This document shows positions 1 to 64,000 of a stretch of DNA of 64,000 bases, piece by piece; position 1 is the stretch's first letter, and the number at the start of each line of letters is the position of its first letter. The position numbers were made by a program, and so were the translations under genes. A model generated the notes under the pieces. That model saw nothing but the letters and a program-made list of their open reading frames with translations, did not search any database and was not told where the DNA came from. The stretch comes from an uncultured Chitinophagales bacterium (lineage in GTDB: Bacteria > Bacteroidota > Bacteroidia > Chitinophagales > JADIYW01), in NCBI GenBank assembly GCA_964472755.1, contig CAYYMF010000001.1:2381-66380 (forward strand), given 5' to 3'.

Positions 1-540
1 GAAAAATCATTCGATAAAATAATAAAGAAGATAACACCACAACAAACAAATGATTTGGTTAAGTCGCATTATTTTTTTGAGTTTTTAAATATAGAACAGC
101 CACATTTGATAGAAGAAAGTGCATTAGAGCAAGCACTTATTCAAAATTTAAAACAGTTTATTACAGAACTTGGTAATGGGTTTTGCTTTGAAGCCCGACA
201 AAAACGTATATTGATTGGCGATGAATATTATTTTATAGATTTAGTTTTTTATCATCGTATTTTAAAATGTCATATTTTGATAGAATTAAAAACAGAAATA
301 GCCAAACATGAACATATAGGACAATTGAAAACGTATCTAAATTATTACAAAAAAAATATTCAAGAAGTAAATGACAATCCACCTGTCGGAATTTTGCTGG
401 TTACCAATCAAAACAAGGCATTGGTGGAATATGCTATTGCTGACAGCGATTTAGATATTTTTGTAAGTAAGTACCAGCTTCAATTACCAGATAAAGTAGA
501 ATTGGAAACATTTATTAATAACGAATTAAAAAATAGATAA
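1..540 (+). CDS. YhcG/DUF1016-family PDDEXK nuclease, C-terminal part (5' end outside the window)
   Basis: Frame 1 is open from base 1 (EKSFDKIIKK...), so the ORF-track Met at 55 is not the true start. The block LVKSHYFFEFL...ELGNGFCFEARQKRILIGDEYYFIDLVFYHRILKCHILIELK matches the YhcG-type restriction-endonuclease-like core. Confidence 0.8.
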   Translation, partial: EKSFDKIIKKITPQQTNDLVKSHYFFEFLNIEQPHLIEESALEQALIQNLKQFITELGNGFCFEARQKRILIGDEYYFIDLVFYHRILKCHILIELKTEIAKHEHIGQLKTYLNYYKKNIQEVNDNPPVGILLVTNQNKALVEYAIADSDLDIFVSKYQLQLPDKVELETFINNELKNR

Positions 541-594
541 AAAGTGATAAGGGAAGACAAGAATTATTGTGTATCAATCAATAAACCAAACAGC

Positions 595-632
595 GAACGT
601 CATTTCGACGTTAGGAAGAATTTCTTTTTAGC
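595..632. repeat. Half copy of a palindromic intergenic repeat (gtcatYtcgac...agaNNtctcttt family)
   Basis: gaacgtcatttcgacgttaggaagaatttcttttt resembles gtcatctcgaccagagggagagatctctttt at 19039-19069. It contains the small hairpin aacgtc/gacgtt. Confidence 0.5.
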
Positions 633-715
633 ATGATGAAACTTGAAACAGATTCAGCTCCGCTGAATTGCTGTTTATTCTGCTGGTAAATTCGATAAAA
701 ATCAAAATTTTGAAA

Positions 716-1948
716 ATGAGTGAAGAACAAAAAGTGCATAAAGAACAAACCACAAGGAGTATTGGTTATATCGAATCTATTGATGGAATTAGAGGGTTGT
801 TTATGCTTTCAGTATTATTAGTTCATCTTCATTTAATTCATTTCAAAATTCCAGCATTTCTTGCTCAATTTAGTTTACATTTATTTTTTGTTCTTTCGGC
901 TTTTTTAATCAGTAGTATTTTATACAAGCAAAAAGAAAAATCTAAGGATTTTAAATTATTTGCTAAGGATTTCTATATCAAAAGAGCTTTGAGAATTTTG
1001 CCATTATATTGGGCATATATTACTTTTTGGGGTGTAATTGGTTTTGTTTTACGCAAACCAACCCACGATATATTAGGAGTGATGTATGATTTAAAACATT
1101 ATGGTTGGATGTTAATGACTTTTACATTCAATTATCGTGAATTATTTGCATGGTCTCAAGACTTAAATCACCTTAGATGTCACCTATTCCCTCATTTATG
1201 GTCAATTTCTATTGAAGAACAATTTTATTTAATAATACCAACTGTAATTTTTTTTTTAAATAAAAAAACAATTAAAATAATTTCTATTGTTATTATTCTT
1301 GTGTATCCATTAATCAGAATTTTTGGATTTATTTATTTGCAAGATGTTGTTCAGATGAAAGCGAGTTTTGGTGAAGAAAGTAATGTATTGTTTAATTTTT
1401 TCTATCGTTCTAGTTTATTTCAATTTGATGCTTTTTTTTATGGCTTATTAATCCCTTTAGTTAAAATTGATAGAAAACAATGGTTATACATTCTTTTTAT
1501 TTTTTTTATTTTAATTTTGATTGCATCTCAAACATACAGTGCATTTCAATATTCTGTTGCTCATAATGAGACCTTTATCAATTCAATCGCAAATCCTATG
1601 ATATTATATAAGAATGGACAATTTATGTCTATCAATACAATGTATAATTTAATTGGTTTTTGTTTAGTATATATTGCGGTTTATTACCCTAATTCTTCTT
1701 TTAATATTTTATATAAAATTACTTTCTTTAAGAAAATTGGAAAAATTGTATATGGATTTTATATTTATCATCCAGTTTTTGCATTGTTAACGTTAGCACT
1801 TTATTATGGCTTTTTAGTAAAAGTAATTCCGAATATTTTAGCAGATATAATAGCTATTGCAATCTGTACAACAGCTACTTATTATTTTGCCAAATTAAGC
1901 TATTATAAATTTGAAATCTATTTCTTGAACCTGAAATCTAAAAAGTAG
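716..1948 (+). CDS. Acyltransferase family 3 membrane protein (polysaccharide O-acyltransferase-like)
   Basis: About 10 hydrophobic segments. The N-terminal motif IDGIRGLFMLSVLLVHL is typical of Acyl_transf_3. ATG at 716 is preferred over the TTG at 668 used by the ORF track. Confidence 0.75.
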   Translation: MSEEQKVHKEQTTRSIGYIESIDGIRGLFMLSVLLVHLHLIHFKIPAFLAQFSLHLFFVLSAFLISSILYKQKEKSKDFKLFAKDFYIKRALRILPLYWAYITFWGVIGFVLRKPTHDILGVMYDLKHYGWMLMTFTFNYRELFAWSQDLNHLRCHLFPHLWSISIEEQFYLIIPTVIFFLNKKTIKIISIVIILVYPLIRIFGFIYLQDVVQMKASFGEESNVLFNFFYRSSLFQFDAFFYGLLIPLVKIDRKQWLYILFIFFILILIASQTYSAFQYSVAHNETFINSIANPMILYKNGQFMSINTMYNLIGFCLVYIAVYYPNSSFNILYKITFFKKIGKIVYGFYIYHPVFALLTLALYYGFLVKVIPNILADIIAIAICTTATYYFAKLSYYKFEIYFLNLKSKK

Positions 1949-1969
1949 TTTTTCAAAAAATATAAAATA

Positions 1970-1997
1970 AAAAAACCACAGAAATGCTGTGGTTTTA
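1970..1997. terminator. Bidirectional rho-independent terminator
   Basis: Stem ccacag (1976-1981) / ctgtgg (1987-1992) with loop aaatg. An A-run precedes it and a T-run follows. Confidence 0.7.
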
Positions 1998-2042
1998 ATT
2001 TAAAATCAAATCTGATATTGTATCAGTCTCTGAAATATGGAG

Positions 2043-2127
2043 CGGAGAGAGAGGGATTCGAACCCCCGGACCTGTTACAGTCAACGGTTTTCAAGACCGC
2101 CGCATTAAACCGCTCTGCCATCTCTCC
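2043..2127 (-). tRNA. tRNA-Ser (anticodon UGA)
   Basis: The reverse complement reads GGAGAGATGGCAGAGCGGTTTAATGCGGCGGTCTTGAAAACCGTTGACTGTAACAGGTCCGGGGGTTCGAATCCCTCTCTCTCCG. It has a 7-bp acceptor stem, anticodon loop CTTGAAA, a long variable arm and a TTCGAAT T-loop. CCA is not encoded. Confidence 0.93.
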
Positions 2128-2181
2128 GAGTGCAAAGATAGAATATTTTTTATTATTGTAAATTAAATTTTTGTTGCTTAC

Positions 2182-2625
2182 TTATTTTTTCACCATTTCA
2201 GTATGTGGCAAATGGTCTTCAATGTATTCAGCACTATTAACAACAAATCCAAATTTTTCGTAAAAAGGAATTAAATAAGATTGTGCACTAATCTTGATAG
2301 GCATTTCTGGATATAACAATTCTATTTTTTGCATGACTTCTTGCATCAATAAAATCCCAAATTTTGTGTTTCTTAACTTTGGAGCAACAACAACTCTTCC
2401 AAATGAAGTAAAATCAGGATATGAAATACCATCAGGTATTAAACGAGCATAAGCCACTAATTTATCTTCGTAAAATCCTAAAAGATGTTTTGCTTTTTGG
2501 TCTTTGTCGTCTAAATCTTTATAGACAACATTTTGTTCAATAATAAAAACTTCTTCCCTGAGTTGTAAAATAGCATACAACTGATGTGCATTGAGTTCCT
2601 CAAATGATTTTAATATAAAGTGCAT
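2182..2625 (-). CDS. GNAT family N-acetyltransferase (ElaA-like)
   Basis: MHFILKSFEELNAHQLYAILQLREEVFIIEQN... is the ElaA-type N-terminus. The ORF-track start at 2727 would overlap the upstream gene by about 100 nt, so the ATG at 2625 is preferred. Confidence 0.8.
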   Translation of the reverse strand: MHFILKSFEELNAHQLYAILQLREEVFIIEQNVVYKDLDDKDQKAKHLLGFYEDKLVAYARLIPDGISYPDFTSFGRVVVAPKLRNTKFGILLMQEVMQKIELLYPEMPIKISAQSYLIPFYEKFGFVVNSAEYIEDHLPHTEMVKK

Positions 2626-2630
2626 ATAAT

Positions 2631-3041
2631 TTATTCTCCGTAATATTCTACAAATATGTTTTCTGTTTCTACCAATTTCACACAATGCAATTGTGCATCT
2701 GTGATTAATGGATTTAAGATGTTCCAAATAATAATAGCTAAGTTTTCTGTTGATGGCATCATAGTTTTTGGAATAATATCGACATCTAAATTCAAATTTT
2801 TATGGTCTAATTTCTCTGTTATTTCCTTTTTTATAAGCCTACTTAAATCTTTGACATTCATAATGAAACCAGTATCCAAATTGGGTTTGCCTTTTACGGT
2901 TATAAATAATTCATAATTATGTCCGTGCCAATTTTTATTAGCACATTTTCCAAAAACTTCAGTATTCTGTTCTGCTGTCCATTTATTATTATATAATTTA
3001 TGAGCAGCATTAAATGTTTCTCTTCTTGTTAGATAAACCAC
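2631..3041 (-). CDS. queD: 6-carboxytetrahydropterin / 6-pyruvoyl-tetrahydropterin synthase family protein
   Basis: FNAAHKL...WHGHNYEL...GFIMNVKDL are PTPS/QueD His and catalytic motifs. GTG start. Confidence 0.85.
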   Translation of the reverse strand: MVYLTRRETFNAAHKLYNNKWTAEQNTEVFGKCANKNWHGHNYELFITVKGKPNLDTGFIMNVKDLSRLIKKEITEKLDHKNLNLDVDIIPKTMMPSTENLAIIIWNILNPLITDAQLHCVKLVETENIFVEYYGE

Positions 3042-3165
3042 ATCACAAAATTAATGAATCTTATAATTATACAATATTAAAAATAGGTATATTATACAAT
3101 ATTTTAATATAGAGAATACTATAAAAAAAATTGAATTTACAGTATAATTATAGCTATTGTATATT

Positions 3166-4226
3166 TTATTTTTTGTTCTTATCTATTAAATAGAATTTAT
3201 TTCTATTGTCTATATCTCCTAATTGTATAAGTTTGTCAATATTTTCTTTTACTAGTTTTACTAGTTCATAAGATACAACGCCCAAAGGTTTTGTTAGTCC
3301 ACGCATTGCTTATTCTACTTTTACCTTGCTTTTGGAAGCACACAACAAAAGTCCAATTGTCGGTTCATCTGCTAGTGTTTTTAATTTATCATCAATTGCA
3401 CTAATATAAAAATTGAGCTTGGAAATGTATTCAGGTAAAAATTCGCCTGCCTTTAACTCTATTATAACATAAGTATGTAAAATGGTATGATAGAAAAGTA
3501 AATCAATTTTATAATCAGTATTATCTACTTCAACTTTATATTGTTTGCCAACAAATGCAAAACCTTTACCTAATTCTAAAAGAAAGTCAGAAATCTTTTG
3601 TATTAATAGATTTTCTACTTCTGCCTCTTTAACTTTTCTAGAAAGCATTAAAAAATCGAAATTGTAAGGGTCTTTGAAAATACTTTTAGCCAAATCAGAT
3701 TGATAGCTTGGTAGTGTTGTTTCAAAATTATTTAAGGCTTTTCCATCTCTTTCATAAAGTTTATTTTGTATTTGCAATAACATTACATCTCTACTCCATT
3801 CATTTTTAGTTGTTTCTACAATGTAAAATGCCCTTGCTGCTAGTTAATAGACTTATATGATGATACCATGTTATTTGTACGAGTGATACTTGCACAAATT
3901 CATCTTGCGATTGTGCAAGTGGAATTTGCACAAATGGAAATTTTGGATAAGCTTCGGCAAAAGCTCTCATATATTTAAGGTTTCTTAGTGAAAATCCTGA
4001 ATTATTGGGGAAGTTTTTAGCTAAATCAATAGCTAAAGATCAACTACTTTACTACCCAACCTTTTTTATTTTGTTTTTCAAGAATAGAATGTCCAATTTC
4101 CCAATAAAGTGTGAGCATTTCTGAATTTATCTTAATGACAGCATTGGTTTGGGCAAGTTTTATTTTCAAAGTAATAAACTCAGCCCAATTCTCGTATTCT
4201 TGCTGTTGATAAACGTTTTTGCTCAT
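3166..4226 (-). pseudogene. Decayed YhcG/DUF1016 PDDEXK nuclease gene
   Basis: The N-terminal ORF is 4044-4226. The middle (3784-4043) is readable only by changing frame at least three times (..GSKVVDL / LAIDLAKNFPNNSGFSLRNLKYMRAFAEAYPKFPFVQ.. / ..AFYIVETTKNEWSRDVM..). The PDDEXK core ORF is 3310-3783. An in-frame TAA at 3310-3312 sits where the family has Tyr (VE*AMRGLTKPLGV), and 47 further in-frame codons run to the TAA at 3166-3168. Confidence 0.85.
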
Positions 4227-4330
4227 TTTATTTTCTCCAATTCATTATTGTTATATGATTAAAAAGCCAATTCGTATTAAAATATAAAATTATATTTGAT
4301 TTAATTATCTATTGATAGAACTCAACACTC

Positions 4331-5260
4331 CTAATCTTCTAAATTACTCTCTTTGATTACATAGTTTGGTCTGTCTTTTACATTGTCCAAAATTCTTCCA
4401 ATATATTCGCCAATAATTCCTAAACAAATTAATTGAACACCACCCAAAAACAAGACACTTAGCATAATTGATGTCCAACCTTGAACGGTATTGTTGTTCC
4501 AATATTTTTGATAAACAGAATATATGATAACTGCAAAAGCCGTCAATGAAATTAGAAATCCTGCATAAGTAGCCAAGTGCAAAGGACGGTTAGAAAATGA
4601 AACAATTCCATCATAAGCAAACTTAAACATTTGAGCATAGGAATAATTAGTTTTGCCACTACGTCTGCCTTTTCTTTCAAAAGGAACACCAATCTGCTTA
4701 AATCCAGCCCAAGCAATTTGACCACGAATGAATTTATTTTGCTCTGGCATACTACAAATGACGTCTTTTACTTTTTTTGAAATCATTCGATAATCGCCAG
4801 TATCTTCTGGAATATAGACATCAGATAATTTATTGATGAAGCGATAAAAAAGTTTAGCAGAAGTAAGTTTTAGCCACGTTTCATCAGAGCGATAGGTTCT
4901 TTGTGCAAAAACAACTTCATATCCTTCTATAAATTTTTCATATAACTTTTCAATCAATTGTGGAGGATCTTGCAAATCAGCATCTATAATAACAATCGCA
5001 TCGCCACTTGATTTTTCTAAACCCGCAAAAACAGCATTTTGATGTCCAAAATTTTTGCTAAAATGAATATACTTTACATTTTTATCTTGTTCTGCTAGAA
5101 TCTGAATGTTTTTATAAGATAAATCCGTGCTGCCATCATCAATATATAGAAATTCATAACTTGAACCAATTTTTTGGATAGTAGTCAATAGTTCTTGATA
5201 CAAAGGAAAAACATTTCCTTCCTCGTTATGCACTGGTATGACAACAGAAATTTTCAACAA
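4331..5260 (-). CDS. GT2 polyprenyl-phosphate glycosyltransferase (GtrB/ArnC/DPM1-like)
   Basis: GT-A motifs VVIPVHNEE, DDGSTD and DADLQDP (DxD), plus two C-terminal TM helices. This is the architecture of enzymes that make polyprenyl-P-sugars. Confidence 0.85.
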   Translation of the reverse strand: MLKISVVIPVHNEEGNVFPLYQELLTTIQKIGSSYEFLYIDDGSTDLSYKNIQILAEQDKNVKYIHFSKNFGHQNAVFAGLEKSSGDAIVIIDADLQDPPQLIEKLYEKFIEGYEVVFAQRTYRSDETWLKLTSAKLFYRFINKLSDVYIPEDTGDYRMISKKVKDVICSMPEQNKFIRGQIAWAGFKQIGVPFERKGRRSGKTNYSYAQMFKFAYDGIVSFSNRPLHLATYAGFLISLTAFAVIIYSVYQKYWNNNTVQGWTSIMLSVLFLGGVQLICLGIIGEYIGRILDNVKDRPNYVIKESNLED

Positions 5261-5283
5261 GCTAAAATTAATAAATAAAAAAT

Positions 5284-6411
5284 TTAGATTTCAGCTAATT
5301 TCGACAAAAATCTATCAATATAATTACTCCAAGTAAAATCTTTTACAGCAAGGTGTGCGTTCTGACATAATGTAGTATAATTTTTATCTTGGATAATAGA
5401 TAATATATCATCAGATAATGTTTCTGGCGATTGATTATATACACCAAAATTTATCTTTTTATCAAATGTTTCTACGAAATCATCATAAGGAATTGTAATA
5501 ACAGGATTGTAGAAATACATAGCTTCAATCACTGATGAAAACCCACTCCACTTAGGCGTCGTATTGATAATCATTTTAGAAGATTCCATTAAATCATAAT
5601 AAGTAGAACTGTCTTTTTCGTTGTCTTTATCTAAATAACCATAGCAAGTTACAAAGTTAGGTAGTTTAGAAAAATCACTTTTTTTCATACCTACAATATG
5701 AATTTCTAAGTGATGATTTTGTAGTCGAAGCTTTTCAATAGCTTCAATTAAGAGCAAAACACCTGCTTTATACTTTATTGTTCCGATAAATAGAATTTTA
5801 TTGGAGTTTATTTTTTGTGCCAAGATAGTATCTGCATTTTTTGCTACTTTGGCATTGATAAAATAACCACCTAAATAAAAAATATTTCTATTGTTATAAC
5901 TGTTTTTTATGATTTCTGCCATTTTTGGAAACATTACAAATACGGCATCTGCGGTTTCAATACATTTATTTTCTGCATCAATAAAAGTTTGTTCTAATTT
6001 TCCTGGTTTTCTTTTTTTAAAATGAGGAAAATAATGCTCATAAGTCCAATCGCCAAATAATATAGTAGGTTTGTCGGAATAGGGTTTTGCAGAAAAGCTA
6101 AAATTTAAAAATAAATTGGCATCAGCATTTGGAAATTTTTTTATTGCAGATTGAATGATTTTGTTTGCAAAAAACCGATTGATAGGCGTTCTATAATAGT
6201 CAAAAGCATTGTGCTGTTTGGTTTTTTTTAAACCTTTATCAATGGTAAAATTATAAATATTTTTTAGGATTTTATTCGGTTGTGTATTAATGCGATTGAC
6301 TTTTATGCCTTTTTCTTTTAATGTTTCTGTAAAGAAATAAGGGAAATTTGACCAAGTACTCAATTTTCCAGCATCACCATTTGTAAAAACATTGATTTCT
6401 TTGAGTTGCAT
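5284..6411 (-). CDS. GT-B fold glycosyltransferase (GT4-like)
   Basis: The C-terminal half carries the GT-B signature ...SGFSSVIEAMYFYNPVI.... It lies 23 nt upstream of the GT2 gene on the same strand. Confidence 0.65.
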   Translation of the reverse strand: MQLKEINVFTNGDAGKLSTWSNFPYFFTETLKEKGIKVNRINTQPNKILKNIYNFTIDKGLKKTKQHNAFDYYRTPINRFFANKIIQSAIKKFPNADANLFLNFSFSAKPYSDKPTILFGDWTYEHYFPHFKKRKPGKLEQTFIDAENKCIETADAVFVMFPKMAEIIKNSYNNRNIFYLGGYFINAKVAKNADTILAQKINSNKILFIGTIKYKAGVLLLIEAIEKLRLQNHHLEIHIVGMKKSDFSKLPNFVTCYGYLDKDNEKDSSTYYDLMESSKMIINTTPKWSGFSSVIEAMYFYNPVITIPYDDFVETFDKKINFGVYNQSPETLSDDILSIIQDKNYTTLCQNAHLAVKDFTWSNYIDRFLSKLAEI

Positions 6412-6420
6412 TATAGTATT

Positions 6421-7470
6421 TTAGAGATGAAATAAATTAATGTTGGAATTAATCCATATTTTATAGGATATTCCTAAAGGAATTCCTAATACAATTGTTG
6501 TAAATAGAAATATTTTAAATGTTTTCAAGGAAAATGTATCATATCTAAGACAATATAACATTGCTAAAAAATAAACAAAACATATCCATCGAAACCAATC
6601 AGCTGCGATAAAACAAATTAACAAAGGAAATATACATAACCACTTAAAATCAAGAAAAGGTTTTGAAAATAATTTTTTGAATGAAGTAATAAGTATAATA
6701 ATATATATTATCATAAAACAAAATACATAAAACATATTATAAGCCTTAAAAACATATAAAACATTATCTATTACAGAACTTTCTTGTGGAATATGGTAAG
6801 TCTCAGGCACATCAGACATTTGCAATTTTATATTAGCTAAATGAATAGCCTGTGCTTTTGATATTTTATTTGCAAGGAAAATAACAGATAAGAAAACAAC
6901 TGAATGTAATATTGAGAATAGCCATTTATTTTGTTTATTCATTTTTAAAAAAAAGATTGGAACTAATAAAAAATAAATGCCTTCATGAATAAACAAACCC
7001 AAGATACTAATTGAAATTGCAATAAAGAATTTGTTATGATGAAGTAAGATAAATATGAGTAAACAAAAAGTTTGCAATATAATATCAAATCTTAAGGCAT
7101 CTAATGCAAAATGTGGAATCCCAAAGAATAAAAATAAAAAACTTATTAAAAATAATGTCTTGTCCTTTATGTTATAAATATTTACGATATAGCAAATTAA
7201 ATAAGTATAAAAAGCAATAGAAATATTGCATAAGATATATAAGAATACTAAAGGGTTTAACTTAAAGAAAGATGTAATGCTTGGAATTAAACCTCTTGTT
7301 ATATATCCACAATCTTGATAAGTAAATGCAAATTGATAAAGTTGAATATCATTTATCCAAAATCCAGAGAGCCAGTAACGTGTATAAATAATAATATTGT
7401 AAGAAAGTATAGTACAAACAATCCAAATAAAAATATTTCTATTTTGTATCTTTTCTGTCTGTTCTTTCAT
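6421..7470 (-). CDS. Polytopic membrane protein of unknown function (about 10 TM)
   Basis: Very hydrophobic 349-aa ORF, 9 nt upstream of the GT4-like gene. I recognise no family motif. Confidence 0.6.
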   Translation of the reverse strand: MKEQTEKIQNRNIFIWIVCTILSYNIIIYTRYWLSGFWINDIQLYQFAFTYQDCGYITRGLIPSITSFFKLNPLVFLYILCNISIAFYTYLICYIVNIYNIKDKTLFLISFLFLFFGIPHFALDALRFDIILQTFCLLIFILLHHNKFFIAISISILGLFIHEGIYFLLVPIFFLKMNKQNKWLFSILHSVVFLSVIFLANKISKAQAIHLANIKLQMSDVPETYHIPQESSVIDNVLYVFKAYNMFYVFCFMIIYIIILITSFKKLFSKPFLDFKWLCIFPLLICFIAADWFRWICFVYFLAMLYCLRYDTFSLKTFKIFLFTTIVLGIPLGISYKIWINSNINLFHL

Positions 7471-7588
7471 TTTATGAATATAATCTTTTTACTGTAAAAG
7501 ATAAATAAACATTGGAATTATTTCTATTTTATTATCCATTGCCAAAAAAATTCCTACTGTTATTGTAATGATTAAAATATAAACTCAT

Positions 7589-7985
7589 TTAAACTTTTAA
7601 CAAGAATAAAGCAAAAGCTAAATAATGCCAATTTAACCAAAGATTATCGCTTTTGTCAAATCGTATTAGTAGAGTTTTGAAACTATCTATCCAAGCAAAA
7701 CATCTTTCATTTACAAATCTAGTTTTGTATATTTAATTACTGTAAAAACACTTTTTCCTCATTTTTTATTTTTTCTGTATTTTCTTTGATGTTTGGAATT
7801 ATATTTCTACGTATTATAACTCGTCTAAGTCTCTTGCGATCAAAGCCTTTATCTGCATTTAGAATGCTATTTTGAACAAAAATGTTTTGCTATTCAACTC
7901 TTTTATCATTGCTCCAAATTGAGGAACCACACGATATTGGAATTCCTACTAAATATGGGACTAATCTAATAGGAGTCTCAATATT
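7589..7985 (-). mobile_element. IS5-family (IS4/IS5 superfamily) transposase remnant
   Basis: Minus-strand translation gives ..ILNADKGFDRKRLRRVIIRRNIIPNIKEN.. then, after a frame change and an in-frame stop, ..IYKTRFVNERCFAWIDSFKTLLIRFDKSDNLWLNWHYLAFALFLLKV*. This is the C-terminal DDE region of IS5-type transposases. The N-terminal half is missing. Confidence 0.7.
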
Positions 7986-7992
7986 GTTGTGT

Positions 7993-8672
7993 TCATCGAA
8001 TTAGGAAATCAAAATAGGTTTCAGGAAAGGGTTCGTTTTTCAAGGTATAATGCCACCATTCTTCTTCTATCGTTTTAAAACCATATTTTTCCATTAGAGT
8101 TCTTAGTTTTATTCTATTGGTAATTTGTTGTTCACTCAATAAGGTATAATCATGATGAGATTGTATTCCAAAGAAATCAAAGGCAGAACCCATATCTATT
8201 TCCTTTTTATTAGAAAGTTCAATAATCGTTAAATCAACAGTACTCCCTCTACTATGCCCAGATTTTTCAGCGATATAACCTAGTATAAATAAATCTTTCT
8301 TATCAACTTCTGGATAAAATTCACTTTTAGCAATTGTATCATCAATATTTTTTGTCCATTCCACAAAATTTTGTACCGCTCTTTGAGGTCGATAGGCATC
8401 AAAAACATAATCCCAATACCTTCTTGGTTTAATTCCTTTTGAACTTTTTGTAAGGCAATAGCTGCTTCTAAAGTAATGTATAGTTTATTTGCTTCATAAC
8501 CATTTACAGGTCGTCCGATAAAATTATGATTGCCTTTATATCTTAAATCTAATTCTAAATTCGGTATCAGCTTTTTTAAGTTTACGAAAGCAGAAGGAAT
8601 AGCATGATTTTTTTGACAGGATAATAAAATTATTAAGCCAAATAAACTGAATATTCTGGTAATATTACTCAT
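7993..8672 (-). pseudogene. VanX/DdpX-type D-Ala-D-Ala dipeptidase (M15 family), split by a 1-nt frameshift
   Basis: ORFs 8280-8672 and 7993-8364 overlap in different frames. One extra T in the T5 run (A5 on plus strand, 8401-8405) would give ...GIGIMFFDAYRPQRAVQNFVEWTKN...SGHSRGSTVDLT...EWWHY, a continuous VanX-like protein with a lipoprotein-type signal (LLSCQ). Confidence 0.8.
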
Positions 8673-8742
8673 TGCTTATTCTTTTTTATGCTTACAAAGT
8701 AAACCAATTTGTTTATAGAAATATCATTTTTAATGAGAATAA

Positions 8743-8773
8743 TAAAAAAGCCAAACTTATTAGTTTGGCTTTT
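8743..8773 (-). terminator. Rho-independent terminator downstream of cysN
   Basis: Stem gccaaac (8749-8755) / gtttggc (8762-8768). A T-run follows on the minus strand (plus-strand A-run 8743-8748). Confidence 0.7.
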
Positions 8774-8794
8774 TATAATTTATCTTTTTGATGA

Positions 8795-10081
8795 TTAAAC
8801 TATCATACCTGCAGCAACTGTTTCATTCGTTGCTTCATCTACTAAAATAATACTTCCTGTTTGTCTATTTTTTCTGTAACTATCATAAAATAAAGGTACT
8901 GTTGTTTTAATACTTATACGCCCAATTTCGTTAAGTTTAAGTTCTGTTTGTCCTTCAACTCTTGTAAGTGTATTGGTATCCAATACATATTTTATTTCTG
9001 TGATGATGGTTTTACATTCTTTTGAAGTATGTCTAAGGATATATTTTCCACGTAATGGCATTGGCTTTTCATTCATCCAACACAACATTACATCTAATTC
9101 TTGCCCAGTTTGAGGCACATTGTTTTCTCTTACAATCATATCACCTCTTGATATATCAATTTCATCTTCTAACAAAAGTGTAACAGATTGCGGCGTAAAG
9201 GCTTCTTCTAAATCTCCATCCATTGTTTTGATGGCTTTAATTTTTGATGTGAAGCCACTTGGCAAAGCTTTTACAACATCGCCAACTCTAAAAACGCCAC
9301 CAGCAACTCTCCCTGCATATCCTCTGTAATCGTGGTATTCATTTTTCATCGGGCGGATTACACATTGTACCGGAAGCCTTGCATCTATATGGTTTAAATC
9401 TGAGCCAATATGAATATTTTCCAATAAATACAATAAAGTTGAGCCATTATACCAAGTCATATTTTTGCTTCTTTCCACCACATTATCACCTGTTAATGCT
9501 GAAATTGGAATAAAAGTAATATCTTTAATATCTAACTTTGATGCAAAGGCTTTATAATCACTAACTATTTTGTCAAAAGTTGCCTCGTCCCAATCTACTA
9601 AGTCCATTTTATTTACGCAAACAACGATATGTGGAATTTGTAACAATGATGCGATATAGGAATGTCTGAAGGTTTGTTCAATAATACCTTTTCTTGCATC
9701 AACCAAAATGATGGCTAAATTGGCAGTACTTGCACCAGTAACCATATTTCTAGTATATTGAATATGTCCTGGTGTATCCGCAATAATAAATTTACGTTTT
9801 GGTGTAGAGAAATATCTGTAAGCCACATCAATGGTAATTCCCTGCTCACGCTCTGCACGTAAGCCGTCTGTCAATAAGGCTAAGTTTACATATTCTTCAC
9901 CACGCTTTTCAGAAGCAGCCTCTATGGCTTCAATTTGGTCTTCAAAAATTGATTTGCTATCGTATAATAACCTTCCGATTAAGGTTGATTTTCCATCATC
10001 TACAGAGCCTGCTGTGGTAAAACGCAATAACTCCATATCTAAATATGCTTTACTATCAAAATTTTCTTGTGTTGTTGTCAT
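8795..10081 (-). CDS. cysN: Sulfate adenylyltransferase subunit 1 (GTPase)
   Basis: GTPase motifs GSVDDGKST, DTPGH and NKMD. Not fused to an APS kinase domain. Confidence 0.95.
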   Translation of the reverse strand: MTTTQENFDSKAYLDMELLRFTTAGSVDDGKSTLIGRLLYDSKSIFEDQIEAIEAASEKRGEEYVNLALLTDGLRAEREQGITIDVAYRYFSTPKRKFIIADTPGHIQYTRNMVTGASTANLAIILVDARKGIIEQTFRHSYIASLLQIPHIVVCVNKMDLVDWDEATFDKIVSDYKAFASKLDIKDITFIPISALTGDNVVERSKNMTWYNGSTLLYLLENIHIGSDLNHIDARLPVQCVIRPMKNEYHDYRGYAGRVAGGVFRVGDVVKALPSGFTSKIKAIKTMDGDLEEAFTPQSVTLLLEDEIDISRGDMIVRENNVPQTGQELDVMLCWMNEKPMPLRGKYILRHTSKECKTIITEIKYVLDTNTLTRVEGQTELKLNEIGRISIKTTVPLFYDSYRKNRQTGSIILVDEATNETVAAGMIV

Positions 10082-10183
10082 ATTATTTTCTTCTAAAGTT
10101 TTTTTTATTATTCTTTATTTCCCCAATTGCTTGATATAAAAACAGTCTTAATACTTATGTCTTATTTCTTACTGCTTTTTTGA

Positions 10184-11092
10184 TTAAAAATAGCCTGCTT
10201 TTTTTCTGTCCTCCATTGCGGCTTCGCTTCTTTTATCGTCCGCTCTTGTGCCTCTTTCTGTGGTTCTACTTGCAGCTACTTCTTGGATAATATCTTCTAA
10301 AGTAGCGGCTTCTGAAAATACGGCTCCAGTACAAGAAATATCGCCGATGGTTCTAAATCGAACTACTTTTTCTTCAACAACTTCATTAGGTTTTTTTTGC
10401 ATATATGGATTATCAGAATACCAAACCCCATCTCTTTCAAACACCATTCTTTTATGTGAGAAATATAAATTAGGCATTTCTATTTGTTCTTGGTAAATAT
10501 ATTGCCAAACATCCATTTCTGTCCAATTTGAAATGGGGAAAACTCTAAAATGTTCGCCGATATGTTTTCTCCCATTGAATATATTCCATAATTCAGGTCT
10601 TTGATTTTTTGGATCCCATTGTCCAAATTCATCTCTATGAGAGAAAAATCGTTCTTTTGCTCTAGCTTTTTCTTCATCTCTTCTAGCACCACCAATAGCA
10701 CAATCAAATTTGTTTTTTTCGATTGCTTCTAATAAAGGCACGGTTTGTAAGGCATTTCTTGAGGCATTATAACCTTTTTCTTCTCGTACCAATCCTTTAT
10801 CTATTGCTTCTTGCACAGATGCCACAATTAATTTTAAACCATTTTTCTCTACTAATTGATCTCTAAAATCTAAAGCTTCTTGAAAATTATGACCAGTATC
10901 TACATGTAAAAGTGTGAAAGGAATGTTGGCAGGATAAAATGCTTTAATTGCCAAATGTGTAACTACAATTGAATCTTTTCCACCTGAAAAAAGAATACAA
11001 GGATTTTCAAATTGTGCTGCTACTTCACGCAATACAAAAATTGATTCTGATTCTAATTCTCTAAGATGGTTTAAATGATAATCTATTGCCAT
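10184..11092 (-). CDS. cysD: Sulfate adenylyltransferase subunit 2
   Basis: PP-loop SGGKDS. The C-terminal ...RADDKRSEAAMEDRKKAGYF is typical of CysD. Confidence 0.95.
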   Translation of the reverse strand: MAIDYHLNHLRELESESIFVLREVAAQFENPCILFSGGKDSIVVTHLAIKAFYPANIPFTLLHVDTGHNFQEALDFRDQLVEKNGLKLIVASVQEAIDKGLVREEKGYNASRNALQTVPLLEAIEKNKFDCAIGGARRDEEKARAKERFFSHRDEFGQWDPKNQRPELWNIFNGRKHIGEHFRVFPISNWTEMDVWQYIYQEQIEMPNLYFSHKRMVFERDGVWYSDNPYMQKKPNEVVEEKVVRFRTIGDISCTGAVFSEAATLEDIIQEVAASRTTERGTRADDKRSEAAMEDRKKAGYF

Positions 11093-11095
11093 AAT

Positions 11096-11698
11096 TTATT
11101 GTTTAATTTTATTTATAAAGTGATTGTAAATTTTATCAATACTTTCTTCAATAGAAAGTTCTGCTGTTTTTATTTCTAAACTTGGATTTTTTGGAGCTTC
11201 AAACGGAGCATCTAAGCCGGTAAAATTTTTAATTTCTCCTTTTAGTGCTTTAGCATATAAACCTTTCACATCACGCTTTGCACATTCATCAAATGATGCA
11301 TTGATATAAATTTCAAAAAAATCGGCGTCTCCAATAATATCTTTTGCTTGTTCACGAATGTCTAAAGTGGGTGATACAAAACAATTAATCGTAATAATAC
11401 CACAATTCAAAAAAAGCTTATTGATTTCTGCAATTCTTCGTATATTTTCAGTTCTATCCTCTTCAGAAAAACTAAGATTTTTATTGATGCCCGAACGAAT
11501 ATTATCCCCATCTAAGACCATAGAAAGTATGCCGTTTTGATGTAGTTTTTTCTCTAATCCTTCCGCAATGGTAGATTTTCCAGAACCAGACAAACCTGTC
11601 ATCCAAATACAAATAGACTTCTGTTTCAACAGACTTTCCTTATCTTCTCGTTGTAATAATCTACCAAAAATTGGATGTATATTATTTTCGTTTTGCAT
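11096..11698 (-). CDS. cysC: Adenylyl-sulfate (APS) kinase
   Basis: Walker A GLSGSGKST and LDGDNIR. It ends 3 nt upstream of cysD. Confidence 0.93.
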   Translation of the reverse strand: MQNENNIHPIFGRLLQREDKESLLKQKSICIWMTGLSGSGKSTIAEGLEKKLHQNGILSMVLDGDNIRSGINKNLSFSEEDRTENIRRIAEINKLFLNCGIITINCFVSPTLDIREQAKDIIGDADFFEIYINASFDECAKRDVKGLYAKALKGEIKNFTGLDAPFEAPKNPSLEIKTAELSIEESIDKIYNHFINKIKQ

Positions 11699-11709
11699 AA
11701 TTCAGGATA

Positions 11710-11717
11710 CAAAGATA
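11710..11717 (-). promoter_or_regulatory. Bacteroidota -7 box TATCTTTG upstream of cysC
   Basis: The reverse complement of caaagata equals the TAnnTTTG consensus. It lies 11 nt from the cysC ATG. Confidence 0.45.
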
Positions 11718-11803
11718 ATTATTTATTTTAATCTACCAATAGTATATTGACTTTATAGACTATTAATTTTTATTTTAACTTATTTTCAAAATATAAGCTT
11801 GTT

Positions 11804-13423
11804 TTATTGACTTACTCTTTTGTTCTTTTCTTTTTTTAAAGGAGCTGTTGTAATATTGTGTACTTTAAAACTGCCGTCCTCAAAAGCATCTAAGGCTTTA
11901 TTATAAATTGGATTTTGAAGATTTGTAATTTGATAATAAACGGAATAGTCAAATAAATTTTGTCCAATTAAGCCTTTTAATTGATTTTTAATAACGGGAA
12001 TAGATTGTTTGTAAACTTCCGCAGAATCAGGTTCTGCATTTTTGGTTTTTGCAAAAGCTATAAATTCATTGTACAAAGTGGAGTCTGCTTCAAATGTTTG
12101 AATATATTTTTTTGCTGAATTATATTTTTGCATAAGTATATCTCTATTTTCGTTCACATAAGTTAAGGCAAATTGATTGAAAGCTCCTGTTCTTATCAAT
12201 TTACCATAGAACTTTGATGACCAAGTGGTATCTAATGGCACAAAAATATCAGGAATGATGCCACCTGCACCATAAACGACTCTTTTATTATTGGTATAGT
12301 ATTTTGTAGAATCTATAATTTTTGTTTTGTGTTCATCAAATAATTCTCCACTTTCATATCGCTCATTAATATCTTCACTGTATTCACCATCATTTTTACC
12401 ATAAGGTTTTTGGATATTTCTACCACTTGGTGTATAGTAATGTGCCATAGTTAATCGAACAACTGACCAATCTGACAAATTGTAGGCTTTTTGTACTAAA
12501 CCTTTACCAAATGTTCTGCGGCCAATTATTAAGCCTCTATCCCAATCTTGTATTGCTCCAGCAACAATTTCTGATGCTGATGCCGAACCTTGATCAACCA
12601 TAATGACTAAATTTCCATTTTCAAAATTTCCAAAATTAGTAGCATTCAAATCTATTCTTGATTGAGAACGTCCTTCTGAATAGACCACTAATTTGCCTTC
12701 TGATAAAAACAAATCGGATAGCGCATGTGCTTGATTAAGGTAACCACCGCCATTGCCTGTTAAATCTAAAATTAATTTTTTTGCTCCCTGTATTTTTAAG
12801 CTATCAATGGCTTTTATAACTTCATCAGTGGCAGTTGCAGAAAATCTAGATAATTTAATGTAGCCAATTTCAGGAGTTGCCATATATTGTGCTTCAATTG
12901 CATAAATTGGAATTTTATCTCTCACAATATTAAATTCAATCAAATCAGGTTCTCCATATCTTTTTACTTTTACGGTGACAGTTGTGCCTTTTTTGCCTCT
13001 TAATAATTTAAAAACTTTATCATTATCTAAGCCAATTCCAGCAACTTTTGCCGTATCAATATAAATAATTTTATCGCCATCTTGTAAGCCTACTTTTTGT
13101 GATGGACCGCCATGTATCACATGGACAACTAACAAAGTATCTTGAAGAATTTGAAACTGAATACCAACGCCTTCAAAATTTCCTTGTAAAGGTTCATTAA
13201 TTTTTTTGTATTCATCGGCAGAATAATAAATAGAATGTGGGTCTAATCCCTTCAACATAGATTTGATGCCGACTTCAACGATAGAATCCATATTAACTTT
13301 ATCGACATAATAATTATCAACAATATTTAAAAAAGAAGACATTTTGGATTGATAGGTTTGAGCGAAACTCACAAAAACACTGAAAATTAAAGTTAAGGAA
13401 AGAAAGGTTTTTTGCATATCCAT
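11804..13423 (-). CDS. S41 family C-terminal processing peptidase
   Basis: Signal peptide, PDZ-like region, and catalytic block DQGSASASEIVAGAIQD ... TFGKGLVQ. Confidence 0.9.
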   Translation of the reverse strand: MDMQKTFLSLTLIFSVFVSFAQTYQSKMSSFLNIVDNYYVDKVNMDSIVEVGIKSMLKGLDPHSIYYSADEYKKINEPLQGNFEGVGIQFQILQDTLLVVHVIHGGPSQKVGLQDGDKIIYIDTAKVAGIGLDNDKVFKLLRGKKGTTVTVKVKRYGEPDLIEFNIVRDKIPIYAIEAQYMATPEIGYIKLSRFSATATDEVIKAIDSLKIQGAKKLILDLTGNGGGYLNQAHALSDLFLSEGKLVVYSEGRSQSRIDLNATNFGNFENGNLVIMVDQGSASASEIVAGAIQDWDRGLIIGRRTFGKGLVQKAYNLSDWSVVRLTMAHYYTPSGRNIQKPYGKNDGEYSEDINERYESGELFDEHKTKIIDSTKYYTNNKRVVYGAGGIIPDIFVPLDTTWSSKFYGKLIRTGAFNQFALTYVNENRDILMQKYNSAKKYIQTFEADSTLYNEFIAFAKTKNAEPDSAEVYKQSIPVIKNQLKGLIGQNLFDYSVYYQITNLQNPIYNKALDAFEDGSFKVHNITTAPLKKEKNKRVSQ

Positions 13424-13515
13424 GATTTTAGAATGATATTACAAAATAAATACCTAAATATGGCAAACTACATCAAAAATTGTTAAATAAATAGAAATTA
13501 TAATTAGATAAAGTT

Positions 13516-14739
13516 TTACACTGCTTGTCCTTTGACATCAAAAGCATCTCTAAGTCCATTGCCCAATAGATTGAATGCCAAGACCAAAATCATAATACAA
13601 AAACCAGGTGCCAAAGCCAAAAATGCTTTGTTTGTCGTCAAATAAGCTAAATGGTCATTCAACATAGTGCCCCAACTTGGTGTTGGCGGCTTTACGCCGA
13701 TGCCAACAAAACTCAAACCTGCTTCTATTAAAATTGCAGAGGCAAAATCAGCTGCTGCAATGACTAAAATAGGACCAATAATATTCGGTAAAATATGTTT
13801 GAAAATGGTTCTAAAATGATTAAAACCTAAACTTTTTGCAGCTTGAATATATTCCATTTCACGAACACCTAAAACTTGTCCACGCACCACTCTTGCGGTG
13901 TCCACCCACATGGATAAACCAACTGCAATAAAAATAGCTAAGAAGGAATTGATTTTATCGCCAATTGCAAAACGAATCGTCATTGCTAATAAAATTGTTG
14001 GGATAGACCAAATTACATTGATGAGCCACATTACTACATTATCTACCCAACCTCTAAAATAACCAGCAATAGCACCCATAAAAATTCCGATAGATAAAGA
14101 AATTAAAACCGCAATAAAACCAACAGTAAGTGATACTCGAACACCTAATAATAATCGACTTAAAATATCTCGTCCATAACCATCAGTTCCGAGTAAATAT
14201 CGTTTTGTTACGATATTGTATTTTTCAATATCAGCTTTTATATAACTTATATCTATCTTTTGAAGTTGATTATTTATATCATAAAAGATAGCTTTTTTAT
14301 CTTGATATTGAATGTTTGGCTTTTCATTTGAAATTGCATAGACAACTTGCGCTAAGGAAAATGTTTTTGTTTCAACTGGTCTATCTTCTCCAGCATAAGT
14401 TTGTACAACGATGCTCGTATCATTCATTTCATAATTACTTATTGGAATCATTTGATAAGGATTATCTTTTCCAATAAAAACTGTTTTTAGAAGAGTACTC
14501 GGATTTTCTTGTCTGTTTTTGCGAACCAAAAGCATTTTTACTTTAGAATTAGGCGATAAATTGGTTAATTCTAAAACTTGGTCATCAGCATCAGGTGTTT
14601 TATCTTGAGCAATAACAGGAGCAAAAATGGCAAGAAAGAAAGCGATTATAATCACACCTAAACTAAAAATTGCAGGCTTATTTTTTTTAAGTCGCTTCCA
14701 CATTTTTTTAGTTGGAGATTCTATTACTTGATTGCTCAT
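13516..14739 (-). CDS. ABC transporter permease (DppC/OppC-like) with a long N-terminal periplasmic insert
   Basis: C-terminal BPD_transp_1 region with EAA-like motif IQAAKSLGFNHFRTIFKHILPN. No ATPase or binding-protein gene is adjacent. Confidence 0.85.
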   Translation of the reverse strand: MSNQVIESPTKKMWKRLKKNKPAIFSLGVIIIAFFLAIFAPVIAQDKTPDADDQVLELTNLSPNSKVKMLLVRKNRQENPSTLLKTVFIGKDNPYQMIPISNYEMNDTSIVVQTYAGEDRPVETKTFSLAQVVYAISNEKPNIQYQDKKAIFYDINNQLQKIDISYIKADIEKYNIVTKRYLLGTDGYGRDILSRLLLGVRVSLTVGFIAVLISLSIGIFMGAIAGYFRGWVDNVVMWLINVIWSIPTILLAMTIRFAIGDKINSFLAIFIAVGLSMWVDTARVVRGQVLGVREMEYIQAAKSLGFNHFRTIFKHILPNIIGPILVIAAADFASAILIEAGLSFVGIGVKPPTPSWGTMLNDHLAYLTTNKAFLALAPGFCIMILVLAFNLLGNGLRDAFDVKGQAV

Positions 14740-14809
14740 TATTTACACCAATTTTGCAAAGCAAGATACAATTATTTTTTATTCCTTAGAATAAGTATTC
14801 GTAAAACTG

Positions 14810-14817
14810 TAATTTTG
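14810..14817 (+). promoter_or_regulatory. Candidate -7 box TAATTTTG upstream of yicC
   Basis: Matches TAnnTTTG, 21 nt from the ATG at 14839. Confidence 0.4.
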
Positions 14818-14838
14818 TATTCAATCAATCTTTTTTGT

Positions 14839-15705
14839 ATGTTATATTCTATGACTGGTTTTGGTAAAGTTTTGTGTGTTATTCATAATACCAATTTTTC
14901 TGTTGAAATAAAATCACTAAACAGCAAACAAATAGAAATTAACCTCAGGAATGCCAACCTTTTGAGAGATATTGAATTAGAATTTAGAAAGTTATTACAA
15001 CAAAAATTATTGAGAGGAAAAATTGATGTCAGTATCAGTGAAGAAGTTAATGATAAGCAAGGGTTGCTTAATTTAGATAATATTGAACAATTATATCGAG
15101 AATTGATAGATTTTGGTCAAGTTAAAAACATTCCATTAGGCGATATTTTTCCAACAGTTTTAAAATTAAGTGAGCAAAACAAAAGAGAGTCTTTTACGAT
15201 TGAAGATGAAGAAAAAGAGACGGTTTTAGAAACTTTAGAAATAGGAATTGATGCTTTAATTGAGTTTAGAAAAAAAGAGGGATTGGAAATGGAGCAAGAT
15301 ATTGTAAGCCGAATAAAATTGATTCAAAAACTTAGAACAAATATTGTTCCGTTTGAAAATAATAGGATTGCCAAAATTAGAGAACGAATTGAAAGTGAAT
15401 TGGTTCAATTAAAAAATACAACGATAGATTCTAATCGTTTAGAACAAGAAATTATTTTTTATGCGGAGAAATTAGACATTACTGAAGAACATACACGATT
15501 ACAATCGCATTGTACTTATTTTTTAGAGATTGTAGAGAATGACACTATTGAAAAGGGTAAAAAATTAGGGTTTATTGCACAAGAAATTGGCAGAGAAATT
15601 AATACAATTGGCTCAAAAGCCAATGATGCGGATATTCAAAAATTAGTTGTTCAGATGAAAGATGAATTGGAGAAAATAAAAGAACAGCTAAATAATATTC
15701 TTTAG
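14839..15705 (+). CDS. yicC: YicC family stress-induced protein
   Basis: The family N-terminus M..SMTGFG begins at the ATG at 14839. C-terminal EIGREINTIGSKAND motif. The ORF-track start at 14728 overlaps the permease gene and is rejected. Confidence 0.9.
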   Translation: MLYSMTGFGKVLCVIHNTNFSVEIKSLNSKQIEINLRNANLLRDIELEFRKLLQQKLLRGKIDVSISEEVNDKQGLLNLDNIEQLYRELIDFGQVKNIPLGDIFPTVLKLSEQNKRESFTIEDEEKETVLETLEIGIDALIEFRKKEGLEMEQDIVSRIKLIQKLRTNIVPFENNRIAKIRERIESELVQLKNTTIDSNRLEQEIIFYAEKLDITEEHTRLQSHCTYFLEIVENDTIEKGKKLGFIAQEIGREINTIGSKANDADIQKLVVQMKDELEKIKEQLNNIL

Positions 15706-16299
15706 TTACTTATGTCTTTGTCTTAAAATATCGATGATATCTTCTAATTTGAAACCTTTGGCTTGTAATAAAATTAAGTAATGGAATAATAAATCAGCAG
15801 CTTCATTTTTAAATAAGTCGTCGTTATTATCTTTTGCTTCGATAACTAATTCCACAGCTTCTTCTCCTACTTTTTGAGCAATTTTATTTATGCCTTTGTT
15901 GAATAATGAAGTGGTATAAGATTTTTCGGAAGGATTATTTTTTCTATCTTCAATTACATTTTCCAAATCAAAAAGAAAAGAAAATTTTTCATTATTTTTT
16001 TCAAACCAACAAGTATCTTTTCCAGTGTGACAAGTTGGTCCGTTTGGAATTGCTTTAATTAATAATGTATCATTGTCGCAATCAACATTAATGTCTTTTA
16101 ATTCTAAAAAATGACCACTCTCTTCGCCTTTTGTCCAAAGTCTGTTTTTTGTTCTAGAGAAAAAAGTAACCTTTTTTAATTCGACTGTTTTTTTGTAGGC
16201 TTCTTCATTCATAAAACCTAACATTAAAATATTTCCAGTATTTGCATCTTGTACAATTGCAGGAACAAGTCCATTCATTTTCTCAAAATCTATTTGCAT
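15706..16299 (-). CDS. hisI: Bifunctional phosphoribosyl-AMP cyclohydrolase / phosphoribosyl-ATP diphosphatase
   Basis: HisI half (...FFSRTKNRLWTKGEESGH...DCDNDTLL...CH) followed by a HisE half (...EEAVELVIEAK...ADLLFHYLILL). Confidence 0.93.
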   Translation of the reverse strand: MQIDFEKMNGLVPAIVQDANTGNILMLGFMNEEAYKKTVELKKVTFFSRTKNRLWTKGEESGHFLELKDINVDCDNDTLLIKAIPNGPTCHTGKDTCWFEKNNEKFSFLFDLENVIEDRKNNPSEKSYTTSLFNKGINKIAQKVGEEAVELVIEAKDNNDDLFKNEAADLLFHYLILLQAKGFKLEDIIDILRQRHK

Positions 16300-16303
16300 T
16301 AGG

Positions 16304-16311
16304 CAAAAATA
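16304..16311 (-). promoter_or_regulatory. Candidate -7 box TATTTTTG immediately upstream of hisIE
   Basis: The reverse complement of caaaaata matches TAnnTTTG. It lies only 4 nt from the ATG, which would make the mRNA essentially leaderless. Confidence 0.3.
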
Positions 16312-16372
16312 CTAAATAAAGTTTTGATTTTTCATTAATATCTATTAACTTTAAAAGTATAACTATACAACT

Positions 16373-17176
16373 ATGAAAAGGATAGTAATAATTTTATTTT
16401 TTTGTGTTATTGCAGTTCAAACACAAGCACAAACCTCCACCAATAAGCCAAATAAACCGTCGTTCTCAGATGAATTTCTAGACGAAAATCTTATGAATGA
16501 TATCATGTCGCAGCTTGACGCATTTGAAAAAGAGGTTAAGTATGAAGAAAAATACACGTTTAGTGAATATTCAAAAATTAAAATTTCCAATACCAATAAA
16601 GAAAAATCAAGTGCTATGATTTATGATATTTACCTATCAGAAAATGCATCGATGATGAAAATGAATGTTGGAAATGGTAATAAATCTGAAGATGATTTTA
16701 ATATCATTATGGATTCCAAAAATAAATCTATGATTACCTTAAATGAAAAAGATAAATCTGCGATTGCAATAAATACCGAAGGCTTAATGGATTTGGCAAA
16801 TTCATTTTCTAATAAATACCTTTCTACTCAGAAAAATACAACGCAAGTAAGTATTCAAAAAACAGGAAAAACCAAGACAATTTTGGGTTATGTATGTAAT
16901 GAATACAAAATCACCAATAGTGATAGTGAAGGGTTAAATGAAATATTTGCTTGGGTTACAGAAGATCCAAGTATCAAAAATATAGATTTTTTTAGTGCAT
17001 TAGGAAAACAATTAAAATTGCCCAATCCACCAAAAAATGAAATTGTCGGCACTACTTTAGAATTTAATGGTAAAAATCTAAAAACACAAGATACTTTTTC
17101 TATGCAAGTTCTTGAGATTTCAAAATCAACTTATACTAAAGATTTAAGTACTTATAAAATGGAAGGTGGTTTTTAA
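16373..17176 (+). CDS. Secreted hypothetical protein (signal peptide; possibly DUF4412-like)
   Basis: [20 protein letters not shown] is a signal peptide. The rest is a K/N/S-rich soluble protein. It lies on the opposite strand between hisIE and hisF. Confidence 0.6.
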
Positions 17177-17925
17177 ATTCTAACAGAAATATTATTTTTT
17201 TGGAGAAATTGCTTTAGCTCTGGAATTGGAATTTCGCCAAAGTGGAAGATTGAAGCAGCTAAAGCCGCATCAGCATTTGCTTTTTGAAAAACATCGATAA
17301 AATGTTCTTTTTTTCCAGCTCCACCGCTTGCAATAACAGGAATTTTTAAGTTATTAGCACACCAGCCCGTAATATCTAATGCAAAACCCTGTTTCGTTCC
17401 ATCGTGATTCATTGAAGTTAATAAAATTTCGCCAGCACCACGTTCTTGCACTTCTTTTGCCCAATCTTTGGTGTATAATGGCGTTGCTTCTCTTCCGCCT
17501 TTTACATATACTTTCCAATCTTCATCTAATTTAGTATCAATTGCTACAACAATGCATTGAGCTCCAAATTGCTTAGATAAATCATCTATCAAATTAGGAT
17601 TTTTTACTGCCGATGAATTGATAGAAACTTTATCAGCACCAGCATTTAATAGTTTATCAACATCAGCAATTGTAGAAATGCCACCGCCGACTGTAAAAGG
17701 AATATTGATTGCTTTTGCAATATTAGACACTAATTCAGCAAAAGTCTTGCGTTGTTCAACCGTCGCAGTAATATCTAAAAAAACTAATTCATCAGCACCT
17801 TGTTCTACATACCTTTGAGCCAATTCAATTGGGTCGCCGGCGTGTATTAAATCTACAAAATTAACACCTTTTACAGTTTGTCCATCTTTAATATCTAAGC
17901 AAGGAATAATTCTTTTTGTAAGCAT
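17173..17925 (-). CDS. hisF: Imidazole glycerol phosphate synthase, cyclase subunit
   Basis: [11 protein letters not shown] ... [15 protein letters not shown] ... ASIFHFGE. Confidence 0.95.
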
Positions 17926-18641
17926 TATAAAAATTCTTTTAATTCTTTTAAACTGATTTTGCCTTCATAAATTGCCTTGCCAACGATTGCAGCATAACAA
18001 CCAATCTCTTTTAATTCTACTAAATCTTGTAAACAAGAAACCCCACCTGATGCGATTAGTTTTATTTCAGGGTATTCTTCTAATAGTTCTTTGTACAAAT
18101 CTACGGAAGCACCTTGTAGCATACCATCTTTGCTGACATCAGTACATAAAACATAATCAATACCTTCTTCAAAATAATAATCTAAAAAGGAAAAAATATC
18201 TTGGTTAGAGCTTTCTTGCCAACCTTGAATCGCGATTTGCTTGTCTTTAACATCTGCTCCTAAAATCAATCTATCTTCTCCAAATTCCCATATCCAATCG
18301 GTAAACTCCTTTTGATTCTTTACAGCTAAACTACCGACGGTTATTTGTTTTGCACCAAGGTCGAATGCTTGTTGTGCTTGTTCTCTAGTTTTAATACCAC
18401 CAGAAAAATCAATATGTAAGTTTGTATTAGCTGCGATTGTTTCCAAAACTTTCCAGTTTTGCACTTGTCCTTTTTTAGCACCATCTAAATCTACTAAATG
18501 TAAATGTGTTAAGCCCGCATCTTCAAAAATTTTTGCTTGTTCAAGTGGATTTTCGTTGTACGTTTTTTTAGTATCATAATCGCCTTTTGTGAGTCGCACA
18601 CATTTGGCATCAATAATATCAATTGCAGGAATAATTAGCAT
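17925..18641 (-). CDS. hisA: ProFAR isomerase (HisA)
   Basis: [22 protein letters not shown]... The start at 18641 fits the family N-terminus. TAATG overlap with hisF. Confidence 0.93.
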
Positions 18642-18649
18642 AATTAGAA

Positions 18650-18657
18650 ACAAAAAT
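18650..18657 (-). promoter_or_regulatory. Candidate -7 box TATTTTTG upstream of hisA (second copy at 18659-18666)
   Basis: The reverse complement of caaaaata matches TAnnTTTG, 8 nt from the ATG at 18641. Confidence 0.35.
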
Positions 18658-18772
18658 AACAAAAATAGTCGAGGATATTAAATGATAGATTCGTTTTCCC
18701 GTCAATGAAAGGTGTTATTATCTTTTACTCTAAATATTGTCTGAACCTTGATGTTTTAACAAGCTCAAAATC

Positions 18773-18856
18773 TCACTTCTCATTTCTCACTACTTACTAT
18801 TATTTTTTTAACCACAAAGGACGCTAAGTATTTTCACAGAGTTGCACAGATTTCAC
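18773..18856. repeat. Intergenic repeat, modules X+Y, copy 1
   Basis: tcacttctcatttctcactacttactatt...ttaaccacaaaggacgctaagtattttcacagagttgcacagatttcac. A second copy lies at 19158-19248. Confidence 0.7.
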
Positions 18857-19035
18857 TGCCTCGGTTCGTGTAGTCACGAACCTCTGCAAAATTTTCATTT
18901 CCAACTGGCTTTTTACTTTTTTGCATCGCCCAAAAAAACAACCAATGGGCTTTGCTTAAATACTTATTTTGTTTTCCATTTATTTCTTTGGATAATGGAG
19001 TAATTTAATAATTTCTCACTAACTCCTTTTTGAGT

Positions 19036-19120
19036 GCTGTCATCTCGACCAGAGGGAGAGATCTCTTTTAGGATTGCTGTAGATATTAAAGAGATGTCTC
19101 ACTGCGTTCAATATGACGCT
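19036..19120. repeat. Palindromic intergenic repeat (module W)
   Basis: gtcatctcgacc...gagagatctctttt / aaagagatgtctc...gttcaatatgacg forms nested imperfect inverted repeats. A related half copy lies at 595-632. Confidence 0.6.
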
Positions 19121-19157
19121 TTCAATTGGGTATTCGTGAATTGTTAGTTTTTAGTAA

Positions 19158-19248
19158 CTACTTAATTTCTCAATACTTTCTACTTAATACTATATTTTAA
19201 CCACAAAGGACACGGAGTTTTTTTACACAGAGTTGCACGGTTTTTTTT
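19158..19248. repeat. Intergenic repeat, modules X+Y, copy 2
   Basis: ctacttaatttctcaatactttctacttaatactatattttaaccacaaaggacacggagtttttttacacagagttgcacgg. Confidence 0.7.
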
Positions 19249-19283
19249 AGTGAACGGTAAATTGTGAATGGTAAATAGTAATT

Positions 19284-19412
19284 TTCACTTCTCATTTCTT
19301 ACTTCTCACTACTTAATACTATTTTTGTAAATGAGCAAAAGTTAGCGTAGCATTCTATTTTGCAGGCGTTTTCGATAGTAATAGAATATCTATTACAGAA
19401 TTCGGGTTTAAT
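19284..19412. repeat. Intergenic repeat, module X fused to module Z (right half of the MITE-like element at 44001-44172)
   Basis: Bases 19330-19412 align without gaps to 44093-44175 with 76 of 83 identical positions (counted by hand). Confidence 0.8.
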
Positions 19413-19496
19413 TAAATCGCAACATTTTCATATTTTCTACAATCGCTTAACAAACATTTAATTCTAAATTTTTTATTAAAAATAACTTCAATTTAC

Positions 19497-19504
19497 TATC
19501 TTTG
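19497..19504 (+). promoter_or_regulatory. -7 box TATCTTTG upstream of atpB
   Basis: Exact TAnnTTTG, 11 nt before the TTG start at 19516. Confidence 0.45.
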
Positions 19505-19515
19505 CCGAATAATTT

Positions 19516-20646
19516 TTGGAAACCGTGTTCAGAACTCAATTGAAATATATATTTTTAGCCTTATTTTCTTTAGTTTTTGCTATAAATCCAGCATTAGCTA
19601 ATACAGATACTGTTGCGAATGAAGGCATCATGCTAATCAATGAAAAAAACATTGCTCACGAAGAAGTAGAAAAAGAAGAGACAGACATTGTAGAGACAAT
19701 TTTACACCACGTTTCTGATGCTAATGAAAACCATTTGGGAACGATGGGTCATACGCACCTTACAATTCCGTTGCCATGTATTTTAATTAATAAAGCAACT
19801 AAAAAAGTATCTTTCTTTATGTCTTCAGCCTTTCATCATGCACCAGAAGGTATTATTGATGGCTATAAAATGGAGCATTCTAGAGTAGTAGATGCTCAAA
19901 CAGGAAAAAGAGATACATTCTACGATTTATCAATTACTAAGAATGTTTTTAATATGTTGATTGGATTTGTGCTATTGACCATATTGTTCTTTGTTATCAA
20001 ATCTTCTTACGAAAAAAGAAAAGGTCAAGCACCCAAAGGTGCACAATCTTTTATGGAACCTATCATTGATTTCTTAATTGACGATATTGTTGTAAAAAAT
20101 ATAGGATCAAACTATAAAAAGTATTTACCATTCTTATTGTCAGTATTCTTTTTTATATTAATTAATAACCTTTTAGGATTAGTACCATTTTTAGGAAGTA
20201 TCAACTCTTCAGGAAATATTTCTTTCACAATGGCTTTGGCTTTGTGTTCATTATTGGTTATTAACTTAAATGGTACAAAAGATTATTGGGGACATATTTT
20301 TGCAATGCCAGGCGTTCCGAAATGGGTATTGGTTATTTTGACACCAATTGAATTGTTAGGCGTAATATTAAAACCAGCCGTTTTAATGTTGCGTTTATTT
20401 GGAAATATTATTGGAGGACATATTACTGTATTGAGTATTGTTTCTCTGATTTTTATAATGGGAAAAATGGGACAAAGTATGGGTGGAGCAGCCGCTGGAG
20501 GAGCAGTAGCATTCCCAATATTATTATTTGTAAATGCATTAGAATTATTCGTAGCATTTTTACAAGCTTACGTATTTACCTTATTGACTGCAGTATTTAT
20601 TGGTGCAGCCATAGAAGAACATCATCACGCAGAAGAACATCATTAA
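19516..20646 (+). CDS. atpB: F0F1 ATP synthase subunit a
   Basis: Conserved ...LMLRLFGNIIGGH... (essential Arg). Long N-terminal extension with a signal-like segment. The start codon is uncertain (TTG 19516 or GTG 19525). Confidence 0.92.
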   Translation: METVFRTQLKYIFLALFSLVFAINPALANTDTVANEGIMLINEKNIAHEEVEKEETDIVETILHHVSDANENHLGTMGHTHLTIPLPCILINKATKKVSFFMSSAFHHAPEGIIDGYKMEHSRVVDAQTGKRDTFYDLSITKNVFNMLIGFVLLTILFFVIKSSYEKRKGQAPKGAQSFMEPIIDFLIDDIVVKNIGSNYKKYLPFLLSVFFFILINNLLGLVPFLGSINSSGNISFTMALALCSLLVINLNGTKDYWGHIFAMPGVPKWVLVILTPIELLGVILKPAVLMLRLFGNIIGGHITVLSIVSLIFIMGKMGQSMGGAAAGGAVAFPILLFVNALELFVAFLQAYVFTLLTAVFIGAAIEEHHHAEEHH

Positions 20647-20687
20647 TTATTAAGAATAAAATTATTAACAAAACAATTAAATTTTAA

Positions 20688-20894
<207 letters not shown>

Positions 20895-20960
20895 TACAAG
20901 AGTTAGAATAATTATTAAATCTAATTACAATATTATTATTGTAATTCAATTTTATGCTTT

Positions 20961-21476
20961 ATGCTTTTAAAATTTGATACATTATCTTTATTGACACCTG
21001 ATTTAGGCTTGGTGTTTTGGACAACTATTATTTTCCTAGTATTTTGGTTTATAGTTGGTAAGAAGGCTTTAGGTCCGATAGCCAATGCTATTAAGGATAG
21101 AGAAGCATCTATTAACGATGCATTAAACGCTGCTGAAAAAGCTAAGGCAGAAATGTCACAGTTACAAGCAGACAATGCAAATTTATTAAAAGAAGCTAGA
21201 GAAGAAAGTGCTAAAATTCTAAAAGAAGCTAAGGACATTAAAGAATCTGTTATCGCTGATGCACATAATCGTGCTAAAGATGAAGCGGCTAAAATCATTG
21301 CCGATGCAAAAGCTGAAATTGATACGCAAAAGAAGAAAGCTTTGGACGAAGTGAAAAATGAATTAAGCAAATTTTCAGTAGAAATTGCAGAGAAAATTTT
21401 GAATAGAGAACTAAGCACTTCTAAAGATCATCAGCAATATATTAATTCTTTAGTAGAAAATATAAATAACAACTAA
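20961..21476 (+). CDS. atpF: F0F1 ATP synthase subunit b
   Basis: N-terminal TM (GLVFWTTIIFLVFWFIV) followed by a K/E/A-rich coiled coil. Confidence 0.9.
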   Translation: MLLKFDTLSLLTPDLGLVFWTTIIFLVFWFIVGKKALGPIANAIKDREASINDALNAAEKAKAEMSQLQADNANLLKEAREESAKILKEAKDIKESVIADAHNRAKDEAAKIIADAKAEIDTQKKKALDEVKNELSKFSVEIAEKILNRELSTSKDHQQYINSLVENINNN

Positions 21477-22015
21477 TGTCAGCAGAAAAATTAGCCAATA
21501 GATACGCAGATGCTTTATTTTCGGAATCTACTTCTACAAATAAGTTAGAGCAATCTTATGCTGACTTACAAGTAGTGGCTGATGCAATTGCTGAAAGTAG
21601 GGAATTTAGTAACTATCTAAAAAGCCCTATTATAGATTCTTCTAAAAAATTGCAAGCATTTAAAGAGATTTTTGGATCAAAAGTACAGGCAACAACCATG
21701 CAGTTCTTAGATATTATAATTAATAATAAAAGAGAGTCGTATTTGCCTTTAATTCTATCTAAATTTTTCAGCAAATACAACCAAACAAAAGGTATTGCAG
21801 AAGTAAATGTAACGGTAGCGACAGAATTAGACGCTGATACACAGAAAAAAATTGAGGATTATATTAAAAAAGAGTCTGGGAAAGCCAATGTAAAAATTAA
21901 TCAAAAAATAGATACTTCTATTTTAGGTGGTTTTATTGTTGATTTTGGAGATAAAATTTTAGATAATTCTGTAAAGCAAAAACTTAAAAAAGTAAAGCAA
22001 CAAATATTGAATTAA
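21476..22015 (+). CDS. atpH: F0F1 ATP synthase subunit delta
   Basis: OSCP-like. C-terminal ...ILGGFIVDFGDKILDNSVKQKL. TAATG overlap with atpF. Confidence 0.9.
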   Translation: MSAEKLANRYADALFSESTSTNKLEQSYADLQVVADAIAESREFSNYLKSPIIDSSKKLQAFKEIFGSKVQATTMQFLDIIINNKRESYLPLILSKFFSKYNQTKGIAEVNVTVATELDADTQKKIEDYIKKESGKANVKINQKIDTSILGGFIVDFGDKILDNSVKQKLKKVKQQILN

Positions 22016-22063
22016 TATAGTGCTTATCAAACTTATTAAATTTAAAAATTAAAATATAATAAA

Positions 22064-23641
22064 ATGGTAGAAGTAAGACCAGACGAAATCTCAGCCATAT
22101 TACGCAAACAATTAGGTAATGTAACTACAGAAGCTGAATTAGAAGAAGTTGGTACAGTATTACAAGTTGGAGATGGTATTGCACGTATTTATGGATTAAC
22201 TGAAGTTCAAGCCGGAGAATTGGTTGAATTTGAGAGTGGTATCAAAGCTATTGCATTAAACTTAGAAGAGGATAATGTGGGCGTGGTATTAATGGGTCCA
22301 TCAGATGCAATCAAAGAAGGCGATAAAGTAAAACGTACAAAACAAATCGCATCTATCAATGTAGGTGAAGGTATGTTGGGTAGAGTTATCAATACTTTAG
22401 GAGAACCAATTGATGGTAAAGGTCCGATTAGCGGTCAAACTTATAGAATGCCAATTGAAAGAAAAGCTCCAGGTGTTATTTTCCGTCAGCCAGTAACAGA
22501 GCCATTACAAACAGGAATTAAAGCGATTGATGCAATGATTCCAGTAGGTAGAGGACAACGTGAGTTAATTATTGGGGATAGACAAACGGGTAAAACGGCT
22601 ATTGCAATTGACACTATCATTAATCAAAAAGAATTTTACGAAAGAGGGGAACCTGTTTTTTGTATATATGTAGCTTGTGGTCAAAAAGCATCAACGGTTG
22701 CTAATATTGCAAATACATTAGAAGCGAATGGAGCAATGCCTTATACTGTGATTGTTGCGGCAAATGCATCTGACCCAGCACCACTTCAATTTTATGCACC
22801 ATTTGCTGGTGCTGCAATTGGAGAATTTTTTAGAGATTCAGGTCGTCCGGCGTTAATTGTTTATGATGATTTATCTAAACAAGCGGTGGCTTATCGTGAA
22901 GTTTCATTATTATTAAAAAGACCTCCTGGACGTGAGGCTTATCCTGGAGACGTATTCTACTTACACTCTCGTTTATTAGAAAGAGCTGCAAAAATCATTG
23001 CTAAAGATGAAATTGCTGCAAGAATGAACGATTTACCAGAATCATTAAAAGATATTGTAAAAGGTGGAGGTTCTTTAACGGCATTGCCAATTATTGAAAC
23101 ACAAGCTGGTGACGTTTCTGCATATATTCCAACCAACGTAATTTCTATTACTGATGGACAGATATTCTTAGAGTCTAACTTATTTAATGCGGGTGTTCGT
23201 CCTGCAATTAACGTGGGTATCTCAGTATCTCGTGTGGGTGGTAATGCTCAGATTAAATCTATGAAAAAAGTTGCTGGTACTTTAAAATTAGACCAAGCAC
23301 AATATAGAGAATTAGAAGCATTTGCTAAGTTCGGTTCTGACTTAGATGCTGCAACCAAATCAGTATTGGAAAAAGGTAAGCGTAACGTGGAAATCTTAAA
23401 ACAACCACAATATTCTCCATTAACTGTAGAAAAACAAGTTGCGATTATCTATCTTGGCTCTAAAGGTTTATTGAGAAATGTAGCTGTGAATAAAGTAAGA
23501 GAATTTGAAGAGACATTCTTATCTACTATTGAACAAAAGCATCCTGATGTTTTAGCAAACTTGAAAAAAGGAAAATTAGATGATGCAGATTTAGCTAAAT
23601 TAGAAGCTGTAGCTAAAGATTTAGAAGGAAGTTTTGCATAA
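22064..23641 (+). CDS. atpA: F0F1 ATP synthase subunit alpha
   Basis: Walker A GDRQTGKT; ...[21 protein letters not shown].... Confidence 0.97.
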
Positions 23642-23654
23642 TTAAAAGATAGCT

Positions 23655-23678
23655 GGAGGATATAGCGATATATCCTCC
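23655..23678 (+). other. Intercistronic hairpin between atpA and atpG
   Basis: Perfect 9-bp stem ggaggatat / atatcctcc with loop agcgat. No T-run follows it. Confidence 0.5.
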
Positions 23679-23705
23679 AACAAAATAGAAAAGTAATTAT
23701 TAATA

Positions 23706-24593
23706 ATGGGAGCAAATTTAAAAGAAGTAAGAGGAAGAATAGCATCTGTAAAATCAACTATACAGATTACAAAAGCTATGAAAATGGTTTCTGCTGCTAA
23801 ATTGAAAAGAGCAACAGATAGAATTGTCCAAATACGTCCTTATGCTGACCAACTTAGTAATGTATTACAAAATTTAGTAGGTAATTTACAAGGCGAAGTA
23901 TCTATTTCTTACGGCAAACAAAGAGAAGGCAACAAAGTTTTAATTGTTGTGATTACTTCAGATAAAGGTTTGTGTGGTGGATTTAATGCCAATTCAATTA
24001 AAGCTGCTAAAAATTTATTAGCAGATAAATATGCTTCATTAAACGAAGCCAAAAAAGTAGATGTTTTAACGATAGGAAAAAGAGCTTATGAAGCATTCAA
24101 AGACGGTAAGAATTATGTAAACCGTGATTTTGTTGAGCTTTTTCATAATTTGAATTTTGAAGATACCTCTAAAGCAGCGGAATATATTATGTATGCTTTT
24201 GATCAAGGTGTTTATGATAAAGTTGAAGTTGTGTATGGTAAATTTAAAAATGCTGGTACACAACTTACAACAGTGGAGCAATTTTTACCAATTAGTACTT
24301 CAACGGAAAACACTAATGCAAAAATTAATGCAGATTATATTTTTGAACCTTCACAGGTTGAAATTTTAGAAGGTTTAGTTCCTAAAATTTTAAAAACACA
24401 ATTCTTTAGATATTTGTTGGATTCTAACGCTTCTGAACATGGAGCTAGAATGACAGCGATGGATAAAGCCACTGAAAATGCAAATGAATTGCTTAAAACA
24501 TTGAATATTATGTACAATAGAGCAAGACAAGCCGCAATTACTACAGAACTTTCTGAAATCGTTTCTGGTGCAGCGGCACTAAGCAACGAATAA
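23706..24593 (+). CDS. atpG: F0F1 ATP synthase subunit gamma
   Basis: N-terminal ...IKSTIQITKAMKMVSAAKLKRA and C-terminal ...YNRARQAAITTELSEIVSGAAAL. Confidence 0.95.
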   Translation: MGANLKEVRGRIASVKSTIQITKAMKMVSAAKLKRATDRIVQIRPYADQLSNVLQNLVGNLQGEVSISYGKQREGNKVLIVVITSDKGLCGGFNANSIKAAKNLLADKYASLNEAKKVDVLTIGKRAYEAFKDGKNYVNRDFVELFHNLNFEDTSKAAEYIMYAFDQGVYDKVEVVYGKFKNAGTQLTTVEQFLPISTSTENTNAKINADYIFEPSQVEILEGLVPKILKTQFFRYLLDSNASEHGARMTAMDKATENANELLKTLNIMYNRARQAAITTELSEIVSGAAALSNE

Positions 24594-24667
24594 TTTTTAA
24601 ATCCCATTTCGTATTTATAGAATCCTAATACTTTATTCTTTTTGTGGTAATGGCAAAATGATATATA

Positions 24668-25849
24668 TCATTGCATTTTCATGCCACCTTTGATGAAATC
24701 TGCAACAATAGTACCTTGTAGCCAATAGCCTTTGCTGTTTAAGTGAAAATCTGTAAGATGATAAATTTTATCTGGCGACATTTTATGATTGTTTAGGTAG
24801 TTTGTGAATCCGATTTGTGTATTGATAAATCGAATTCCAGTATGTTTGTTTAACTCTATAAAACTATCTTGAAAATTAAAACTTTCTAAATTTATTAATT
24901 CATTCAAATTTGGTGTAATGATACATAAAAAAGGAACTCCTTTTGAATTGCAATACTGTTCAAATGCTATCATTTTTTTCATAATTACATCAACACTATA
25001 CGTTAAATCTTCAAACTGTATTTGAAATGGACGATATTCAAACACATCTAACATTATTTTTCTAAATAGGAATGAAATTCCGTAAAAATATTCCCACCAA
25101 AATTGTTTTCTAAATCCTTGAGTAAAACGTTCATCACCACCACGATTCATAATATCTGGAATGTCAGAATAAGAAATATTACAAATAACCATTTTGGGAT
25201 TGGTTAATTGAAATAAAGTATCTAATAGTTGATATTCATACACAGGATCGCTGCCTCTCACACCGGCATTAATACATTGTATATTTTGTCCTAAATGGAA
25301 TGCCAATGATTTACTCAAAGTCGAATCTTCAGGTGCACCAGCTCCTTCAGTAAAGGAATCTCCTAAAAGTAAAATATTTTTTGTGTTTTTAAAAATTGAT
25401 AATGCTTGCTCTCTCAAACCCAATTCATTATACCTATGCTTATATGAAAAATCTATTGAACTATAATCCGAAGTGCTATTTGGCTGGTTCACTCTATATC
25501 CTAAAAAGTATTTTCTATTTTCTCCAAATATTTGAGAATTGTAATTGGCAAAAATGGAATTTGAGTTAGCCTCTGTATAATTAAGATTACCTTTCCTAGA
25601 TACTCGAAGATAGGTTTCTGCTATAAATAAAATAATTAGAATGGCAATAATATTAAAAGCTATTTTTTTATTTTTTATAAATTGAAACGCTAGTAAAATC
25701 ATTAATAAATAAAATGCAATGGTGCAGAAGATATTTGTACCACCATACGAATAAAACATTATCATTAAATATAAATTAATGATGAAAACCATTAATATCA
25801 ATATTAATCGTTTATTGACGATTATGTTTTTAAAAAATTTATTTTTCAT
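24668..25849 (-). CDS. Membrane-anchored SGNH/GDSL hydrolase family protein
   Basis: Three N-terminal TM segments, block I LLLGDSFTEGAG, and a C-terminal DxxH-like TDFHLN. It overlaps the upstream CoA-ligase gene by 11 nt. Confidence 0.6.
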   Translation of the reverse strand: MKNKFFKNIIVNKRLILILMVFIINLYLMIMFYSYGGTNIFCTIAFYLLMILLAFQFIKNKKIAFNIIAILIILFIAETYLRVSRKGNLNYTEANSNSIFANYNSQIFGENRKYFLGYRVNQPNSTSDYSSIDFSYKHRYNELGLREQALSIFKNTKNILLLGDSFTEGAGAPEDSTLSKSLAFHLGQNIQCINAGVRGSDPVYEYQLLDTLFQLTNPKMVICNISYSDIPDIMNRGGDERFTQGFRKQFWWEYFYGISFLFRKIMLDVFEYRPFQIQFEDLTYSVDVIMKKMIAFEQYCNSKGVPFLCIITPNLNELINLESFNFQDSFIELNKHTGIRFINTQIGFTNYLNNHKMSPDKIYHLTDFHLNSKGYWLQGTIVADFIKGGMKMQ

Positions 25850-27782
25850 TAATTTTATTTTTTAATACTAAATATTCATCAATACTTTCTGGGTTTTTCA
25901 TCGCATCTAAGGAAATGCTTTTTTCTAAAGGCATACCCATAAATATTTTTTTGACGGGCATTTCCATTTTTTTGCCACTTATCGTATAAGGAATTGCATT
26001 AACTTCAATTATTTCATCAGGTACATGTCGTGGAGAATATTGTTTTCGTAAACTATTTTTAATTTTTGTTTTTAAGGTATCGTTTAAAACAATTTCATTT
26101 TGCAAAACAACAAAAAGCGGCATATAAAAACTGCCATTTTCACGTTCTATACAAATTACTAAGCTATCTTTTACTTCTTCTAATATCTCAACGGCATTAT
26201 AAACTTCAGCTGTGCCAATTCGTACGCCATCACGATTTAGTGTGGCATCACTTCTGCCATATATTATAATACCTTGGTGTTCTGTGATTTTTATCCAATC
26301 GCCATGTCGCCAAATATTATCGTTATCTTCAAAATAAGCACTTTTATATTTTTCATTATTGGTATCATTCCAAAAGAAAACAGGCATGCTCGGCATTGGC
26401 TTCGTGAGCATTAATTCGCCCAATTCTTGTTCAACAGCTTTGCCATTTTCATTCCAAGCTTCGACACTCGCACCTAACATTCTACATTGAATTTCGCCAG
26501 TATGTACGGATAAATATGGACTTCCACCAACAAAAGCACTACAAATATCTGTGCCACCACTTAGAGAAATTAACCAAACCTCTTTTTTGATGTGCTGGTA
26601 TATATATTCAAATCCATCGGCAGGTAACGGAGAGCCGGTAGAACCCAAAGAACGCAAATGTGTTAAATTATATTTTTTATTAACCTCCAAATGGTCTTTC
26701 TTACAAGATAGATAAAATGCAGCTCCAATTCCAAAATGGTTAATTTTTTCGGTTTCTATAAATTCCCAAATTGAATAGAAATCTGGGAAATTTGGAGCTC
26801 CATCAAAAATACATAAAGTGCAACCCACCAAAAGTGAAGAAAGTGCATAATTCCACATCATCCAACCAGTTGTAGAATACCACAAATACCTTTCTCCTTT
26901 TTTACAATCCTGATGTAATGCCAAAGCCTTGTAATGTTCTATTAAATTGCCACCAGTGCTGTGTACAATTCCCTTAGGTTTTCCAGTTGTTCCAGAAGAA
27001 TATAAAATCCAAATTGGATGTTGAAATTCAACAGGCGTAAATTCTAAATCCTTTGAATCTAGTTCTAAGATACTTGCCCAATTAATAAATTTATTGTGCT
27101 GCTCTCCAATTAAAATTACATTTTCTAAGGAAGGAATTTTAGAGGCAATTTCTTCAATGGTTGCTAATTTATTAAATGATTTTCCATTGTAATTATAAGT
27201 AGATGCCGCTATAAATAACTTAGGTTCTATTTGTTGGAATCTATCGACAATACTTTCTGTTCCAAAATCTGGAGAACAGCAAGACCAAATTGCACCCAAA
27301 CTATTGCAAGCTAAAAAGGCAATAATTGCTTCAACATTATTTGGTAAGTAAGCGACTATTCTATCGCCTTTTTGTATATTTTTTGACTTTAAAAATTGTT
27401 GCACAGCACTTACTTTTTGCTCTAATTCTTGCCATGAAATAGAAATGCTTGGTTGATTTTCTTGTTTGTAAATGATAGCAGGATTTTCATTGTTTTTATT
27501 TCTAAAAACATGCTCTGCATAGCTGATAGTTGCACCATCAAACCATTTTGTTTCATACATTTTAGCTGTATTTTTTAATACTGATGAATAAGGTTGATGA
27601 AACTTTAAATCAAAAAAAAGAGCAACAGTATCCCAAAAAGCGTCTAAGTTTTGCACACTCCATTCCCAAAATTCTTGGTAGTTATGAAATGACAATTGGT
27701 ATTTGTTTTCAATATATTTTTGAAACTTATAAAGGTTGGAATTATTAATAAACTGCTCAGAAGGCGACCAAAGTACAGACAT
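25839..27782 (-). CDS. Acetoacetate-CoA ligase (acetoacetyl-CoA synthetase)
   Basis: N-terminus ...LWSPSEQFINNSNLYKF...FWEWSV..LDAFWD and AMP-binding motif YSSGTTGKPKGI. 647 aa. Confidence 0.88.
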   Translation of the reverse strand: MSVLWSPSEQFINNSNLYKFQKYIENKYQLSFHNYQEFWEWSVQNLDAFWDTVALFFDLKFHQPYSSVLKNTAKMYETKWFDGATISYAEHVFRNKNNENPAIIYKQENQPSISISWQELEQKVSAVQQFLKSKNIQKGDRIVAYLPNNVEAIIAFLACNSLGAIWSCCSPDFGTESIVDRFQQIEPKLFIAASTYNYNGKSFNKLATIEEIASKIPSLENVILIGEQHNKFINWASILELDSKDLEFTPVEFQHPIWILYSSGTTGKPKGIVHSTGGNLIEHYKALALHQDCKKGERYLWYSTTGWMMWNYALSSLLVGCTLCIFDGAPNFPDFYSIWEFIETEKINHFGIGAAFYLSCKKDHLEVNKKYNLTHLRSLGSTGSPLPADGFEYIYQHIKKEVWLISLSGGTDICSAFVGGSPYLSVHTGEIQCRMLGASVEAWNENGKAVEQELGELMLTKPMPSMPVFFWNDTNNEKYKSAYFEDNDNIWRHGDWIKITEHQGIIIYGRSDATLNRDGVRIGTAEVYNAVEILEEVKDSLVICIERENGSFYMPLFVVLQNEIVLNDTLKTKIKNSLRKQYSPRHVPDEIIEVNAIPYTISGKKMEMPVKKIFMGMPLEKSISLDAMKNPESIDEYLVLKNKINEK

Positions 27783-27855
27783 CTTTTTTTCTTTAAAAAT
27801 AACTATCTTTTTTAAATAAAGTGATATTTGCCAATGGAATTAAAGATGAATCACA

Positions 27856-28572
27856 TTATTTTAATTCTAATTTTTGATTTGTTGGCAGGTTAGTAGCTGA
27901 TGCAATATGTGTGTTATAGCCTTTTGCAATTAGGTATTGTGCTAAAATGTAGGTACTCATTATTAATACTCTACTTAAATAAAATGGAGCTTTAAAAACT
28001 GAAATGGCAATACACATATCAGAAAATATGAATAACAATGAGCCAATAAAGATTAGTTTGAATGAAGTCGCTGAAACTATACCTTTTCTGTTTAAAGCCA
28101 CAATGGACATCAATGTGATGATGATACAATATAAATAAACAGGCACTTTCATCGCTTGGATGCTATCTCCCAAAAAGTATAAAAGTCCGACAATAAAAGC
28201 AATAAAAGGCATAATTAATGAAGGTTTTGCCTCAATAAATCCAATTTTATTTTTGCCTTTTACATCTTTTAGAAAACAAATAATATAGTTTAGATGAGCA
28301 ATTAGGAAAGCGGCTAATCCAAAAATGAAAAACATTTTATCTTTTGGTGGTTCAAATTCATGCCTAATCATTAAAAAAAAATCGCCTAACCAAGAAAAAA
28401 ACAAGCCTAAAAGAAGAAAAACAACATCCTTTTTATTCTTTGTGGTCGTATAAACCCAAATCATCAAAATAGGCATTAATAAAGGTTTTGCAACATAAAT
28501 AATAGAGAAATTTTCTAAAAATTCTCCTGAAATTTCAATTAATGCAACAATTAAATAGATGATTGGTAACAT
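27856..28572 (-). CDS. YhhN family lysoplasmalogenase
   Basis: Eight hydrophobic segments. The LGLFFSWLGDFFLM motif is typical of YhhN/TMEM86. Confidence 0.75.
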   Translation of the reverse strand: MLPIIYLIVALIEISGEFLENFSIIYVAKPLLMPILMIWVYTTTKNKKDVVFLLLGLFFSWLGDFFLMIRHEFEPPKDKMFFIFGLAAFLIAHLNYIICFLKDVKGKNKIGFIEAKPSLIMPFIAFIVGLLYFLGDSIQAMKVPVYLYCIIITLMSIVALNRKGIVSATSFKLIFIGSLLFIFSDMCIAISVFKAPFYLSRVLIMSTYILAQYLIAKGYNTHIASATNLPTNQKLELK

Positions 28573-28581
28573 CGCTTATTA

Positions 28582-29616
28582 TTAAAGATTACTTTTGATT
28601 GCTTGATTACATAACTTAAATAATACTCTCGCTCCAACATTGGCATTCCACTCTTTATCATTCGGATTTGGTGCAACTTCATTCAAATCGAACCCGATAA
28701 TTTTTTTACCGCTATCCACAACTTTTCTTGCCAAATAAATAGCTTCATTAAAAGTCAATCCACCAGGAACTGGCGTTCCTGTATTTGGGCAATACATTTG
28801 TTGTAATCCATCAATATCAAAGCTAATATACACTTTATCAGGCAATTCTGCTATGATTTCATAAACAATATTTTTCCAAGTCATGCCTTCTATTTTTCTG
28901 TCATTCAAATCCCAATCAAAAAATGTTTTTAATTTAGAATTATCTTGTGTAATCGCAAATTCATCAGGAGAAATATCTCTAATGCCTACTTGTACCAATT
29001 TTTTCACTTGTTCAATTTGAATTGCATTATACATAATTGAAGCATGGGAATAAGTAAATCCTTCATAAGCATTTCTTAAATCAGCATGTGCATCAATATG
29101 TAAAATACCAAAATCATTATGGTGCTGTGCTAAAGCTTGTAATAAACCGAGCGGCGTACTATGGTCGCCACCTAGCAGAGCCACCATTTTCCCATCTCTG
29201 ATAATTTTGTCTGTTTCTTCAAAAACCCAAGCTCTCAATTCATCGCAAGCGTTATTAATTTCCTCCAAACTATTTTGCATACTTTTATTTTCGGAAACTT
29301 GTATGCCATTCTCAAGTAAACGTATGTATTCAGCGGCTTTTGGTCGAAGTTGTTTGTTTTTCTGCTGCCAATATTCAGAGATTTGCAGAAGATAAGCCCC
29401 ATATTTATGAGCGTCTTTCAAAAAAGGGTCAAATAAATCTAATTGAGAACTAGCTTCTAAAATTGCCTCAGGACCTTGTGCCGCTCCAGTATTATAAGAA
29501 ACCGTAACTTCCCAAGGAACAGGCAGTATAATCAATTCAGCATCTTTATATTCGTGTGGCAATGAAAAGATATGTCCATTTTTTATACCTATATCATTAG
29601 GTTGAAAATCTAACAT
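28582..29616 (-). CDS. Ureohydrolase family protein (agmatinase / formimidoylglutamase / arginase-like)
   Basis: Mn-binding motifs GGDHS, HIDAHADL and SFDIDG. Confidence 0.8.
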   Translation of the reverse strand: MLDFQPNDIGIKNGHIFSLPHEYKDAELIILPVPWEVTVSYNTGAAQGPEAILEASSQLDLFDPFLKDAHKYGAYLLQISEYWQQKNKQLRPKAAEYIRLLENGIQVSENKSMQNSLEEINNACDELRAWVFEETDKIIRDGKMVALLGGDHSTPLGLLQALAQHHNDFGILHIDAHADLRNAYEGFTYSHASIMYNAIQIEQVKKLVQVGIRDISPDEFAITQDNSKLKTFFDWDLNDRKIEGMTWKNIVYEIIAELPDKVYISFDIDGLQQMYCPNTGTPVPGGLTFNEAIYLARKVVDSGKKIIGFDLNEVAPNPNDKEWNANVGARVLFKLCNQAIKSNL

Positions 29617-29645
29617 GATTAATTTTTTTATAAAAATAGGAAAAA

Positions 29646-30368
29646 CTATTTAATAATGTGCTGAATAACAACACTCGCACAAGCACCACCAAAAGCAGCG
29701 GGCATAAAAGAAATAGTACCGTAAGAAGATCGTTTGAAATTGCTACCATCGGTCATTATAATTCTTTTTTCACTTTGTAATTCTGGAGAGAAAACAACTT
29801 TAAATCCTTTGTAGATTTTTTCTTTTTTCAATCTTTTGCGTACATACTTTACCAAAGGACAATCGTGTGTTTTGGATAAGTCTGCTACTTTAATTCTCGT
29901 AACATCTAATTTACCACCAGCTCCACCACTAGAAACAATTTTTACTTTATTTCGGTACGCAGCTATTAATAAATTTAATTTTGGTGAAATACTATCTATG
30001 GCATCTACTACATAGTTGTATTTATCAGCAGTAATAATTTCTTGTGCTTTTTCTGGTGATAAAAAAGTTTTAATTACGGTCAATTGGATTTCAGGATTGA
30101 TGTCTTTAATTCGTTCAGCCATCCAATCTGCTTTAGATTTTCCAATTGTAGAAATGGAAGCTGGCAATTGTCTATTTCGGTTGGTATCGTCCACGATATC
30201 ACCATCAACAATGGTCATTTTTCCAACGCCAGCTCGTGCAATAAATTCGGCACAATAAGAGCCAACGCCACCCAAGCCAACCACTAAAACATGTGCTTGA
30301 ATTAGTTTTTGTAACTTTTCTTCTCCAATCAAAAGTTCTGTTCTGGAAAGCCAAGCGGTATTTTGCAT
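29646..30368 (-). CDS. tcdA: tRNA threonylcarbamoyladenosine dehydratase (ThiF/E1-like)
   Basis: VVGLGGVGS nucleotide-binding loop, ...DGDIVDDTNRNRQ.... 240 aa. Confidence 0.85.
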   Translation of the reverse strand: MQNTAWLSRTELLIGEEKLQKLIQAHVLVVGLGGVGSYCAEFIARAGVGKMTIVDGDIVDDTNRNRQLPASISTIGKSKADWMAERIKDINPEIQLTVIKTFLSPEKAQEIITADKYNYVVDAIDSISPKLNLLIAAYRNKVKIVSSGGAGGKLDVTRIKVADLSKTHDCPLVKYVRKRLKKEKIYKGFKVVFSPELQSEKRIIMTDGSNFKRSSYGTISFMPAAFGGACASVVIQHIIK

Positions 30369-30397
30369 TGCTAAAAAAGAATAATAATTACAAAAGT

Positions 30398-32161
30398 TTA
30401 TCTATTCATCATCAATAAAAATTCTTCATTGCTGCGTGTCCCTTTCATTTGATTCAATAAGAATTTCATAGCTTCTTCAGAAGTCATATCAGCTAAATGA
30501 TTTCTTAGAATCCACATTTTTGATAAGGTGTCTTTGTCTAATAATAAATCGTCTCTTCTCGTTGAGGAAGAAGTAACATCAATCGCTGGGAAAATTCGTT
30601 TATTGGCTAATTTTCTGTCTAATTGTAATTCCATATTTCCAGTACCTTTAAATTCTTCAAAGATAACTTCATCCATTTTAGAACCTGTTTCAATTAGAGC
30701 TGTCGCAACAATAGTTAATGAACCACCGTTTTCAATATTTCTTGCTGCACCAAAAAACTGTTTTGGTTTGTGTAAAGCATTTGCTTCCACACCACCCGAC
30801 AATACTTTTCCAGAAGATGGCGCAACCGTATTATAAGCTCTCGCCAATCTTGTAATTGAATCTAATAAAATCACCACATCATGTCCGCATTCCACTAATC
30901 TTTTTGCTTTTTGCAAAACAATATTTGAAACTTTAACGTGTCTATCAGCAGGCTCATCAAAAGTAGAAGCTACAACTTCAGCATTAACACTGCGTTGCAT
31001 ATCTGTAACCTCTTCAGGTCTTTCGTCAATTAAAAGAACAATTAAATATACTTCAGGATGGTTTTTTGCAATTGCATTGGCAACATCTTTTAATAGCATT
31101 GTTTTTCCAACTTTTGGTTGGGCAACAATCATTCCTCTTTGTCCTTTTCCAATTGGTGTAAATAAATCAACGACTCTTGTGGTTAGATGTCTGTCATCTT
31201 GGAATAAGTTTAATTTTTCATTCGGGAACAAAGGCGTTAAATAATCGAATGGAATTCTATCTCTAATTTCTTGAGGTGTTTTGCCGTTGATACTATCCAC
31301 TTTTAATAAAGCAAAATATTTTTCACCTTCTTTTGGAGGTCGAATCGTACCAACAATAGTATCGCCTGTTTTTAATCCGATTAATTTTATTTGTCCTGGA
31401 GAAACATACACATCATCTGGAGATGAAAGATAGTTGTAATCTGACGAGCGTAAGAAACCATAACCTTCTGGAATAATTTCTAAAACGCCTTCGCCTGGAA
31501 TCACACCATCTAAATCAATATTAAAGACTTCTTTCTTTTCTTCTTCGATAAGATTTTCATTCTCTACAACAACTTCATTATTGTTGTTTTCGTTGTTATT
31601 ATTTCTATTATTATTTCCGTTTTGATGATTGGGATATTTTGGATGTTTATTGTGATTAGGTTTATGTTCAAATGGTTTTTTTTCAAGTATTTTTTCTTCT
31701 ACTTTCTCTTCTTCAATACTATCTTTTAATTGTACTGCCTGAGGTGCATTTTCTTTAAGTTCAGGAGATGCGGGAGTGTTTGAGCTAACTTTATGAACAA
31801 CTTTGTTTATTCTGTTTCTTATCTTTTTATCATTATTAGCTACAACATTTTCTTGATTAGTATCCTGATTTACCACATTTGCATCGCTCGTAGCTTCTAA
31901 ATTCTGTTTAGTAGATTCCGAATCAATTCTAATTTGTTCAACTTCTTGATGAGTAGGTTCTTTTTGAACTTCATCAATAGGAGTTATAGTCATTTTATTA
32001 ATAGGCTCTTCAGAAGTATTGTTATTGGCTTGTTTTAAAATAAGCTCAATCATTTCTCCTTTTTTTAATTTGCTAATTTTAGTTTTTGGTATAAGCATTG
32101 ATTCTGCAATTGCCTTTAAATCCGATACCGATAAAACGTTTAGTTGTTCTGCATTATGCAT
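30398..32161 (-). CDS. rho: Transcription termination factor Rho with a long N-terminal insertion
   Basis: Rho_N helix (residues 1-43), then about 165 low-complexity residues, then the CSD-like RNA-binding domain (GYGFLR) and the RecA domain (Walker A AQPKVGKT). Confidence 0.97.
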
Positions 32162-32437
32162 ATAAGAATAAATAAGATTTGTGTTTTAAAAACATGAATT
32201 GTCTATAATAAAATGTCAATAGGAAGTTTGCAATGAATAATTGCCTGACTTGTTTTGATGTTGCAAAGTAAATACTTTTTTTATAAAAAAACTATTTTTC
32301 TTATAAAAATCTCTTGAATCTACTAAAAATCTTAATTTTTAAAGAATATTAAAAGAATTTGTTATATCACTTTTAAGAATTTTTATTACTTGAAGTCTGT
32401 CTTTTTGTGTATTTTGTAATTCGAAATTTAACTATAA

Positions 32438-33382
32438 ATGTTGTTTGGTTCAATATGGAAAGATTTAAAGTGGCACTTGAAATTTGGTGTACCATTGACT
32501 AAAATAATTTATGCAAATGTCTTTGTTTTCCTATTGTTGAGTTTTTTGAACGTGATAGATTTTTTTTCAAAACTTCATACAAGTACTTGGTTATTAGAGC
32601 ATCTTTCATTTTATTCTTCTAGGCAGTTTTTCTTCCAACCATGGGGAATTTTGACTTATCAGTTTACGCATATAGGGTTTATGCATATTTTATTTAATAT
32701 GTTGTGGTTGTATTGGTTTGGAATGATTGTTCAAGATTTTCTAGGTCGAAATAAAATTGTACCATTATATCTTTTAGGTGGTTTTTTTGGTGCTGTATTT
32801 TTCGCATTAATTACGAATTTAATACAATTAGCAGATCCAAGTTTTAATTTGAATGGCTCTATGCACGGGGCATCTGCTGGCGTAATGGCTATCGTTTGGG
32901 CAGCGGCTACTTTGTCGCCAAATTATGAAATAAGATTATTGCTTTTAGGTAATATAAAACTGAAATGGATTGCATTGTCGATTTTAGTGTTAGATATTAT
33001 AATGCTCAATGATGGTAATTTTGGTGGACATATTGCCCATATTGGCGGAGCTTTTTTTGGCTGGTTATATATTACATTACTTAGAAATGGTAAAGATTTG
33101 ACACATCCTTTTTATGATGTAGTAGATTTCTTTAAATTAAAATTTAAGAAAAAAGAAAAGTTGAAAGTTGTTTATAGAAAACCACAACAACAACAAAAAG
33201 TTTATGCAGGTCAAGAAAAAAAGCAACAAAGCAATAAAAAAGAAAGTGAATTTTCGGAACTTAATAAACGGGAAAAACAGGAAAGACTTGACAATATATT
33301 AGACAAAATAAATTCATCGGGATACGATAGTTTGACGAGTGCTGAAAAAGAATTTTTATTCAAAATAAGTAAAGAAGATTGA
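32438..33382 (+). CDS. Rhomboid family intramembrane serine protease
   Basis: GASAGVMA (catalytic Ser), HIAHIGGAFFG (catalytic His), and a charged C-terminal tail. Confidence 0.88.
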   Translation: MLFGSIWKDLKWHLKFGVPLTKIIYANVFVFLLLSFLNVIDFFSKLHTSTWLLEHLSFYSSRQFFFQPWGILTYQFTHIGFMHILFNMLWLYWFGMIVQDFLGRNKIVPLYLLGGFFGAVFFALITNLIQLADPSFNLNGSMHGASAGVMAIVWAAATLSPNYEIRLLLLGNIKLKWIALSILVLDIIMLNDGNFGGHIAHIGGAFFGWLYITLLRNGKDLTHPFYDVVDFFKLKFKKKEKLKVVYRKPQQQQKVYAGQEKKQQSNKKESEFSELNKREKQERLDNILDKINSSGYDSLTSAEKEFLFKISKED

Positions 33383-34476
33383 AATTTTTACATTTCATCA
33401 TATCATTTTTCTCTCGAACTATCAATATTTTTGTTGTTGTTGGCTTGTTGGTCTGTTTGTCTGCAAGTTATATTAGTCCAGAAAAATTTGGATTGATAGC
33501 CGTATTGGGTTTTGTGTTTCCGATTTTTGTTGCATTAAATCTATTGTTTGTACTTATTTGGATACTTCGTAAGCGATGGTTTTTTATGGTTTCTTTTATT
33601 GCATTAGTATTGAGTGCAGCTCAAATTGTGCAACTTATTGGGTTTAGAAAAAGCCAAGTAAATAGTGAGCCTAATATAAAAATCATGTCTTATAATGTGC
33701 GAAATTTTGATTTGTATAATTGGAGTGAGAATAAGCAAGCACAAGACAAAATTTTCGAAACGATAGAAGAAGAAAATCCTGATATTATTTGTTTTCAAGA
33801 ATTTTATACAGATGCCTCTGAGAATTTTAACACCATTAAACGCTTAAAAAAATTAGGATATAAGCACTATTTTTTTGTAAGAGAATTGGTTTTACGAAAT
33901 ACAGATGAATGGGGCATTGCCACTTTTTCAAAATTGCCAATTGTATCATCTAATAAAATTTTGAAAGAAGATGAAAGTAATAGTTACAAAAGGTTTCCCT
34001 ATAAAGGTATTTCAACTGATGTTATATTTCAAGATAAGCAAATTAGAATTTTTAATGTACATCTTCAATCTATACACTTTGGAAGAAATGAATATCAAGT
34101 TATTGAAGATTTAAAAGGAAAGGAAATAGAAGAAAATGCCGTTAAAAAAATGCTTAGAAAATTAAGAAATGCTTTTCAAAAACGAGCTGTACAAACAAGA
34201 ACTTTTTTGTCAATATTAGAACAACAAAAGCAACCATATATCATTTGTGGTGATTTGAATGACCTGCCCAATTCATATACTTATAATAAACTTGCTAAAA
34301 ATATGAATGATGCCTTTTTGCAAAATAATATAGGTATTGGTCAAACTTTTAATCGCATTCCATTATTGAGAATTGATTATATTTTGACAACAAAAGATTT
34401 TAAAACAAGTGATTGTAGAGTGATTAAAAATCCAATTTCTGACCACTATCCAATTGTTTCCAAAGTTGGGTTCTAA
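33379..34476 (+). CDS. Endonuclease/exonuclease/phosphatase (EEP) family membrane protein
   Basis: N-terminal TM segments, MSYNVRNF, and C-terminal SDHYPI. TTG start overlaps the rhomboid stop codon by 4 nt, so the start is uncertain. Confidence 0.8.
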   Translation: MKFLHFIISFFSRTINIFVVVGLLVCLSASYISPEKFGLIAVLGFVFPIFVALNLLFVLIWILRKRWFFMVSFIALVLSAAQIVQLIGFRKSQVNSEPNIKIMSYNVRNFDLYNWSENKQAQDKIFETIEEENPDIICFQEFYTDASENFNTIKRLKKLGYKHYFFVRELVLRNTDEWGIATFSKLPIVSSNKILKEDESNSYKRFPYKGISTDVIFQDKQIRIFNVHLQSIHFGRNEYQVIEDLKGKEIEENAVKKMLRKLRNAFQKRAVQTRTFLSILEQQKQPYIICGDLNDLPNSYTYNKLAKNMNDAFLQNNIGIGQTFNRIPLLRIDYILTTKDFKTSDCRVIKNPISDHYPIVSKVGF

Positions 34477-34505
34477 AAATTGTTATTATCTAATTTCTAT
34501 TTGTT

Positions 34506-36161
34506 TTACTCCCAAACCACACTTTCTTTTTGCTGATACCAATTTTGATAAGCATCTTGTTTTTGTTTTTCTAAGATATTGCGTTTTACTTTTAATGTTG
34601 GTGTTAATAGGTTGTTTTCAACTGTCCATTCCTCGTTCATAATCACGACTTTTTTCATTCGCTCATGTTTTTCTAATCCTTTATTGACAGAAGTTGCTAA
34701 TTCTTCTAATTCTTTATCCACCTCATTTTTGTTTTTGCCTTTTGCTTCTTCAGATAGTACAACCAATGCCATTGTTTGTGGTAAGTTTGCTCCAACCACA
34801 CAAACTTGTTCAATTAAAGTAGATTTAGAAAGTTCGTTTTCAATTGGTGCCGGAGCAACATATTTTCCTTTGTCCGTTTTGAAAATATCTTTAACTCTTC
34901 CAGTTATAGTTAAAAACCCTTTATTGTCTTCAACACCTTGGTCGCCAGTACACAACCAGCCATCTTCGGTAATGGTTTCTCTGGTTTTTTCAGGTTCTTT
35001 GTAATAGCCCACCATTATTGCAGCACTTTTTACTTGTATTTCTCCTTCTTCAGAAAATCGCACTTCATTGAAAGGTAATGAACAACCAACACTACCGACT
35101 TTCCTTGCATTTGGCAAACTTAAATGTGAATAAGCACAGTTTTCTGTCATCGCATAAGCTTCGTAAATTCTAAATCCAATATGATCAAACCAATTGGTCG
35201 TTGCAACAGGAAGTGGAGCAGCTCCGCTTAATAAATATTTGGCATTTTCCAAGCCTAAACCCTCTTTAATTTTTTTCTTAATCAAATTATTTATGATAGG
35301 AATCCGCATCAATATATCTAATTTACTTTGATTCATTTTTGCTAAAATCCCCATTTGGAATTTAGTCCAAATTCTTGGAACAGCTAAGAAAACCGTGGGC
35401 TTCGTTTCCTTCAAATTCATTGGAAATGTCTCTAAGCTTTCTGCAAATGACATTGTTCCGCCAGAATAAATACTACCCATTTCTACTAACATTCTTTCTG
35501 CAATATGTGATAATGGCAAATAGGAGAAAAACCTATCTTCAGGACTTAAATTATCTAACAATTTCATGGCATTGGCAGCCGCAAAACCTATTGCTCCATA
35601 TCTATGCAAAACGCCTTTTGGCAATCCAGTTGTACCTGATGTATAAATAATCGTAATTAAATCATCGGGATTGGGAATAGGATTCTCCATTAATGGCTCA
35701 GTATTTTTCATAATATCTTCCCAATTGATATAGCCATCGTAATATTCTGACCACATTGGAAAATTTATAACCTTTACACCTTCAGGAATACCGTGTGCTT
35801 GTGTTTTCCAATTGTCTAATTTTCCTACAAAACAAACCTTAGCCTCACTGTGTTCTAAACAATATTTTATCAAATCGCCAGGAATAGTGGGATACAATGG
35901 AACAGAAATATGACCAGACATCATAATAGCCAAATCGCTCATAATCCAATGCATACTATTTTTAGATATAATTGCAATTTTTGAATGCTCAGGTAGATTT
36001 AAGGATTTTAAATAATTAGCCATTTTTCTAATTTCAGTACCAGCTTGTGCCCACGTAACGGACAGCCATTGACCTTGATAGGCTTGTCTAAAAAAAGTCT
36101 TATTGGGTTGTGTATTTTCCCAATGATAAAATCGTTCTAAAGGCGATTCGTATTTTTCCAT
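34506..36161 (-). CDS. AMP-dependent long-chain fatty acid-CoA ligase
   Basis: AMP-binding motif YTSGTTGLPKGV; ...GWLCTGDQG...GRVKDIFKTDKGKYVAP. Confidence 0.88.
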   Translation of the reverse strand: MEKYESPLERFYHWENTQPNKTFFRQAYQGQWLSVTWAQAGTEIRKMANYLKSLNLPEHSKIAIISKNSMHWIMSDLAIMMSGHISVPLYPTIPGDLIKYCLEHSEAKVCFVGKLDNWKTQAHGIPEGVKVINFPMWSEYYDGYINWEDIMKNTEPLMENPIPNPDDLITIIYTSGTTGLPKGVLHRYGAIGFAAANAMKLLDNLSPEDRFFSYLPLSHIAERMLVEMGSIYSGGTMSFAESLETFPMNLKETKPTVFLAVPRIWTKFQMGILAKMNQSKLDILMRIPIINNLIKKKIKEGLGLENAKYLLSGAAPLPVATTNWFDHIGFRIYEAYAMTENCAYSHLSLPNARKVGSVGCSLPFNEVRFSEEGEIQVKSAAIMVGYYKEPEKTRETITEDGWLCTGDQGVEDNKGFLTITGRVKDIFKTDKGKYVAPAPIENELSKSTLIEQVCVVGANLPQTMALVVLSEEAKGKNKNEVDKELEELATSVNKGLEKHERMKKVVIMNEEWTVENNLLTPTLKVKRNILEKQKQDAYQNWYQQKESVVWE

Positions 36162-36288
36162 TCGCTTTTGTTTATATTATTTTAAAAATAAGGAAATCTT
36201 TTGTAAATACAAGTTTTTTGAATAAAATTTCAAAACACTATTTTAGTTTAATGTAGAATAATTCGTTTATCTTTTGTATTTTAGTTAC

Positions 36289-37527
36289 ATGCAATTGGAT
36301 ATTCAAATACCTGATGTTGTGATGGAGCTTCAGAATAAATTAAAAGCGAACCAAGAGCAATTGCATTTTCTGTTAAATATTACAGAAGCAATTAATATGA
36401 ATTGTTCTACGGATCAATTAATAGAGCTATATCAAGAAGTCATACAGGAGCAATTAGGCGTTGGAGAAATTGCATTCTTTGTCTTTAATGGTGTTTGGAA
36501 AAGAAAAATATGGTTAAAAGAAGAAGAACAAGATACTTTTATTCCAATTGCTGATAATATTCATAAATATATTACTCCCAAAATTTTAGACGAAGAAGAA
36601 CAACAGCTTTTTCATAATTTTAAATTTTTAATACCAGTATATCATAAATCACAAGCCATAGCTTTTGTGTTGTTCGGGAATATGAATACGGATAGTTTCT
36701 TTAATGAAACTGAATTATTAGAGTTTGCTCAAATCATTACCAATATTATTGCAGTTGCCCTAGAAAATAAAAGACTTTTCAAGCAAGAAATTGATAAAAA
36801 AGAATACGAAAAAGAATTAGAATTAGCTTCAAAGGTTCAAGGTATGCTAATTCCTAAAAAGTTGCCCAAAAATAATTTATATGAGTTTGATGGAATTTAT
36901 GTTCCATACAAAGGTATTGGAGGCGATTATTATGATGTAATCCATATCAATAAAAATGAATTTGTATTCTGTGTGGCAGATATTTCTGGAAAAGGAATTT
37001 CAGCAGCCTTAGTAATGGCAAATATTCAGGCATATTTGAATGCCGTTTTGGATATGCAAATATCTTTAGAAATGCTAATTCATAAATTAAATAAGAAAAT
37101 ATTTACAGTAACAGAAGGAAATATGTTTGTTACCTTGTTTTTGGCAAAATACAATATTGTAAGTAAGGAGATGACGTATATTAATTGTGGACATGTACCT
37201 CCGATAATGATTCATCCTCATCAATTGCAATTATTAGACAAAGGGACTACTATGTTGGGCGTTTTTGAAGATTTACCTAAAATGAGTTCTGAAACAATTA
37301 CTATAAAAGAAGAAACCAGTATTATTTGTTATACAGATGGTTTAACTGAATTAGAAAATGATAATAACAAGCAGTTTGGAATGAATCTTTTATTGGATTT
37401 TGTAAAGCTCAATTACCAATTTAATCCTGCATTATTTAATAAGTTATTGCATGAGCATATTTCAAAATATAAAGGCAACTCATTATTTAATGATGATATC
37501 AGTATATTGACAGGAAAATTCTATTAG
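36289..37527 (+). CDS. GAF-domain PP2C/SpoIIE-family protein phosphatase (RsbU-like)
   Basis: GIGGDYYDVI ... CVADISGKGISAAL ... YTDGLTE. The ATG at 36289 is preferred over the TTG at 36274. Confidence 0.85.
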   Translation: MQLDIQIPDVVMELQNKLKANQEQLHFLLNITEAINMNCSTDQLIELYQEVIQEQLGVGEIAFFVFNGVWKRKIWLKEEEQDTFIPIADNIHKYITPKILDEEEQQLFHNFKFLIPVYHKSQAIAFVLFGNMNTDSFFNETELLEFAQIITNIIAVALENKRLFKQEIDKKEYEKELELASKVQGMLIPKKLPKNNLYEFDGIYVPYKGIGGDYYDVIHINKNEFVFCVADISGKGISAALVMANIQAYLNAVLDMQISLEMLIHKLNKKIFTVTEGNMFVTLFLAKYNIVSKEMTYINCGHVPPIMIHPHQLQLLDKGTTMLGVFEDLPKMSSETITIKEETSIICYTDGLTELENDNNKQFGMNLLLDFVKLNYQFNPALFNKLLHEHISKYKGNSLFNDDISILTGKFY

Positions 37528-37528
37528 A

Positions 37529-38662
37529 ATGATTTTTATTAGAATATTTTTTAGCTTTCTTTTCTTAATAAGTGTTATAAATATTTTTGCAAAAGAGAAA
37601 ATTATACCAAATCATAATTTTGGATTAGATGCTAGTTATCAAATAGGAAAAGTTTTTAAACACACCAAAAATTTTCAACCAACGATAACTGGAGCAACAA
37701 ACGTTTTTCAGATTTCAGCTTTTAAGCAAACGAATGGCAAAAAGGATTGGCAAAGAAAACTAAAATATCCTGAATTAGGTGGAGGCTTTATTGCATTATT
37801 ACATCATAATAGTGATACCATAGGCAATGGATATGCAGCATTTGCATATTTTACATACCCATTTGTCAGAAGTAGATTTGTTGATTTTATTTTAAGATTT
37901 TCTGGAGGATTCGCCTATGACTCAAATGTTTATGACGAGCAAAGTAACCCAGTCAATAATGCTATGGCATCACCTATAAATATTTTTGTAGAAGCCCGAT
38001 TAGGTTTAAATTTTAAGATATATAAAAATGTTGAATTGATTACAGGAATAGCATTTGCACATTATTCTAGTGGAGGTACAAGATTACCCAATCTTGGACT
38101 TAATACGCCAACTTTTTTACTTGGATTAAGATATATAGGCATTTCTAAAAAGGCGACACCATTCAATACCGACCCAGTTGAAAAATCACAATATAAAAAT
38201 GAATTGGGCTTCTTATTAAATACTGGCTGGAGTGATATTACAAAATTTGATAAAGACAAAAGTCATATTATCACATCGGGTTCGGTACAATATGCACGCT
38301 ATTTTAATATCGTTAATAAGTTATATTGTGGTGCATTATTGGAATTTGATTTTGGACAACCACATTTGCAAGAAAACAGACTATTGGTTCAAGATAAATT
38401 AATAAAGAAAGCAGCAAGCAGAATGAGTATTTATGTAGGTAATGAAATTGCATTTGGACGAACGTCTATTTTTTATGCATTAGGAGTTTATTTATTTACG
38501 CCTTATAAAATGTTTACGCCGATATATTTTAAAATTGGTACGAATATTAATTTCTTGGCTTTAGGTAAGAAGAATCGGCCATATTTTAATTTTGGTGTTA
38601 AAGCACATGCTGGGATCGCATCTTATACTGAAATAGGCTTAGGTAGTAATTTTAAATACTAA
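37529..38662 (+). CDS. Outer-membrane beta-barrel protein, acyloxyacyl hydrolase / PagL-like
   Basis: Signal peptide, alternating beta-strand pattern, terminal aromatic residue (..NFKY), and the QTNGKKDWQRKLKYPELG block seen in Bacteroidota proteins annotated as acyloxyacyl hydrolase. The assignment is from memory only. Confidence 0.5.
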   Translation: MIFIRIFFSFLFLISVINIFAKEKIIPNHNFGLDASYQIGKVFKHTKNFQPTITGATNVFQISAFKQTNGKKDWQRKLKYPELGGGFIALLHHNSDTIGNGYAAFAYFTYPFVRSRFVDFILRFSGGFAYDSNVYDEQSNPVNNAMASPINIFVEARLGLNFKIYKNVELITGIAFAHYSSGGTRLPNLGLNTPTFLLGLRYIGISKKATPFNTDPVEKSQYKNELGFLLNTGWSDITKFDKDKSHIITSGSVQYARYFNIVNKLYCGALLEFDFGQPHLQENRLLVQDKLIKKAASRMSIYVGNEIAFGRTSIFYALGVYLFTPYKMFTPIYFKIGTNINFLALGKKNRPYFNFGVKAHAGIASYTEIGLGSNFKY

Positions 38663-38671
38663 ATAAAAATA

Positions 38672-38699
38672 AAAAAGTCCGCCAAAAGGCGGACTCATA
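38672..38699. terminator. Bidirectional terminator between convergent genes
   Basis: Stem gtccgcc (38677-38683) / ggcggac (38688-38694) with loop aaaa. The plus-strand A-run gives a T-run on the minus strand, downstream of the OmpA-family gene. Confidence 0.8.
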
Positions 38700-38717
38700 A
38701 ATTAAAGCATTAAGCTA

Positions 38718-40061
38718 TTATTTAGAAATTTTGTAATTAGCTTTTCTAGCTAAGTTTCTATTTGTAGAATTATCAATTCCACCAGATACTGCATTAATTC
38801 TTGATGCATTGATACCTTGTTGAACTAAGATGTTTTTAACATTGTTAGCTCTGTCTTGTGCTAATTGATCGTTGTAAGCTTTTGTTCCTGTTGCATCAGC
38901 ATAACCAGTTACAGTTAATTTTGCATTCGGATTAGCTTTTAAATAATCAGCGATTTGTTGGATACCTTGCATTGATGTAACTTGTGGTGTTCTTACATCA
39001 AAATCAAAATAAGTTGCCAAAGAACCACTATTTACTAAATCTAAAATCGTTTCATCTTTCTCAGTTGAATTTTGAATTGATTTTAACTTATCATTGATTG
39101 TTTGGTTTAATTCATTTCTTAATTTATCCAAATCTTCGTTTGTAGCAGCCTTATTTAATTTTGATTTTAATGCTTCAACTTCATCTTTTAAACTTTGAAT
39201 TTCTCCTTTGATACCTTCTCTGTCTTTATAGTATTCGTTTTTCAAATCATCTAAAGCTTTCTTCGTTGCTAATTCTTTTTTAGCCCAATCGATGTGTTGT
39301 TTTTTGCCAAAGTTATAAGTCAAACCTAAAGTATAAGTATGTAAAACAGCATCAACAGGACCTCTGTTGTCTCTTGTTCCATTTAATTGAGTTTGTTGTT
39401 TAAAGATTAATACTTGGCTAAAATCAGCAGTCAATACTAGTCTATCAATAATTCTAAATTGTGGTGTAAGCCCCCATTTAAAATCAATAATATTGTCTCT
39501 TTTAATTCTTGTAGCATAATTGCTTCCTGGGACAGATAAGTCAATCTTATCTTTGTCTAATTTAAAACTTCTATAACCAACTCCAGAATGTCCTAATAAG
39601 CCAAATCTTCCAGTAAATTCAGGGAAATGCATAATTTGTCCTAAATTGACAACACCTTCAACATCTATACCATAGTAGTGTCCTTTAAAATCAGTTATTT
39701 TAGATAAATCTCTTTTTCCAACTCCAAAACCAGGAGATACTTGGTCATAGCTGATATTTGTTTTAATACCAACATATCTATTAATCATAAATCTAGCACC
39801 TAAATCAATATGGAATGGTGATACTCTTGATGTGCTAAATTTACCATTTACACCAGAGTTAACGATAGTTTTACCTGCAGGAATAAGTGAATTAAATCCT
39901 CCGTTTAATTCTAAAGACCATCTGCTAAAGCTTCTATTGAAGGCTTTGTCTTCGCTAATTTCTTTTTTTACTTTCTCTTGCTTTTCTTCTTTCGCAATTG
40001 CCCCATTCATTAATATTAATGATAAGAATAAGGTAATTGACAGTTTGTTTAAATGTGTCAT
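38718..40061 (-). CDS. OmpA family protein (beta-barrel + coiled coil + OmpA_C domain)
   Basis: Signal peptide and C-terminal peptidoglycan-binding motif TGYADATGTKAYNDQLAQDRANNV. Confidence 0.88.
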   Translation of the reverse strand: MTHLNKLSITLFLSLILMNGAIAKEEKQEKVKKEISEDKAFNRSFSRWSLELNGGFNSLIPAGKTIVNSGVNGKFSTSRVSPFHIDLGARFMINRYVGIKTNISYDQVSPGFGVGKRDLSKITDFKGHYYGIDVEGVVNLGQIMHFPEFTGRFGLLGHSGVGYRSFKLDKDKIDLSVPGSNYATRIKRDNIIDFKWGLTPQFRIIDRLVLTADFSQVLIFKQQTQLNGTRDNRGPVDAVLHTYTLGLTYNFGKKQHIDWAKKELATKKALDDLKNEYYKDREGIKGEIQSLKDEVEALKSKLNKAATNEDLDKLRNELNQTINDKLKSIQNSTEKDETILDLVNSGSLATYFDFDVRTPQVTSMQGIQQIADYLKANPNAKLTVTGYADATGTKAYNDQLAQDRANNVKNILVQQGINASRINAVSGGIDNSTNRNLARKANYKISK

Positions 40062-40354
40062 AAATAATGTTTTTAGTTAAAAATTCTTTTTAATAATTGT
40101 TTTATCGGCTTTTAATACTCAAAGGTATCAAAATTCATGCTAAAAAAGATATGCGTACAATCATTTGTTGAAAAATAACTCAAATGTAATATTTTAGTAT
40201 ATATCTTATAATCTTATTGTAGCTAAAAGTTAAGGCTACTCGTCATTAACATCAATTAACAACTTTTTATTGCTTAAATATATTGTAGTTTTATATAGTG
40301 AGTTTGATGTAATTTTAAATTATTGTTTATTGATATTTAATTAGTAAAAAAATG

Positions 40355-40362
40355 TATCTTTG
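40355..40362 (+). promoter_or_regulatory. -7 box TATCTTTG upstream of SRP RNA
   Basis: Exact TAnnTTTG, 4-5 nt before the first base of the terminal helix of the RNA. Confidence 0.55.
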
Positions 40363-40366
40363 CACT

Positions 40367-40465
40367 CGGGCAAGTCTCATACGACCAGCTCCTTACAAAT
40401 CCTCCAGGGTCGGAAGGCAGCAAAGGTAGTCGGTTGTAGCGGTGCGATATGAGTAACTTGCCTTT
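40367..40465 (+). ncRNA. ffs: Signal recognition particle RNA (small bacterial type, 4.5S)
   Basis: The terminal helix pairs ggcaagtctcata with tatgagtaacttgcc. The conserved domain IV core is ccagggtcGGAAggcagcaaagg. A T-rich tract follows. Confidence 0.85.
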
Positions 40466-40494
40466 CTTTTTTATATTGAAAATCTAATTATATT

Positions 40495-40824
40495 ATGTTC
40501 CAATTATTTATTTTACAGCAACAAGCAGCTCCAGGAAACTCAACATTTACATTAATTATGTTTGGATTGATGTTTGTTGTTTTTTATTTCTTTTTAATTC
40601 GGCCTCAATCTAAGAAGGCAAAGGAGCAAGAAAAATATATTGCTGACTTAAAAGTTGGTGATAAGATTGTAACAATTGCTGGTATTCATGGAAAAATTGT
40701 TGCCGTAAATGAAGGAGATAATACATTTTCTATTCAAGTGGATAGTACAACAAAAATGAAAATAGAACGTAGTTCCATTTCTTTAGAAATGAGTAAAAAA
40801 GTTCAAGACAGTCCTGCATCCTAA
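40495..40824 (+). CDS. yajC: Preprotein translocase subunit YajC
   Basis: A single TM followed by ...RPQSKKAKEQEKYIADLKVGDKIVTIAGIHGKIV. Confidence 0.92.
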   Translation: MFQLFILQQQAAPGNSTFTLIMFGLMFVVFYFFLIRPQSKKAKEQEKYIADLKVGDKIVTIAGIHGKIVAVNEGDNTFSIQVDSTTKMKIERSSISLEMSKKVQDSPAS

Positions 40825-40829
40825 TTGCT

Positions 40830-41423
40830 ATGCTAAAAATTGGTGTAACAGGTGGCATAGGTAGTGGAAAAACTACAGTTTGTTTGTTATTTCAGCAACT
40901 TTTTAATATTCCAGTTTATTATGCCGATGTTCGTGCAAAACATATCATTAATGAAAATCAAACGATAAAAGACCAAATTATTGCATTATTTGGCGAAGAT
41001 GCTTATCTAAACAATGAATATAATAGAACGTTTATTGCTTCAAAGGTTTTTAACAATAATACACTTTTACAACAATTGAATGCAATTGTACATCCTGCTG
41101 TGTTTAAAGATGCACAACATTTTTTTAATAAACATCAATCAGAAAATTATGTTTTATATGAAGCTGCTATTTTATTTGAAAGTGGAGGCTACAAAACAAT
41201 GGATAAAAATATTTTAGTTATTGCACCCACGGAATTGAGGATTGAAAGGACAATGAATAGAGATGGAATAACATCAGATAAAGTTAAGCAAAGAATTAAG
41301 AACCAAAAACCAGATGAAGAAAAAATAAAACTTAGTAACTTTGTGATTGTAAATGATGGAGAAAAAGACTTGAAATCACAAGTTCAAGAAATACATCGTT
41401 TAATTTTAGAAAGTATAAAATAA
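40830..41423 (+). CDS. coaE: Dephospho-CoA kinase
   Basis: P-loop GVTGGIGSGKTT. Confidence 0.92.
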   Translation: MLKIGVTGGIGSGKTTVCLLFQQLFNIPVYYADVRAKHIINENQTIKDQIIALFGEDAYLNNEYNRTFIASKVFNNNTLLQQLNAIVHPAVFKDAQHFFNKHQSENYVLYEAAILFESGGYKTMDKNILVIAPTELRIERTMNRDGITSDKVKQRIKNQKPDEEKIKLSNFVIVNDGEKDLKSQVQEIHRLILESIK

Positions 41424-41457
41424 AGATAGAATTTATAACAGATAAAAAATACAAAAA

Positions 41458-42390
41458 ATGGCAGAGGAAATTATTGACGTATTAATTATTGGAGCAGGAC
41501 CAGCAGGTTATACCGCCGCAATTTATGCGGCAAGAGCTAATTTAAAACCAGTACTTTATACAGGAATTGAGCCAGGAGGACAATTAATGACGACAACAGA
41601 TGTTGAAAACTATCCAGGATATCCAGATGCTGTAACTGGACCTAAAATGATGTCTGATTTTCAAAGTCAAGCAGAAAGAATGGGTACAGATATTCGTTTT
41701 GGAACAGTAAGTAAAGTAGATTTTTCAAGTAAAATTCATACGGTTTGGATTGATGATGAAAAAGAATTAAAAGCAAAAACAGTAATTATTGCAACAGGAG
41801 CAAAAGCTAAATGGTTGGGATTAGAATCAGAAACTAGATTGAATGGAAATGGCGTATCTGCTTGTGCTGTTTGTGATGGTTTTTTCTATAAAGGTAAAGA
41901 AGTTGCTATTGTTGGAGCAGGTGATACCGCATGTGAGGAAGCATTGTATCTTTCTAAACTTTGTCCTACGGTACACATGATTGTTCGAAAAGATGAAATG
42001 CGTGCATCTAAGGTTATGCAAGACAGAGTAATCAATACCCCGAATATTAAAATTTATTGGAATACAGAAACTTTAGAAGTAATAGGCGGACAAAAAGTAG
42101 AAGCTATTAGAGTAAAAAATAATCAAACAAAAGAAGAGCAAGAAATAAAGTTAGAAGGATTTTTTGTGGCGATAGGTCATGAACCAAATTCAAAAGTTTT
42201 TGCTTCTTTTTTAGATGTTGATGATGTGGGCTATATTATTACAGAAGCGAAATCTTCAAAAACTAAAGTTGCAGGTGTTTTTGCTGCTGGCGATGTTCAA
42301 GATAGAATTTATAGACAAGCTGTAACATCGGCAGGTAGTGGTTGTATGGCTGCTTTAGATGCTGAAAGATATTTAGCAGAGCACTTTTAA
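41458..42390 (+). CDS. trxB: Thioredoxin-disulfide reductase
   Basis: GAGPAGYTAA, redox-active CAVCDG, GAGDTACEEA. Confidence 0.96.
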   Translation: MAEEIIDVLIIGAGPAGYTAAIYAARANLKPVLYTGIEPGGQLMTTTDVENYPGYPDAVTGPKMMSDFQSQAERMGTDIRFGTVSKVDFSSKIHTVWIDDEKELKAKTVIIATGAKAKWLGLESETRLNGNGVSACAVCDGFFYKGKEVAIVGAGDTACEEALYLSKLCPTVHMIVRKDEMRASKVMQDRVINTPNIKIYWNTETLEVIGGQKVEAIRVKNNQTKEEQEIKLEGFFVAIGHEPNSKVFASFLDVDDVGYIITEAKSSKTKVAGVFAAGDVQDRIYRQAVTSAGSGCMAALDAERYLAEHF

Positions 42391-42429
42391 TCAATGATTA
42401 AAATCATATTTTTATTTCAATATTATTGC

Positions 42430-42437
42430 TATCTTTG
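42430..42437 (+). promoter_or_regulatory. -7 box TATCTTTG upstream of the cytochrome c gene
   Basis: Exact TAnnTTTG, 17 nt from the ATG at 42455. Confidence 0.45.
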
Positions 42438-42454
42438 TTTTAAATTAATTTTAT

Positions 42455-42940
42455 ATGAGAAAAAAATTATTATCCCTTACTTTAGTAACAACATTATTCT
42501 TTGTTGCTTGTAATAATAGTGAAAAACCAGCAACTGAAACGCCAGCTCCTGAAGCGACGACAGAAGAAGTAACAGAAGATGTTGCAGAATATGATCCTAA
42601 ACGTGGAGAAGGAGAGTATGATGAATCAAATCTTCAATTAGCAGGATTGGATGCTGCAATGGCTACAAAAGGAAAAGCAATTTCTGAAACAAAATGTATG
42701 TCTTGCCACAAAGCAACGGATGAAAAATTAGTTGGTCCAGGATGGAAAGGTGTTACTCAAAGAAATACAGCTCATTGGATTATGAACTTTATTACAAATC
42801 CTGATGCAATGTTAGATAAAGATCCTGAGTTACAAAAACAAATTGAAATTTGTTTAGTTCGTATGCCAGACCAAAATTTAAGTGGCGAAGAAGCAAGAGA
42901 AATTTTAGAATATATGCGTCAAAATGATGGTGTAAAATAA
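42455..42940 (+). CDS. c-type cytochrome lipoprotein
   Basis: Lipoprotein signal (..FFVACNN) and a single haem motif CMSCH. Confidence 0.85.
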   Translation: MRKKLLSLTLVTTLFFVACNNSEKPATETPAPEATTEEVTEDVAEYDPKRGEGEYDESNLQLAGLDAAMATKGKAISETKCMSCHKATDEKLVGPGWKGVTQRNTAHWIMNFITNPDAMLDKDPELQKQIEICLVRMPDQNLSGEEAREILEYMRQNDGVK

Positions 42941-42960
42941 ATAATGCAGAAATTATTATA

Positions 42961-42993
42961 AAAAAAGGTCAGAATTTTTTCTGACCTTTTTTT
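42961..42993. terminator. Bidirectional rho-independent terminator
   Basis: aaaaaaaggtcag-aatttttt-ctgaccttttttt. Stem ggtcag (42967-42972) / ctgacc (42981-42986), extended by A/T pairs. Confidence 0.85.
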
Positions 42994-43007
42994 ATTTACA
43001 ATTGTTG

Positions 43008-43502
43008 TTACTTCTTTTTCCTTGCTTTAATGCTCCATTCAAAAGTAAATTCTGAAGTAATATTTCCGTGTTTGTCATATCCAATAGATTTTACATTAAA
43101 TGCATCAGGCTCTCCAGTTTGTATAGCCTTTTGAACACGTTCTCTAATCATCTCGCCTTCTTCGCAAACAAAAGTAGTTAAACCAGTGGCTGTCTTAATA
43201 AACTTGGAAGAAAGTCCAGTAACAAATGTAGAGATAGAAGGATTGCTTTTGTGAATATACATTAATAACAATGCACCACCAGCCATCTCTGCAGCCATAC
43301 CAAGAACAGCCCAATATGTTGTATCAAATGGATTTTTATTTAAAAAACGATAAGGAACCGTAATTTTACAGGTTGTTTCAGTTAATTCGGTCATTCGACA
43401 ATCAGCAACGCCTGCTAAAGGAAGTTTTGCAAAAAGTCCTGCCTTAAAAGAAATTGGATTTAGTACCAATTTTCTATATTGTTCTTGTTCTTTGGTAAGC
43501 AT
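43008..43502 (-). CDS. Hot-dog fold thioesterase-like protein (DUF4442-like)
   Basis: 164 aa. ...VPYRFLNKNPFDTTYWAVLGMAAEMAGGALL... resembles DUF4442/PaaI-like proteins. Assigned from memory. Confidence 0.55.
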   Translation of the reverse strand: MLTKEQEQYRKLVLNPISFKAGLFAKLPLAGVADCRMTELTETTCKITVPYRFLNKNPFDTTYWAVLGMAAEMAGGALLLMYIHKSNPSISTFVTGLSSKFIKTATGLTTFVCEEGEMIRERVQKAIQTGEPDAFNVKSIGYDKHGNITSEFTFEWSIKARKKK

Positions 43503-43560
43503 CTTTAATATTTATTTTGATGAAGATAATTGATATTCATGATAATATTCTAAACATAAG

Positions 43561-43929
43561 TTAGTTTTTATCCATTTTGTAAGCTAAGTGAAAAGTAAGG
43601 CTTCTAGACCATCTGAAAATCATTGGAATAAGTACTAACATTAAAACAGTATTTAAAATAACAAAAGTGCCAACTTTGTTTAAAAAGCCATAAATGGAAG
43701 AATAGATTAGAAATAAAACAACAGATAAAACTCCGCTTAGGAAATAACCAGTGTACATGGATAGCCAATAAAAACCAGTTTCGTTGCTATAATCTAAGTT
43801 ACAATTTGGACAATTTTTATGCATTTTATCCATATTTTTAATGTGATATGGATTAGCATCTAAAAATAAATTTCCTTTATAACAATTAGGACATTTTGCT
43901 AAAAGAATAGCTTTTATTTTTTTAAACAT
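43561..43929 (-). CDS. DUF983 family membrane protein
   Basis: Two CxxC pairs (CPNCYKG, CPNCNLDY) followed by two TM helices. Confidence 0.7.
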   Translation of the reverse strand: MFKKIKAILLAKCPNCYKGNLFLDANPYHIKNMDKMHKNCPNCNLDYSNETGFYWLSMYTGYFLSGVLSVVLFLIYSSIYGFLNKVGTFVILNTVLMLVLIPMIFRWSRSLTFHLAYKMDKN

Positions 43930-44000
43930 ACTACTTATTTATCCTACAAAAGTAAGATGTTTTGATAATATTTTTAAATCTTGAAAATAGAGATGTGTTT

Positions 44001-44172
44001 TAACCCGAATTATGCAATAGGATTCGTTATGAAAGAGAAAACACCAATAAAATATAAACTTTTGTGATTGAAACATAGCAACCTCTATGGTGAATGAGCA
44101 AAAGTTAGCGTAGCGTTATATTTTGCAGGCGTTTTTGATTGTAATAGAATATCTATTGTATAATTCGGGTTT
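44001..44172. mobile_element. MITE-like element bounded by about 20-bp terminal inverted repeats
   Basis: The left end taacccgaattatgcaatag (44001-44020) matches the reverse complement of the right end ctattgtataattcgggttt (44153-44172) at 18 of 20 positions. No ORF. The right half recurs at 19330-19412. Confidence 0.65.
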
Positions 44173-44242
44173 AATAATACAAACGATATAATTTGAATAC
44201 TATTACAAAGCATTTCTAGCTTTTTCTTCTAATATTTATCAC

Positions 44243-44250
44243 TACTTTTG
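44243..44250 (+). promoter_or_regulatory. -7 box TACTTTTG upstream of the first GT-C gene
   Basis: TAnnTTTG, 11 nt from the ATG at 44262. Confidence 0.45.
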
Positions 44251-44261
44251 TTTGGTAACAG

Positions 44262-45620
44262 ATGAACGGAATTAATAAAGATAGACAAAATTTAATTTTT
44301 GTATTTGCTTTTGTATTAGCATTTGTTGTTAATTATTTTTCGTGGAATAAGCCTTTTTTTTGGGATAGCTTATTAACATCTTCTGTAACCCAATTCTATT
44401 TTGAACATGGGTTTGGAAACTTAATTTTACCCAATGCTTTAGATGCTGATCACCCTCCTTTTTTTTATGTTTATGTTGTTGTTTTTTATAAATTATTTGG
44501 TTTAAACTTGTTTGCAGCACACTTATCTATGCTTTTACCTAGTTTATTGGGCTTATTTGCATTCGTAAAAATTTTACAACACTTAAATTTCTCCTATAAA
44601 TTACAAACGTTTACCATTTTAGGCTATTTTTCTATTCCTGCAATACTTACACAACATACTTTAGTAAGTTATGATTTGATGCTTTCTTCGCTTTATTTAT
44701 TTGGTATCTATTGTATTTTATTTGAGCGAAAAATTTTATTGAGTATAATTGCTATTGGCATCTGTAGTGTTGCTGCTCGTGGATTATTCTTTATGCTTAG
44801 TTTGTTTTTTATTTATTATCTATACAATAGAAATCTAAAAAAATCTATACTAATTTTTTTACCAGCATTATTATTATTTGGAATATGGATGATTTATCAT
44901 ACTTTATTTACACAGCATTTTATTACTTTAGAAAATAATTGGAGTGAACATCGAAAGTTGGTTAATTTAAGGGGATTAACTATGAATCTTATTGCTTTAG
45001 CAAGAGTTCTTTTTGACTTTGGGATTGTTTTACTTTTTATTATTCAGATGTTCCAATTTTATATTACAAAGAAAATAAGTCGGCTTCAATTATTTTGGAT
45101 TATTCCTTTTATAGTTTTTGCTGGAGGTTTTGTTTTTTTATCTAACCCAATTGGACATCGATATTTTTTGGTTGTGTATATCTTTCTTCTAATTTCTTCT
45201 ATTTATTTTTTAAATAAGCAATATAAAAAGTGGCTTTGGATTCTATGTTTGTTGCCTTTGGGTCATTTTCAAATTTATGGCAATCGTATTTCAAATGGTT
45301 GGGATTGTACTTTAGAATATTTGTCATTTATTTCCCTAAAAAATGATTTTGATAAATATATTAAATCAGCGAACATTGATAATTTAAATTTAGGTACTGT
45401 TTTTCCTATGAATTTATCTGAGCGTCAGTATTATTTATCAGGAGATAGTCGTTCAATGGTTAATATACATGGAAAAAATATAGATGATTATTCATTTATT
45501 TTATATTCAAATATTGGGAATGATTTTTCAAATAATCAATTAGACCGAATGCAACAATATCAGATTGTGAAAAGTGAAAAACGTGGCAGAGTTACGATGA
45601 TACTCTATTATACAAAGTAA
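44262..45620 (+). CDS. GT-C fold glycosyltransferase, ArnT/PMT_2 (GT39/GT83)-like
   Basis: About 11 TM segments. Acidic residues follow TM1 (..FFWDSLL..), and the ..DADHPPFFYVYVVVFYKLFG motif resembles the HPPL-YY motif of this family. Confidence 0.6.
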   Translation: MNGINKDRQNLIFVFAFVLAFVVNYFSWNKPFFWDSLLTSSVTQFYFEHGFGNLILPNALDADHPPFFYVYVVVFYKLFGLNLFAAHLSMLLPSLLGLFAFVKILQHLNFSYKLQTFTILGYFSIPAILTQHTLVSYDLMLSSLYLFGIYCILFERKILLSIIAIGICSVAARGLFFMLSLFFIYYLYNRNLKKSILIFLPALLLFGIWMIYHTLFTQHFITLENNWSEHRKLVNLRGLTMNLIALARVLFDFGIVLLFIIQMFQFYITKKISRLQLFWIIPFIVFAGGFVFLSNPIGHRYFLVVYIFLLISSIYFLNKQYKKWLWILCLLPLGHFQIYGNRISNGWDCTLEYLSFISLKNDFDKYIKSANIDNLNLGTVFPMNLSERQYYLSGDSRSMVNIHGKNIDDYSFILYSNIGNDFSNNQLDRMQQYQIVKSEKRGRVTMILYYTK

Positions 45621-45682
45621 TTTATCATCGGAATATTCTAAATTTAACTCATAAAAAAACAGTATCTTAGTTTCCATTTTTG

Positions 45683-47287
45683 ATGGAAACCATAAAGCCG
45701 AAATATAATAAACAAGATATTATTAATGTAGGTCTGATACTGTTGCTTGGGTTTTTTATTGCTCAGCAGCTTCAAGATTATATGGATGTACTGCTTTGGG
45801 ACGAAGCAATATATTTAGACCGAGGATTTTTATTATGGAAGATAATTCCAAATACTTGGGGTCCAATTTATTCAGTTTGGTATAAATTTTTGTCCTATAT
45901 CGAACAAAATAAAATAGCTTTATATTATTTGAATTACAAAGTACTTTATCTTTTAAGTTCAATTTTAGCATATTTATTTATGGTGGCTTTAAGAACTCCA
46001 AAAGTTATGACGTTGTTTTTTGTATGTATGTGGTTGATTCACCCATACAATTTACCATCTTGGCCAAAAATATCTCATTTTGTTATTTGTATTATATTAT
46101 TTGCTGCCCTATTTATACAATATTTAAAAAGTACCATCAATCAAATTGTTGTTTTTTCTATCGCTTTTCTAATTTGTGGTTTTGCTCGTCCTGAATTGTA
46201 TTTATCGTTTATTTTTTCTGTTTTATTGTTATTTATTTTAATTTTTATCAATAGAAAGAATATTAACCAATCAAATATTTTAAGCATTTGTATATGGTTG
46301 TTGTTTGTAGGTGTTACGTATAAACTATATCGAACGCCACTTACCAATGGTGATGCCCAGAGAGGCATGGGTGTTTTTATACAACATTTTGCACTTAATT
46401 ATTCTATTTGGAACAAACAAGATGTTTTGTGGTGGTTCGATTTTCAAGATGCTGTGATGCATTGTTTTAAGCCACCATATACACTTAAAAATTTTGTAGA
46501 AAATCCTTATTTATGGAAACACTTTTCATTTAATATTCAACTATTATTATCAAAATCATTTAGTTTAATATTCAACCTAATTTTTCCATTTCATTTTATC
46601 AGTAAAAAAATATTTTTTGTACTTAGTTCTCTGCTGTCACTTTATCTTCTATATAAAAATAAGTGTAAAATTAAGTACTTCTTTCAACTGATAAAGGAAC
46701 AGTTTCTTTTGTTTAGTTTGTTGTTATTATCTGTTTTACCATCTATTGCATCATCAATTTATGCACATCCTAGAACACATTATTTAGTCCTATTTTTTCC
46801 TTTTATCTTTTTTATACTCAGTGCATTTTTTCCAAAGGATAAGGAGTCAAATATTTTACATAGCCTACTCATCTTTTTAGTTTTTATATTATTTATGCCA
46901 AAAGCAAAAGACTTTCAGTATTTTGATTTATATGGTACTGATAAAAATATGATGACAAAAAAATCCATTAGCTTTATTGAAGATAAATATCAAAATCAGC
47001 CAACTACAATTTTGGATATTGATGGATTGATGCCATCTTTGATGAATAGTAATTTTAAATCAAGCAATATTCGACCCTTAATTAAAGAAGATTCTGTATT
47101 AATTTCAGCTATTATACTTAATGAACAACCTGATATTATATATATTACACCAACTATGATGAAACTAAAGAAAAACAAAACAGATAGCTTGTTTCAACAA
47201 ATGATAGCAGCACCAGAACGATTTAATTATCATAAACAATCTATACCAACTTTAGAAGATGTTTATCTTTTGGAGAAAACGAAGTAA
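45683..47287 (+). CDS. Polytopic membrane protein, putative GT-C-like glycosyltransferase, paralog A
   Basis: At least 10 TM segments, LLWDEAIYLDRG directly after TM1, and a soluble C-terminal domain of about 130 aa. Clearly paralogous to the next gene. An ATG at 45683 follows a TTG at 45680. Confidence 0.45.
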   Translation: METIKPKYNKQDIINVGLILLLGFFIAQQLQDYMDVLLWDEAIYLDRGFLLWKIIPNTWGPIYSVWYKFLSYIEQNKIALYYLNYKVLYLLSSILAYLFMVALRTPKVMTLFFVCMWLIHPYNLPSWPKISHFVICIILFAALFIQYLKSTINQIVVFSIAFLICGFARPELYLSFIFSVLLLFILIFINRKNINQSNILSICIWLLFVGVTYKLYRTPLTNGDAQRGMGVFIQHFALNYSIWNKQDVLWWFDFQDAVMHCFKPPYTLKNFVENPYLWKHFSFNIQLLLSKSFSLIFNLIFPFHFISKKIFFVLSSLLSLYLLYKNKCKIKYFFQLIKEQFLLFSLLLLSVLPSIASSIYAHPRTHYLVLFFPFIFFILSAFFPKDKESNILHSLLIFLVFILFMPKAKDFQYFDLYGTDKNMMTKKSISFIEDKYQNQPTTILDIDGLMPSLMNSNFKSSNIRPLIKEDSVLISAIILNEQPDIIYITPTMMKLKKNKTDSLFQQMIAAPERFNYHKQSIPTLEDVYLLEKTK

Positions 47288-47342
47288 ATGAATAAATATT
47301 AAAAACCATTAATAGTTATAGACTTTAAAAACAACTTACCTT

Positions 47343-48968
47343 GTGAAGGATTTTATGCAAGAGAAATTTAAAAAAGAACATTTTATAATCAATGATTTTA
47401 TAGCTATTTGCCTATTAATAATAATGGGTATTTTTGTTGTGCATAATTTAGAAAACAATATGGATGTTTTGCTTTGGGATGAAGCAAGATATTTAGATAG
47501 AAGTTTTTGGCTTTGGAAAGCATTGCCAAAAACTTGGGGACCAATCTATTCTGTTTGGTATAAAATCCTGTCTTATATAGAAAGCAATAGGGTCGCTTTG
47601 TATTATCTGAATTACAAAATGCTCTTCATTGCAAGTACTATTTTGGCTTATGGATTTATGCGAGTTTATAAAGCTTCTTTATTTGTAGCTTTATTCTTTA
47701 GTTCTATTTGGATGGTGCATAACTATAATTTGCCAGCATGGCCAAAAATTTCTCATTTTTGTATTTGTATAATTTTAGCTACTGGAATTGTTGCTGCATT
47801 TATAAAAAACACGATTAATAAAACGATTGTTTTTGCAATTGCTTTTTTAGTTTGTGGGTACGCACGGCCAGAATTATACTTGTCATTTATTTTTATTCTT
47901 GTCCTACTTTTTGTATTAATCATTAAAAATATCAGAACCTTTAATAAAAGTAATGTTCTTTATTTTGCTATGCTTATTTTTTTGATGCTGTTAAGTTATA
48001 AAGCCTATCGAACGCCTTTAAATAATGAAGATGCTTCAAGAGGGATAGGTGTTTTTTTGCAGCATTATGCTTACAATTTTTATACTTGGACAAAACAAGA
48101 TGTGATATGGTGGTTTGATGTACAAGAAGCTTTGGATAAAAGTTTTAAAGCACCGTATCAACTTAATGCAATCATATTGAGTGTAGATAGTCCATTTTGG
48201 AAACATATTTTTTATAATACAAAATTATTTTTTAGCCATTTGGTATTTATCATTTCAAACTTAATTTCTCCTTTCTATTATATTGACAAAATTCCATTTT
48301 TTATAGGTACTAGCTTGGTAAGTTTGTATATTTTTTGGCATTTTAAACAAAGTTTGTATTTAATTATTAAAAAGGTTAAAACAAATTGGTTGGTATTTCT
48401 AGTTCTATTTTTAGGAATTATTCCTTCGATAGCATCAAGTATTTATGCTCATCCAAGAACACACTATTTAGTCTTGTTAATGCCTTTGATTTTCCTTTTT
48501 TTAAGTACAGTTTTTAAGGAAAATATATATTCTTCATGGAAGGTAATTGTAGCATTTGCTTTGTTTTTTATTTTTACTTCTCCAAAATCTAAAGATTTCA
48601 AATATTTTGATTTGTTTGGTACAGATAAAAATATGATGAATAAAAAAGCTATTCTTTTTTTAGAAAATAAATATAAAACAGATTCTGTTAATGTTTTTGA
48701 TATTGACGGACAACTGAACACTTTAATGACACAAAATTTTAGATCCTATAATATTGGTGCATTTATTTCAAAACCTGAATATCTTTTATCTCAATTTATC
48801 CAAATAGAACAACCTAATGTAATTTATGTTACACCAACGATGTTTAAATTGAAAAGGTCAGAAAAAGATACTGTTTTTCAACAAATGATTCTTCATCCTG
48901 AAAGTTTTGGATACCAAAAAAATAGCATTCCTGGATTGACAGATACCTATTTTCTAATCAGCAAGTAG
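47343..48968 (+). CDS. Polytopic membrane protein, putative GT-C-like glycosyltransferase, paralog B
   Basis: Same architecture, with LLWDEARYLDRS after TM1. Start is GTG 47343 or ATG 47355. Confidence 0.45.
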   Translation: MKDFMQEKFKKEHFIINDFIAICLLIIMGIFVVHNLENNMDVLLWDEARYLDRSFWLWKALPKTWGPIYSVWYKILSYIESNRVALYYLNYKMLFIASTILAYGFMRVYKASLFVALFFSSIWMVHNYNLPAWPKISHFCICIILATGIVAAFIKNTINKTIVFAIAFLVCGYARPELYLSFIFILVLLFVLIIKNIRTFNKSNVLYFAMLIFLMLLSYKAYRTPLNNEDASRGIGVFLQHYAYNFYTWTKQDVIWWFDVQEALDKSFKAPYQLNAIILSVDSPFWKHIFYNTKLFFSHLVFIISNLISPFYYIDKIPFFIGTSLVSLYIFWHFKQSLYLIIKKVKTNWLVFLVLFLGIIPSIASSIYAHPRTHYLVLLMPLIFLFLSTVFKENIYSSWKVIVAFALFFIFTSPKSKDFKYFDLFGTDKNMMNKKAILFLENKYKTDSVNVFDIDGQLNTLMTQNFRSYNIGAFISKPEYLLSQFIQIEQPNVIYVTPTMFKLKRSEKDTVFQQMILHPESFGYQKNSIPGLTDTYFLISK

Positions 48969-49049
48969 AAGTACATTTATACATAAATGTGTATCTTAGA
49001 AAATTCTGTTAAATACCAATATTCTGAAAATTTCTACAATAAAAACTAC

Positions 49050-49057
49050 TACCTTTG
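49050..49057 (+). promoter_or_regulatory. Candidate internal -7 box TACCTTTG upstream of the Wzy-like gene
   Basis: TAnnTTTG, 28 nt before the TTG at 49086. An in-frame stop at 49080-49082 prevents a longer ORF. Confidence 0.35.
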
Positions 49058-49085
49058 GCATTTAGTCGAATAAATTGCATAACGT

Positions 49086-50417
49086 TTGGGAACAGGAAAA
49101 ACATTTTTAGATACGGTGCTTTATACTCGTGACCAAGAAGGTTATGAGAAAAAAGTAGTTTTTCTTTTTATCTATTCTTTATTTTGTAACAGTAATACTT
49201 TTTCTCAGTTTTCAGCTGTGAGTAGTATTGGAGGAATTTTTGTAGTAATTCTTATTCCTCTAATGTTATTATTGACTGGAGTCTATTGGTATGTAGCTAT
49301 ATTTGTATATAAGCGTTTATCATTGATTGATTTGTTTGTACTTATTTGGTGTTTAACGCCAATTTATAACGCTATTGCCTCACATCTTACCGTTGATGTT
49401 AAAATTTTGAAAGCCTTAATCAATGCAATGCCAAGATACCTAGTTGTATCTGCAAGTCTGATGTATTTTTTAATCAAGAGTGAGAAAATTACAATAAAAC
49501 AATATTGCCTCGCTGGTGTTTTGGTGGGTTGGTTTGATTTGATTTTGTATATTATTTTAAATATTTATTTAGACCCACAGTCTTACAAAGCAGATGAAAG
49601 TTTGGTGGGTTATAATCCATCAAAAGGTGGATATATTTGGCGTTTTGGTAGTGTCTATATCATATTTGCCTTGTCCTATCATTTTGTCGTATTTTTAGTA
49701 AGGAATAAGTTTTTGCATTTAATAGCCACCATGATTTTCTTGGCTTATATGTTTTTTTTGGATAAACAACGTACAGAAATTTTATCTGTTTTAATACCAA
49801 TTATTATTTATATGTTTTTCAAGTTGAGATGGTATGAAGTCATCAACCGAATGACACAGTTGGTTTTGTTTTCAGGTCTTATTCTGGGGATTATTTATTA
49901 TATCAATCCTATGCTGCTACAATTTACAGCAGATATGTTTATTAATTTCTTTAAGTTTATGATGGGTATGGAAACTGGGGAAGCTTCTGCCGATTCTAGA
50001 ATTATACAATTTACCAATGCTTACGATTTCTTTATGCGTCACCCTACTTTTATGTTTTGGGGGATTGGTTATGTGAAGCCTGAAATTCTATATCTTGAAA
50101 TGGGGAAATTCATTTATTCAGATACTGGAATTGTTGGTATTTTAGTGGCACACGGCATTATCGGAACGATTTTACAAACCTCTATGTTTTTATATCCAAT
50201 TTATGTTTTTTTTAAAGTGAAGCATTATCGAAATGATATTTATTATAATATGGGCATGTTGGGTTGTGTAGTTGGCTTTACCAGTGGTATGTTTAGTGGA
50301 GGTTATGCCTTAAATGCATTTGGTATTTTCTATTTCTTTGCTTTTGTGGAATATTTTAGAGTAAAAGAAAAGATTTATTGGAAACATAAACGCTTGGAAC
50401 GTGAAAAAGCTAATTAA
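49086..50417 (+). CDS. O-antigen ligase / polymerase (Wzy_C) family membrane protein
   Basis: About 11 TM segments. ..DKQRTEILSVLIPIIIYMF.. and the periplasmic loop ..SADSRIIQFTNAYDFFMRHPTFMFWGIGYV.. follow the R...W....P.fG.G.G pattern of this family. Non-ATG start, uncertain. Confidence 0.6.
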   Translation: MGTGKTFLDTVLYTRDQEGYEKKVVFLFIYSLFCNSNTFSQFSAVSSIGGIFVVILIPLMLLLTGVYWYVAIFVYKRLSLIDLFVLIWCLTPIYNAIASHLTVDVKILKALINAMPRYLVVSASLMYFLIKSEKITIKQYCLAGVLVGWFDLILYIILNIYLDPQSYKADESLVGYNPSKGGYIWRFGSVYIIFALSYHFVVFLVRNKFLHLIATMIFLAYMFFLDKQRTEILSVLIPIIIYMFFKLRWYEVINRMTQLVLFSGLILGIIYYINPMLLQFTADMFINFFKFMMGMETGEASADSRIIQFTNAYDFFMRHPTFMFWGIGYVKPEILYLEMGKFIYSDTGIVGILVAHGIIGTILQTSMFLYPIYVFFKVKHYRNDIYYNMGMLGCVVGFTSGMFSGGYALNAFGIFYFFAFVEYFRVKEKIYWKHKRLEREKAN

Positions 50418-51909
50418 ATATTTTTTCATAATATTGGTCATTTTTGCGATTCTTAAAAATTGTACATCACCAAAAAAGGAAAAAAAGCAAATTGAAGAAG
50501 TTGTAACCAATTTTTCTTCTATTGAAATTAATTTAAAATTGGATTATTCAAAAGAGCAGCAATTACATGTGGATAATTTATTTGGCTTAAATACCGGTTT
50601 TATTTGGACAAAAGAAATTGATAAATCAAATGCTTTTGTTGAATTATTAAAAGAAAGTGGCAATGTTGTTTTGAGATTTCCAGGTGGAGGCGTTGCCAAT
50701 AATTATTATCCTGATGAAGTTGGCTATGGTTATAATCCAAAGAAACGACCTGTTGGTTTTAAAAGCATCATGCTCTATAATCAAACAAAAGATAGAAAAT
50801 ATAATATCATTGAGAATTTTGTCAGTTTATGTAAACAAACTAATGCTAAAGTAATTTATTGTGTTAATGTTTTAGATGGCAATGTTGAAAAAATGCAAAT
50901 CGTTATTGACCGATTGAAAAAGGAAAATATTGAGCTAATCGGTGTAGAATTAGGCAATGAACTAAATATGGGTAATTATCGTCATGTTTTTCCAAATGGA
51001 CAAGTATATTTAGATACTATTCAAAAATACATTCAAGCAATAAGAAAAAACTATCCTGATTTGAAAATTGGATTGGTTGCTGAAACGTTAGATGTCAATA
51101 ATTTAAAGGACAAGAGAAGTCAATTTATGCATGAATGGAATAAAAAATTTTCTACCACAGACTTTGATGCCTATATCGTTCATTCTTATTTTCCAATTGA
51201 TGATAAACAAAAGAATTTCGATGAAATTTTCCTAAAATCTGTTGATATTAGTAATCCATATTACACAAACTATACAACAAATTTATTGGAATATTTTAAC
51301 ACCATCGATAAAGAGCAAAAGAAAAAAATTTGGATTACAGAATGGGGTATTTTTAATTTGTATGGAGGTAATACATTTTTGCAAGCTGCATCTACGGGAC
51401 AGTTTCTAAATAATGTAATACAATATGATTCTTTAAATCGTATTGATATTGCATGTTTACACGATATTGGAGCAATGATTGGGCAATCTAATCCTAAACT
51501 TCAATATACTTATAAAAATGAAAAATATGCGGTTGGTGCGATATACTTTCCTTATAAGTTTTTATCAGATATTATTGTAAAAAATAAATCCAAAATAGTA
51601 GCACATCAAATAGATAAAAAAGTTCCCTCTAATTTTGTAATACAAACATTTTATAGTACAGAAAATAAAAAAACATACATTTATTTTATTAATTCAGCTC
51701 CAACAACTGTTCATTTAGCTATTCCAACTTCCAAATTAGAAAAGCAAATTGAATTTATTGTAGCAGACAAGTTGTATGCTCATACTGGATTTGCAGCATT
51801 TTTGAAAGATTATCCTTCAAAAAACTCCTTAATTCAATACAAAAAGGAAAATAGCGTTACTAATCAAATTAAAATTGCTCCTTATTCGCTTGGTGTTATC
51901 AGTTTTTAG
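50401..51909 (+). CDS. Lipoprotein with clan GH-A (beta/alpha)8 glycoside hydrolase signatures
   Basis: GTG start. Signal plus Cys (..AILKNC). GVELGNELN is a candidate acid/base site and KIWITEWG a candidate nucleophile. It overlaps the previous gene by 17 nt. Confidence 0.6.
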   Translation: MKKLIKYFFIILVIFAILKNCTSPKKEKKQIEEVVTNFSSIEINLKLDYSKEQQLHVDNLFGLNTGFIWTKEIDKSNAFVELLKESGNVVLRFPGGGVANNYYPDEVGYGYNPKKRPVGFKSIMLYNQTKDRKYNIIENFVSLCKQTNAKVIYCVNVLDGNVEKMQIVIDRLKKENIELIGVELGNELNMGNYRHVFPNGQVYLDTIQKYIQAIRKNYPDLKIGLVAETLDVNNLKDKRSQFMHEWNKKFSTTDFDAYIVHSYFPIDDKQKNFDEIFLKSVDISNPYYTNYTTNLLEYFNTIDKEQKKKIWITEWGIFNLYGGNTFLQAASTGQFLNNVIQYDSLNRIDIACLHDIGAMIGQSNPKLQYTYKNEKYAVGAIYFPYKFLSDIIVKNKSKIVAHQIDKKVPSNFVIQTFYSTENKKTYIYFINSAPTTVHLAIPTSKLEKQIEFIVADKLYAHTGFAAFLKDYPSKNSLIQYKKENSVTNQIKIAPYSLGVISF

Positions 51910-51916
51910 AAATGAA

Positions 51917-52939
51917 TTATAACTTCAATTCTTTCATTTTGTTTTCCCATTTCCAAGCAGAAAGCATTGCATCTTCAATATTATATCGACAATGCCATTT
52001 TAAAGCCTTAGATGCTTTTTCATTGTTGGCATAAATTTTTTCTACGTCGCCAGCACGTCTTGCTCCAACTTTATAATTTAATTTTTGACCTGTTGTTTTT
52101 TCAAATGCATGAATGGCTTCCAAAACAGAAACACCATTGCCTGTACCTAAATTAAAAACCTCACAATTAGAATGGTTTTGATTTTCGATTAGGTATTTTA
52201 ACGCAAGTGTATGTGCATGAGCAATATCACAAACATGAATATAATCACGCACACAAGAACCATCAGGCGTATCATAATCACCGCCAAAAACAGTCAATTG
52301 CTCTAGTTTTCCAATAGCTGTTTGAGTAATATACGGCACTAAATTATCGGGTCTATTCAATAACATTTCTCCTAAAATTCCACTTGGATGAGCTCCTACA
52401 GGATTGAAATATCTTAATAATATAGATTTTGTAGTATTGACTTTAGAATAGTGTTGTATGATTTGTTCGCCGATTTGTTTGGTGTGTGCATACGCTGATT
52501 CCGCTTCTTGAAAAGGCGTTTCTTCCGTTACTGGCAAAGCTTTGGCGTTGCCATAAACAGAGCAAGAAGATGAAAATACAAAATTTGGAATGCCAAATTT
52601 TTGAATGCCTTCCAAAATATTATTTAATGAAATTAAGTTGTTGTTGTAATATAATATCGGATTGGCAACCGATTCTGGTACTGTTTTAAATGCTGCAAAA
52701 TGTATAATTCCAACGGCATCTTTATATTGTTCTAAAACATCAAATGTTTCTTGTTTATTACATAAATCAATTTGATAAAATTTGAATTTTTTTTCAGTGA
52801 TTTGTTCAATTGCTCCAATTGGATATTTTGTTGAGCGTGCTAAATTATCAATACATACGACTTCAAAGCCATTTTCTAATAAATCTACAATGGTGTGCGA
52901 ACCAATATAGCCTGTTCCTCCAGTTACTATTACTTTCAT
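51917..52939 (-). CDS. galE: UDP-glucose 4-epimerase
   Basis: VTGGTGYIGSH, catalytic YAHTK, 340 aa. Confidence 0.92.
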   Translation of the reverse strand: MKVIVTGGTGYIGSHTIVDLLENGFEVVCIDNLARSTKYPIGAIEQITEKKFKFYQIDLCNKQETFDVLEQYKDAVGIIHFAAFKTVPESVANPILYYNNNLISLNNILEGIQKFGIPNFVFSSSCSVYGNAKALPVTEETPFQEAESAYAHTKQIGEQIIQHYSKVNTTKSILLRYFNPVGAHPSGILGEMLLNRPDNLVPYITQTAIGKLEQLTVFGGDYDTPDGSCVRDYIHVCDIAHAHTLALKYLIENQNHSNCEVFNLGTGNGVSVLEAIHAFEKTTGQKLNYKVGARRAGDVEKIYANNEKASKALKWHCRYNIEDAMLSAWKWENKMKELKL

Positions 52940-52943
52940 TTTG

Positions 52944-53804
52944 TTACTTTACTAATTCTATTAAATATTGTCCATAACCACTTTTTAATAATGGTTGTGC
53001 TATTTCTTTTAATTGGTCTGACGTGATAAATCCTTTTTTATAAACTATTTCTTCTATGCAACCAACTTTTAAGCCTTGTCTTTCTTCGATTACTTGTACA
53101 AATTGAGAAGCTTGCATCAAAGAATTAAATGTGCCTGTATCTAACCAAGCGGTGCCTCTATCTAAAATGCCCACTTTTAATTTGCCTCTTTTTAGATATT
53201 CTTTATTGACATCTGTAATTTCATATTCACCTCGAGGAGATGGCTCTAAATTCTCCGCAATTCCAACGACATCATTATCATAGAAATACAAACCAGGAAC
53301 GGCATAGTTCGATTTAGGATTTGTTGGTTTTTCTTCGATAGACACGGCATTTAATTGTTCATCAAATTCAACAACACCATACCTTTCAGGGTCTGAAACG
53401 TGATAGGCATAAATTACACCGCCATCAGGATTGTTGTTTTTTATCAATAAATCTTCTAATCCTGAGCCATAAAAAATATTATCGCCTAAAATCAACGCAA
53501 CTTTATCATCGCCGATAAACGATTTGCCAATCACAAAAGCCTGTGCCAATCCATTGGGAACTTCCTGAATGGCATATTGAAAATTACAGCCATATTTTTT
53601 TCCATCTCCCAATAATCTTTCAAAATGAGGTAAGTCGTGTGGTGTAGAAATAATCAATATTTCATTAATTCCAGCTTGCATCAAAACAGATAAAGGATAA
53701 TAAATCATAGGCTTATCATAAATTGGCATAATTTGTTTGCTAATAGCCATTGTAATTGGATAAAGTCGAGTTCCAGAGCCTCCTGCCAAGATTATTCCTT
53801 TCAT
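52944..53804 (-). CDS. rfbA: Glucose-1-phosphate thymidylyltransferase
   Basis: [11 protein letters not shown]; ...LGDNIFYG...; ...[17 protein letters not shown]. Confidence 0.95.
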
Positions 53805-53883
53805 TTTAATTAATTTTTGATTTTTATTAAAAAATGTTCGCTAATATAAACAAAATAACAGATAAATTTTTTATGTTTGTAGA

Positions 53884-53911
53884 ATAAAGTTTTGGTAATA
53901 TAAAACTTTAT
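53884..53911. promoter_or_regulatory. Perfect 10-bp inverted repeat abutting the putative two-component-system promoter
   Basis: ataaagtttt (53884-53893), 8-nt spacer, aaaactttat (53902-53911). It ends 2 nt before the -7 box. Confidence 0.4.
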
Positions 53912-53913
53912 GT

Positions 53914-53921
53914 TAAATTTG
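53914..53921 (+). promoter_or_regulatory. -7 box TAAATTTG upstream of the response regulator
   Basis: TAnnTTTG, 18 nt from the ATG at 53940. Confidence 0.45.
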
Positions 53922-53939
53922 CATTAAATTAGACTATAT

Positions 53940-54632
53940 ATGAGTACAGGCGAAAAAGTTTTTAAGGTTTTAGTTGTAGATGACGAACAAGATATTTTAG
54001 AATTCTTAAGTTATAATTTAGAGAAAGATGGCTTTCTTGTTTCAACTGCCGAGAATGGGAAAGTGGCTTTAGAAAAAGCAAAAAAGGAAGAGCCAGATAT
54101 TATCTTATTAGACGTGATGATGCCTGAAATGGATGGAATTGAAGCTTGTAGAACGCTTAGAGAAATGCCGCAATTTGAAAATACAATTATTGCATTTTTA
54201 ACTGCAAGAACAGAAGATTATTCTCAAATTGCTGGGTTTGAAACTGGTGCAGATGATTATATCAGCAAACCAATAAAGCCAAGAGTATTAATCAGCAGAT
54301 TAAGAGCTTTATTGAGACGTTACGAAACCAAAGAAACTAAAGCTTCTTTCTTAGAAGTGGGTGATATTAAAATTGATAGAGAACGTTATTTAATTACGTT
54401 CAAAGGAACAGAAATGGCAGTGCCTAGAAAAGAATTTGAATTGTTGTATTTATTAGCTTCAAAACCAGGTAAAGTATTTAAACGCGATGAAATCTTAAAT
54501 GAGATATGGGGTCGTGATATCATTGTTGGTGATAGAACCATCGACGTACACATCAGAAAACTTAGAGAGAAATTGGGTGAGGATTTAATTAAAACAGTAA
54601 AAGGAATAGGATACAAATTTGATGAAATATGA
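53940..54632 (+). CDS. OmpR/PhoB-family response regulator
   Basis: Receiver domain (..ILLDVMMPEMDG..) plus a winged-helix output domain (..TIDVHIRKLREKL...VKGIGYKF). Confidence 0.93.
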   Translation: MSTGEKVFKVLVVDDEQDILEFLSYNLEKDGFLVSTAENGKVALEKAKKEEPDIILLDVMMPEMDGIEACRTLREMPQFENTIIAFLTARTEDYSQIAGFETGADDYISKPIKPRVLISRLRALLRRYETKETKASFLEVGDIKIDRERYLITFKGTEMAVPRKEFELLYLLASKPGKVFKRDEILNEIWGRDIIVGDRTIDVHIRKLREKLGEDLIKTVKGIGYKFDEI

Positions 54633-55672
54633 GAGGAAATCCTTCTCTAAATACAATATCATTTTATACAAGTATAGCAGTAGCATTTTTTTCTACTGCT
54701 TTTTTTTTCGTGCTTAATGAACTATTTGAACATCAAATAAATTTACTGGCTCATTCTATTTTCTTTTTAGCCATATTTTTTTGTTCTTTTATTTTGTTTA
54801 GATACGTATTAAAGCAATTGATTTATGATAAAATCAAGATTATATACAAAACCATAGGAAAGCCTTTGAAATTTCAGCAAGAAGTGAAGCAGTCAAAAGG
54901 AAACATTATGATGATGGTAGAGCGTGATGTTGCAGAATGGGCTATCAATAAAAATAAACAAATTCGAGAATTAAGAAAATTAGAGCAGTATAGAAAAGAG
55001 TTTGTGGGCAATGTTTCACATGAATTGAAAACGCCAATTTTTAATGCACAAGGGTATATTGAAACTTTATTAGATTCTAATTTAGAGGATAAGGATTTTT
55101 TGAAATCCTATTTAGGAAAAGCAGCTTCTAATATCGACAGATTGGAAGTTATCGTAAGTGATTTATTAGAAATTTCTAAGTTTGAAACCGGTCGAATTCA
55201 ATTAGAAAAAGAGGCGTTTGATATTGTCAAATTAATTAAAAAGGTAATTTCTCATTATCAATTTTTAGCAGAAGATTGTAAGGTAAAATTAAAAGTATTT
55301 AATCTGGAAAATGAGTTTTTTGTATTTGCTGATGAAAAAAGAATCATGCAGGTCTTGGAAAATATCATTTCTAATTCCATCAAGTATAATAATGAAAATG
55401 GCAAAGTAGAGGTTCGAATTTATGATTTAGATGAACAATATATGATAGAAATAAGTGATAATGGACCTGGAATTGCAGAAGAGCATTTACCTAGATTATT
55501 TGAGCGTTTCTATCGTGCGGACAAAAGTAGAGCAAGAAACGTTGGCGGCACTGGTCTTGGACTTTCTATCGTAAAAAATATTATTGAAGCACACGAGGAA
55601 ACTATCAATGTGAGTAGCACTTTGAATGAAGGCACTACGTTTAGTTTTACTTTACATAAATACAGAGAATGA
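54629..55672 (+). CDS. Sensor histidine kinase
   Basis: Two TM segments, H-box SHELKTPI, N-box, and G2 box GGTGLGLSIV. 4-nt overlap with the regulator gene. Confidence 0.92.
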   Translation: MRGNPSLNTISFYTSIAVAFFSTAFFFVLNELFEHQINLLAHSIFFLAIFFCSFILFRYVLKQLIYDKIKIIYKTIGKPLKFQQEVKQSKGNIMMMVERDVAEWAINKNKQIRELRKLEQYRKEFVGNVSHELKTPIFNAQGYIETLLDSNLEDKDFLKSYLGKAASNIDRLEVIVSDLLEISKFETGRIQLEKEAFDIVKLIKKVISHYQFLAEDCKVKLKVFNLENEFFVFADEKRIMQVLENIISNSIKYNNENGKVEVRIYDLDEQYMIEISDNGPGIAEEHLPRLFERFYRADKSRARNVGGTGLGLSIVKNIIEAHEETINVSSTLNEGTTFSFTLHKYRE

Positions 55673-56857
55673 TTATAAAGTATCTAAAGCTGCCAAAAGA
55701 ATAGAACAACTAGCTTTTATTTCATCTTCAGTGATAATTAATGGCGGAGCAATTCGCAAACAATTATTGGCAAATAAAAACCAATCAGTAACCAATCCAT
55801 TTTTTAAGCAATATTGAATGACTTGGTGTATTTGTTCAAAACTATCCAAATAAACAGCCATCAACAAGCCGAAATTATTAATTTTTTTAATCTTTGGATG
55901 CTTTAATAATTTTAAGAACAAGGCTGCTTTTGTTGGTACTTCAGTATAAAATGCTTGATGATGAATGGTTTGAATACTTGCTAACGCAGCGGCACAGCAA
56001 ACCGCATTTCCTCCAAATGTAGTAATATGACCTAAAACTGGATTGTGTGTTAGGCTTTGCATAATTCTTTTGTCAGAAATAAAGCAGCCAATTGGCATAC
56101 CACCGCCAAGTCCTTTGGCTAATAAAATAATATCAGGTATGATTCCGAAATATTCAAACGCAAATAGTTTTCCAGTTCGTCCACAACCAGTTTGGATTTC
56201 ATCAAACACTAATAAAGTGCCTGTTTCATCACATTTTTTTCTTACAGCTTTCAAAAATTCAATTGTTGGAACAATCACTCCAGCTTCCGCTTGTACACTT
56301 TCTAAAAATATTGCTGCTGTACGTTCTGTAATTAACTCAATATCCTCTAAATTATTATATCTAATTTGTCGAGTATTTGGTAGTAGTGGACGGAATGCCG
56401 ATTTAAAAAATTCATCTCCTAGTAAACTCAATGCTCCTTGTGTACTTCCGTGGTAGGCGTGAATACATGAAATAATTTCTGATTTTCCAGTATATCTTTT
56501 TGCTAATTTCATAGCTCCTTCAGTAGCTTCTGCACCACTATTGGTAAAATAAACGCTATTTAAGTTTTCTGGTAATAAATCTGATAGGTATTTTGCTAAT
56601 TGAACTTGTGGTGATTGTATAAATTCGCCATACACCAAAGTGTGCATATAAGTTTGAGCTTGTTGTTGTATAGCTTTGACGACATTTGGGTGACAATGAC
56701 CAATATTACTTACAGAAATTCCAGCTATTAAATCAATATATTTTTTACCTGAAGTATCATACAAATAAATACCTTCCGCTTTTTCTATTTCCAAAGCAAG
56801 TGGCTCAGGTGATGTTTGTGCAACATGTTGTAAAAATATTTGTCGTTGTGATAGCAT
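55673..56857 (-). CDS. Class-III (acetylornithine/ornithine-type) aminotransferase family protein
   Basis: ..FTNSGAEATEGA.., ..FDEIQTGCGRTGKLFA.., and a PLP-lysine region. Confidence 0.88.
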   Translation of the reverse strand: MLSQRQIFLQHVAQTSPEPLALEIEKAEGIYLYDTSGKKYIDLIAGISVSNIGHCHPNVVKAIQQQAQTYMHTLVYGEFIQSPQVQLAKYLSDLLPENLNSVYFTNSGAEATEGAMKLAKRYTGKSEIISCIHAYHGSTQGALSLLGDEFFKSAFRPLLPNTRQIRYNNLEDIELITERTAAIFLESVQAEAGVIVPTIEFLKAVRKKCDETGTLLVFDEIQTGCGRTGKLFAFEYFGIIPDIILLAKGLGGGMPIGCFISDKRIMQSLTHNPVLGHITTFGGNAVCCAAALASIQTIHHQAFYTEVPTKAALFLKLLKHPKIKKINNFGLLMAVYLDSFEQIHQVIQYCLKNGLVTDWFLFANNCLRIAPPLIITEDEIKASCSILLAALDTL

Positions 56858-56887
56858 TTTGATTAGCTTTTATTAAATGCATAAAAT

Positions 56888-56926
56888 AAAAAAACCATAC
56901 ATTTATATTTTACTACAAATGTATGG
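56888..56926 (-). terminator. Rho-independent terminator downstream of the cyclophilin gene
   Basis: 10-bp stem ccatacattt (56895-56904) / aaatgtatgg (56917-56926). A T-run follows on the minus strand. Confidence 0.75.
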
Positions 56927-56950
56927 AGTTTATAGTTTATAAAGTGTTAA

Positions 56951-57724
56951 TTACTCCTCAACAATAGAAACCTTCAACATTCTAATATCATTAAAAGGAC
57001 GGTCATAAGGATCACGAGGTGCAGAAATAATTTTGTCCACAATATCTTGTCCTTCTACTGTTTGACCAAATACGGTATATTGCATATCTAACATTGGTGT
57101 GCCGCCAATTGTCTTGTAAATTTCTGTTTGTGCTTCAGTCCATGAATTTCCAGTTCTTGAACCTAAAATATTTAATTCATTATCCGTATAAGTTTTGCCT
57201 ACAACAATATAAAATTGTGTGCTTGAAGAAGCTTTTTGTGGATTGCCATCACGAGCAGCTGCTAAAGCTCCTTTTTGATGAATGATATTTGGAAATAATT
57301 CAGCGGGAACTCTATAATCTAATCCGCCACTTCCTAAACGTTGCCCAGGAACGGCATTTTTAGATAAAGGATCTCCACCTTGAATCATAAATTCTGGGAT
57401 TACTCTGTGGAATAAAGTGCTATCTAAAACGCCATCTTGCACAATTTTTATAAAATTAGCTTTGTGTAAAGGTGTTTCATTAAATAGTTTTATTTTAATG
57501 TTTCCGACTGTTGTTTCGATAACAACATAAGTTGTTTCTGGGGTACTAATTTTTGGTTCCATTTTTTCTACAATTGTATCTAATGTTATTATTGCTTGTT
57601 TAGTTGTTTCTTTTACCGTTTCTAATTTAGCAGTAGATTTTTTCTTTTTTGATTTTTTTTCCTTAGCGACTGCTAACCCTGAACAAAATAAAAGTGCGAG
57701 GATAAGTAAAATTGTTTTTTGCAT
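56951..57724 (-). CDS. Cyclophilin-type peptidyl-prolyl cis-trans isomerase (secreted)
   Basis: Signal peptide and FHRVIPEFMIQGGDP. Confidence 0.93.
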   Translation of the reverse strand: MQKTILLILALLFCSGLAVAKEKKSKKKKSTAKLETVKETTKQAIITLDTIVEKMEPKISTPETTYVVIETTVGNIKIKLFNETPLHKANFIKIVQDGVLDSTLFHRVIPEFMIQGGDPLSKNAVPGQRLGSGGLDYRVPAELFPNIIHQKGALAAARDGNPQKASSSTQFYIVVGKTYTDNELNILGSRTGNSWTEAQTEIYKTIGGTPMLDMQYTVFGQTVEGQDIVDKIISAPRDPYDRPFNDIRMLKVSIVEE

Positions 57725-57749
57725 ATTCTTTATATTTTTAATTAGTCAA

Positions 57750-58106
57750 TTATAACTTTTTAATGTATTGAATAATCATTTTTTTTAAGAGCATTTCTTG
57801 TTGTTCGTGGGTTAATTTCTCTTTGTTTCTGTTGTATTCATAATGTGGCCAACCATCTTCATCAATACCTTTGAAAGTATAATAATCTGCAAGACTTAAT
57901 AATGCACACACACCGACATGTATCACATCTTGTTTTTGTTCTTTGGATAGTTTGACTAAATTTTGTCCAATTTCCCGATGGCCGATGATGAACAACATAT
58001 TCGTTAAATCAGGAATTTTATCAAAACGATTTTCAAAAAAATCAGTTACTTCCTTCCAATCTTCTATACTAAAATCTAATATTTCACTATTCGCTTCTTC
58101 ACTCAT
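57750..58106 (-). CDS. Hypothetical cytoplasmic protein
   Basis: 118-aa ORF with no motif I recognise. Compact spacing with its neighbours. Confidence 0.55.
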   Translation of the reverse strand: MSEEANSEILDFSIEDWKEVTDFFENRFDKIPDLTNMLFIIGHREIGQNLVKLSKEQKQDVIHVGVCALLSLADYYTFKGIDEDGWPHYEYNRNKEKLTHEQQEMLLKKMIIQYIKKL

Positions 58107-58131
58107 TTCTATACCAAATATTTATAAATTA

Positions 58132-58162
58132 AATTGTCTAAGCCATGAATGCTTAGACAATT
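58132..58162 (-). terminator. Hairpin downstream of clpC
   Basis: 12-bp stem aattgtctaagc / gcttagacaatt with loop catgaat. T-rich sequence follows on the minus strand. Confidence 0.6.
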
Positions 58163-58176
58163 TATTTGTTTAAAAA

Positions 58177-60744
58177 TTACTTTTCTTCCTTAATTTGTTT
58201 TTTCTTTTTGGATTTAACACTGAAAGTCAATTTTTCTTTGTCTTCTTTGTCCGTATCAACTAGAATAGTATCGCCATTTTGAATTTTATTTTGAAGAATT
58301 TCTTCTGCTAATGGATCTTCAACATATTTCTGTATTGCACGATGTAAAGGTCTTGCTCCAAATTGTGGATCGTAGCCCTTTTCTGAAATAAAATCTTTAG
58401 CTTCAGTTGTCAATTCAATATTAAATCCAAGTTGGTTCAATCTGTTGTACACACTAGCCAAAACAATATCAATTATTTGATAAATATGTTCTTTTTGTAA
58501 GCTATTAAAGACGACAACATCATCAATACGATTTAAAAATTCAGGAGAGAATGTTTTTTGTAAGGCTTTTTGAATGACACCACGAGTCAAACTATCTTGA
58601 TTTTCTTTGATAGTGTTTGTAGCAAAACCAACGCCAGTACCAAAATCTTTCAATTGTCGAACACCAATATTTGAAGTCATAATGATAATTGCATTTTTGA
58701 AATCTACCTTTCTGCCTAAACCATCAGTCAATTGTCCATCATCTAAAACTTGTAATAAAATATTGTAAACATCAGGGTGTGCTTTCTCAATTTCATCTAA
58801 TAAGATAACAGAATATGGTTTTCTACGAACTTTTTCGGTTAATTGTCCACCTTCTTCATAACCAACATATCCAGGAGGAGCACCAATTAACCTTGAAACG
58901 GAGAATTTTTCCATGTATTCACTCATGTCAATTCTGATAAGTGATTCTTCCGTATCAAACATATATCTTGCTAATGCTCTAGCCAACTCTGTTTTTCCAA
59001 CACCAGTTGGTCCTAAGAAAATAAAAGAACCAATAGGCTTTTTAGGATCTTTTAATCCAACTCTATTCCTTTGAATCGCTTTTGTAATTTTAGCAACTGC
59101 TTCATCTTGTCCAATAACTTGTTTTTTCAAATCATCAGCCATTTGAGTTAATTTTTTACTTTCACTCTCAGCCACACGCTTTACAGGAATACCAGTAATC
59201 ATAGCAACTACTTCTGCAATATCTTCTTCTGTAATTGGATAGCGTTTTGTTTTTACATCTTCCTCCCATTCCACTTTAGCAACTTCTAATTGCTCTTGGA
59301 GTTTCTTTTCAGAATCCCTTAATCTAGCTGCTTCTTCATATCTTTGATTTTTTACCACTTGATTTTTTTCGTCTTTGACTTTTTCAATCTCTGCTTCTAA
59401 ATCTGTAATGGTTGTTGGAACGTGAATGTTTTTCAAATGCACTCTCGCACCGACTTCATCTAAAATATCAATAGCTTTATCAGGCAAAAATCTATCAGTA
59501 ATATATCTTGTACTTAATTGTACACAAGCTTTAATAGCAGCTTCGTCATACGCCACATTATGATATGCCTCGTATTTGTCTTTCAAGTTTGTTAGAATTG
59601 TGATGGTCTCTTCAGGAGAAGGTGGATCTACGATTACTTTTTGAAAACGTCTATCTAATGCACCATCTTTTTCGATATATTGTCTATATTCATCTAAAGT
59701 AGAAGCTCCGATACATTGTAATTCTCCACGGGACAATGCAGGTTTGAAAATATTTGAGGCATCTAAAGAGCCAGTTGCACCACCAGCACCCACCATCGTA
59801 TGAATTTCATCTATGAAAAGAATGACATCTCTGTTTTTTTCTAATTCAGTCATGATAGCTTTCATTCTTTCTTCAAACTGACCTCTGTATTTTGTACCAG
59901 CAACTAAAGCTGCCAAATCTAAAGAAACCACTCTTTTATTGAATAAAACTCTGGATACTTTTCTTTGAACAATTCTCAAGGCTAAACCTTCGACAATGGC
60001 AGTTTTTCCAACACCAGGTTCGCCAATTAAAATAGGATTGTTTTTCTTTCTTCGAGATAAAATTTGTGATACCCTTTCAATTTCTCGTTCTCTTCCGACA
60101 ATTGGGTCTAACTTTCCTTCTTCCGCCATTTTAGTAATATCTCTACCAAAATTATCTAAAACAGGCGTGTTTGATTTTGCGGAAGACTTTTTGGCAGTTC
60201 CACTTTGACCACCTTGATTACCAAAATTTTGTAATTTTTCTTCATCATCGTCATCAAATGGTTCATTTGGCAACTCGAAAGAAATCTCATCTGGACTTTT
60301 ATCGTTCATAAAAAACTCTAATTCAGCTTTGAAAATTTCATAAGTTACATCCCATTTATTTAATAATTGTGTTGCAATATTATCTTTATTTCTTAGGATT
60401 GCCAAAAGAAGGTGTTCTGTAGAAATCAAATCTTGTTGCATAGACTTTGCTTCTAATAAAGTAATTTTTAGCACCTTTTCTGCTTGCTTTGTAAAAGCAA
60501 CACTAGCAGTATTTGCAGGCATTACAGTTACTTTGTCTCTTATTGCATCTTCTATTTTTCTTTTTAATAGAGAAGAATCTATTTGTAAGGAATGCAACAC
60601 TTTTAGAGCCAAGCCATTTCCATCTCTTATTAAGCCTAATAAAAGATGCTCAATACCGATTTGATCATGTCGTAGCCTTAATGCTTCTTCCTTGCCGTAA
60701 GAAATCACATCTTTTAATTCTTGTGAAAATTTATTTGCTTCCAT
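58177..60744 (-). CDS. clpC: ATP-dependent Clp protease ATP-binding subunit ClpC (class I AAA+)
   Basis: Clp_N repeats, Walker A GEPGVGKT and GPTGVGKT, and a UVR-like linker (..NQRYEEAARLRDSEKKLQEQL..). Confidence 0.93.
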   Translation of the reverse strand: MEANKFSQELKDVISYGKEEALRLRHDQIGIEHLLLGLIRDGNGLALKVLHSLQIDSSLLKRKIEDAIRDKVTVMPANTASVAFTKQAEKVLKITLLEAKSMQQDLISTEHLLLAILRNKDNIATQLLNKWDVTYEIFKAELEFFMNDKSPDEISFELPNEPFDDDDEEKLQNFGNQGGQSGTAKKSSAKSNTPVLDNFGRDITKMAEEGKLDPIVGREREIERVSQILSRRKKNNPILIGEPGVGKTAIVEGLALRIVQRKVSRVLFNKRVVSLDLAALVAGTKYRGQFEERMKAIMTELEKNRDVILFIDEIHTMVGAGGATGSLDASNIFKPALSRGELQCIGASTLDEYRQYIEKDGALDRRFQKVIVDPPSPEETITILTNLKDKYEAYHNVAYDEAAIKACVQLSTRYITDRFLPDKAIDILDEVGARVHLKNIHVPTTITDLEAEIEKVKDEKNQVVKNQRYEEAARLRDSEKKLQEQLEVAKVEWEEDVKTKRYPITEEDIAEVVAMITGIPVKRVAESESKKLTQMADDLKKQVIGQDEAVAKITKAIQRNRVGLKDPKKPIGSFIFLGPTGVGKTELARALARYMFDTEESLIRIDMSEYMEKFSVSRLIGAPPGYVGYEEGGQLTEKVRRKPYSVILLDEIEKAHPDVYNILLQVLDDGQLTDGLGRKVDFKNAIIIMTSNIGVRQLKDFGTGVGFATNTIKENQDSLTRGVIQKALQKTFSPEFLNRIDDVVVFNSLQKEHIYQIIDIVLASVYNRLNQLGFNIELTTEAKDFISEKGYDPQFGARPLHRAIQKYVEDPLAEEILQNKIQNGDTILVDTDKEDKEKLTFSVKSKKKKQIKEEK

Positions 60745-60765
60745 ATATATTTATATTCAAATATT

Positions 60766-60788
60766 TTGCCATTAATTATTAATGACAA
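60766..60788. promoter_or_regulatory. Near-perfect 23-nt palindrome 22 nt upstream of the clpC start
   Basis: ttgccattaat-t-attaatgacaa. The arms match at 10 of 11 positions. Confidence 0.35.
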
Positions 60789-60927
60789 AATGTAACTTAC
60801 GAATTTATATAAAAATAGTTTGTTTTTATGAAAATAAATACAAAATTGCAATTATTAACAAGTCTATATTAAAATAGAACATAATTATCTAGGAAGTATA
60901 TTGATTAAATAATCAATAGAAATATGC

Positions 60928-62235
60928 TTACCAATTCAATCCGATATAATTTTCTAGATTTTCGGCTGCTTTTACACGAACCAAATCAATAACGGCTTTC
61001 TTTTTGGATAAAGCTTGTAAATGTTCTTCTATTGAGATATTTCTGTGATTAATTACAACGATGTCAGCATGTTCGATAGCTTCAGCTAAATTATCAGTAA
61101 TCAAAACAGAGAGATGTGGTAAAGCTTCATCAATATAGGATTTATTAGAACCTATTAATTTTGCAATATGAACATTTTTATCATAAATTTTTAAGCTATA
61201 ACCTTTTCCTAACAATTTTTCTGCTAAATCAACTGATGGACTAAAACGTAAATCATCTGTTCCTTCTTTAAATGCTAAGCCTAAAAAGGCAATTTTTTTA
61301 GTATGTTGAGCAGCAATTAAATCATAGGCGATTTTCTTTTGATTTTCATTCGAGGCATCAATATGAGAAAGCATTGGTATATTGATAAAATTATCTTTCC
61401 CCAAAGTTACCATTCCAGATAAATCTTTTGGCAAACACGAGCCTCCATAAGCAAAACCAGGTTTGAAATAAGTAGGTGAAATATTCAAATGGGTATCTTT
61501 GCAAAATAATTCCATTACCTTATGAGAGTCTATACCTAATGCTTTGGAAATGTTTCCTACTTCATTGGCAAAAGTAACTTTTAAGGCATGAAATGAATTG
61601 TTGACATATTTGATGATTTCAGCAACACGGATATCAACGATTTCGATTGGAGCAGGCAATTCTTTATACAAAGCAGCAACTTTTTCTAATGCGATATCGC
61701 TATCGCCACCTAATACTGTGATTGATGGATGATAATAATCTTTTACAGCAGTTCCTTCTCTTAAAAATTCAGGATTCGAAACGACTGAAAAGTCTTGATT
61801 TCTTTTCTTGTCAGAATATTGTTCAATAATTTCTCCAACTTTTTCATTCGTGCCAGGTAATACTGTACTTCTAATGACCACTGAATGAAAAGTATTTTTA
61901 TTTTTTAGAGCAGTACCAATTTGCTCAGCAACTTTGTAAATAAAATCTAAGTTTAAATTGCCTCTTTTAGAGGAAGGCGTTCCAACACAGATAATACTAA
62001 TTTCAGAATTAGAAACGGCATCTTTCGCATCGTTGGTTGCTCTGATTTTGCCATTTTTAAACTCTTCTGCGATTATCGTGTCAATATCCTTTTCAACGAT
62101 AGTTGGCAAACCTTTATTGATTAAATCTACTTTTTGTTGGTGTACATCTACACCAATTACCTGATGTCCGTTTTTTGCTAAACAGCCTAAGCTTACACAT
62201 CCAACATAGCCTAGTCCAAAAATTGAAATTTCCAT
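60928..62235 (-). CDS. GDP-mannose 6-dehydrogenase-type nucleotide-sugar dehydrogenase (AlgD-like)
   Basis: Collinear with AlgD as I remember it: M.ISIFGLGYVG...VIGVDV...K(I/V)DLIN.G..PIVE, ICVGTPS, VVIRSTVLPGT, NPEFLREGTA(I/V)KDY, GGSCLPKD, GL(S/A)FK.GTDDLR.SP. Same length class (435 aa). Confidence 0.75.
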   Translation of the reverse strand: MEISIFGLGYVGCVSLGCLAKNGHQVIGVDVHQQKVDLINKGLPTIVEKDIDTIIAEEFKNGKIRATNDAKDAVSNSEISIICVGTPSSKRGNLNLDFIYKVAEQIGTALKNKNTFHSVVIRSTVLPGTNEKVGEIIEQYSDKKRNQDFSVVSNPEFLREGTAVKDYYHPSITVLGGDSDIALEKVAALYKELPAPIEIVDIRVAEIIKYVNNSFHALKVTFANEVGNISKALGIDSHKVMELFCKDTHLNISPTYFKPGFAYGGSCLPKDLSGMVTLGKDNFINIPMLSHIDASNENQKKIAYDLIAAQHTKKIAFLGLAFKEGTDDLRFSPSVDLAEKLLGKGYSLKIYDKNVHIAKLIGSNKSYIDEALPHLSVLITDNLAEAIEHADIVVINHRNISIEEHLQALSKKKAVIDLVRVKAAENLENYIGLNW

Positions 62236-62243
62236 TGTTTTAT

Positions 62244-64000
62244 TTAATTGATTTTTATGTTTCCTTGTCCGTATTTGTCTAATATTATTTTATATGTTTT
62301 TCGCTTAATTTTTAAAGTTATAGACGAAGATGTTAATGTGGGTTCAGTTACAAATATAGTATTATTTTTATAGATAAATAATATCGGCTTAGTAACTTTG
62401 ATAACTTTTTTTAGTGAAGGAATCTTAATTTCTTGATTTGGATTAAAAATAGTACCACAATAAGCATCTTCATTATTTAGATAAATCATTTGAATATCGT
62501 TGTTATTGTAAACGATAGAATATAAGTTGGATTTATAAGGATTTTCTGCCGCAGTTTTGGCATAGACAATAGCATACGAAGTAGCTTGGTTTTGTTGGTT
62601 TATTGTTGCTGTAAAAATTGCTAGTGAGTCAATATTTTTCTCTTTCTTATAGCTCTTAGAAATAGTTCCCCAATCGTTAGCTCTATTTTCTATAGTATAT
62701 TGAATGGTATTTGCATTTGGTGAGCAATAAATTAAATTATCGTGGTATAAATAATCGCCATTATTAAGCGTAACAGTACTTTTTTGAAGTGCCATTTTTT
62801 GATTGTTTATAAAAACACCATTTCTAAATCTCGTTTGATTTAAAGAAGTCGTAATCGGTTTATTGAGTGTATTTTTTGGTGCAGCAATCAAGCAGATTAA
62901 TTTATCTTGTTGTACAATCCAAGTTTTATTAAGTTGAGTAATTTTTGATTTATTTTTATCTAGATAATCAAATGTCATGTTTGCTACTATCATATTCCCA
63001 AACTTTGCAACACCTGTATTGGAAGTTCTTGAAATATTATCTGTTCCTTCAATATATGAAAAGCCTGGTAATAAATTCCAATCAAAAGCACCCAAAATAT
63101 TAGAATACTCAATGGCATCTTTGATGATAAAATGATTGCCAAAATGTAAGAATTTTCCGAGTAAGTTTTCAGAATTGATACTTTCAGTAGGTAAGTTTCT
63201 ATCGGATAATACCTTTATAAAAAAAGAGGCATTGGAAGAATGAGCGACTGCAATTTCTGAATAAGGAAAACTTTTTACACCAACTAAATTAAAGTTTTTA
63301 ATATTATTTTGTTGCTCGATTATTTTTTGATAATCTAAAACATATAAAGTATCTATCTTTTTAAATCGTTCTAATGTTTCTATAATTTGTGGTGCTTTTA
63401 AGGCACCTTTTCTAGAACTAGATCTATCCATTGTACTTGGTACAGTATAACTTCCTCTTGCTAACCATTGCCAACTTTCTAAGATAAAATTTCTTAGAAT
63501 GGCTATTTTATTATCTGAAAAACGATAAGGCGTTTGGTTTAACAATTCAAAAACATCCACACAACTTTCTAAAAGCCCTTTGCCATAAGCATATTCTTGA
63601 ATACGTGCTTTATGAAATCGATAGGTATAATCTGCTTGCAATCCCTCCACATCGTTGGAAATATAAATCTCATTATTGATTAATTCTTTAGCATTATTGA
63701 TTAAAGTTGTGTCATTAAAATACAAAGCATATTTTAATTGAATTGTAGCTAAATAAACTCTATTAACATAAGTTCTCTTTTCTGGATAAAGGGCATCTAG
63801 TTTTTTAAGTATATTATTATAGTTTGATGGTGTTATATTTGTACCTACTGCCACCAAAATATCCACCAAGTGATTTTTGGCAGTAATATCATTTACAAAC
63901 CAATTTGGACAAGTATAATCTTCTTGAAACCATTTTTCTAATCCAAGATTAATAACCTCTAAATATTTTTTATTTTTATTTTTGGAGTAATCAATAGCTA
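62244..64000 (-). CDS. Polysaccharide lyase family 8-like protein (N-terminus outside the window)
   Basis: The frame stays open past the ORF-track TTG at 63869 to the window edge (...CPNWFVNDITAKNHLVDILVAV...). PL8-like blocks are NW..N.I, GLQADYTYRFH..RIQEYAYGKG, TGVAKFGNMIVANM and NKTWIVQQDKLICLIAAP. Confidence 0.55.
   Translation of the reverse strand, partial: AIDYSKNKNKKYLEVINLGLEKWFQEDYTCPNWFVNDITAKNHLVDILVAVGTNITPSNYNNILKKLDALYPEKRTYVNRVYLATIQLKYALYFNDTTLINNAKELINNEIYISNDVEGLQADYTYRFHKARIQEYAYGKGLLESCVDVFELLNQTPYRFSDNKIAILRNFILESWQWLARGSYTVPSTMDRSSSRKGALKAPQIIETLERFKKIDTLYVLDYQKIIEQQNNIKNFNLVGVKSFPYSEIAVAHSSNASFFIKVLSDRNLPTESINSENLLGKFLHFGNHFIIKDAIEYSNILGAFDWNLLPGFSYIEGTDNISRTSNTGVAKFGNMIVANMTFDYLDKNKSKITQLNKTWIVQQDKLICLIAAPKNTLNKPITTSLNQTRFRNGVFINNQKMALQKSTVTLNNGDYLYHDNLIYCSPNANTIQYTIENRANDWGTISKSYKKEKNIDSLAIFTATINQQNQATSYAIVYAKTAAENPYKSNLYSIVYNNNDIQMIYLNNEDAYCGTIFNPNQEIKIPSLKKVIKVTKPILFIYKNNTIFVTEPTLTSSSITLKIKRKTYKIILDKYGQGNIKIN

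Follow-up and report, generated by a model that had tools for sequence, protein, structure and literature searches.

A conserved triad of GT-C-fold, Wzy_C-type, and glycoside hydrolase genes as the candidate periplasmic stage of a surface polysaccharide pathway in a Chitinophagales bacterium

Can a locus that consists only of proteins acting outside the cytoplasm synthesize a glycan on its own? This question is raised by five genes (g1 to g5) within the 64,000-nucleotide stretch of DNA that was analyzed (the window), which comes from an uncultured Chitinophagales bacterium. The original prediction, made from the same DNA, described them as a surface-glycan locus composed of periplasm-acting parts and proposed a noncanonical route of polymerization or a decoration after export. 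All five plus-strand open reading frames, spanning positions 44262 to 51909, were found where they had been placed (Table 1). Their coordinates, common strand, and spacers of 59, 55, and 117 bp, followed by a 17-bp overlap of g4 and g5, agree with a co-directional, closely packed block; in public gene calls, g2 starts one codon downstream and comprises 534 residues. Likewise, galE and rfbA lie directly 3' of g5 and point toward the block, with a gap of 7 bp between galE and g5.

Table 1. Coordinates of the five-gene block and of further features in the window
Feature	Position	Strand	Description
Acyl_transf_3	668-1948		~38 kb upstream of block
GT2	4331-5260		~38 kb upstream of block
GT4	5284-6411		~38 kb upstream of block
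MITE-like insertion	44004-44169	.	~166 bp, g1 promoter region
g1	44262-45620	+	452 aa; GT-C, ArnT/PMT_2-like; small C-terminal periplasmic domain
g2	45680-47287	+	535 aa; predicted GT-C-fold family c0; C-terminal alpha/beta domain of ~130 aa
g3	47343-48968	+	541 aa; tandem paralog of g2
g4	49086-50417	+	443 aa; putative Wzy_C-superfamily protein (polymerase, ligase, or O-OTase type)
g5	50401-51909	+	502 aa; clan GH-A (beta/alpha)8 glycoside hydrolase lipoprotein, C-terminal domain
galE-like UDP-hexose 4-epimerase	51917-52939	-	Epimerase and GDP_Man_Dehyd families; convergent with g5
rfbA-like glucose-1-phosphate thymidylyltransferase	52944-53804	-	NTP_transferase family

The reported lack of cytoplasmic transferases and exporters holds for the surroundings of the block but not for the whole window. 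Within approximately 10 kb to the right and 18 kb to the left, no GT-A or GT-B enzyme, Wzx, ABC exporter, phosphoglycosyl transferase, Wzz, or Wza was detected, and the block is flanked by housekeeping genes; GT2 and GT4 genes are located farther upstream. The reported absence of rfbBCD from the window stands for RmlB-type proteins, as a tblastn search with galE detected no second galE-like (RmlB-type) SDR there. A gene for a PagL-like lipid A deacylase is located 6 kb upstream of the block. The MITE-like element directly upstream was corroborated: it has 17-nt terminal inverted repeats (CCCGAATTATGCAATAG and CTATTGTATAATTCGGG) with TTTAA on either side, the orthologous spacer of locus L001 is an empty site without the element, and a partial second copy is present in the window at approximately 19328 to 19411. 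Public assemblies break within the element, and the Logan contigs L036 to L038 start in its right arm.

The assignment of g1 as an ArnT/PMT_2-like GT-C protein stands. Its AF2 model (pLDDT 92) superposes best on ArnT (5f15; E = 1.3e-4, TMq 0.49), the approximately 30 Foldseek matches that follow are all GT-C proteins, and an hhalign comparison with a Pfam PMT_2 protein showed weak profile similarity (probability 78%, E = 1.7e-5). The motif DADHPPFFYVY was confirmed in the open reading frame; in the family, FWD35 is invariant and D61, H64, P65, and P66 are almost invariant. As in the GT-C_A enzymes of the ArnT/PMT_2 type (CAZy GT83 and GT39), an invariant Asp directly follows TM1 and an HPP motif precedes TM2, whereas g1 itself is below every Pfam threshold and has no direct Pfam or NCBIfam match.

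The adjacent genes g2 and g3 are, as described, tandem paralogs (51% identity), and a neighbor-joining tree places their duplication inside the lineage of the window and L035. They belong to a family, termed c0, of approximately 1,700 clusters (50% identity) distributed over seven or more phyla; the family was duplicated independently at least two times, and its members are annotated in databases only as "hypothetical protein." Neither protein has a Pfam, NCBIfam, or PDB sequence match, a detectable sequence relationship to PMT, PMT_2, STT3, or other models, or a sequence-level tie to any characterized GT family. The top Foldseek matches of the AF2 model of g2 (pLDDT 90, pTM 0.91) were DPY19, STT3, AglB, Pmt1/2, Pmt4, ALG3, and AftB (probability 0.57 to 1.0, E = 0.02 to 0.8), and all matches with a probability above 0.4 were GT-C-fold proteins, at E values of 0.02 or higher and, for GT-C matches, TM scores of 0.29 to 0.44. 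It is the predicted structure, with weak Foldseek E values, and not the sequence that points to a GT-C fold of g2 and g3, and the original assignment holds to this extent. The model agrees with the description of at least 10 TM segments, an acidic motif after TM1, and a soluble C-terminal domain of about 130 residues: 13 hydrophobic TM helices are predicted for g2 and alternate loops are rich in Lys and Arg, which would place loop 1 and the C-terminal domain outside the cytoplasm. The motif LLWDEA(I/R)YLDR was confirmed in both proteins, with WDEAxY following TM1. Among 78 diverse c0 members, D41 is invariant, while D36, E42, Y45, R170-P-E172, R228, Q235, H281, N285, H367, and Y368 are kept in at least 90%. 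With 13 TM helices, the acidic WDEAxY in a helical first periplasmic loop, and a periplasmic C-terminal domain, the predicted architecture resembles that of ArnT/PMT_2 GT-C_A enzymes, although a sequence relationship is not detectable and the structural matches are weak.

The missing sequence match to any GT family and Foldseek E values above 1e-3 would also fit g2 and g3 being transporters or scaffolds, in which case the locus would be a chance juxtaposition. We consider this very improbable. Transporter matches reached a probability of at most 0.08 and a TM score of about 0.1, compared with 0.29 to 0.44 for GT-C proteins, and therefore a transporter family, named in the original prediction as an outcome that would overturn it, was rejected. 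Furthermore, the invariant polar residues of c0 occupy the first loop and the ends of helices, a placement also seen in GT-C active sites, and the order of the core genes, including overlaps, is kept across clades down to approximately 30% identity.

For g4, the description as a Wzy_C/O-antigen-ligase-like protein applies via its homologs: direct matches of g4 in Pfam, NCBIfam, or PDB sequences are lacking, but 8 of 25 family members match Pfam Wzy_C (best E = 2.6e-9) and homologs carry precomputed PF04932 matches, which suggests a transitive membership. The family has two invariant Arg residues, R229 and R305, and an almost invariant His, H319. In WaaL, residues of these two types serve to bind Und-PP and to activate the acceptor; however, the second Arg and the His are spaced unlike in the WaaL numbering, and g4 remains below threshold. 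The protein could be a ligase or O-oligosaccharyltransferase instead of a polymerase.

For g5, the classification as a clan GH-A lipoprotein was borne out by a Pfam Glyco_hydro_cc match (27.6 bits; cutoff 21), a match of the family profile to GH51 arabinofuranosidases (E = 6.7e-6), and the invariant lipobox C21, RFPGG, catalytic pair N186-E187, and T313-E314-W315 with the catalytic E314; the motifs GVELGNELN and WITEWG were confirmed. The similarity to GH51 is confined to some 90 residues at the N terminus and could be a property of the clan instead of the family. Since GH51 enzymes (arabinofuranosidases) are the only sequence relatives of solved structure, g5 appears nearer to GH51 than to PslG, and the resemblance to PslG that had been noted holds as a functional comparison only.

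The conserved unit is a triad of a c0 GT-C, a Wzy_C-type protein, and the GH, found in all loci with a g4 homolog (the window, L001, and L035; L003, L006, L010, L011, L012, and L013; L042/43, L044, and L045), including three lineages reached via g4 and not via c0, with L008, where the GH is absent, as the sole exception. In contrast, the g1 ortholog of L040 stands alone, away from the triad; g1 is a lineage-specific neighbor and not a conserved member of the unit. In other Bacteroidota, the triads of L042, L045, and L044 are embedded with a Wzx-type flippase (Polysacc_synt/MatE), GT4, Acyl_transf_3, and MBOAT genes, and that of the L003 clade adjoins a sulfotransferase and a GT4 gene; such accessory genes are typical for loci of secreted polysaccharides with O-acylation or sulfation. 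The GT4 of the window is not orthologous to that of these relatives. In none of the loci did the genes seen beside the triad include an initiating phosphoglycosyl transferase, a polyprenyl-P-sugar synthase, a small flippase, Wzz, or Wza. Outside Chitinophagales, c0 genes are mostly solitary among unrelated genes.

This context weakens the step from a periplasm-only locus to a noncanonical route. The original prediction allowed that relatives might reveal a fragment of an ordinary wzx/wzy cluster with the remainder just outside the window; this is half true, since relatives have a wzx-type context but the flanks here are housekeeping genes. A glycan built wholly outside the cytoplasm from polyprenyl-P-monosaccharides by three GT-C_A-like enzymes, in the manner of mycobacterial arabinan and mannan, and then ligated by g4 and edited by g5 would accord with the three consecutive genes, the absence of Leloir transferases within 10 to 18 kb, the independent c0 duplications, the recurrence of c0 beside PMT/PMT_2-type GT-Cs in unrelated lineages (L035, Nitrospirota, and L046), and the GH51 relatives of g5. 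We nevertheless regard it as unlikely: the GT4 and Wzx-type flippase of relatives point to a cytoplasmic start, none of the loci links the triad to a polyprenyl-P-sugar synthase or a small flippase, g1 is not conserved as a partner, and the short GH51 similarity may be clan level.

The distribution of c0, which is present in monoderm and CPR lineages and in phyla without LPS, bears on the acceptor, which consequently need not be a Gram-negative exopolysaccharide. It also makes a modification of LPS, with g1 as an ArnT-like lipid A/core transferase, g4 as a WaaL ligase, and g2/g3 decorating the O antigen after polymerization, quite unlikely. Such a role would suit the best structural match of g1, the Pfam description of Wzy_C as "O-antigen ligase," the PagL-like gene, and the adjoining rfbA and galE; yet other lineages keep g1 apart from the triad, it is not obvious what a GH lipoprotein would do in LPS assembly, and the rfbA/galE adjacency is not kept, with a CotH-T9SS gene between g5 and galE in L001 and L039 and different neighbors in L035 and L042 to L045. 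The same distribution would fit protein O-glycosylation, with g1, g2, and g3 acting like PMT/DPY19 on secreted or T9SS cargo and g4 as a PglL-type O-oligosaccharyltransferase. The best structural matches of g2 glycosylate proteins (DPY19, STT3, AglB, and Pmt1/2/4), its WDEA motif resembles the DE motif in loop 1 of PMT, and genes with a T9SS C-terminal domain frequently adjoin the triad; moreover, the Wzy_C family includes PglL-type enzymes (PMC9239064). We still judge this reading to be rather unlikely, as the dedicated GH, the MBOAT/Acyl_transf_3 acyltransferases, and the sulfotransferase suit a polysaccharide better, the Foldseek order among GT-C classes is without significance, and T9SS cargo genes are very frequent in Bacteroidota.

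The explanation that we favor, with a probability of roughly one-half, is that the block represents the stage at which a Wzx-dependent surface polysaccharide or exopolysaccharide is polymerized, decorated, and trimmed in the periplasm, that the cytoplasmic genes of this pathway are unlinked here, and that the core of the block is a translationally coupled triad of the c0 GT-C (g2, duplicated as g3), g4, and g5. From the observed gene content, predicted folds, conserved residues, conservation of the triad, and accessory genes of relatives, we infer donors, acceptor, order of steps, and nature of the glycan as follows. Lipid-linked sugar units would be made in the cytoplasm by unlinked genes, whose counterparts in relatives would be the adjoining GT4 and Wzx-type flippase, and be flipped to the periplasmic face. 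There, g4 would polymerize or ligate the undecaprenyl-diphosphate-linked units, and g2/g3, with the invariant Asp of WDEAxY in the first periplasmic loop as the putative catalytic base, would add sugars from polyprenyl-phosphate-linked donors to the growing or finished chain, joined in this lineage by g1. Membrane-tethered g5 would then trim, size, or release the polymer, like PslG-type enzymes in other exopolysaccharide loci. Several observations count against this explanation: the lack of Wzx and GT4 within 10 to 18 kb of the block, the nonorthologous GT4 of the window, the initiation, donor-supply, and export genes missing beside all triads, the weak structural matches of g2 and their missing counterpart at the sequence level, and the mostly solitary c0 genes outside Chitinophagales.

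The Wzx/Wzy-dependent psl system of Pseudomonas comprises the hydrolase PslG, the Wzy-like PslJ, the Wzx-like PslK, and the acyltransferase PslL. The triad loci of relatives resemble it in the Wzy_C-type protein, the GH-A hydrolase, the Wzx-type flippase, GT4, and Acyl_transf_3; they differ in that a PslA-type initiating enzyme and the export proteins PslD/PslE were not found, that their core includes a GT-C-fold member absent from psl, and that g5 matches GH51 and PF11790 instead of GH39, and in this genome the cytoplasmic genes are unlinked. The favored explanation is supported by GT-C enzymes that act, beside Wzx-type flippases, on flipped lipid-linked glycans. In lactococcal PSP assembly, where WpsG is the Wzx flippase, a flipped lipid-linked oligosaccharide is the proposed extracytoplasmic substrate of two GT-C proteins, the polymerase WpsH and the ligase WpsJ, which transfers it to the acceptor (PMC10821137); compared by scheme, this sets a precedent for tandem GT-Cs within one glycan pathway, albeit in a Gram-positive host and without a Wzy_C protein or GH. 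GT136, with 11 TM helices and a beta-rich CBM, adds side chains to flipped lipid-linked glycans (PMC11127046). The GT136/Gtr three-component systems share with the predicted architecture of c0 the GT-C fold, an acidic residue near TM1 that is catalytic in these systems and putatively so in c0, a periplasmic C-terminal domain, and, as proposed for c0, modification of a polymer after export with an undecaprenyl-P-sugar donor; compared by description, c0 differs in its 13 TM helices and alpha/beta domain, and the polyprenyl-P-sugar synthase and flippase partners are unlinked here and in the relatives examined. The main points of interest are the unannotated family c0, GT-C-like by predicted fold, and the conserved triad, whose position beside a Wzx-type flippase in relatives suggests that the block supplies the extracytoplasmic half of a polysaccharide pathway and is not an entirely new route.

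The block consists of five co-directional open reading frames (g1 to g5; see the table), in exact agreement with the coordinates of the original prediction. Gaps of 59, 55, and 117 bp separate the first four, whereas the last 17 bp of g4 are shared with g5. In public data, the same frames are called on identical metagenome contigs, the one difference being a start of g2 one codon further downstream. The DNA of the window is low in G+C (about 27 to 33%), and the closest relative in public data, a Chitinophagales metagenome-assembled genome from activated sludge (locus L001), shows protein identities of 85 to 99%. At the 3′ end of the block, galE and rfbA converge on it, as had been described. 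In direct scans against Pfam and NCBIfam, none of g1 to g4 gave a match even at an E value of ≤1, so that the names initially proposed for them (an ArnT/PMT_2-like GT-C for g1, GT-C-like paralogs for g2 and g3, and a Wzy_C type for g4) were leads worth following rather than facts.

The MITE-like element reported upstream of g1 was recovered as a 166-bp insertion with 17-nt terminal inverted repeats and TTTAA flanks, which is missing from the orthologous spacer of L001 (empty site). A second, partial copy comprising the right half (about 85 bp) has hisF on one side and the ATP synthase operon on the other, and three public assemblies have contigs that break inside the element, which indicates that it is multicopy in the genome. 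The sole Rfam match in the upstream spacer was a sub-threshold one to CRISPR-DR60; an RNA element was therefore rejected in favor of the MITE. A scan of sigma-70 promoters and terminators, which is unsuited to Bacteroidota promoters, showed no enrichment over shuffled sequences.

The proteins g2 and g3 share 51% identity and belong to a family, here called c0, that is considerably larger than a word-indexed homology search suggested, which returned only 23 relatives. An exhaustive profile search yielded 1,683 cluster representatives (clustering at 50% identity) with E ≤1e-3. For 778 of them, the E value was 1e-30 or lower, and among the 150 top matches listed, almost all extended over the full length (~540 aa). 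By genome scan, c0 occurs in Chitinophagales, Saprospirales, Nitrospirota, Chloroflexota, Ignavibacteriota, Sumerlaeota, and Paceibacterota. Neither g2, g3, nor 78 diverse c0 members matched a Pfam family (g2 and g3 had no NCBIfam match either), sequence-profile searches of the PDB with 25 and 78 c0 sequences were empty, and the NCBI names seen for c0 proteins were all "hypothetical protein." A tblastn search of phage and plasmid collections with g2 gave no match. Comparison of the c0 profile by hhalign with the g1 family, a Nitrospirota PMT_2 family, a 611-aa Nitrospirota neighbor, and a PMT_2 protein produced nothing significant; c0 is thus not tied to GT-C by sequence.

The AlphaFold2 model of g2, representing c0, reached a pLDDT of 90 and a pTM of 0.91. 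When it was submitted to Foldseek, all 12 matches above a probability of 0.4 were GT-C-fold proteins, including DPY19, STT3, AglB, Pmt1/2, Pmt4, ALG3, AftB, and PIG-U (best E value, 0.024; TMq ≤0.44). Since the E values of these matches are weak (0.02 to 0.8), the predicted GT-C fold of g2 and g3 is well supported, but not proven. Membership in a transporter family, the outcome that would have spoken against a glycosyltransferase, received no backing, as transporters scored probabilities of ≤0.08 with a TM of ~0.1. The model features 13 transmembrane helices with the N terminus inside, and according to helix and charge pattern the K/R-rich loops alternate on one side. By the positive-inside rule, the first loop (residues 29 to 77, containing three short helices) and the C-terminal α/β domain of ~130 aa would both be periplasmic. 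Among the 78 diverse members, D41 is invariant, and conservation reaches at least 90% for D36, E42, Y45, R170-P-E172, R228, Q235, H281, N285, H367, and Y368. We take the WDEAxY motif of c0 to correspond in position and chemistry to the loop-1 acidic motif of PMT/ArnT-type enzymes. Next to this conservation, the suggestion that c0 has a non-enzymatic role appears far-fetched. In a neighbor-joining tree, the g2/g3 duplication was specific to the lineage of the window and L035, whereas the extra c0 copy of a sister Chitinophagales clade formed a separate, deeper lineage; two copies therefore arose at least twice. The extra c0 of locus L044 was called as two ORFs and for this reason may represent a frameshift or pseudogene.

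For g1, an AlphaFold2 model built from a 35-member family (pLDDT 92) had its best structural match in the PDB with ArnT (5f15; E value, 1.3e-4; TMq, 0.49), and the next ~30 matches were all GT-C proteins, among them ALG12, Pmt4, STT3, ALG9, AftB, PglB, Emb, and PimE. The family profile aligned with a bona fide Pfam PMT_2 protein over 181 columns (probability, 78%; E value, 1.7e-5), and one of the 35 homologs, though not g1 itself, matched PMT_2 (PF13231) at 1.5e-4. F33-W34-D35, directly after the first transmembrane helix, is invariant in the family, and D61, H64, P65, and P66 are nearly so. The single match of the family profile to PDB sequences, ParB at an E value of 2, was considered spurious. 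From the model and the profile comparison, we conclude that g1 is probably a divergent ArnT/PMT_2-like GT-C. GT-C enzymes perform most extracytoplasmic glycosylation, including N-, O-, and C-glycosylation of proteins, lipid A modification, and mycobacterial cell wall synthesis. Protein O-glycosylation by the block, with Pmt-type structures among the matches of g2, is a rather unlikely reading, and LPS modification combined with ligation, with ArnT as the closest structure to g1, is an improbable one.

Wzy_C (PF04932) was matched by 8 of 25 g4 homologs (best E value, 2.6e-9), whereas g4 itself gave no match at E ≤1; its family profile found nothing among PDB sequences. Precomputed PF04932 matches are also recorded for homologs, among them the 98%-identical protein P0067. 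In the g4 family, R229 and R305 are invariant and H319 recurs in 90% or more of the members, which makes them candidates for the Arg pair and His of a WaaL-type active site in periplasmic loops. According to the CAZy scheme, such proteins take Und-PP-linked oligosaccharide donors (PMC10920833). The g5 protein matched PF11790 (Glyco_hydro_cc) with 27.6 bits at a cut-off of 21, and its family profile matched GH51 arabinofuranosidases (E value, 6.7e-6) over the first ~90 aligned residues, at profile positions 104 to 196. The lipobox cysteine, RFPGG, N186-E187, and T313-E314-W315 are invariant in nine orthologs down to 26% identity; N186-E187 and E314 correspond to the acid/base and the nucleophile of clan GH-A. 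The g5 protein is a clan GH-A lipoprotein. The likeness to PslG once proposed for it did not extend to sequence: no GH39 relationship was detectable, and the PDB profile search at E ≤10 returned GH51 enzymes only.

To compare the block with relatives, ORFs were clustered from 34 loci retrieved via c0, and further loci were reached via g4 homologs, independently of c0. The conserved unit across these loci is a triad of c0, Wzy_C protein, and glycoside hydrolase in constant order, with genes that usually overlap. Four arrangements were observed. In the clade of the window (window, L001, L035, and L036 to L039), two c0 genes and a PMT_2-type GT-C accompany the unit between housekeeping flanks. 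In the sister Chitinophagales clade (L003, L006, and L010 to L013; L008 in part), the order is a divergent extra c0, c0, Wzy_C, glycoside hydrolase, sulfotransferase, and GT4. In L042/L043 and L045, the triad is preceded by MBOAT, a Wzx-type flippase (Polysacc_synt/MatE), Acyl_transf_3, GT4, and a PhoD-T9SS-domain protein, and in L044 by MBOAT, Acyl_transf_3, and an extra c0. No initiating phosphoglycosyl transferase (PGT), Wzz, or Wza was seen beside the triad in the relatives with Wzx-type flippase and GT4. In L001 and L039, g5 is separated from galE by the gene for a CotH kinase-like protein bearing a C-terminal T9SS sorting domain, so that the adjacency of these two genes is not fixed even within the species group.

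The g1 gene is outside the conserved unit. In L040, a 45%-identical ortholog occurs alone, directly adjoining Exo_endo_phos and Rhomboid-DUF6576 genes, and the same two genes are present upstream of g1 in the window; these common neighbors suggest that g1 is a resident gene beside which the triad-bearing cassette (g2 to g5) was placed. Proximity of c0 to PMT-type GT-Cs recurs in unrelated lineages (L035, Nitrospirota, and L046), and no family-wide context signal beyond it was found: in phyla other than Bacteroidota, the neighbors are mostly unrelated housekeeping genes, with GT2 or GT4 in some loci only. In Nitrospirota (Ca. Magnetominusculus and relatives; L014 to L019), a conserved string consists of a PMT/PMT_2 GT-C (558 aa), an overlapping c0 (about 545 aa), and a 611-aa membrane protein without Pfam match, which looks like another multi-GT-C module around c0.

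Coordinates of the block, other window features, and selected features of related loci
Feature	Sequence	Position	Remark
YhcG-type PDDEXK nuclease ORF	window	55-540	
Acyl_transf_3	window	668-1948	second group
YhcG-type PDDEXK nuclease ORF	window	3310-3783	
GT2	window	4331-5260	second group
GT4	window	5284-6411	second group
349-aa protein without Pfam match	window	6421-7470	second group
cysN-like	window	8795-10081	second group
cysD-like	window	10184-11092	second group
APS kinase	window	11096-11698	second group
MITE, partial copy	window	~19328-19411	
Exo_endo_phos and Rhomboid-DUF6576 genes	window	32438-34476	10 kb upstream of g1
PagL-domain protein, 377 aa	window	37529-38662	6 kb upstream of block
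MITE-like element	window	44004-44169	
g1	window	44262-45620	ORF
g2	window	45680-47287	ORF
g3	window	47343-48968	ORF
g4	window	49086-50417	ORF
g5	window	50401-51909	ORF
UDP-glucose/GDP-mannose dehydrogenase	window	60928-62235	
PL8-family polysaccharide lyase	window	62244-63869	right window edge
CotH kinase-like protein	L001	16352-18076	
CotH kinase-like protein	L039	5836-7560	
g1 ortholog with Exo_endo_phos and Rhomboid-DUF6576 genes	L040	10001-13402	
Extra c0	L003, L006, L010-L013	about 8.1-9.9 kb	minus strand; independent of g2/g3 duplication
Extra c0	L044	3114-4581	two ORFs, 424 and 102 aa; independent of g2/g3 duplication

Unlike a canonical Wzx/Wzy-dependent locus, the block and its window flanks contain no Wzx, initiating PGT, Leloir glycosyltransferases, or Wzz/Wza. 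No glycan genes were found within about 18 kb to the left, where DUF983, DUF4442, TrxB, CoaE, PagL-like, SpoIIE, and other genes are located, nor, beyond the adjoining galE and rfbA, for about 10 kb to the right; the first there, at 61 to 64 kb, encode a UDP-glucose dehydrogenase and a PL8 lyase. The side-by-side position of the latter two hints at a uronic acid-containing polysaccharide made or degraded by the organism. The block also differs from three-component systems (Gtr, Arn, and GT136 type), as their linked polyprenyl-P-sugar synthase and small or MATE flippase are missing from it, the nearest GT2 being 39 kb away. A PagL (lipid A 3-O-deacylase) domain protein is encoded upstream of the block.

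A second glycan- and sulfate-related group of genes lies about 33 to 43 kb upstream. Its GT2/GT4 pair could not be claimed as the missing cytoplasmic half of the system, because orthology with the accessory genes of the relatives is lacking: the window GT4 shares only 24% identity (E value, 2e-4) with that of the sister clade, the window Acyl_transf_3 is 28% identical to that of L044, and orthologs of the relatives' sulfotransferase, Wzx, and MBOAT are absent from the window. Supply of PAPS could be relevant, since the sister-clade triads carry a sulfotransferase. Judged by the Pfam model, two YhcG-type PDDEXK nuclease ORFs in the same region, 37% identical over aligned columns, seem to be truncated and may therefore be fragments of mobile or defense genes.

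The description of the locus as encoding only periplasm-acting proteins, three of them GT-C_A-like, stands. The non-canonical route drawn from it fared less well: the lack of wzx and glycosyltransferase context in the block and its flanks was borne out, but relatives have the same core in loci with Wzx, GT4, and acyltransferases, which weakens the case for the route, and the argument from absence is largely explained by unlinked genes. Fully periplasmic assembly is accordingly an unlikely reading. The most economical one, to which we assign a probability of roughly 50%, is that the block would carry out the periplasmic steps of a Wzx-dependent polysaccharide pathway, namely polymerization, decoration, and trimming, with the cytoplasmic genes unlinked here. 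GT-C action on flipped lipid-linked glycans has precedents in the lactococcal WpsH/WpsJ (PMC10821137) and GT136 (PMC11127046).

Systems of this kind, with GT-C, Wzy_C, and glycoside hydrolase components in surface-glycan assembly, are already known. What appears new is the large, entirely unannotated GT-C-fold family and the constant triad that it forms with Wzy_C enzyme and glycoside hydrolase lipoprotein; literature searches retrieved no description of either. A bolder and doubtful reading joins these elements: c0 would be a new CAZy-level GT-C family working in obligate partnership with Wzy_C enzyme and tethered glycosidase, the triad an unrecognized periplasmic polymerization/editing machine, and the lineage of the window, with two c0 proteins and an ArnT-like GT-C, would assemble a glycan from polyprenyl-phosphate sugars, mostly or entirely outside the cytoplasm. 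If true, mycobacterial arabinan/mannan assembly or lactococcal GT-C polymerization would have a Gram-negative analogue. New GT-C families have repeatedly led to new pathways, and c0, spread over at least seven phyla with about 1,700 clusters (50% identity), is entirely without annotation but has a confident GT-C model and a clear candidate active site. In Bacteroidota, Wzy_C enzyme and glycosidase are its fixed companions in a conserved three-gene cassette, which makes it a defined and tractable experimental target, and the triad offers gene context by which many "hypothetical proteins" can be annotated. Should the GT-C turn out to work with Wzy_C as its polymerase or ligase partner, the textbook Wzx/Wzy scheme would gain a variant.

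Follow-up and report, generated by a model that had tools for sequence, protein, structure and literature searches.

GT-C enzymes work outside the cytoplasm, where they make glycoproteins and the glycans of the cell envelope, and their sequence families are still founded singly, as with GT136 in 2024, a GT-C family that grew out of a sequence orphan (PMC11127046). The described systems closest to the genes considered here are the PMT/ArnT-type enzymes (GT39/GT83, GT-C_A), STT3, PglB and AglB (GT66), the DPY19 C-mannosyltransferases (GT98) and the mycobacterial Emb/Aft enzymes, whose paralogs each form a linkage of their own on a periplasmic polymer, using polyprenyl-phosphate-pentofuranose donors. 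We analyzed two adjacent genes, A and B, of the window (a 64,000-nucleotide stretch from an uncultured Chitinophagales bacterium), and our findings favor, with a probability of roughly 0.65, a model where both encode members of an unnamed family of GT-C-fold integral-membrane glycosyltransferases, which would use a polyprenyl-phosphate sugar and transfer it in the periplasm, as part of a surface-glycan cluster. The features concerned are these:

44262..45620, plus strand: PMT_2/GT39-like polytopic protein, 452 aa, first gene of the apparent operon and a distant GT-C candidate
45683..47287, plus strand: copy A, family member, 534 aa from the ATG at 45683
45785..45826, plus strand: acidic loop motif of copy A, residues 36-49, DVLLWDEAIYLDRG, at the start of the predicted first extracytoplasmic loop, right after TM1
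46187..46195, plus strand: R170-P171-E172 of copy A, near-invariant turn between TM5 and TM6, predicted outer face
46769..46783, plus strand: P364-R365-T-H367-Y368 of copy A, near-invariant, joining two late TM helices, outer in the favored 11-TM model
46937..47284, plus strand: C-terminal alpha/beta domain of copy A, residues about 420-535, with near-invariant D502
47343..48968, plus strand: copy B, family member, 541 aa from a GTG
47463..47504, plus strand: acidic loop motif of copy B, residues 41-54, DVLLWDEARYLDRS, equivalent of the copy A motif
49086..50417, plus strand: Wzy_C-like polytopic protein (O-antigen ligase/polymerase superfamily), 443 aa, so placed by Pfam matches of its homologs
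50401..51909, plus strand: GH-A-like predicted lipoprotein, 502 aa, with invariant Cys21 and a match to PF11790 (E 2.6e-6)
4331..5260, minus strand: GT2 protein, 309 aa, with two C-terminal TM helices, PgfS/ArnC-like from end to end

Copy A is listed among the open reading frames as 45680..47287 with a TTG start and 535 aa, the form that our residue numbering follows; the ATG at 45683 corresponds to the start used by its 91%-identical ortholog. The two genes are paralogs, and both copies have been retained. The first-pass annotation had called them tandem paralogs that align end to end, and BLASTP aligns the two, which lie on the same strand, over their full length (274/539 identities, 51%; 69% positives; E = 0; 9 gap positions), a resemblance far beyond chance that contains all eight of the shared motif blocks listed at the time. 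The pair is thus real, but the description understates the matter, as the genome holds six family copies. The same tandem arrangement is kept in another Chitinophagales metagenome-assembled genome (L007), whose orthologs share 91% (A) and 86% (B) amino-acid identity with the copies in the window. Against these orthologs A has a dN/dS (NG86) of 0.088 and B one of 0.146, and both copies are therefore under purifying selection, as had been supposed from their conservation; compared directly, A and B give a dN of 0.40 and a saturated dS of 1.48 (ratio 0.27). In the tree the A and B clades are sisters, with orthologs of each in at least three species.

The earlier impression of an uncharacterized family also held. 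Scans of Pfam and NCBIfam assigned no family to A, B or the four other copies in the genome, and for these six proteins Pfam returned nothing at E ≤ 1 to PMT (PF02366) or PMT_2 (PF13231). Among 78 divergent members none matches PMT/PMT_2 at E ≤ 0.01, and the Pfam matches that do occur are single and at chance level, including one each to DUF6541, DUF2142 and DUF6056 (E 0.002-0.006). The STT3 model matches neither A, B nor any of the 78, and PF04932 (Wzy_C) neither A nor B. A Wzy_C identity for the family was considered and rejected: one paralog in the genome matches Wzy_C_2 at a chance-level E of 0.026, and the WaaL structure 7tpg_B reaches a Foldseek probability of 0.04 with copy A. Searches of PDB sequences with family profiles of 25 and 145 members gave nothing meaningful, and hhalign found no significant similarity to the PMT_2 proteins that adjoin Nitrospirota members (probability 0.1%) or to the PMT_2-like upstream-neighbor family (3%, collinear over TM1-TM6). 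Homology to GT-C families at the sequence level was therefore found by none of Pfam, NCBIfam, PDB profiles and hhalign. All members are named "hypothetical protein" in the source databases, and literature searches yielded neither a characterized member nor a newly founded GT-C family that fits. The family comprises about 770 clusters at 50% identity, known solely from metagenome-assembled genomes and spread patchily over phyla: wastewater Chitinophagales, magnetotactic Nitrospirota, Chloroflexota, Ignavibacteriota and others. It is present in all 23 genomes of this uncultured Chitinophagales genus, with three to eight copies each, often in tandem arrays; a supposed 1185-aa fusion in one genome (G214) is really two abutting same-frame open reading frames with a stop codon between them.

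AlphaFold2 (AF2) models were confident for both copies (A, pLDDT 90 and pTM 0.91; B, pLDDT 92.4 and pTM 0.93), the two being built from different yet overlapping alignments of one family and hence not fully independent. The model of copy A shows about 11 hydrophobic TM helices; residues 276-301 form an amphipathic helix, and the chain ends in an alpha/beta domain. TM1 (11-28) is followed by a loop (29-77) that carries helices at 41-51 and 62-72. Foldseek searches of the PDB with copy A gave GT-C folds in 11 of the 12 top matches, the remaining one being PepT2; the best is DPY19 (7zli_A; E 0.017, probability 1.0, TMq 0.44), followed by STT3A, AglB, PIG-U, Pmt1/2, ALG3 and Pmt4, with AftB and AftD further down, at ranks 17 and 42. 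With copy B all 19 top matches are GT-C folds, 17 enzymes plus PIG-U, led by STT3B (6s7t_A; E 1.2e-4, TMq 0.48) and then yeast STT3, DPY19, Pmt4, Pmt1/2, AftB, ALG3, PIG-U and AftA, with PimE at rank 34. The GT-C matches of the two copies span TMq 0.29-0.49, mostly at probabilities of 0.8-1.0. Both models thus superimpose on GT-C structures to a moderate degree, with a best E of 1.2e-4, TM-scores of 0.44-0.49, in no case as high as 0.5, and RMSDs of 12-16 Å over full-length alignments. A GT-C assignment had first been guessed from topology and an acidic loop; the Foldseek matches, together with the outer placement of that loop, now support it at the level of fold, and the models suggest a GT-C_A-like fold for the family.

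That placement derives from charge. Family-wide, the N-terminus carries a net charge of +1.7 and the first outer loop (EL1) one of -3.7, which puts the N-terminus inside and the D-x4-D-E-x2-Y loop outside, in line with the earlier expectation that its WDEA motif faces the periplasm; the short loops 104-107, 147-151 and 191-196 are positively charged throughout the family. Models and charge pattern together give the hallmark GT-C arrangement, in which an N-in TM1 is followed by a long outer loop that bears short helices as well as a conserved acidic residue. Conserved residues up to N285 are predicted on the outer side. For PRxHY (364-368), P407 and D502 the placement depends on the helix count: they are outer in the 11-TM model, while a plain count of 12 membrane helices would leave PRxHY and the C-terminal domain cytoplasmic. 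The weak hydrophobicity of helix 276-301 and the positive-inside rule (loop 327-341, net +2.5) favor 11 helices, and hence a periplasmic C-terminal domain. Among 145 sequences that share 23% identity on average, conservation reaches 90% or more at about 30 residues. On the 11-TM reading all of these fall in predicted outer loops or at the outer ends of helices, as has been reported for GT-C families (PMC10920833), and each of the six copies of the genome keeps all of them. They include D36, D41, E42 and Y45 of copy A, which form the D-x4-D-E-x2-Y signature that we propose as a putative catalytic or donor-binding acidic motif. The C-terminal domain, of about 115 residues, has D502 as its sole near-invariant residue and lacks a conserved WWDYG-type motif. 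Judged from the alignment, such clustering of near-invariant acidic, basic and His residues on one membrane face would be typical of an active site.

A and B lie within a conserved five-gene cluster (44262-51909) that encodes, in order, the PMT_2-like protein, A, B, the Wzy_C-like protein and the GH-A lipoprotein. Intergenic gaps are 55-117 nt, the last gene overlaps the preceding one by 17 nt, and no terminator-like site lies in the gaps (three were found, all intragenic and no more than in shuffled sequence), so that the five genes form an apparent operon. The PMT_2-like protein (dN/dS 0.155) has no Pfam match itself; one homolog is named GT39 by NCBI and two of 37 weakly match PF13231. Seven of the 25 homologs of the Wzy_C-like protein (dN/dS 0.040) match PF04932, with a best E of 2.6e-9, and the gene lies downstream of a family gene in nine loci, the window included. 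The lipoprotein has a clan GH-A-like catalytic core with conserved GNE and TEW motifs, and its profile finds GH51 in the PDB (E 6.5e-6), the similarity to GH51 arabinofuranosidases being weak; its synteny with a family gene extends over eight loci. Both downstream genes also follow a family gene in two further congener genomes, other Chitinophagales loci have sulfotransferase and GT4 genes downstream, and family genes of Nitrospirota have a PMT_2 GT-C immediately upstream. Family genes always adjoin other polytopic proteins, and their context is glycan-related in three phyla, although four of the six copies in the present genome lie outside recognizable glycan loci. A PDB sequence search with the 'DDxxICFRYGYN' partner protein found nothing.

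A source of lipid-linked sugar may be at hand. Three GT2 proteins of the GtrB/ArnC type, each with a pair of C-terminal TM helices, are encoded in the genome and make donor supply plausible; a GtrA-type flippase is absent from it. One of the three is the PgfS/ArnC-like protein of the window (4331..5260), which matches PgfS over its full length (E 9e-86) and ArnC (E 5e-48), both with scores below the cut-offs of the models. It is a candidate polyprenyl-phosphate-sugar synthase and could possibly serve the A-B locus.

Overall, we suggest the following mechanism. From a cytoplasmic N-terminus, TM1 would lead into a periplasmic loop of roughly 50 residues with two short helices and D36-x4-D41-E42-x2-Y45. 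This loop would join its outer-face partners (N124/W128-P-K/S132-H133, R170-P-E, R228/Q235-H236, H281/N285 and P364-R-x-H-Y) in one site at the membrane-periplasm boundary, where a polyprenyl-phosphate-linked sugar could bind. An acidic residue of the first loop may then act as the base, the sugar being moved to an acceptor on the periplasmic side, more probably a glycan than a protein. In such a scheme the five-gene cluster would build or remodel a surface glycan outside the cytoplasm, and A and B would most likely serve different linkages or acceptors, as do Emb/Aft paralogs, or alternatively act as a heterodimer.

Other readings of the same fold lead to different chemistry. If A and B were STT3/PglB- or WaaL-like, they would transfer an oligosaccharide en bloc from undecaprenyl pyrophosphate to protein or lipid, instead of single sugars from a polyprenyl monophosphate. 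The best matches of copy B are indeed STT3 subunits (6s7t, E 1.2e-4; 8age, 6ezn, 8agb), STT3A and AglB rank second and third for copy A, STT3 and PglB likewise end in a soluble domain, and a Wzy_C-like neighbor fits a lipid-pyrophosphate-oligosaccharide pathway. Nonetheless we consider en-bloc transfer unlikely: neither STT3 nor any other Pfam model matches the two proteins, their short C-terminal domain is devoid of the conserved WWDYG-type motif, and DPY19, PMT and AftB, which use lipid-phosphate-monosaccharide donors, score nearly as well in Foldseek. The presence of three to eight paralogs in each genome, frequently arrayed in tandem, is also more in keeping with linkage-specific monosaccharide transferases (Emb/Aft, Gtr) than with a general oligosaccharyltransferase.

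PIG-U, a subunit of the GPI transamidase, shows that a GT-C fold can be kept without catalysis, and its presence among the matches (ranks 4-5 for A, 7w72_U and 7wld_U; ranks 17-18 for B, 7wld_U and 8imx_U), like the constant proximity of family genes to other polytopic proteins, would suit lipid- or glycan-binding or scaffold subunits for the PMT_2-like or Wzy_C-like neighbors. Such a role is very improbable, given that near-invariant acidic, basic and His residues persist on one face of proteins that average 23% identity, that they are intact in six of six paralogs of the genome, and that catalytic GT-Cs exceed PIG-U in both Foldseek probability and TM-score. It might even be that the likeness to GT-C is spurious, reflecting a generic multi-helix bundle, and that the family is a transporter or another membrane protein; Foldseek E-values are weak, RMSDs large and supporting sequence homology lacking, and both models draw on overlapping alignments of a single family. 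Transporters (MFS, MATE, VMAT, GLUT), however, rank below the GT-C proteins, with TMq 0.09-0.13 and probabilities of at most 0.1 against TMq 0.29-0.49 and mostly 0.8-1.0, and on these scores we rejected a transporter identity. The predicted architecture also bears the GT-C hallmark: an N-in TM1 opens into a long acidic outer loop holding two helices, another long outer loop comes after TM7, and the chain ends in a soluble domain. With a glycan-related context in three phyla besides, we give such an accident only the slenderest of chances.

The reading of A and B as periplasmic glycosyltransferases can be extended, tentatively and with more doubt than belief, to a new CAZy-level GT-C_A family whose lineage-specific expansion in one activated-sludge genus (3-8 paralogs per genome that would be catalytically intact, partly as tandem doublets or triplets, besides some pseudogenes; 23/23 genomes) would build a complex glycan wholly on the periplasmic face, like the Emb/Aft arabinan, with A and B as an obligate heterodimer, like Pmt1-Pmt2, in a GT-C/Wzy_C-like/GH-A module. 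An orphan family that no annotation pipeline currently names is now delimited by about 770 clusters, a clear taxonomic pattern, a set of motifs, conserved partners and confident models of two members. It points to an unexplored periplasmic glycan pathway in abundant uncultured wastewater Chitinophagales, in magnetotactic Nitrospirota, Chloroflexota, Ignavibacteriota and others. What is new is the sequence family; the enzyme class that it extends, GT-C, is known, and the principle is not a new one.

Set beside the known systems, the family resembles GT66 in joining a membrane domain to a soluble one at the C-terminus, and GT66 supplies the closest structure for copy B, but family members are about 540 aa long against 650-870 aa for STT3/PglB/AglB, lack the STT3 Pfam match and the WWDYG-type motif, and have their long outer loop after TM7, whereas in GT66 it follows TM9. 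DPY19, the top match of copy A and among the top 10 for copy B, is eukaryotic and shares 9-11% identity in the structural alignment, and the family has no known acceptor-peptide motif. Like the Emb/Aft enzymes and the GT136 ribofuranosyltransferase (PMC11127046), the family occurs as several GT-C paralogs within a genome, partly arranged in tandem; AftB, AftA and AftD are among its Foldseek matches, and its conserved neighbor is the glycoside hydrolase weakly similar to GH51 arabinofuranosidases. Yet sequence similarity is absent, the family has no CBM-type domain, and no DPPR-synthase (UbiA-type) or MATE flippase gene was recognized among the neighboring genes examined. PMT/ArnT-type enzymes and the family are alike in that the N-terminus is cytoplasmic and that long outer loops come after TM1 and again after TM7, and the 11 hydrophobic TM helices of the favored model equal the number in PMT. 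The Asp-Glu pair of the first loop may be the counterpart of the PMT 'DE' motif. Paralog pairs occur in both, Pmt1-Pmt2 being a heterodimer, Pmt1/2 and Pmt4 are among the matches of both models, and PMT_2-type genes adjoin family genes here (a distant one) and in Nitrospirota loci. The Pfam models of PMT and PMT_2 find none of the 78 members, and the profile-profile comparisons are without significance. The family has no MIR domain and is defined by its own RPE, R..QH, H...N and PRxHY motifs, together with a C-terminal alpha/beta domain of roughly 115 residues.

The tandem pair in the window, copies A and B, lies within an apparent operon (44262-51909) whose genes are separated by gaps of 59, 55 and 117 nt, one pair overlapping by 17 nt, and no terminator-like sites were found within its intergenic gaps.

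Genes of the cluster
gene 1: polytopic protein, 452 aa; homologs occasionally recognised as PMT_2/GT39
gene 2: 45680..47287, + strand, copy A, ORF from TTG, 535 aa
gene 3: 47343..48968, + strand, copy B, ORF, 541 aa
gene 4: Wzy_C-like protein, 443 aa; PF04932 match in 7 of 25 homologs
gene 5: 50401-51909, + strand, lipoprotein, 502 aa; clan GH-A core, weak GH51 similarity

Residues are numbered from the TTG start of copy A; the ATG at 45683, which is the start in ortholog P0001 (91% identical), would make copy A 534 aa. The first-pass annotation had described the two as tandem paralogs aligning end to end, both apparently under selection, in an apparently uncharacterised family, and each of these points is upheld. 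BLASTP aligns A and B over their whole length (274/539 identical, 51%; 69% positives; E = 0), with all the quoted motif blocks present. Chitinophagales MAG L007 carries the same five genes in identical order, and against its orthologs dN/dS (NG86) is 0.088 for copy A and 0.146 for copy B, with 0.155 for the upstream 452-aa gene, 0.040 for the downstream 443-aa gene and 0.21 for the GH-like gene. Compared directly, A and B give a saturated dS of 1.48. Maximum-likelihood phylogeny of 57 members makes the A and B clades well-supported sisters, and at least three species contribute orthologs to each. The duplication thus dates far back within the genus, with both copies retained since.

As to a name, neither A, B nor the other own-genome copies matched Pfam or NCBIfam even at E <= 1, 78 divergent members gave isolated chance-level Pfam matches only, and profiles of 25 and 145 members matched no PDB chain. 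A word-indexed search of 5.8 billion proteins returned 23 clusters, all of them lacking Pfam domains, those named being called "hypothetical protein" throughout. In exhaustive phmmer against 1.84 billion representatives 770 clusters passed E <= 1e-3, of which 505 also passed E <= 1e-10; they are mostly full-length proteins of ~540 aa. No characterised member was found in the literature.

The family is patchy and horizontally spread, and strongly expanded in one genus, that of the own genome. All 23 genomes of that genus have it, at 3-8 copies each, and tandem doublets and triplets are common; it is present in none of 16 other families of the order and in 4 of 143 genera sampled across the phylum. 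Elsewhere it occurs in Nitrospirota (Ca. Magnetominusculus), Chloroflexota, Ignavibacteriota, Sumerlaeota, Paceibacterota and UASB270, represented almost entirely by MAGs or other uncultured-organism assemblies. A few congener copies are broken by stops, which, together with the range in copy number, suggests birth-and-death turnover; three with several in-frame stops look like pseudogenes (G016:C1:1264599-1266207, G011:C5:108617-110223, G007:C2:444563-446159). The own genome holds six copies: A and B in tandem and singles on contigs C21, C14, C16 and C56. On C16 (11050-14266) and C56 (3328-6523), loci L005 and L006, the family copy overlaps slightly with the gene after it, which encodes a polytopic protein of 512-522 aa; these partners share 54% identity, their first loop begins DD(S/A)(F/Y)ICFRYGYN, they have no Pfam or PDB sequence match, and they look like another orphan family, GT-C-like as well, that pairs with that of A and B. 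Tandem doublets and triplets of the C21-type subfamily occur in four congeners (L042:5635-13033 in G022, L044:7713-13563 in G006, L046:8050-15531 in G007, L047:8139-15519 in G019; own genome C21:4335-7605), always with two ~405-aa polytopic proteins upstream, and these arrays and proteins are a second conserved module around the family; the own-genome homolog of the latter (C21:4335-5561, 408 aa) had no Pfam match. Beside the C14 copy lies a secreted 565-aa protein (C14:1015-2712, - strand), incomplete in the assembly since a run of masked bases reads as X.

The AF2 models of A (pLDDT 90, pTM 0.91; 25 sequences) and B (pLDDT 92.4, pTM 0.93; 78 sequences, mostly different from those for A) yield the following anatomy, with net charges counted family-wide over 145 sequences.

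Elements of the modelled proteins
N-terminus: net charge +1.7
11-28: TM1
29-77: first long loop, two short helices; net charge -3.7
up to 217: six more hydrophobic helices; short loops 104-107, 147-151 and 191-196 net positive
218-275: second long loop, three short helices
276-301: amphipathic helix
310-326, 342-361, 366-381, 392-405: four later hydrophobic helices; loop 327-341 net charge +2.5
~420-535: C-terminal alpha/beta domain

This charge pattern places the N-terminal half N-in and the WDEA loop outside, so that the refutation test set beforehand, a predicted cytoplasmic position of the loop, comes out in favour of the first-pass annotation. Because 11 helices are strongly hydrophobic and one is amphipathic, and loop 327-341 is positive, we favour an 11-TM model, in which the C-terminal domain and the PRxHY motif lie outside; if all 12 helices were simply counted as crossings, both would come to lie inside instead.

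Foldseek against the PDB matched copy A best to DPY19 (E 0.017, prob 1.0, TMq 0.44), the rest of its top 12 being STT3A, AglB, PIG-U, Pmt1/2, ALG3 and Pmt4, then one PepT2; AftB and AftD ranked 17 and 42. Copy B matched STT3B best (6s7t; E 1.2e-4, TMq 0.48), and its top 19 all have the GT-C fold (17 GT-C enzymes plus PIG-U), including yeast and mammalian STT3, DPY19, Pmt4, Pmt1/2, AftB, ALG3 and AftA; PimE ranked 34. Transporters lower in the lists had prob <=0.1 and TMq ~0.1. The hits fall in the GT-C_A structural class, which takes in GT39, GT83, GT53, GT57 and GT66 (Table 1, PMC10920833); the match is consistent, though moderate, TM-scores being <0.5 and RMSDs large. Since profile-profile comparison with PMT_2-type alignments found no significant similarity, the GT-C assignment guessed in the first-pass annotation is supported at fold level only.

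We consider it reasonably probable (about 0.65) that A and B represent a new GT-C_A-like family of glycosyltransferases. As such they would use a polyprenyl-phosphate sugar, the putative donor, on the periplasmic face, as part of a module for extracytoplasmic glycan assembly or remodelling, each paralog probably having its own linkage or acceptor. An STT3/WaaL-like en-bloc transferase seems unlikely. A GT-C-fold subunit without catalysis, as PIG-U among the matches might recall, is less likely still, and that A and B are membrane proteins outside GT-C we regard as very improbable. At >=90% conservation in 145 sequences (mean identity 23%) the family keeps D36, D41, E42, Y45, G49, P62, Y64, W67, Y68, L71, L81, N85, P129, R170, P171, E172, P220, R228 (invariant), A232, F233, Q235, H236, F263, H281, N285, P364, R365, H367, Y368, P407 and D502; all six own-genome copies retain the polar ones, which gives no sign of a dead paralog among them.

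Neighbouring genes bear on the glycosyltransferase reading. Wzy_C-like and GH genes lie downstream of a family gene in 8-9 loci, the window included, and likewise in two further congener genomes; at six other Chitinophagales loci they stand between a divergent family-paralog pair upstream and a sulfotransferase and a GT4 downstream. The latter two (PF00685, PF13692; L009:12527-14679 and the same positions in L012, L014 and L016-L019) come directly after the module of family, Wzy_C-like and GH genes, which hints at a sulfated glycan as product there; the window cluster is without them. In the GH-like lipoprotein the GNE and TEW motifs and Cys21 are invariant; among solved structures, profile comparison places it nearest to GH51 alpha-L-arabinofuranosidases (E 6.5e-6, N-terminal part only), a likeness that may hint at a pentofuranose-containing glycan. 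Judged from translations only, galE-like and rfbA-like genes converge on the cluster. The own genome encodes three GtrB/ArnC-type GT2 proteins, each with two C-terminal TM helices, on contigs C15 and C87 and in the window:

4331-5260, - strand, PgfS/ArnC-like GT2, 309 aa, two C-terminal TM helices

The last has full-length PgfS and ArnC matches scoring below the models' cut-offs and is likely a polyprenyl-phosphate sugar synthase; no GtrA-type flippase was found in the own genome. At Nitrospirota loci the family gene has a PMT_2 GT-C on one side and a 614-aa membrane protein on the other; in magnetotactic Nitrospirota (L020-L025 and L037, including Ca. Magnetominusculus) the former is recognisable by PF13231, the latter (~614 aa) is conserved and has no Pfam match, and upstream genes encode an H+-pyrophosphatase and a GGDEF protein.

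What is new is a sequence family, strikingly expanded in one genus, inside an enzyme class that is well known; the mechanism is not new. The family resembles GT-C active sites in the acidic pair just after TM1 and in the basic and histidine residues of the predicted outer face, and the acidic pair may be akin to the PMT "DE" motif.
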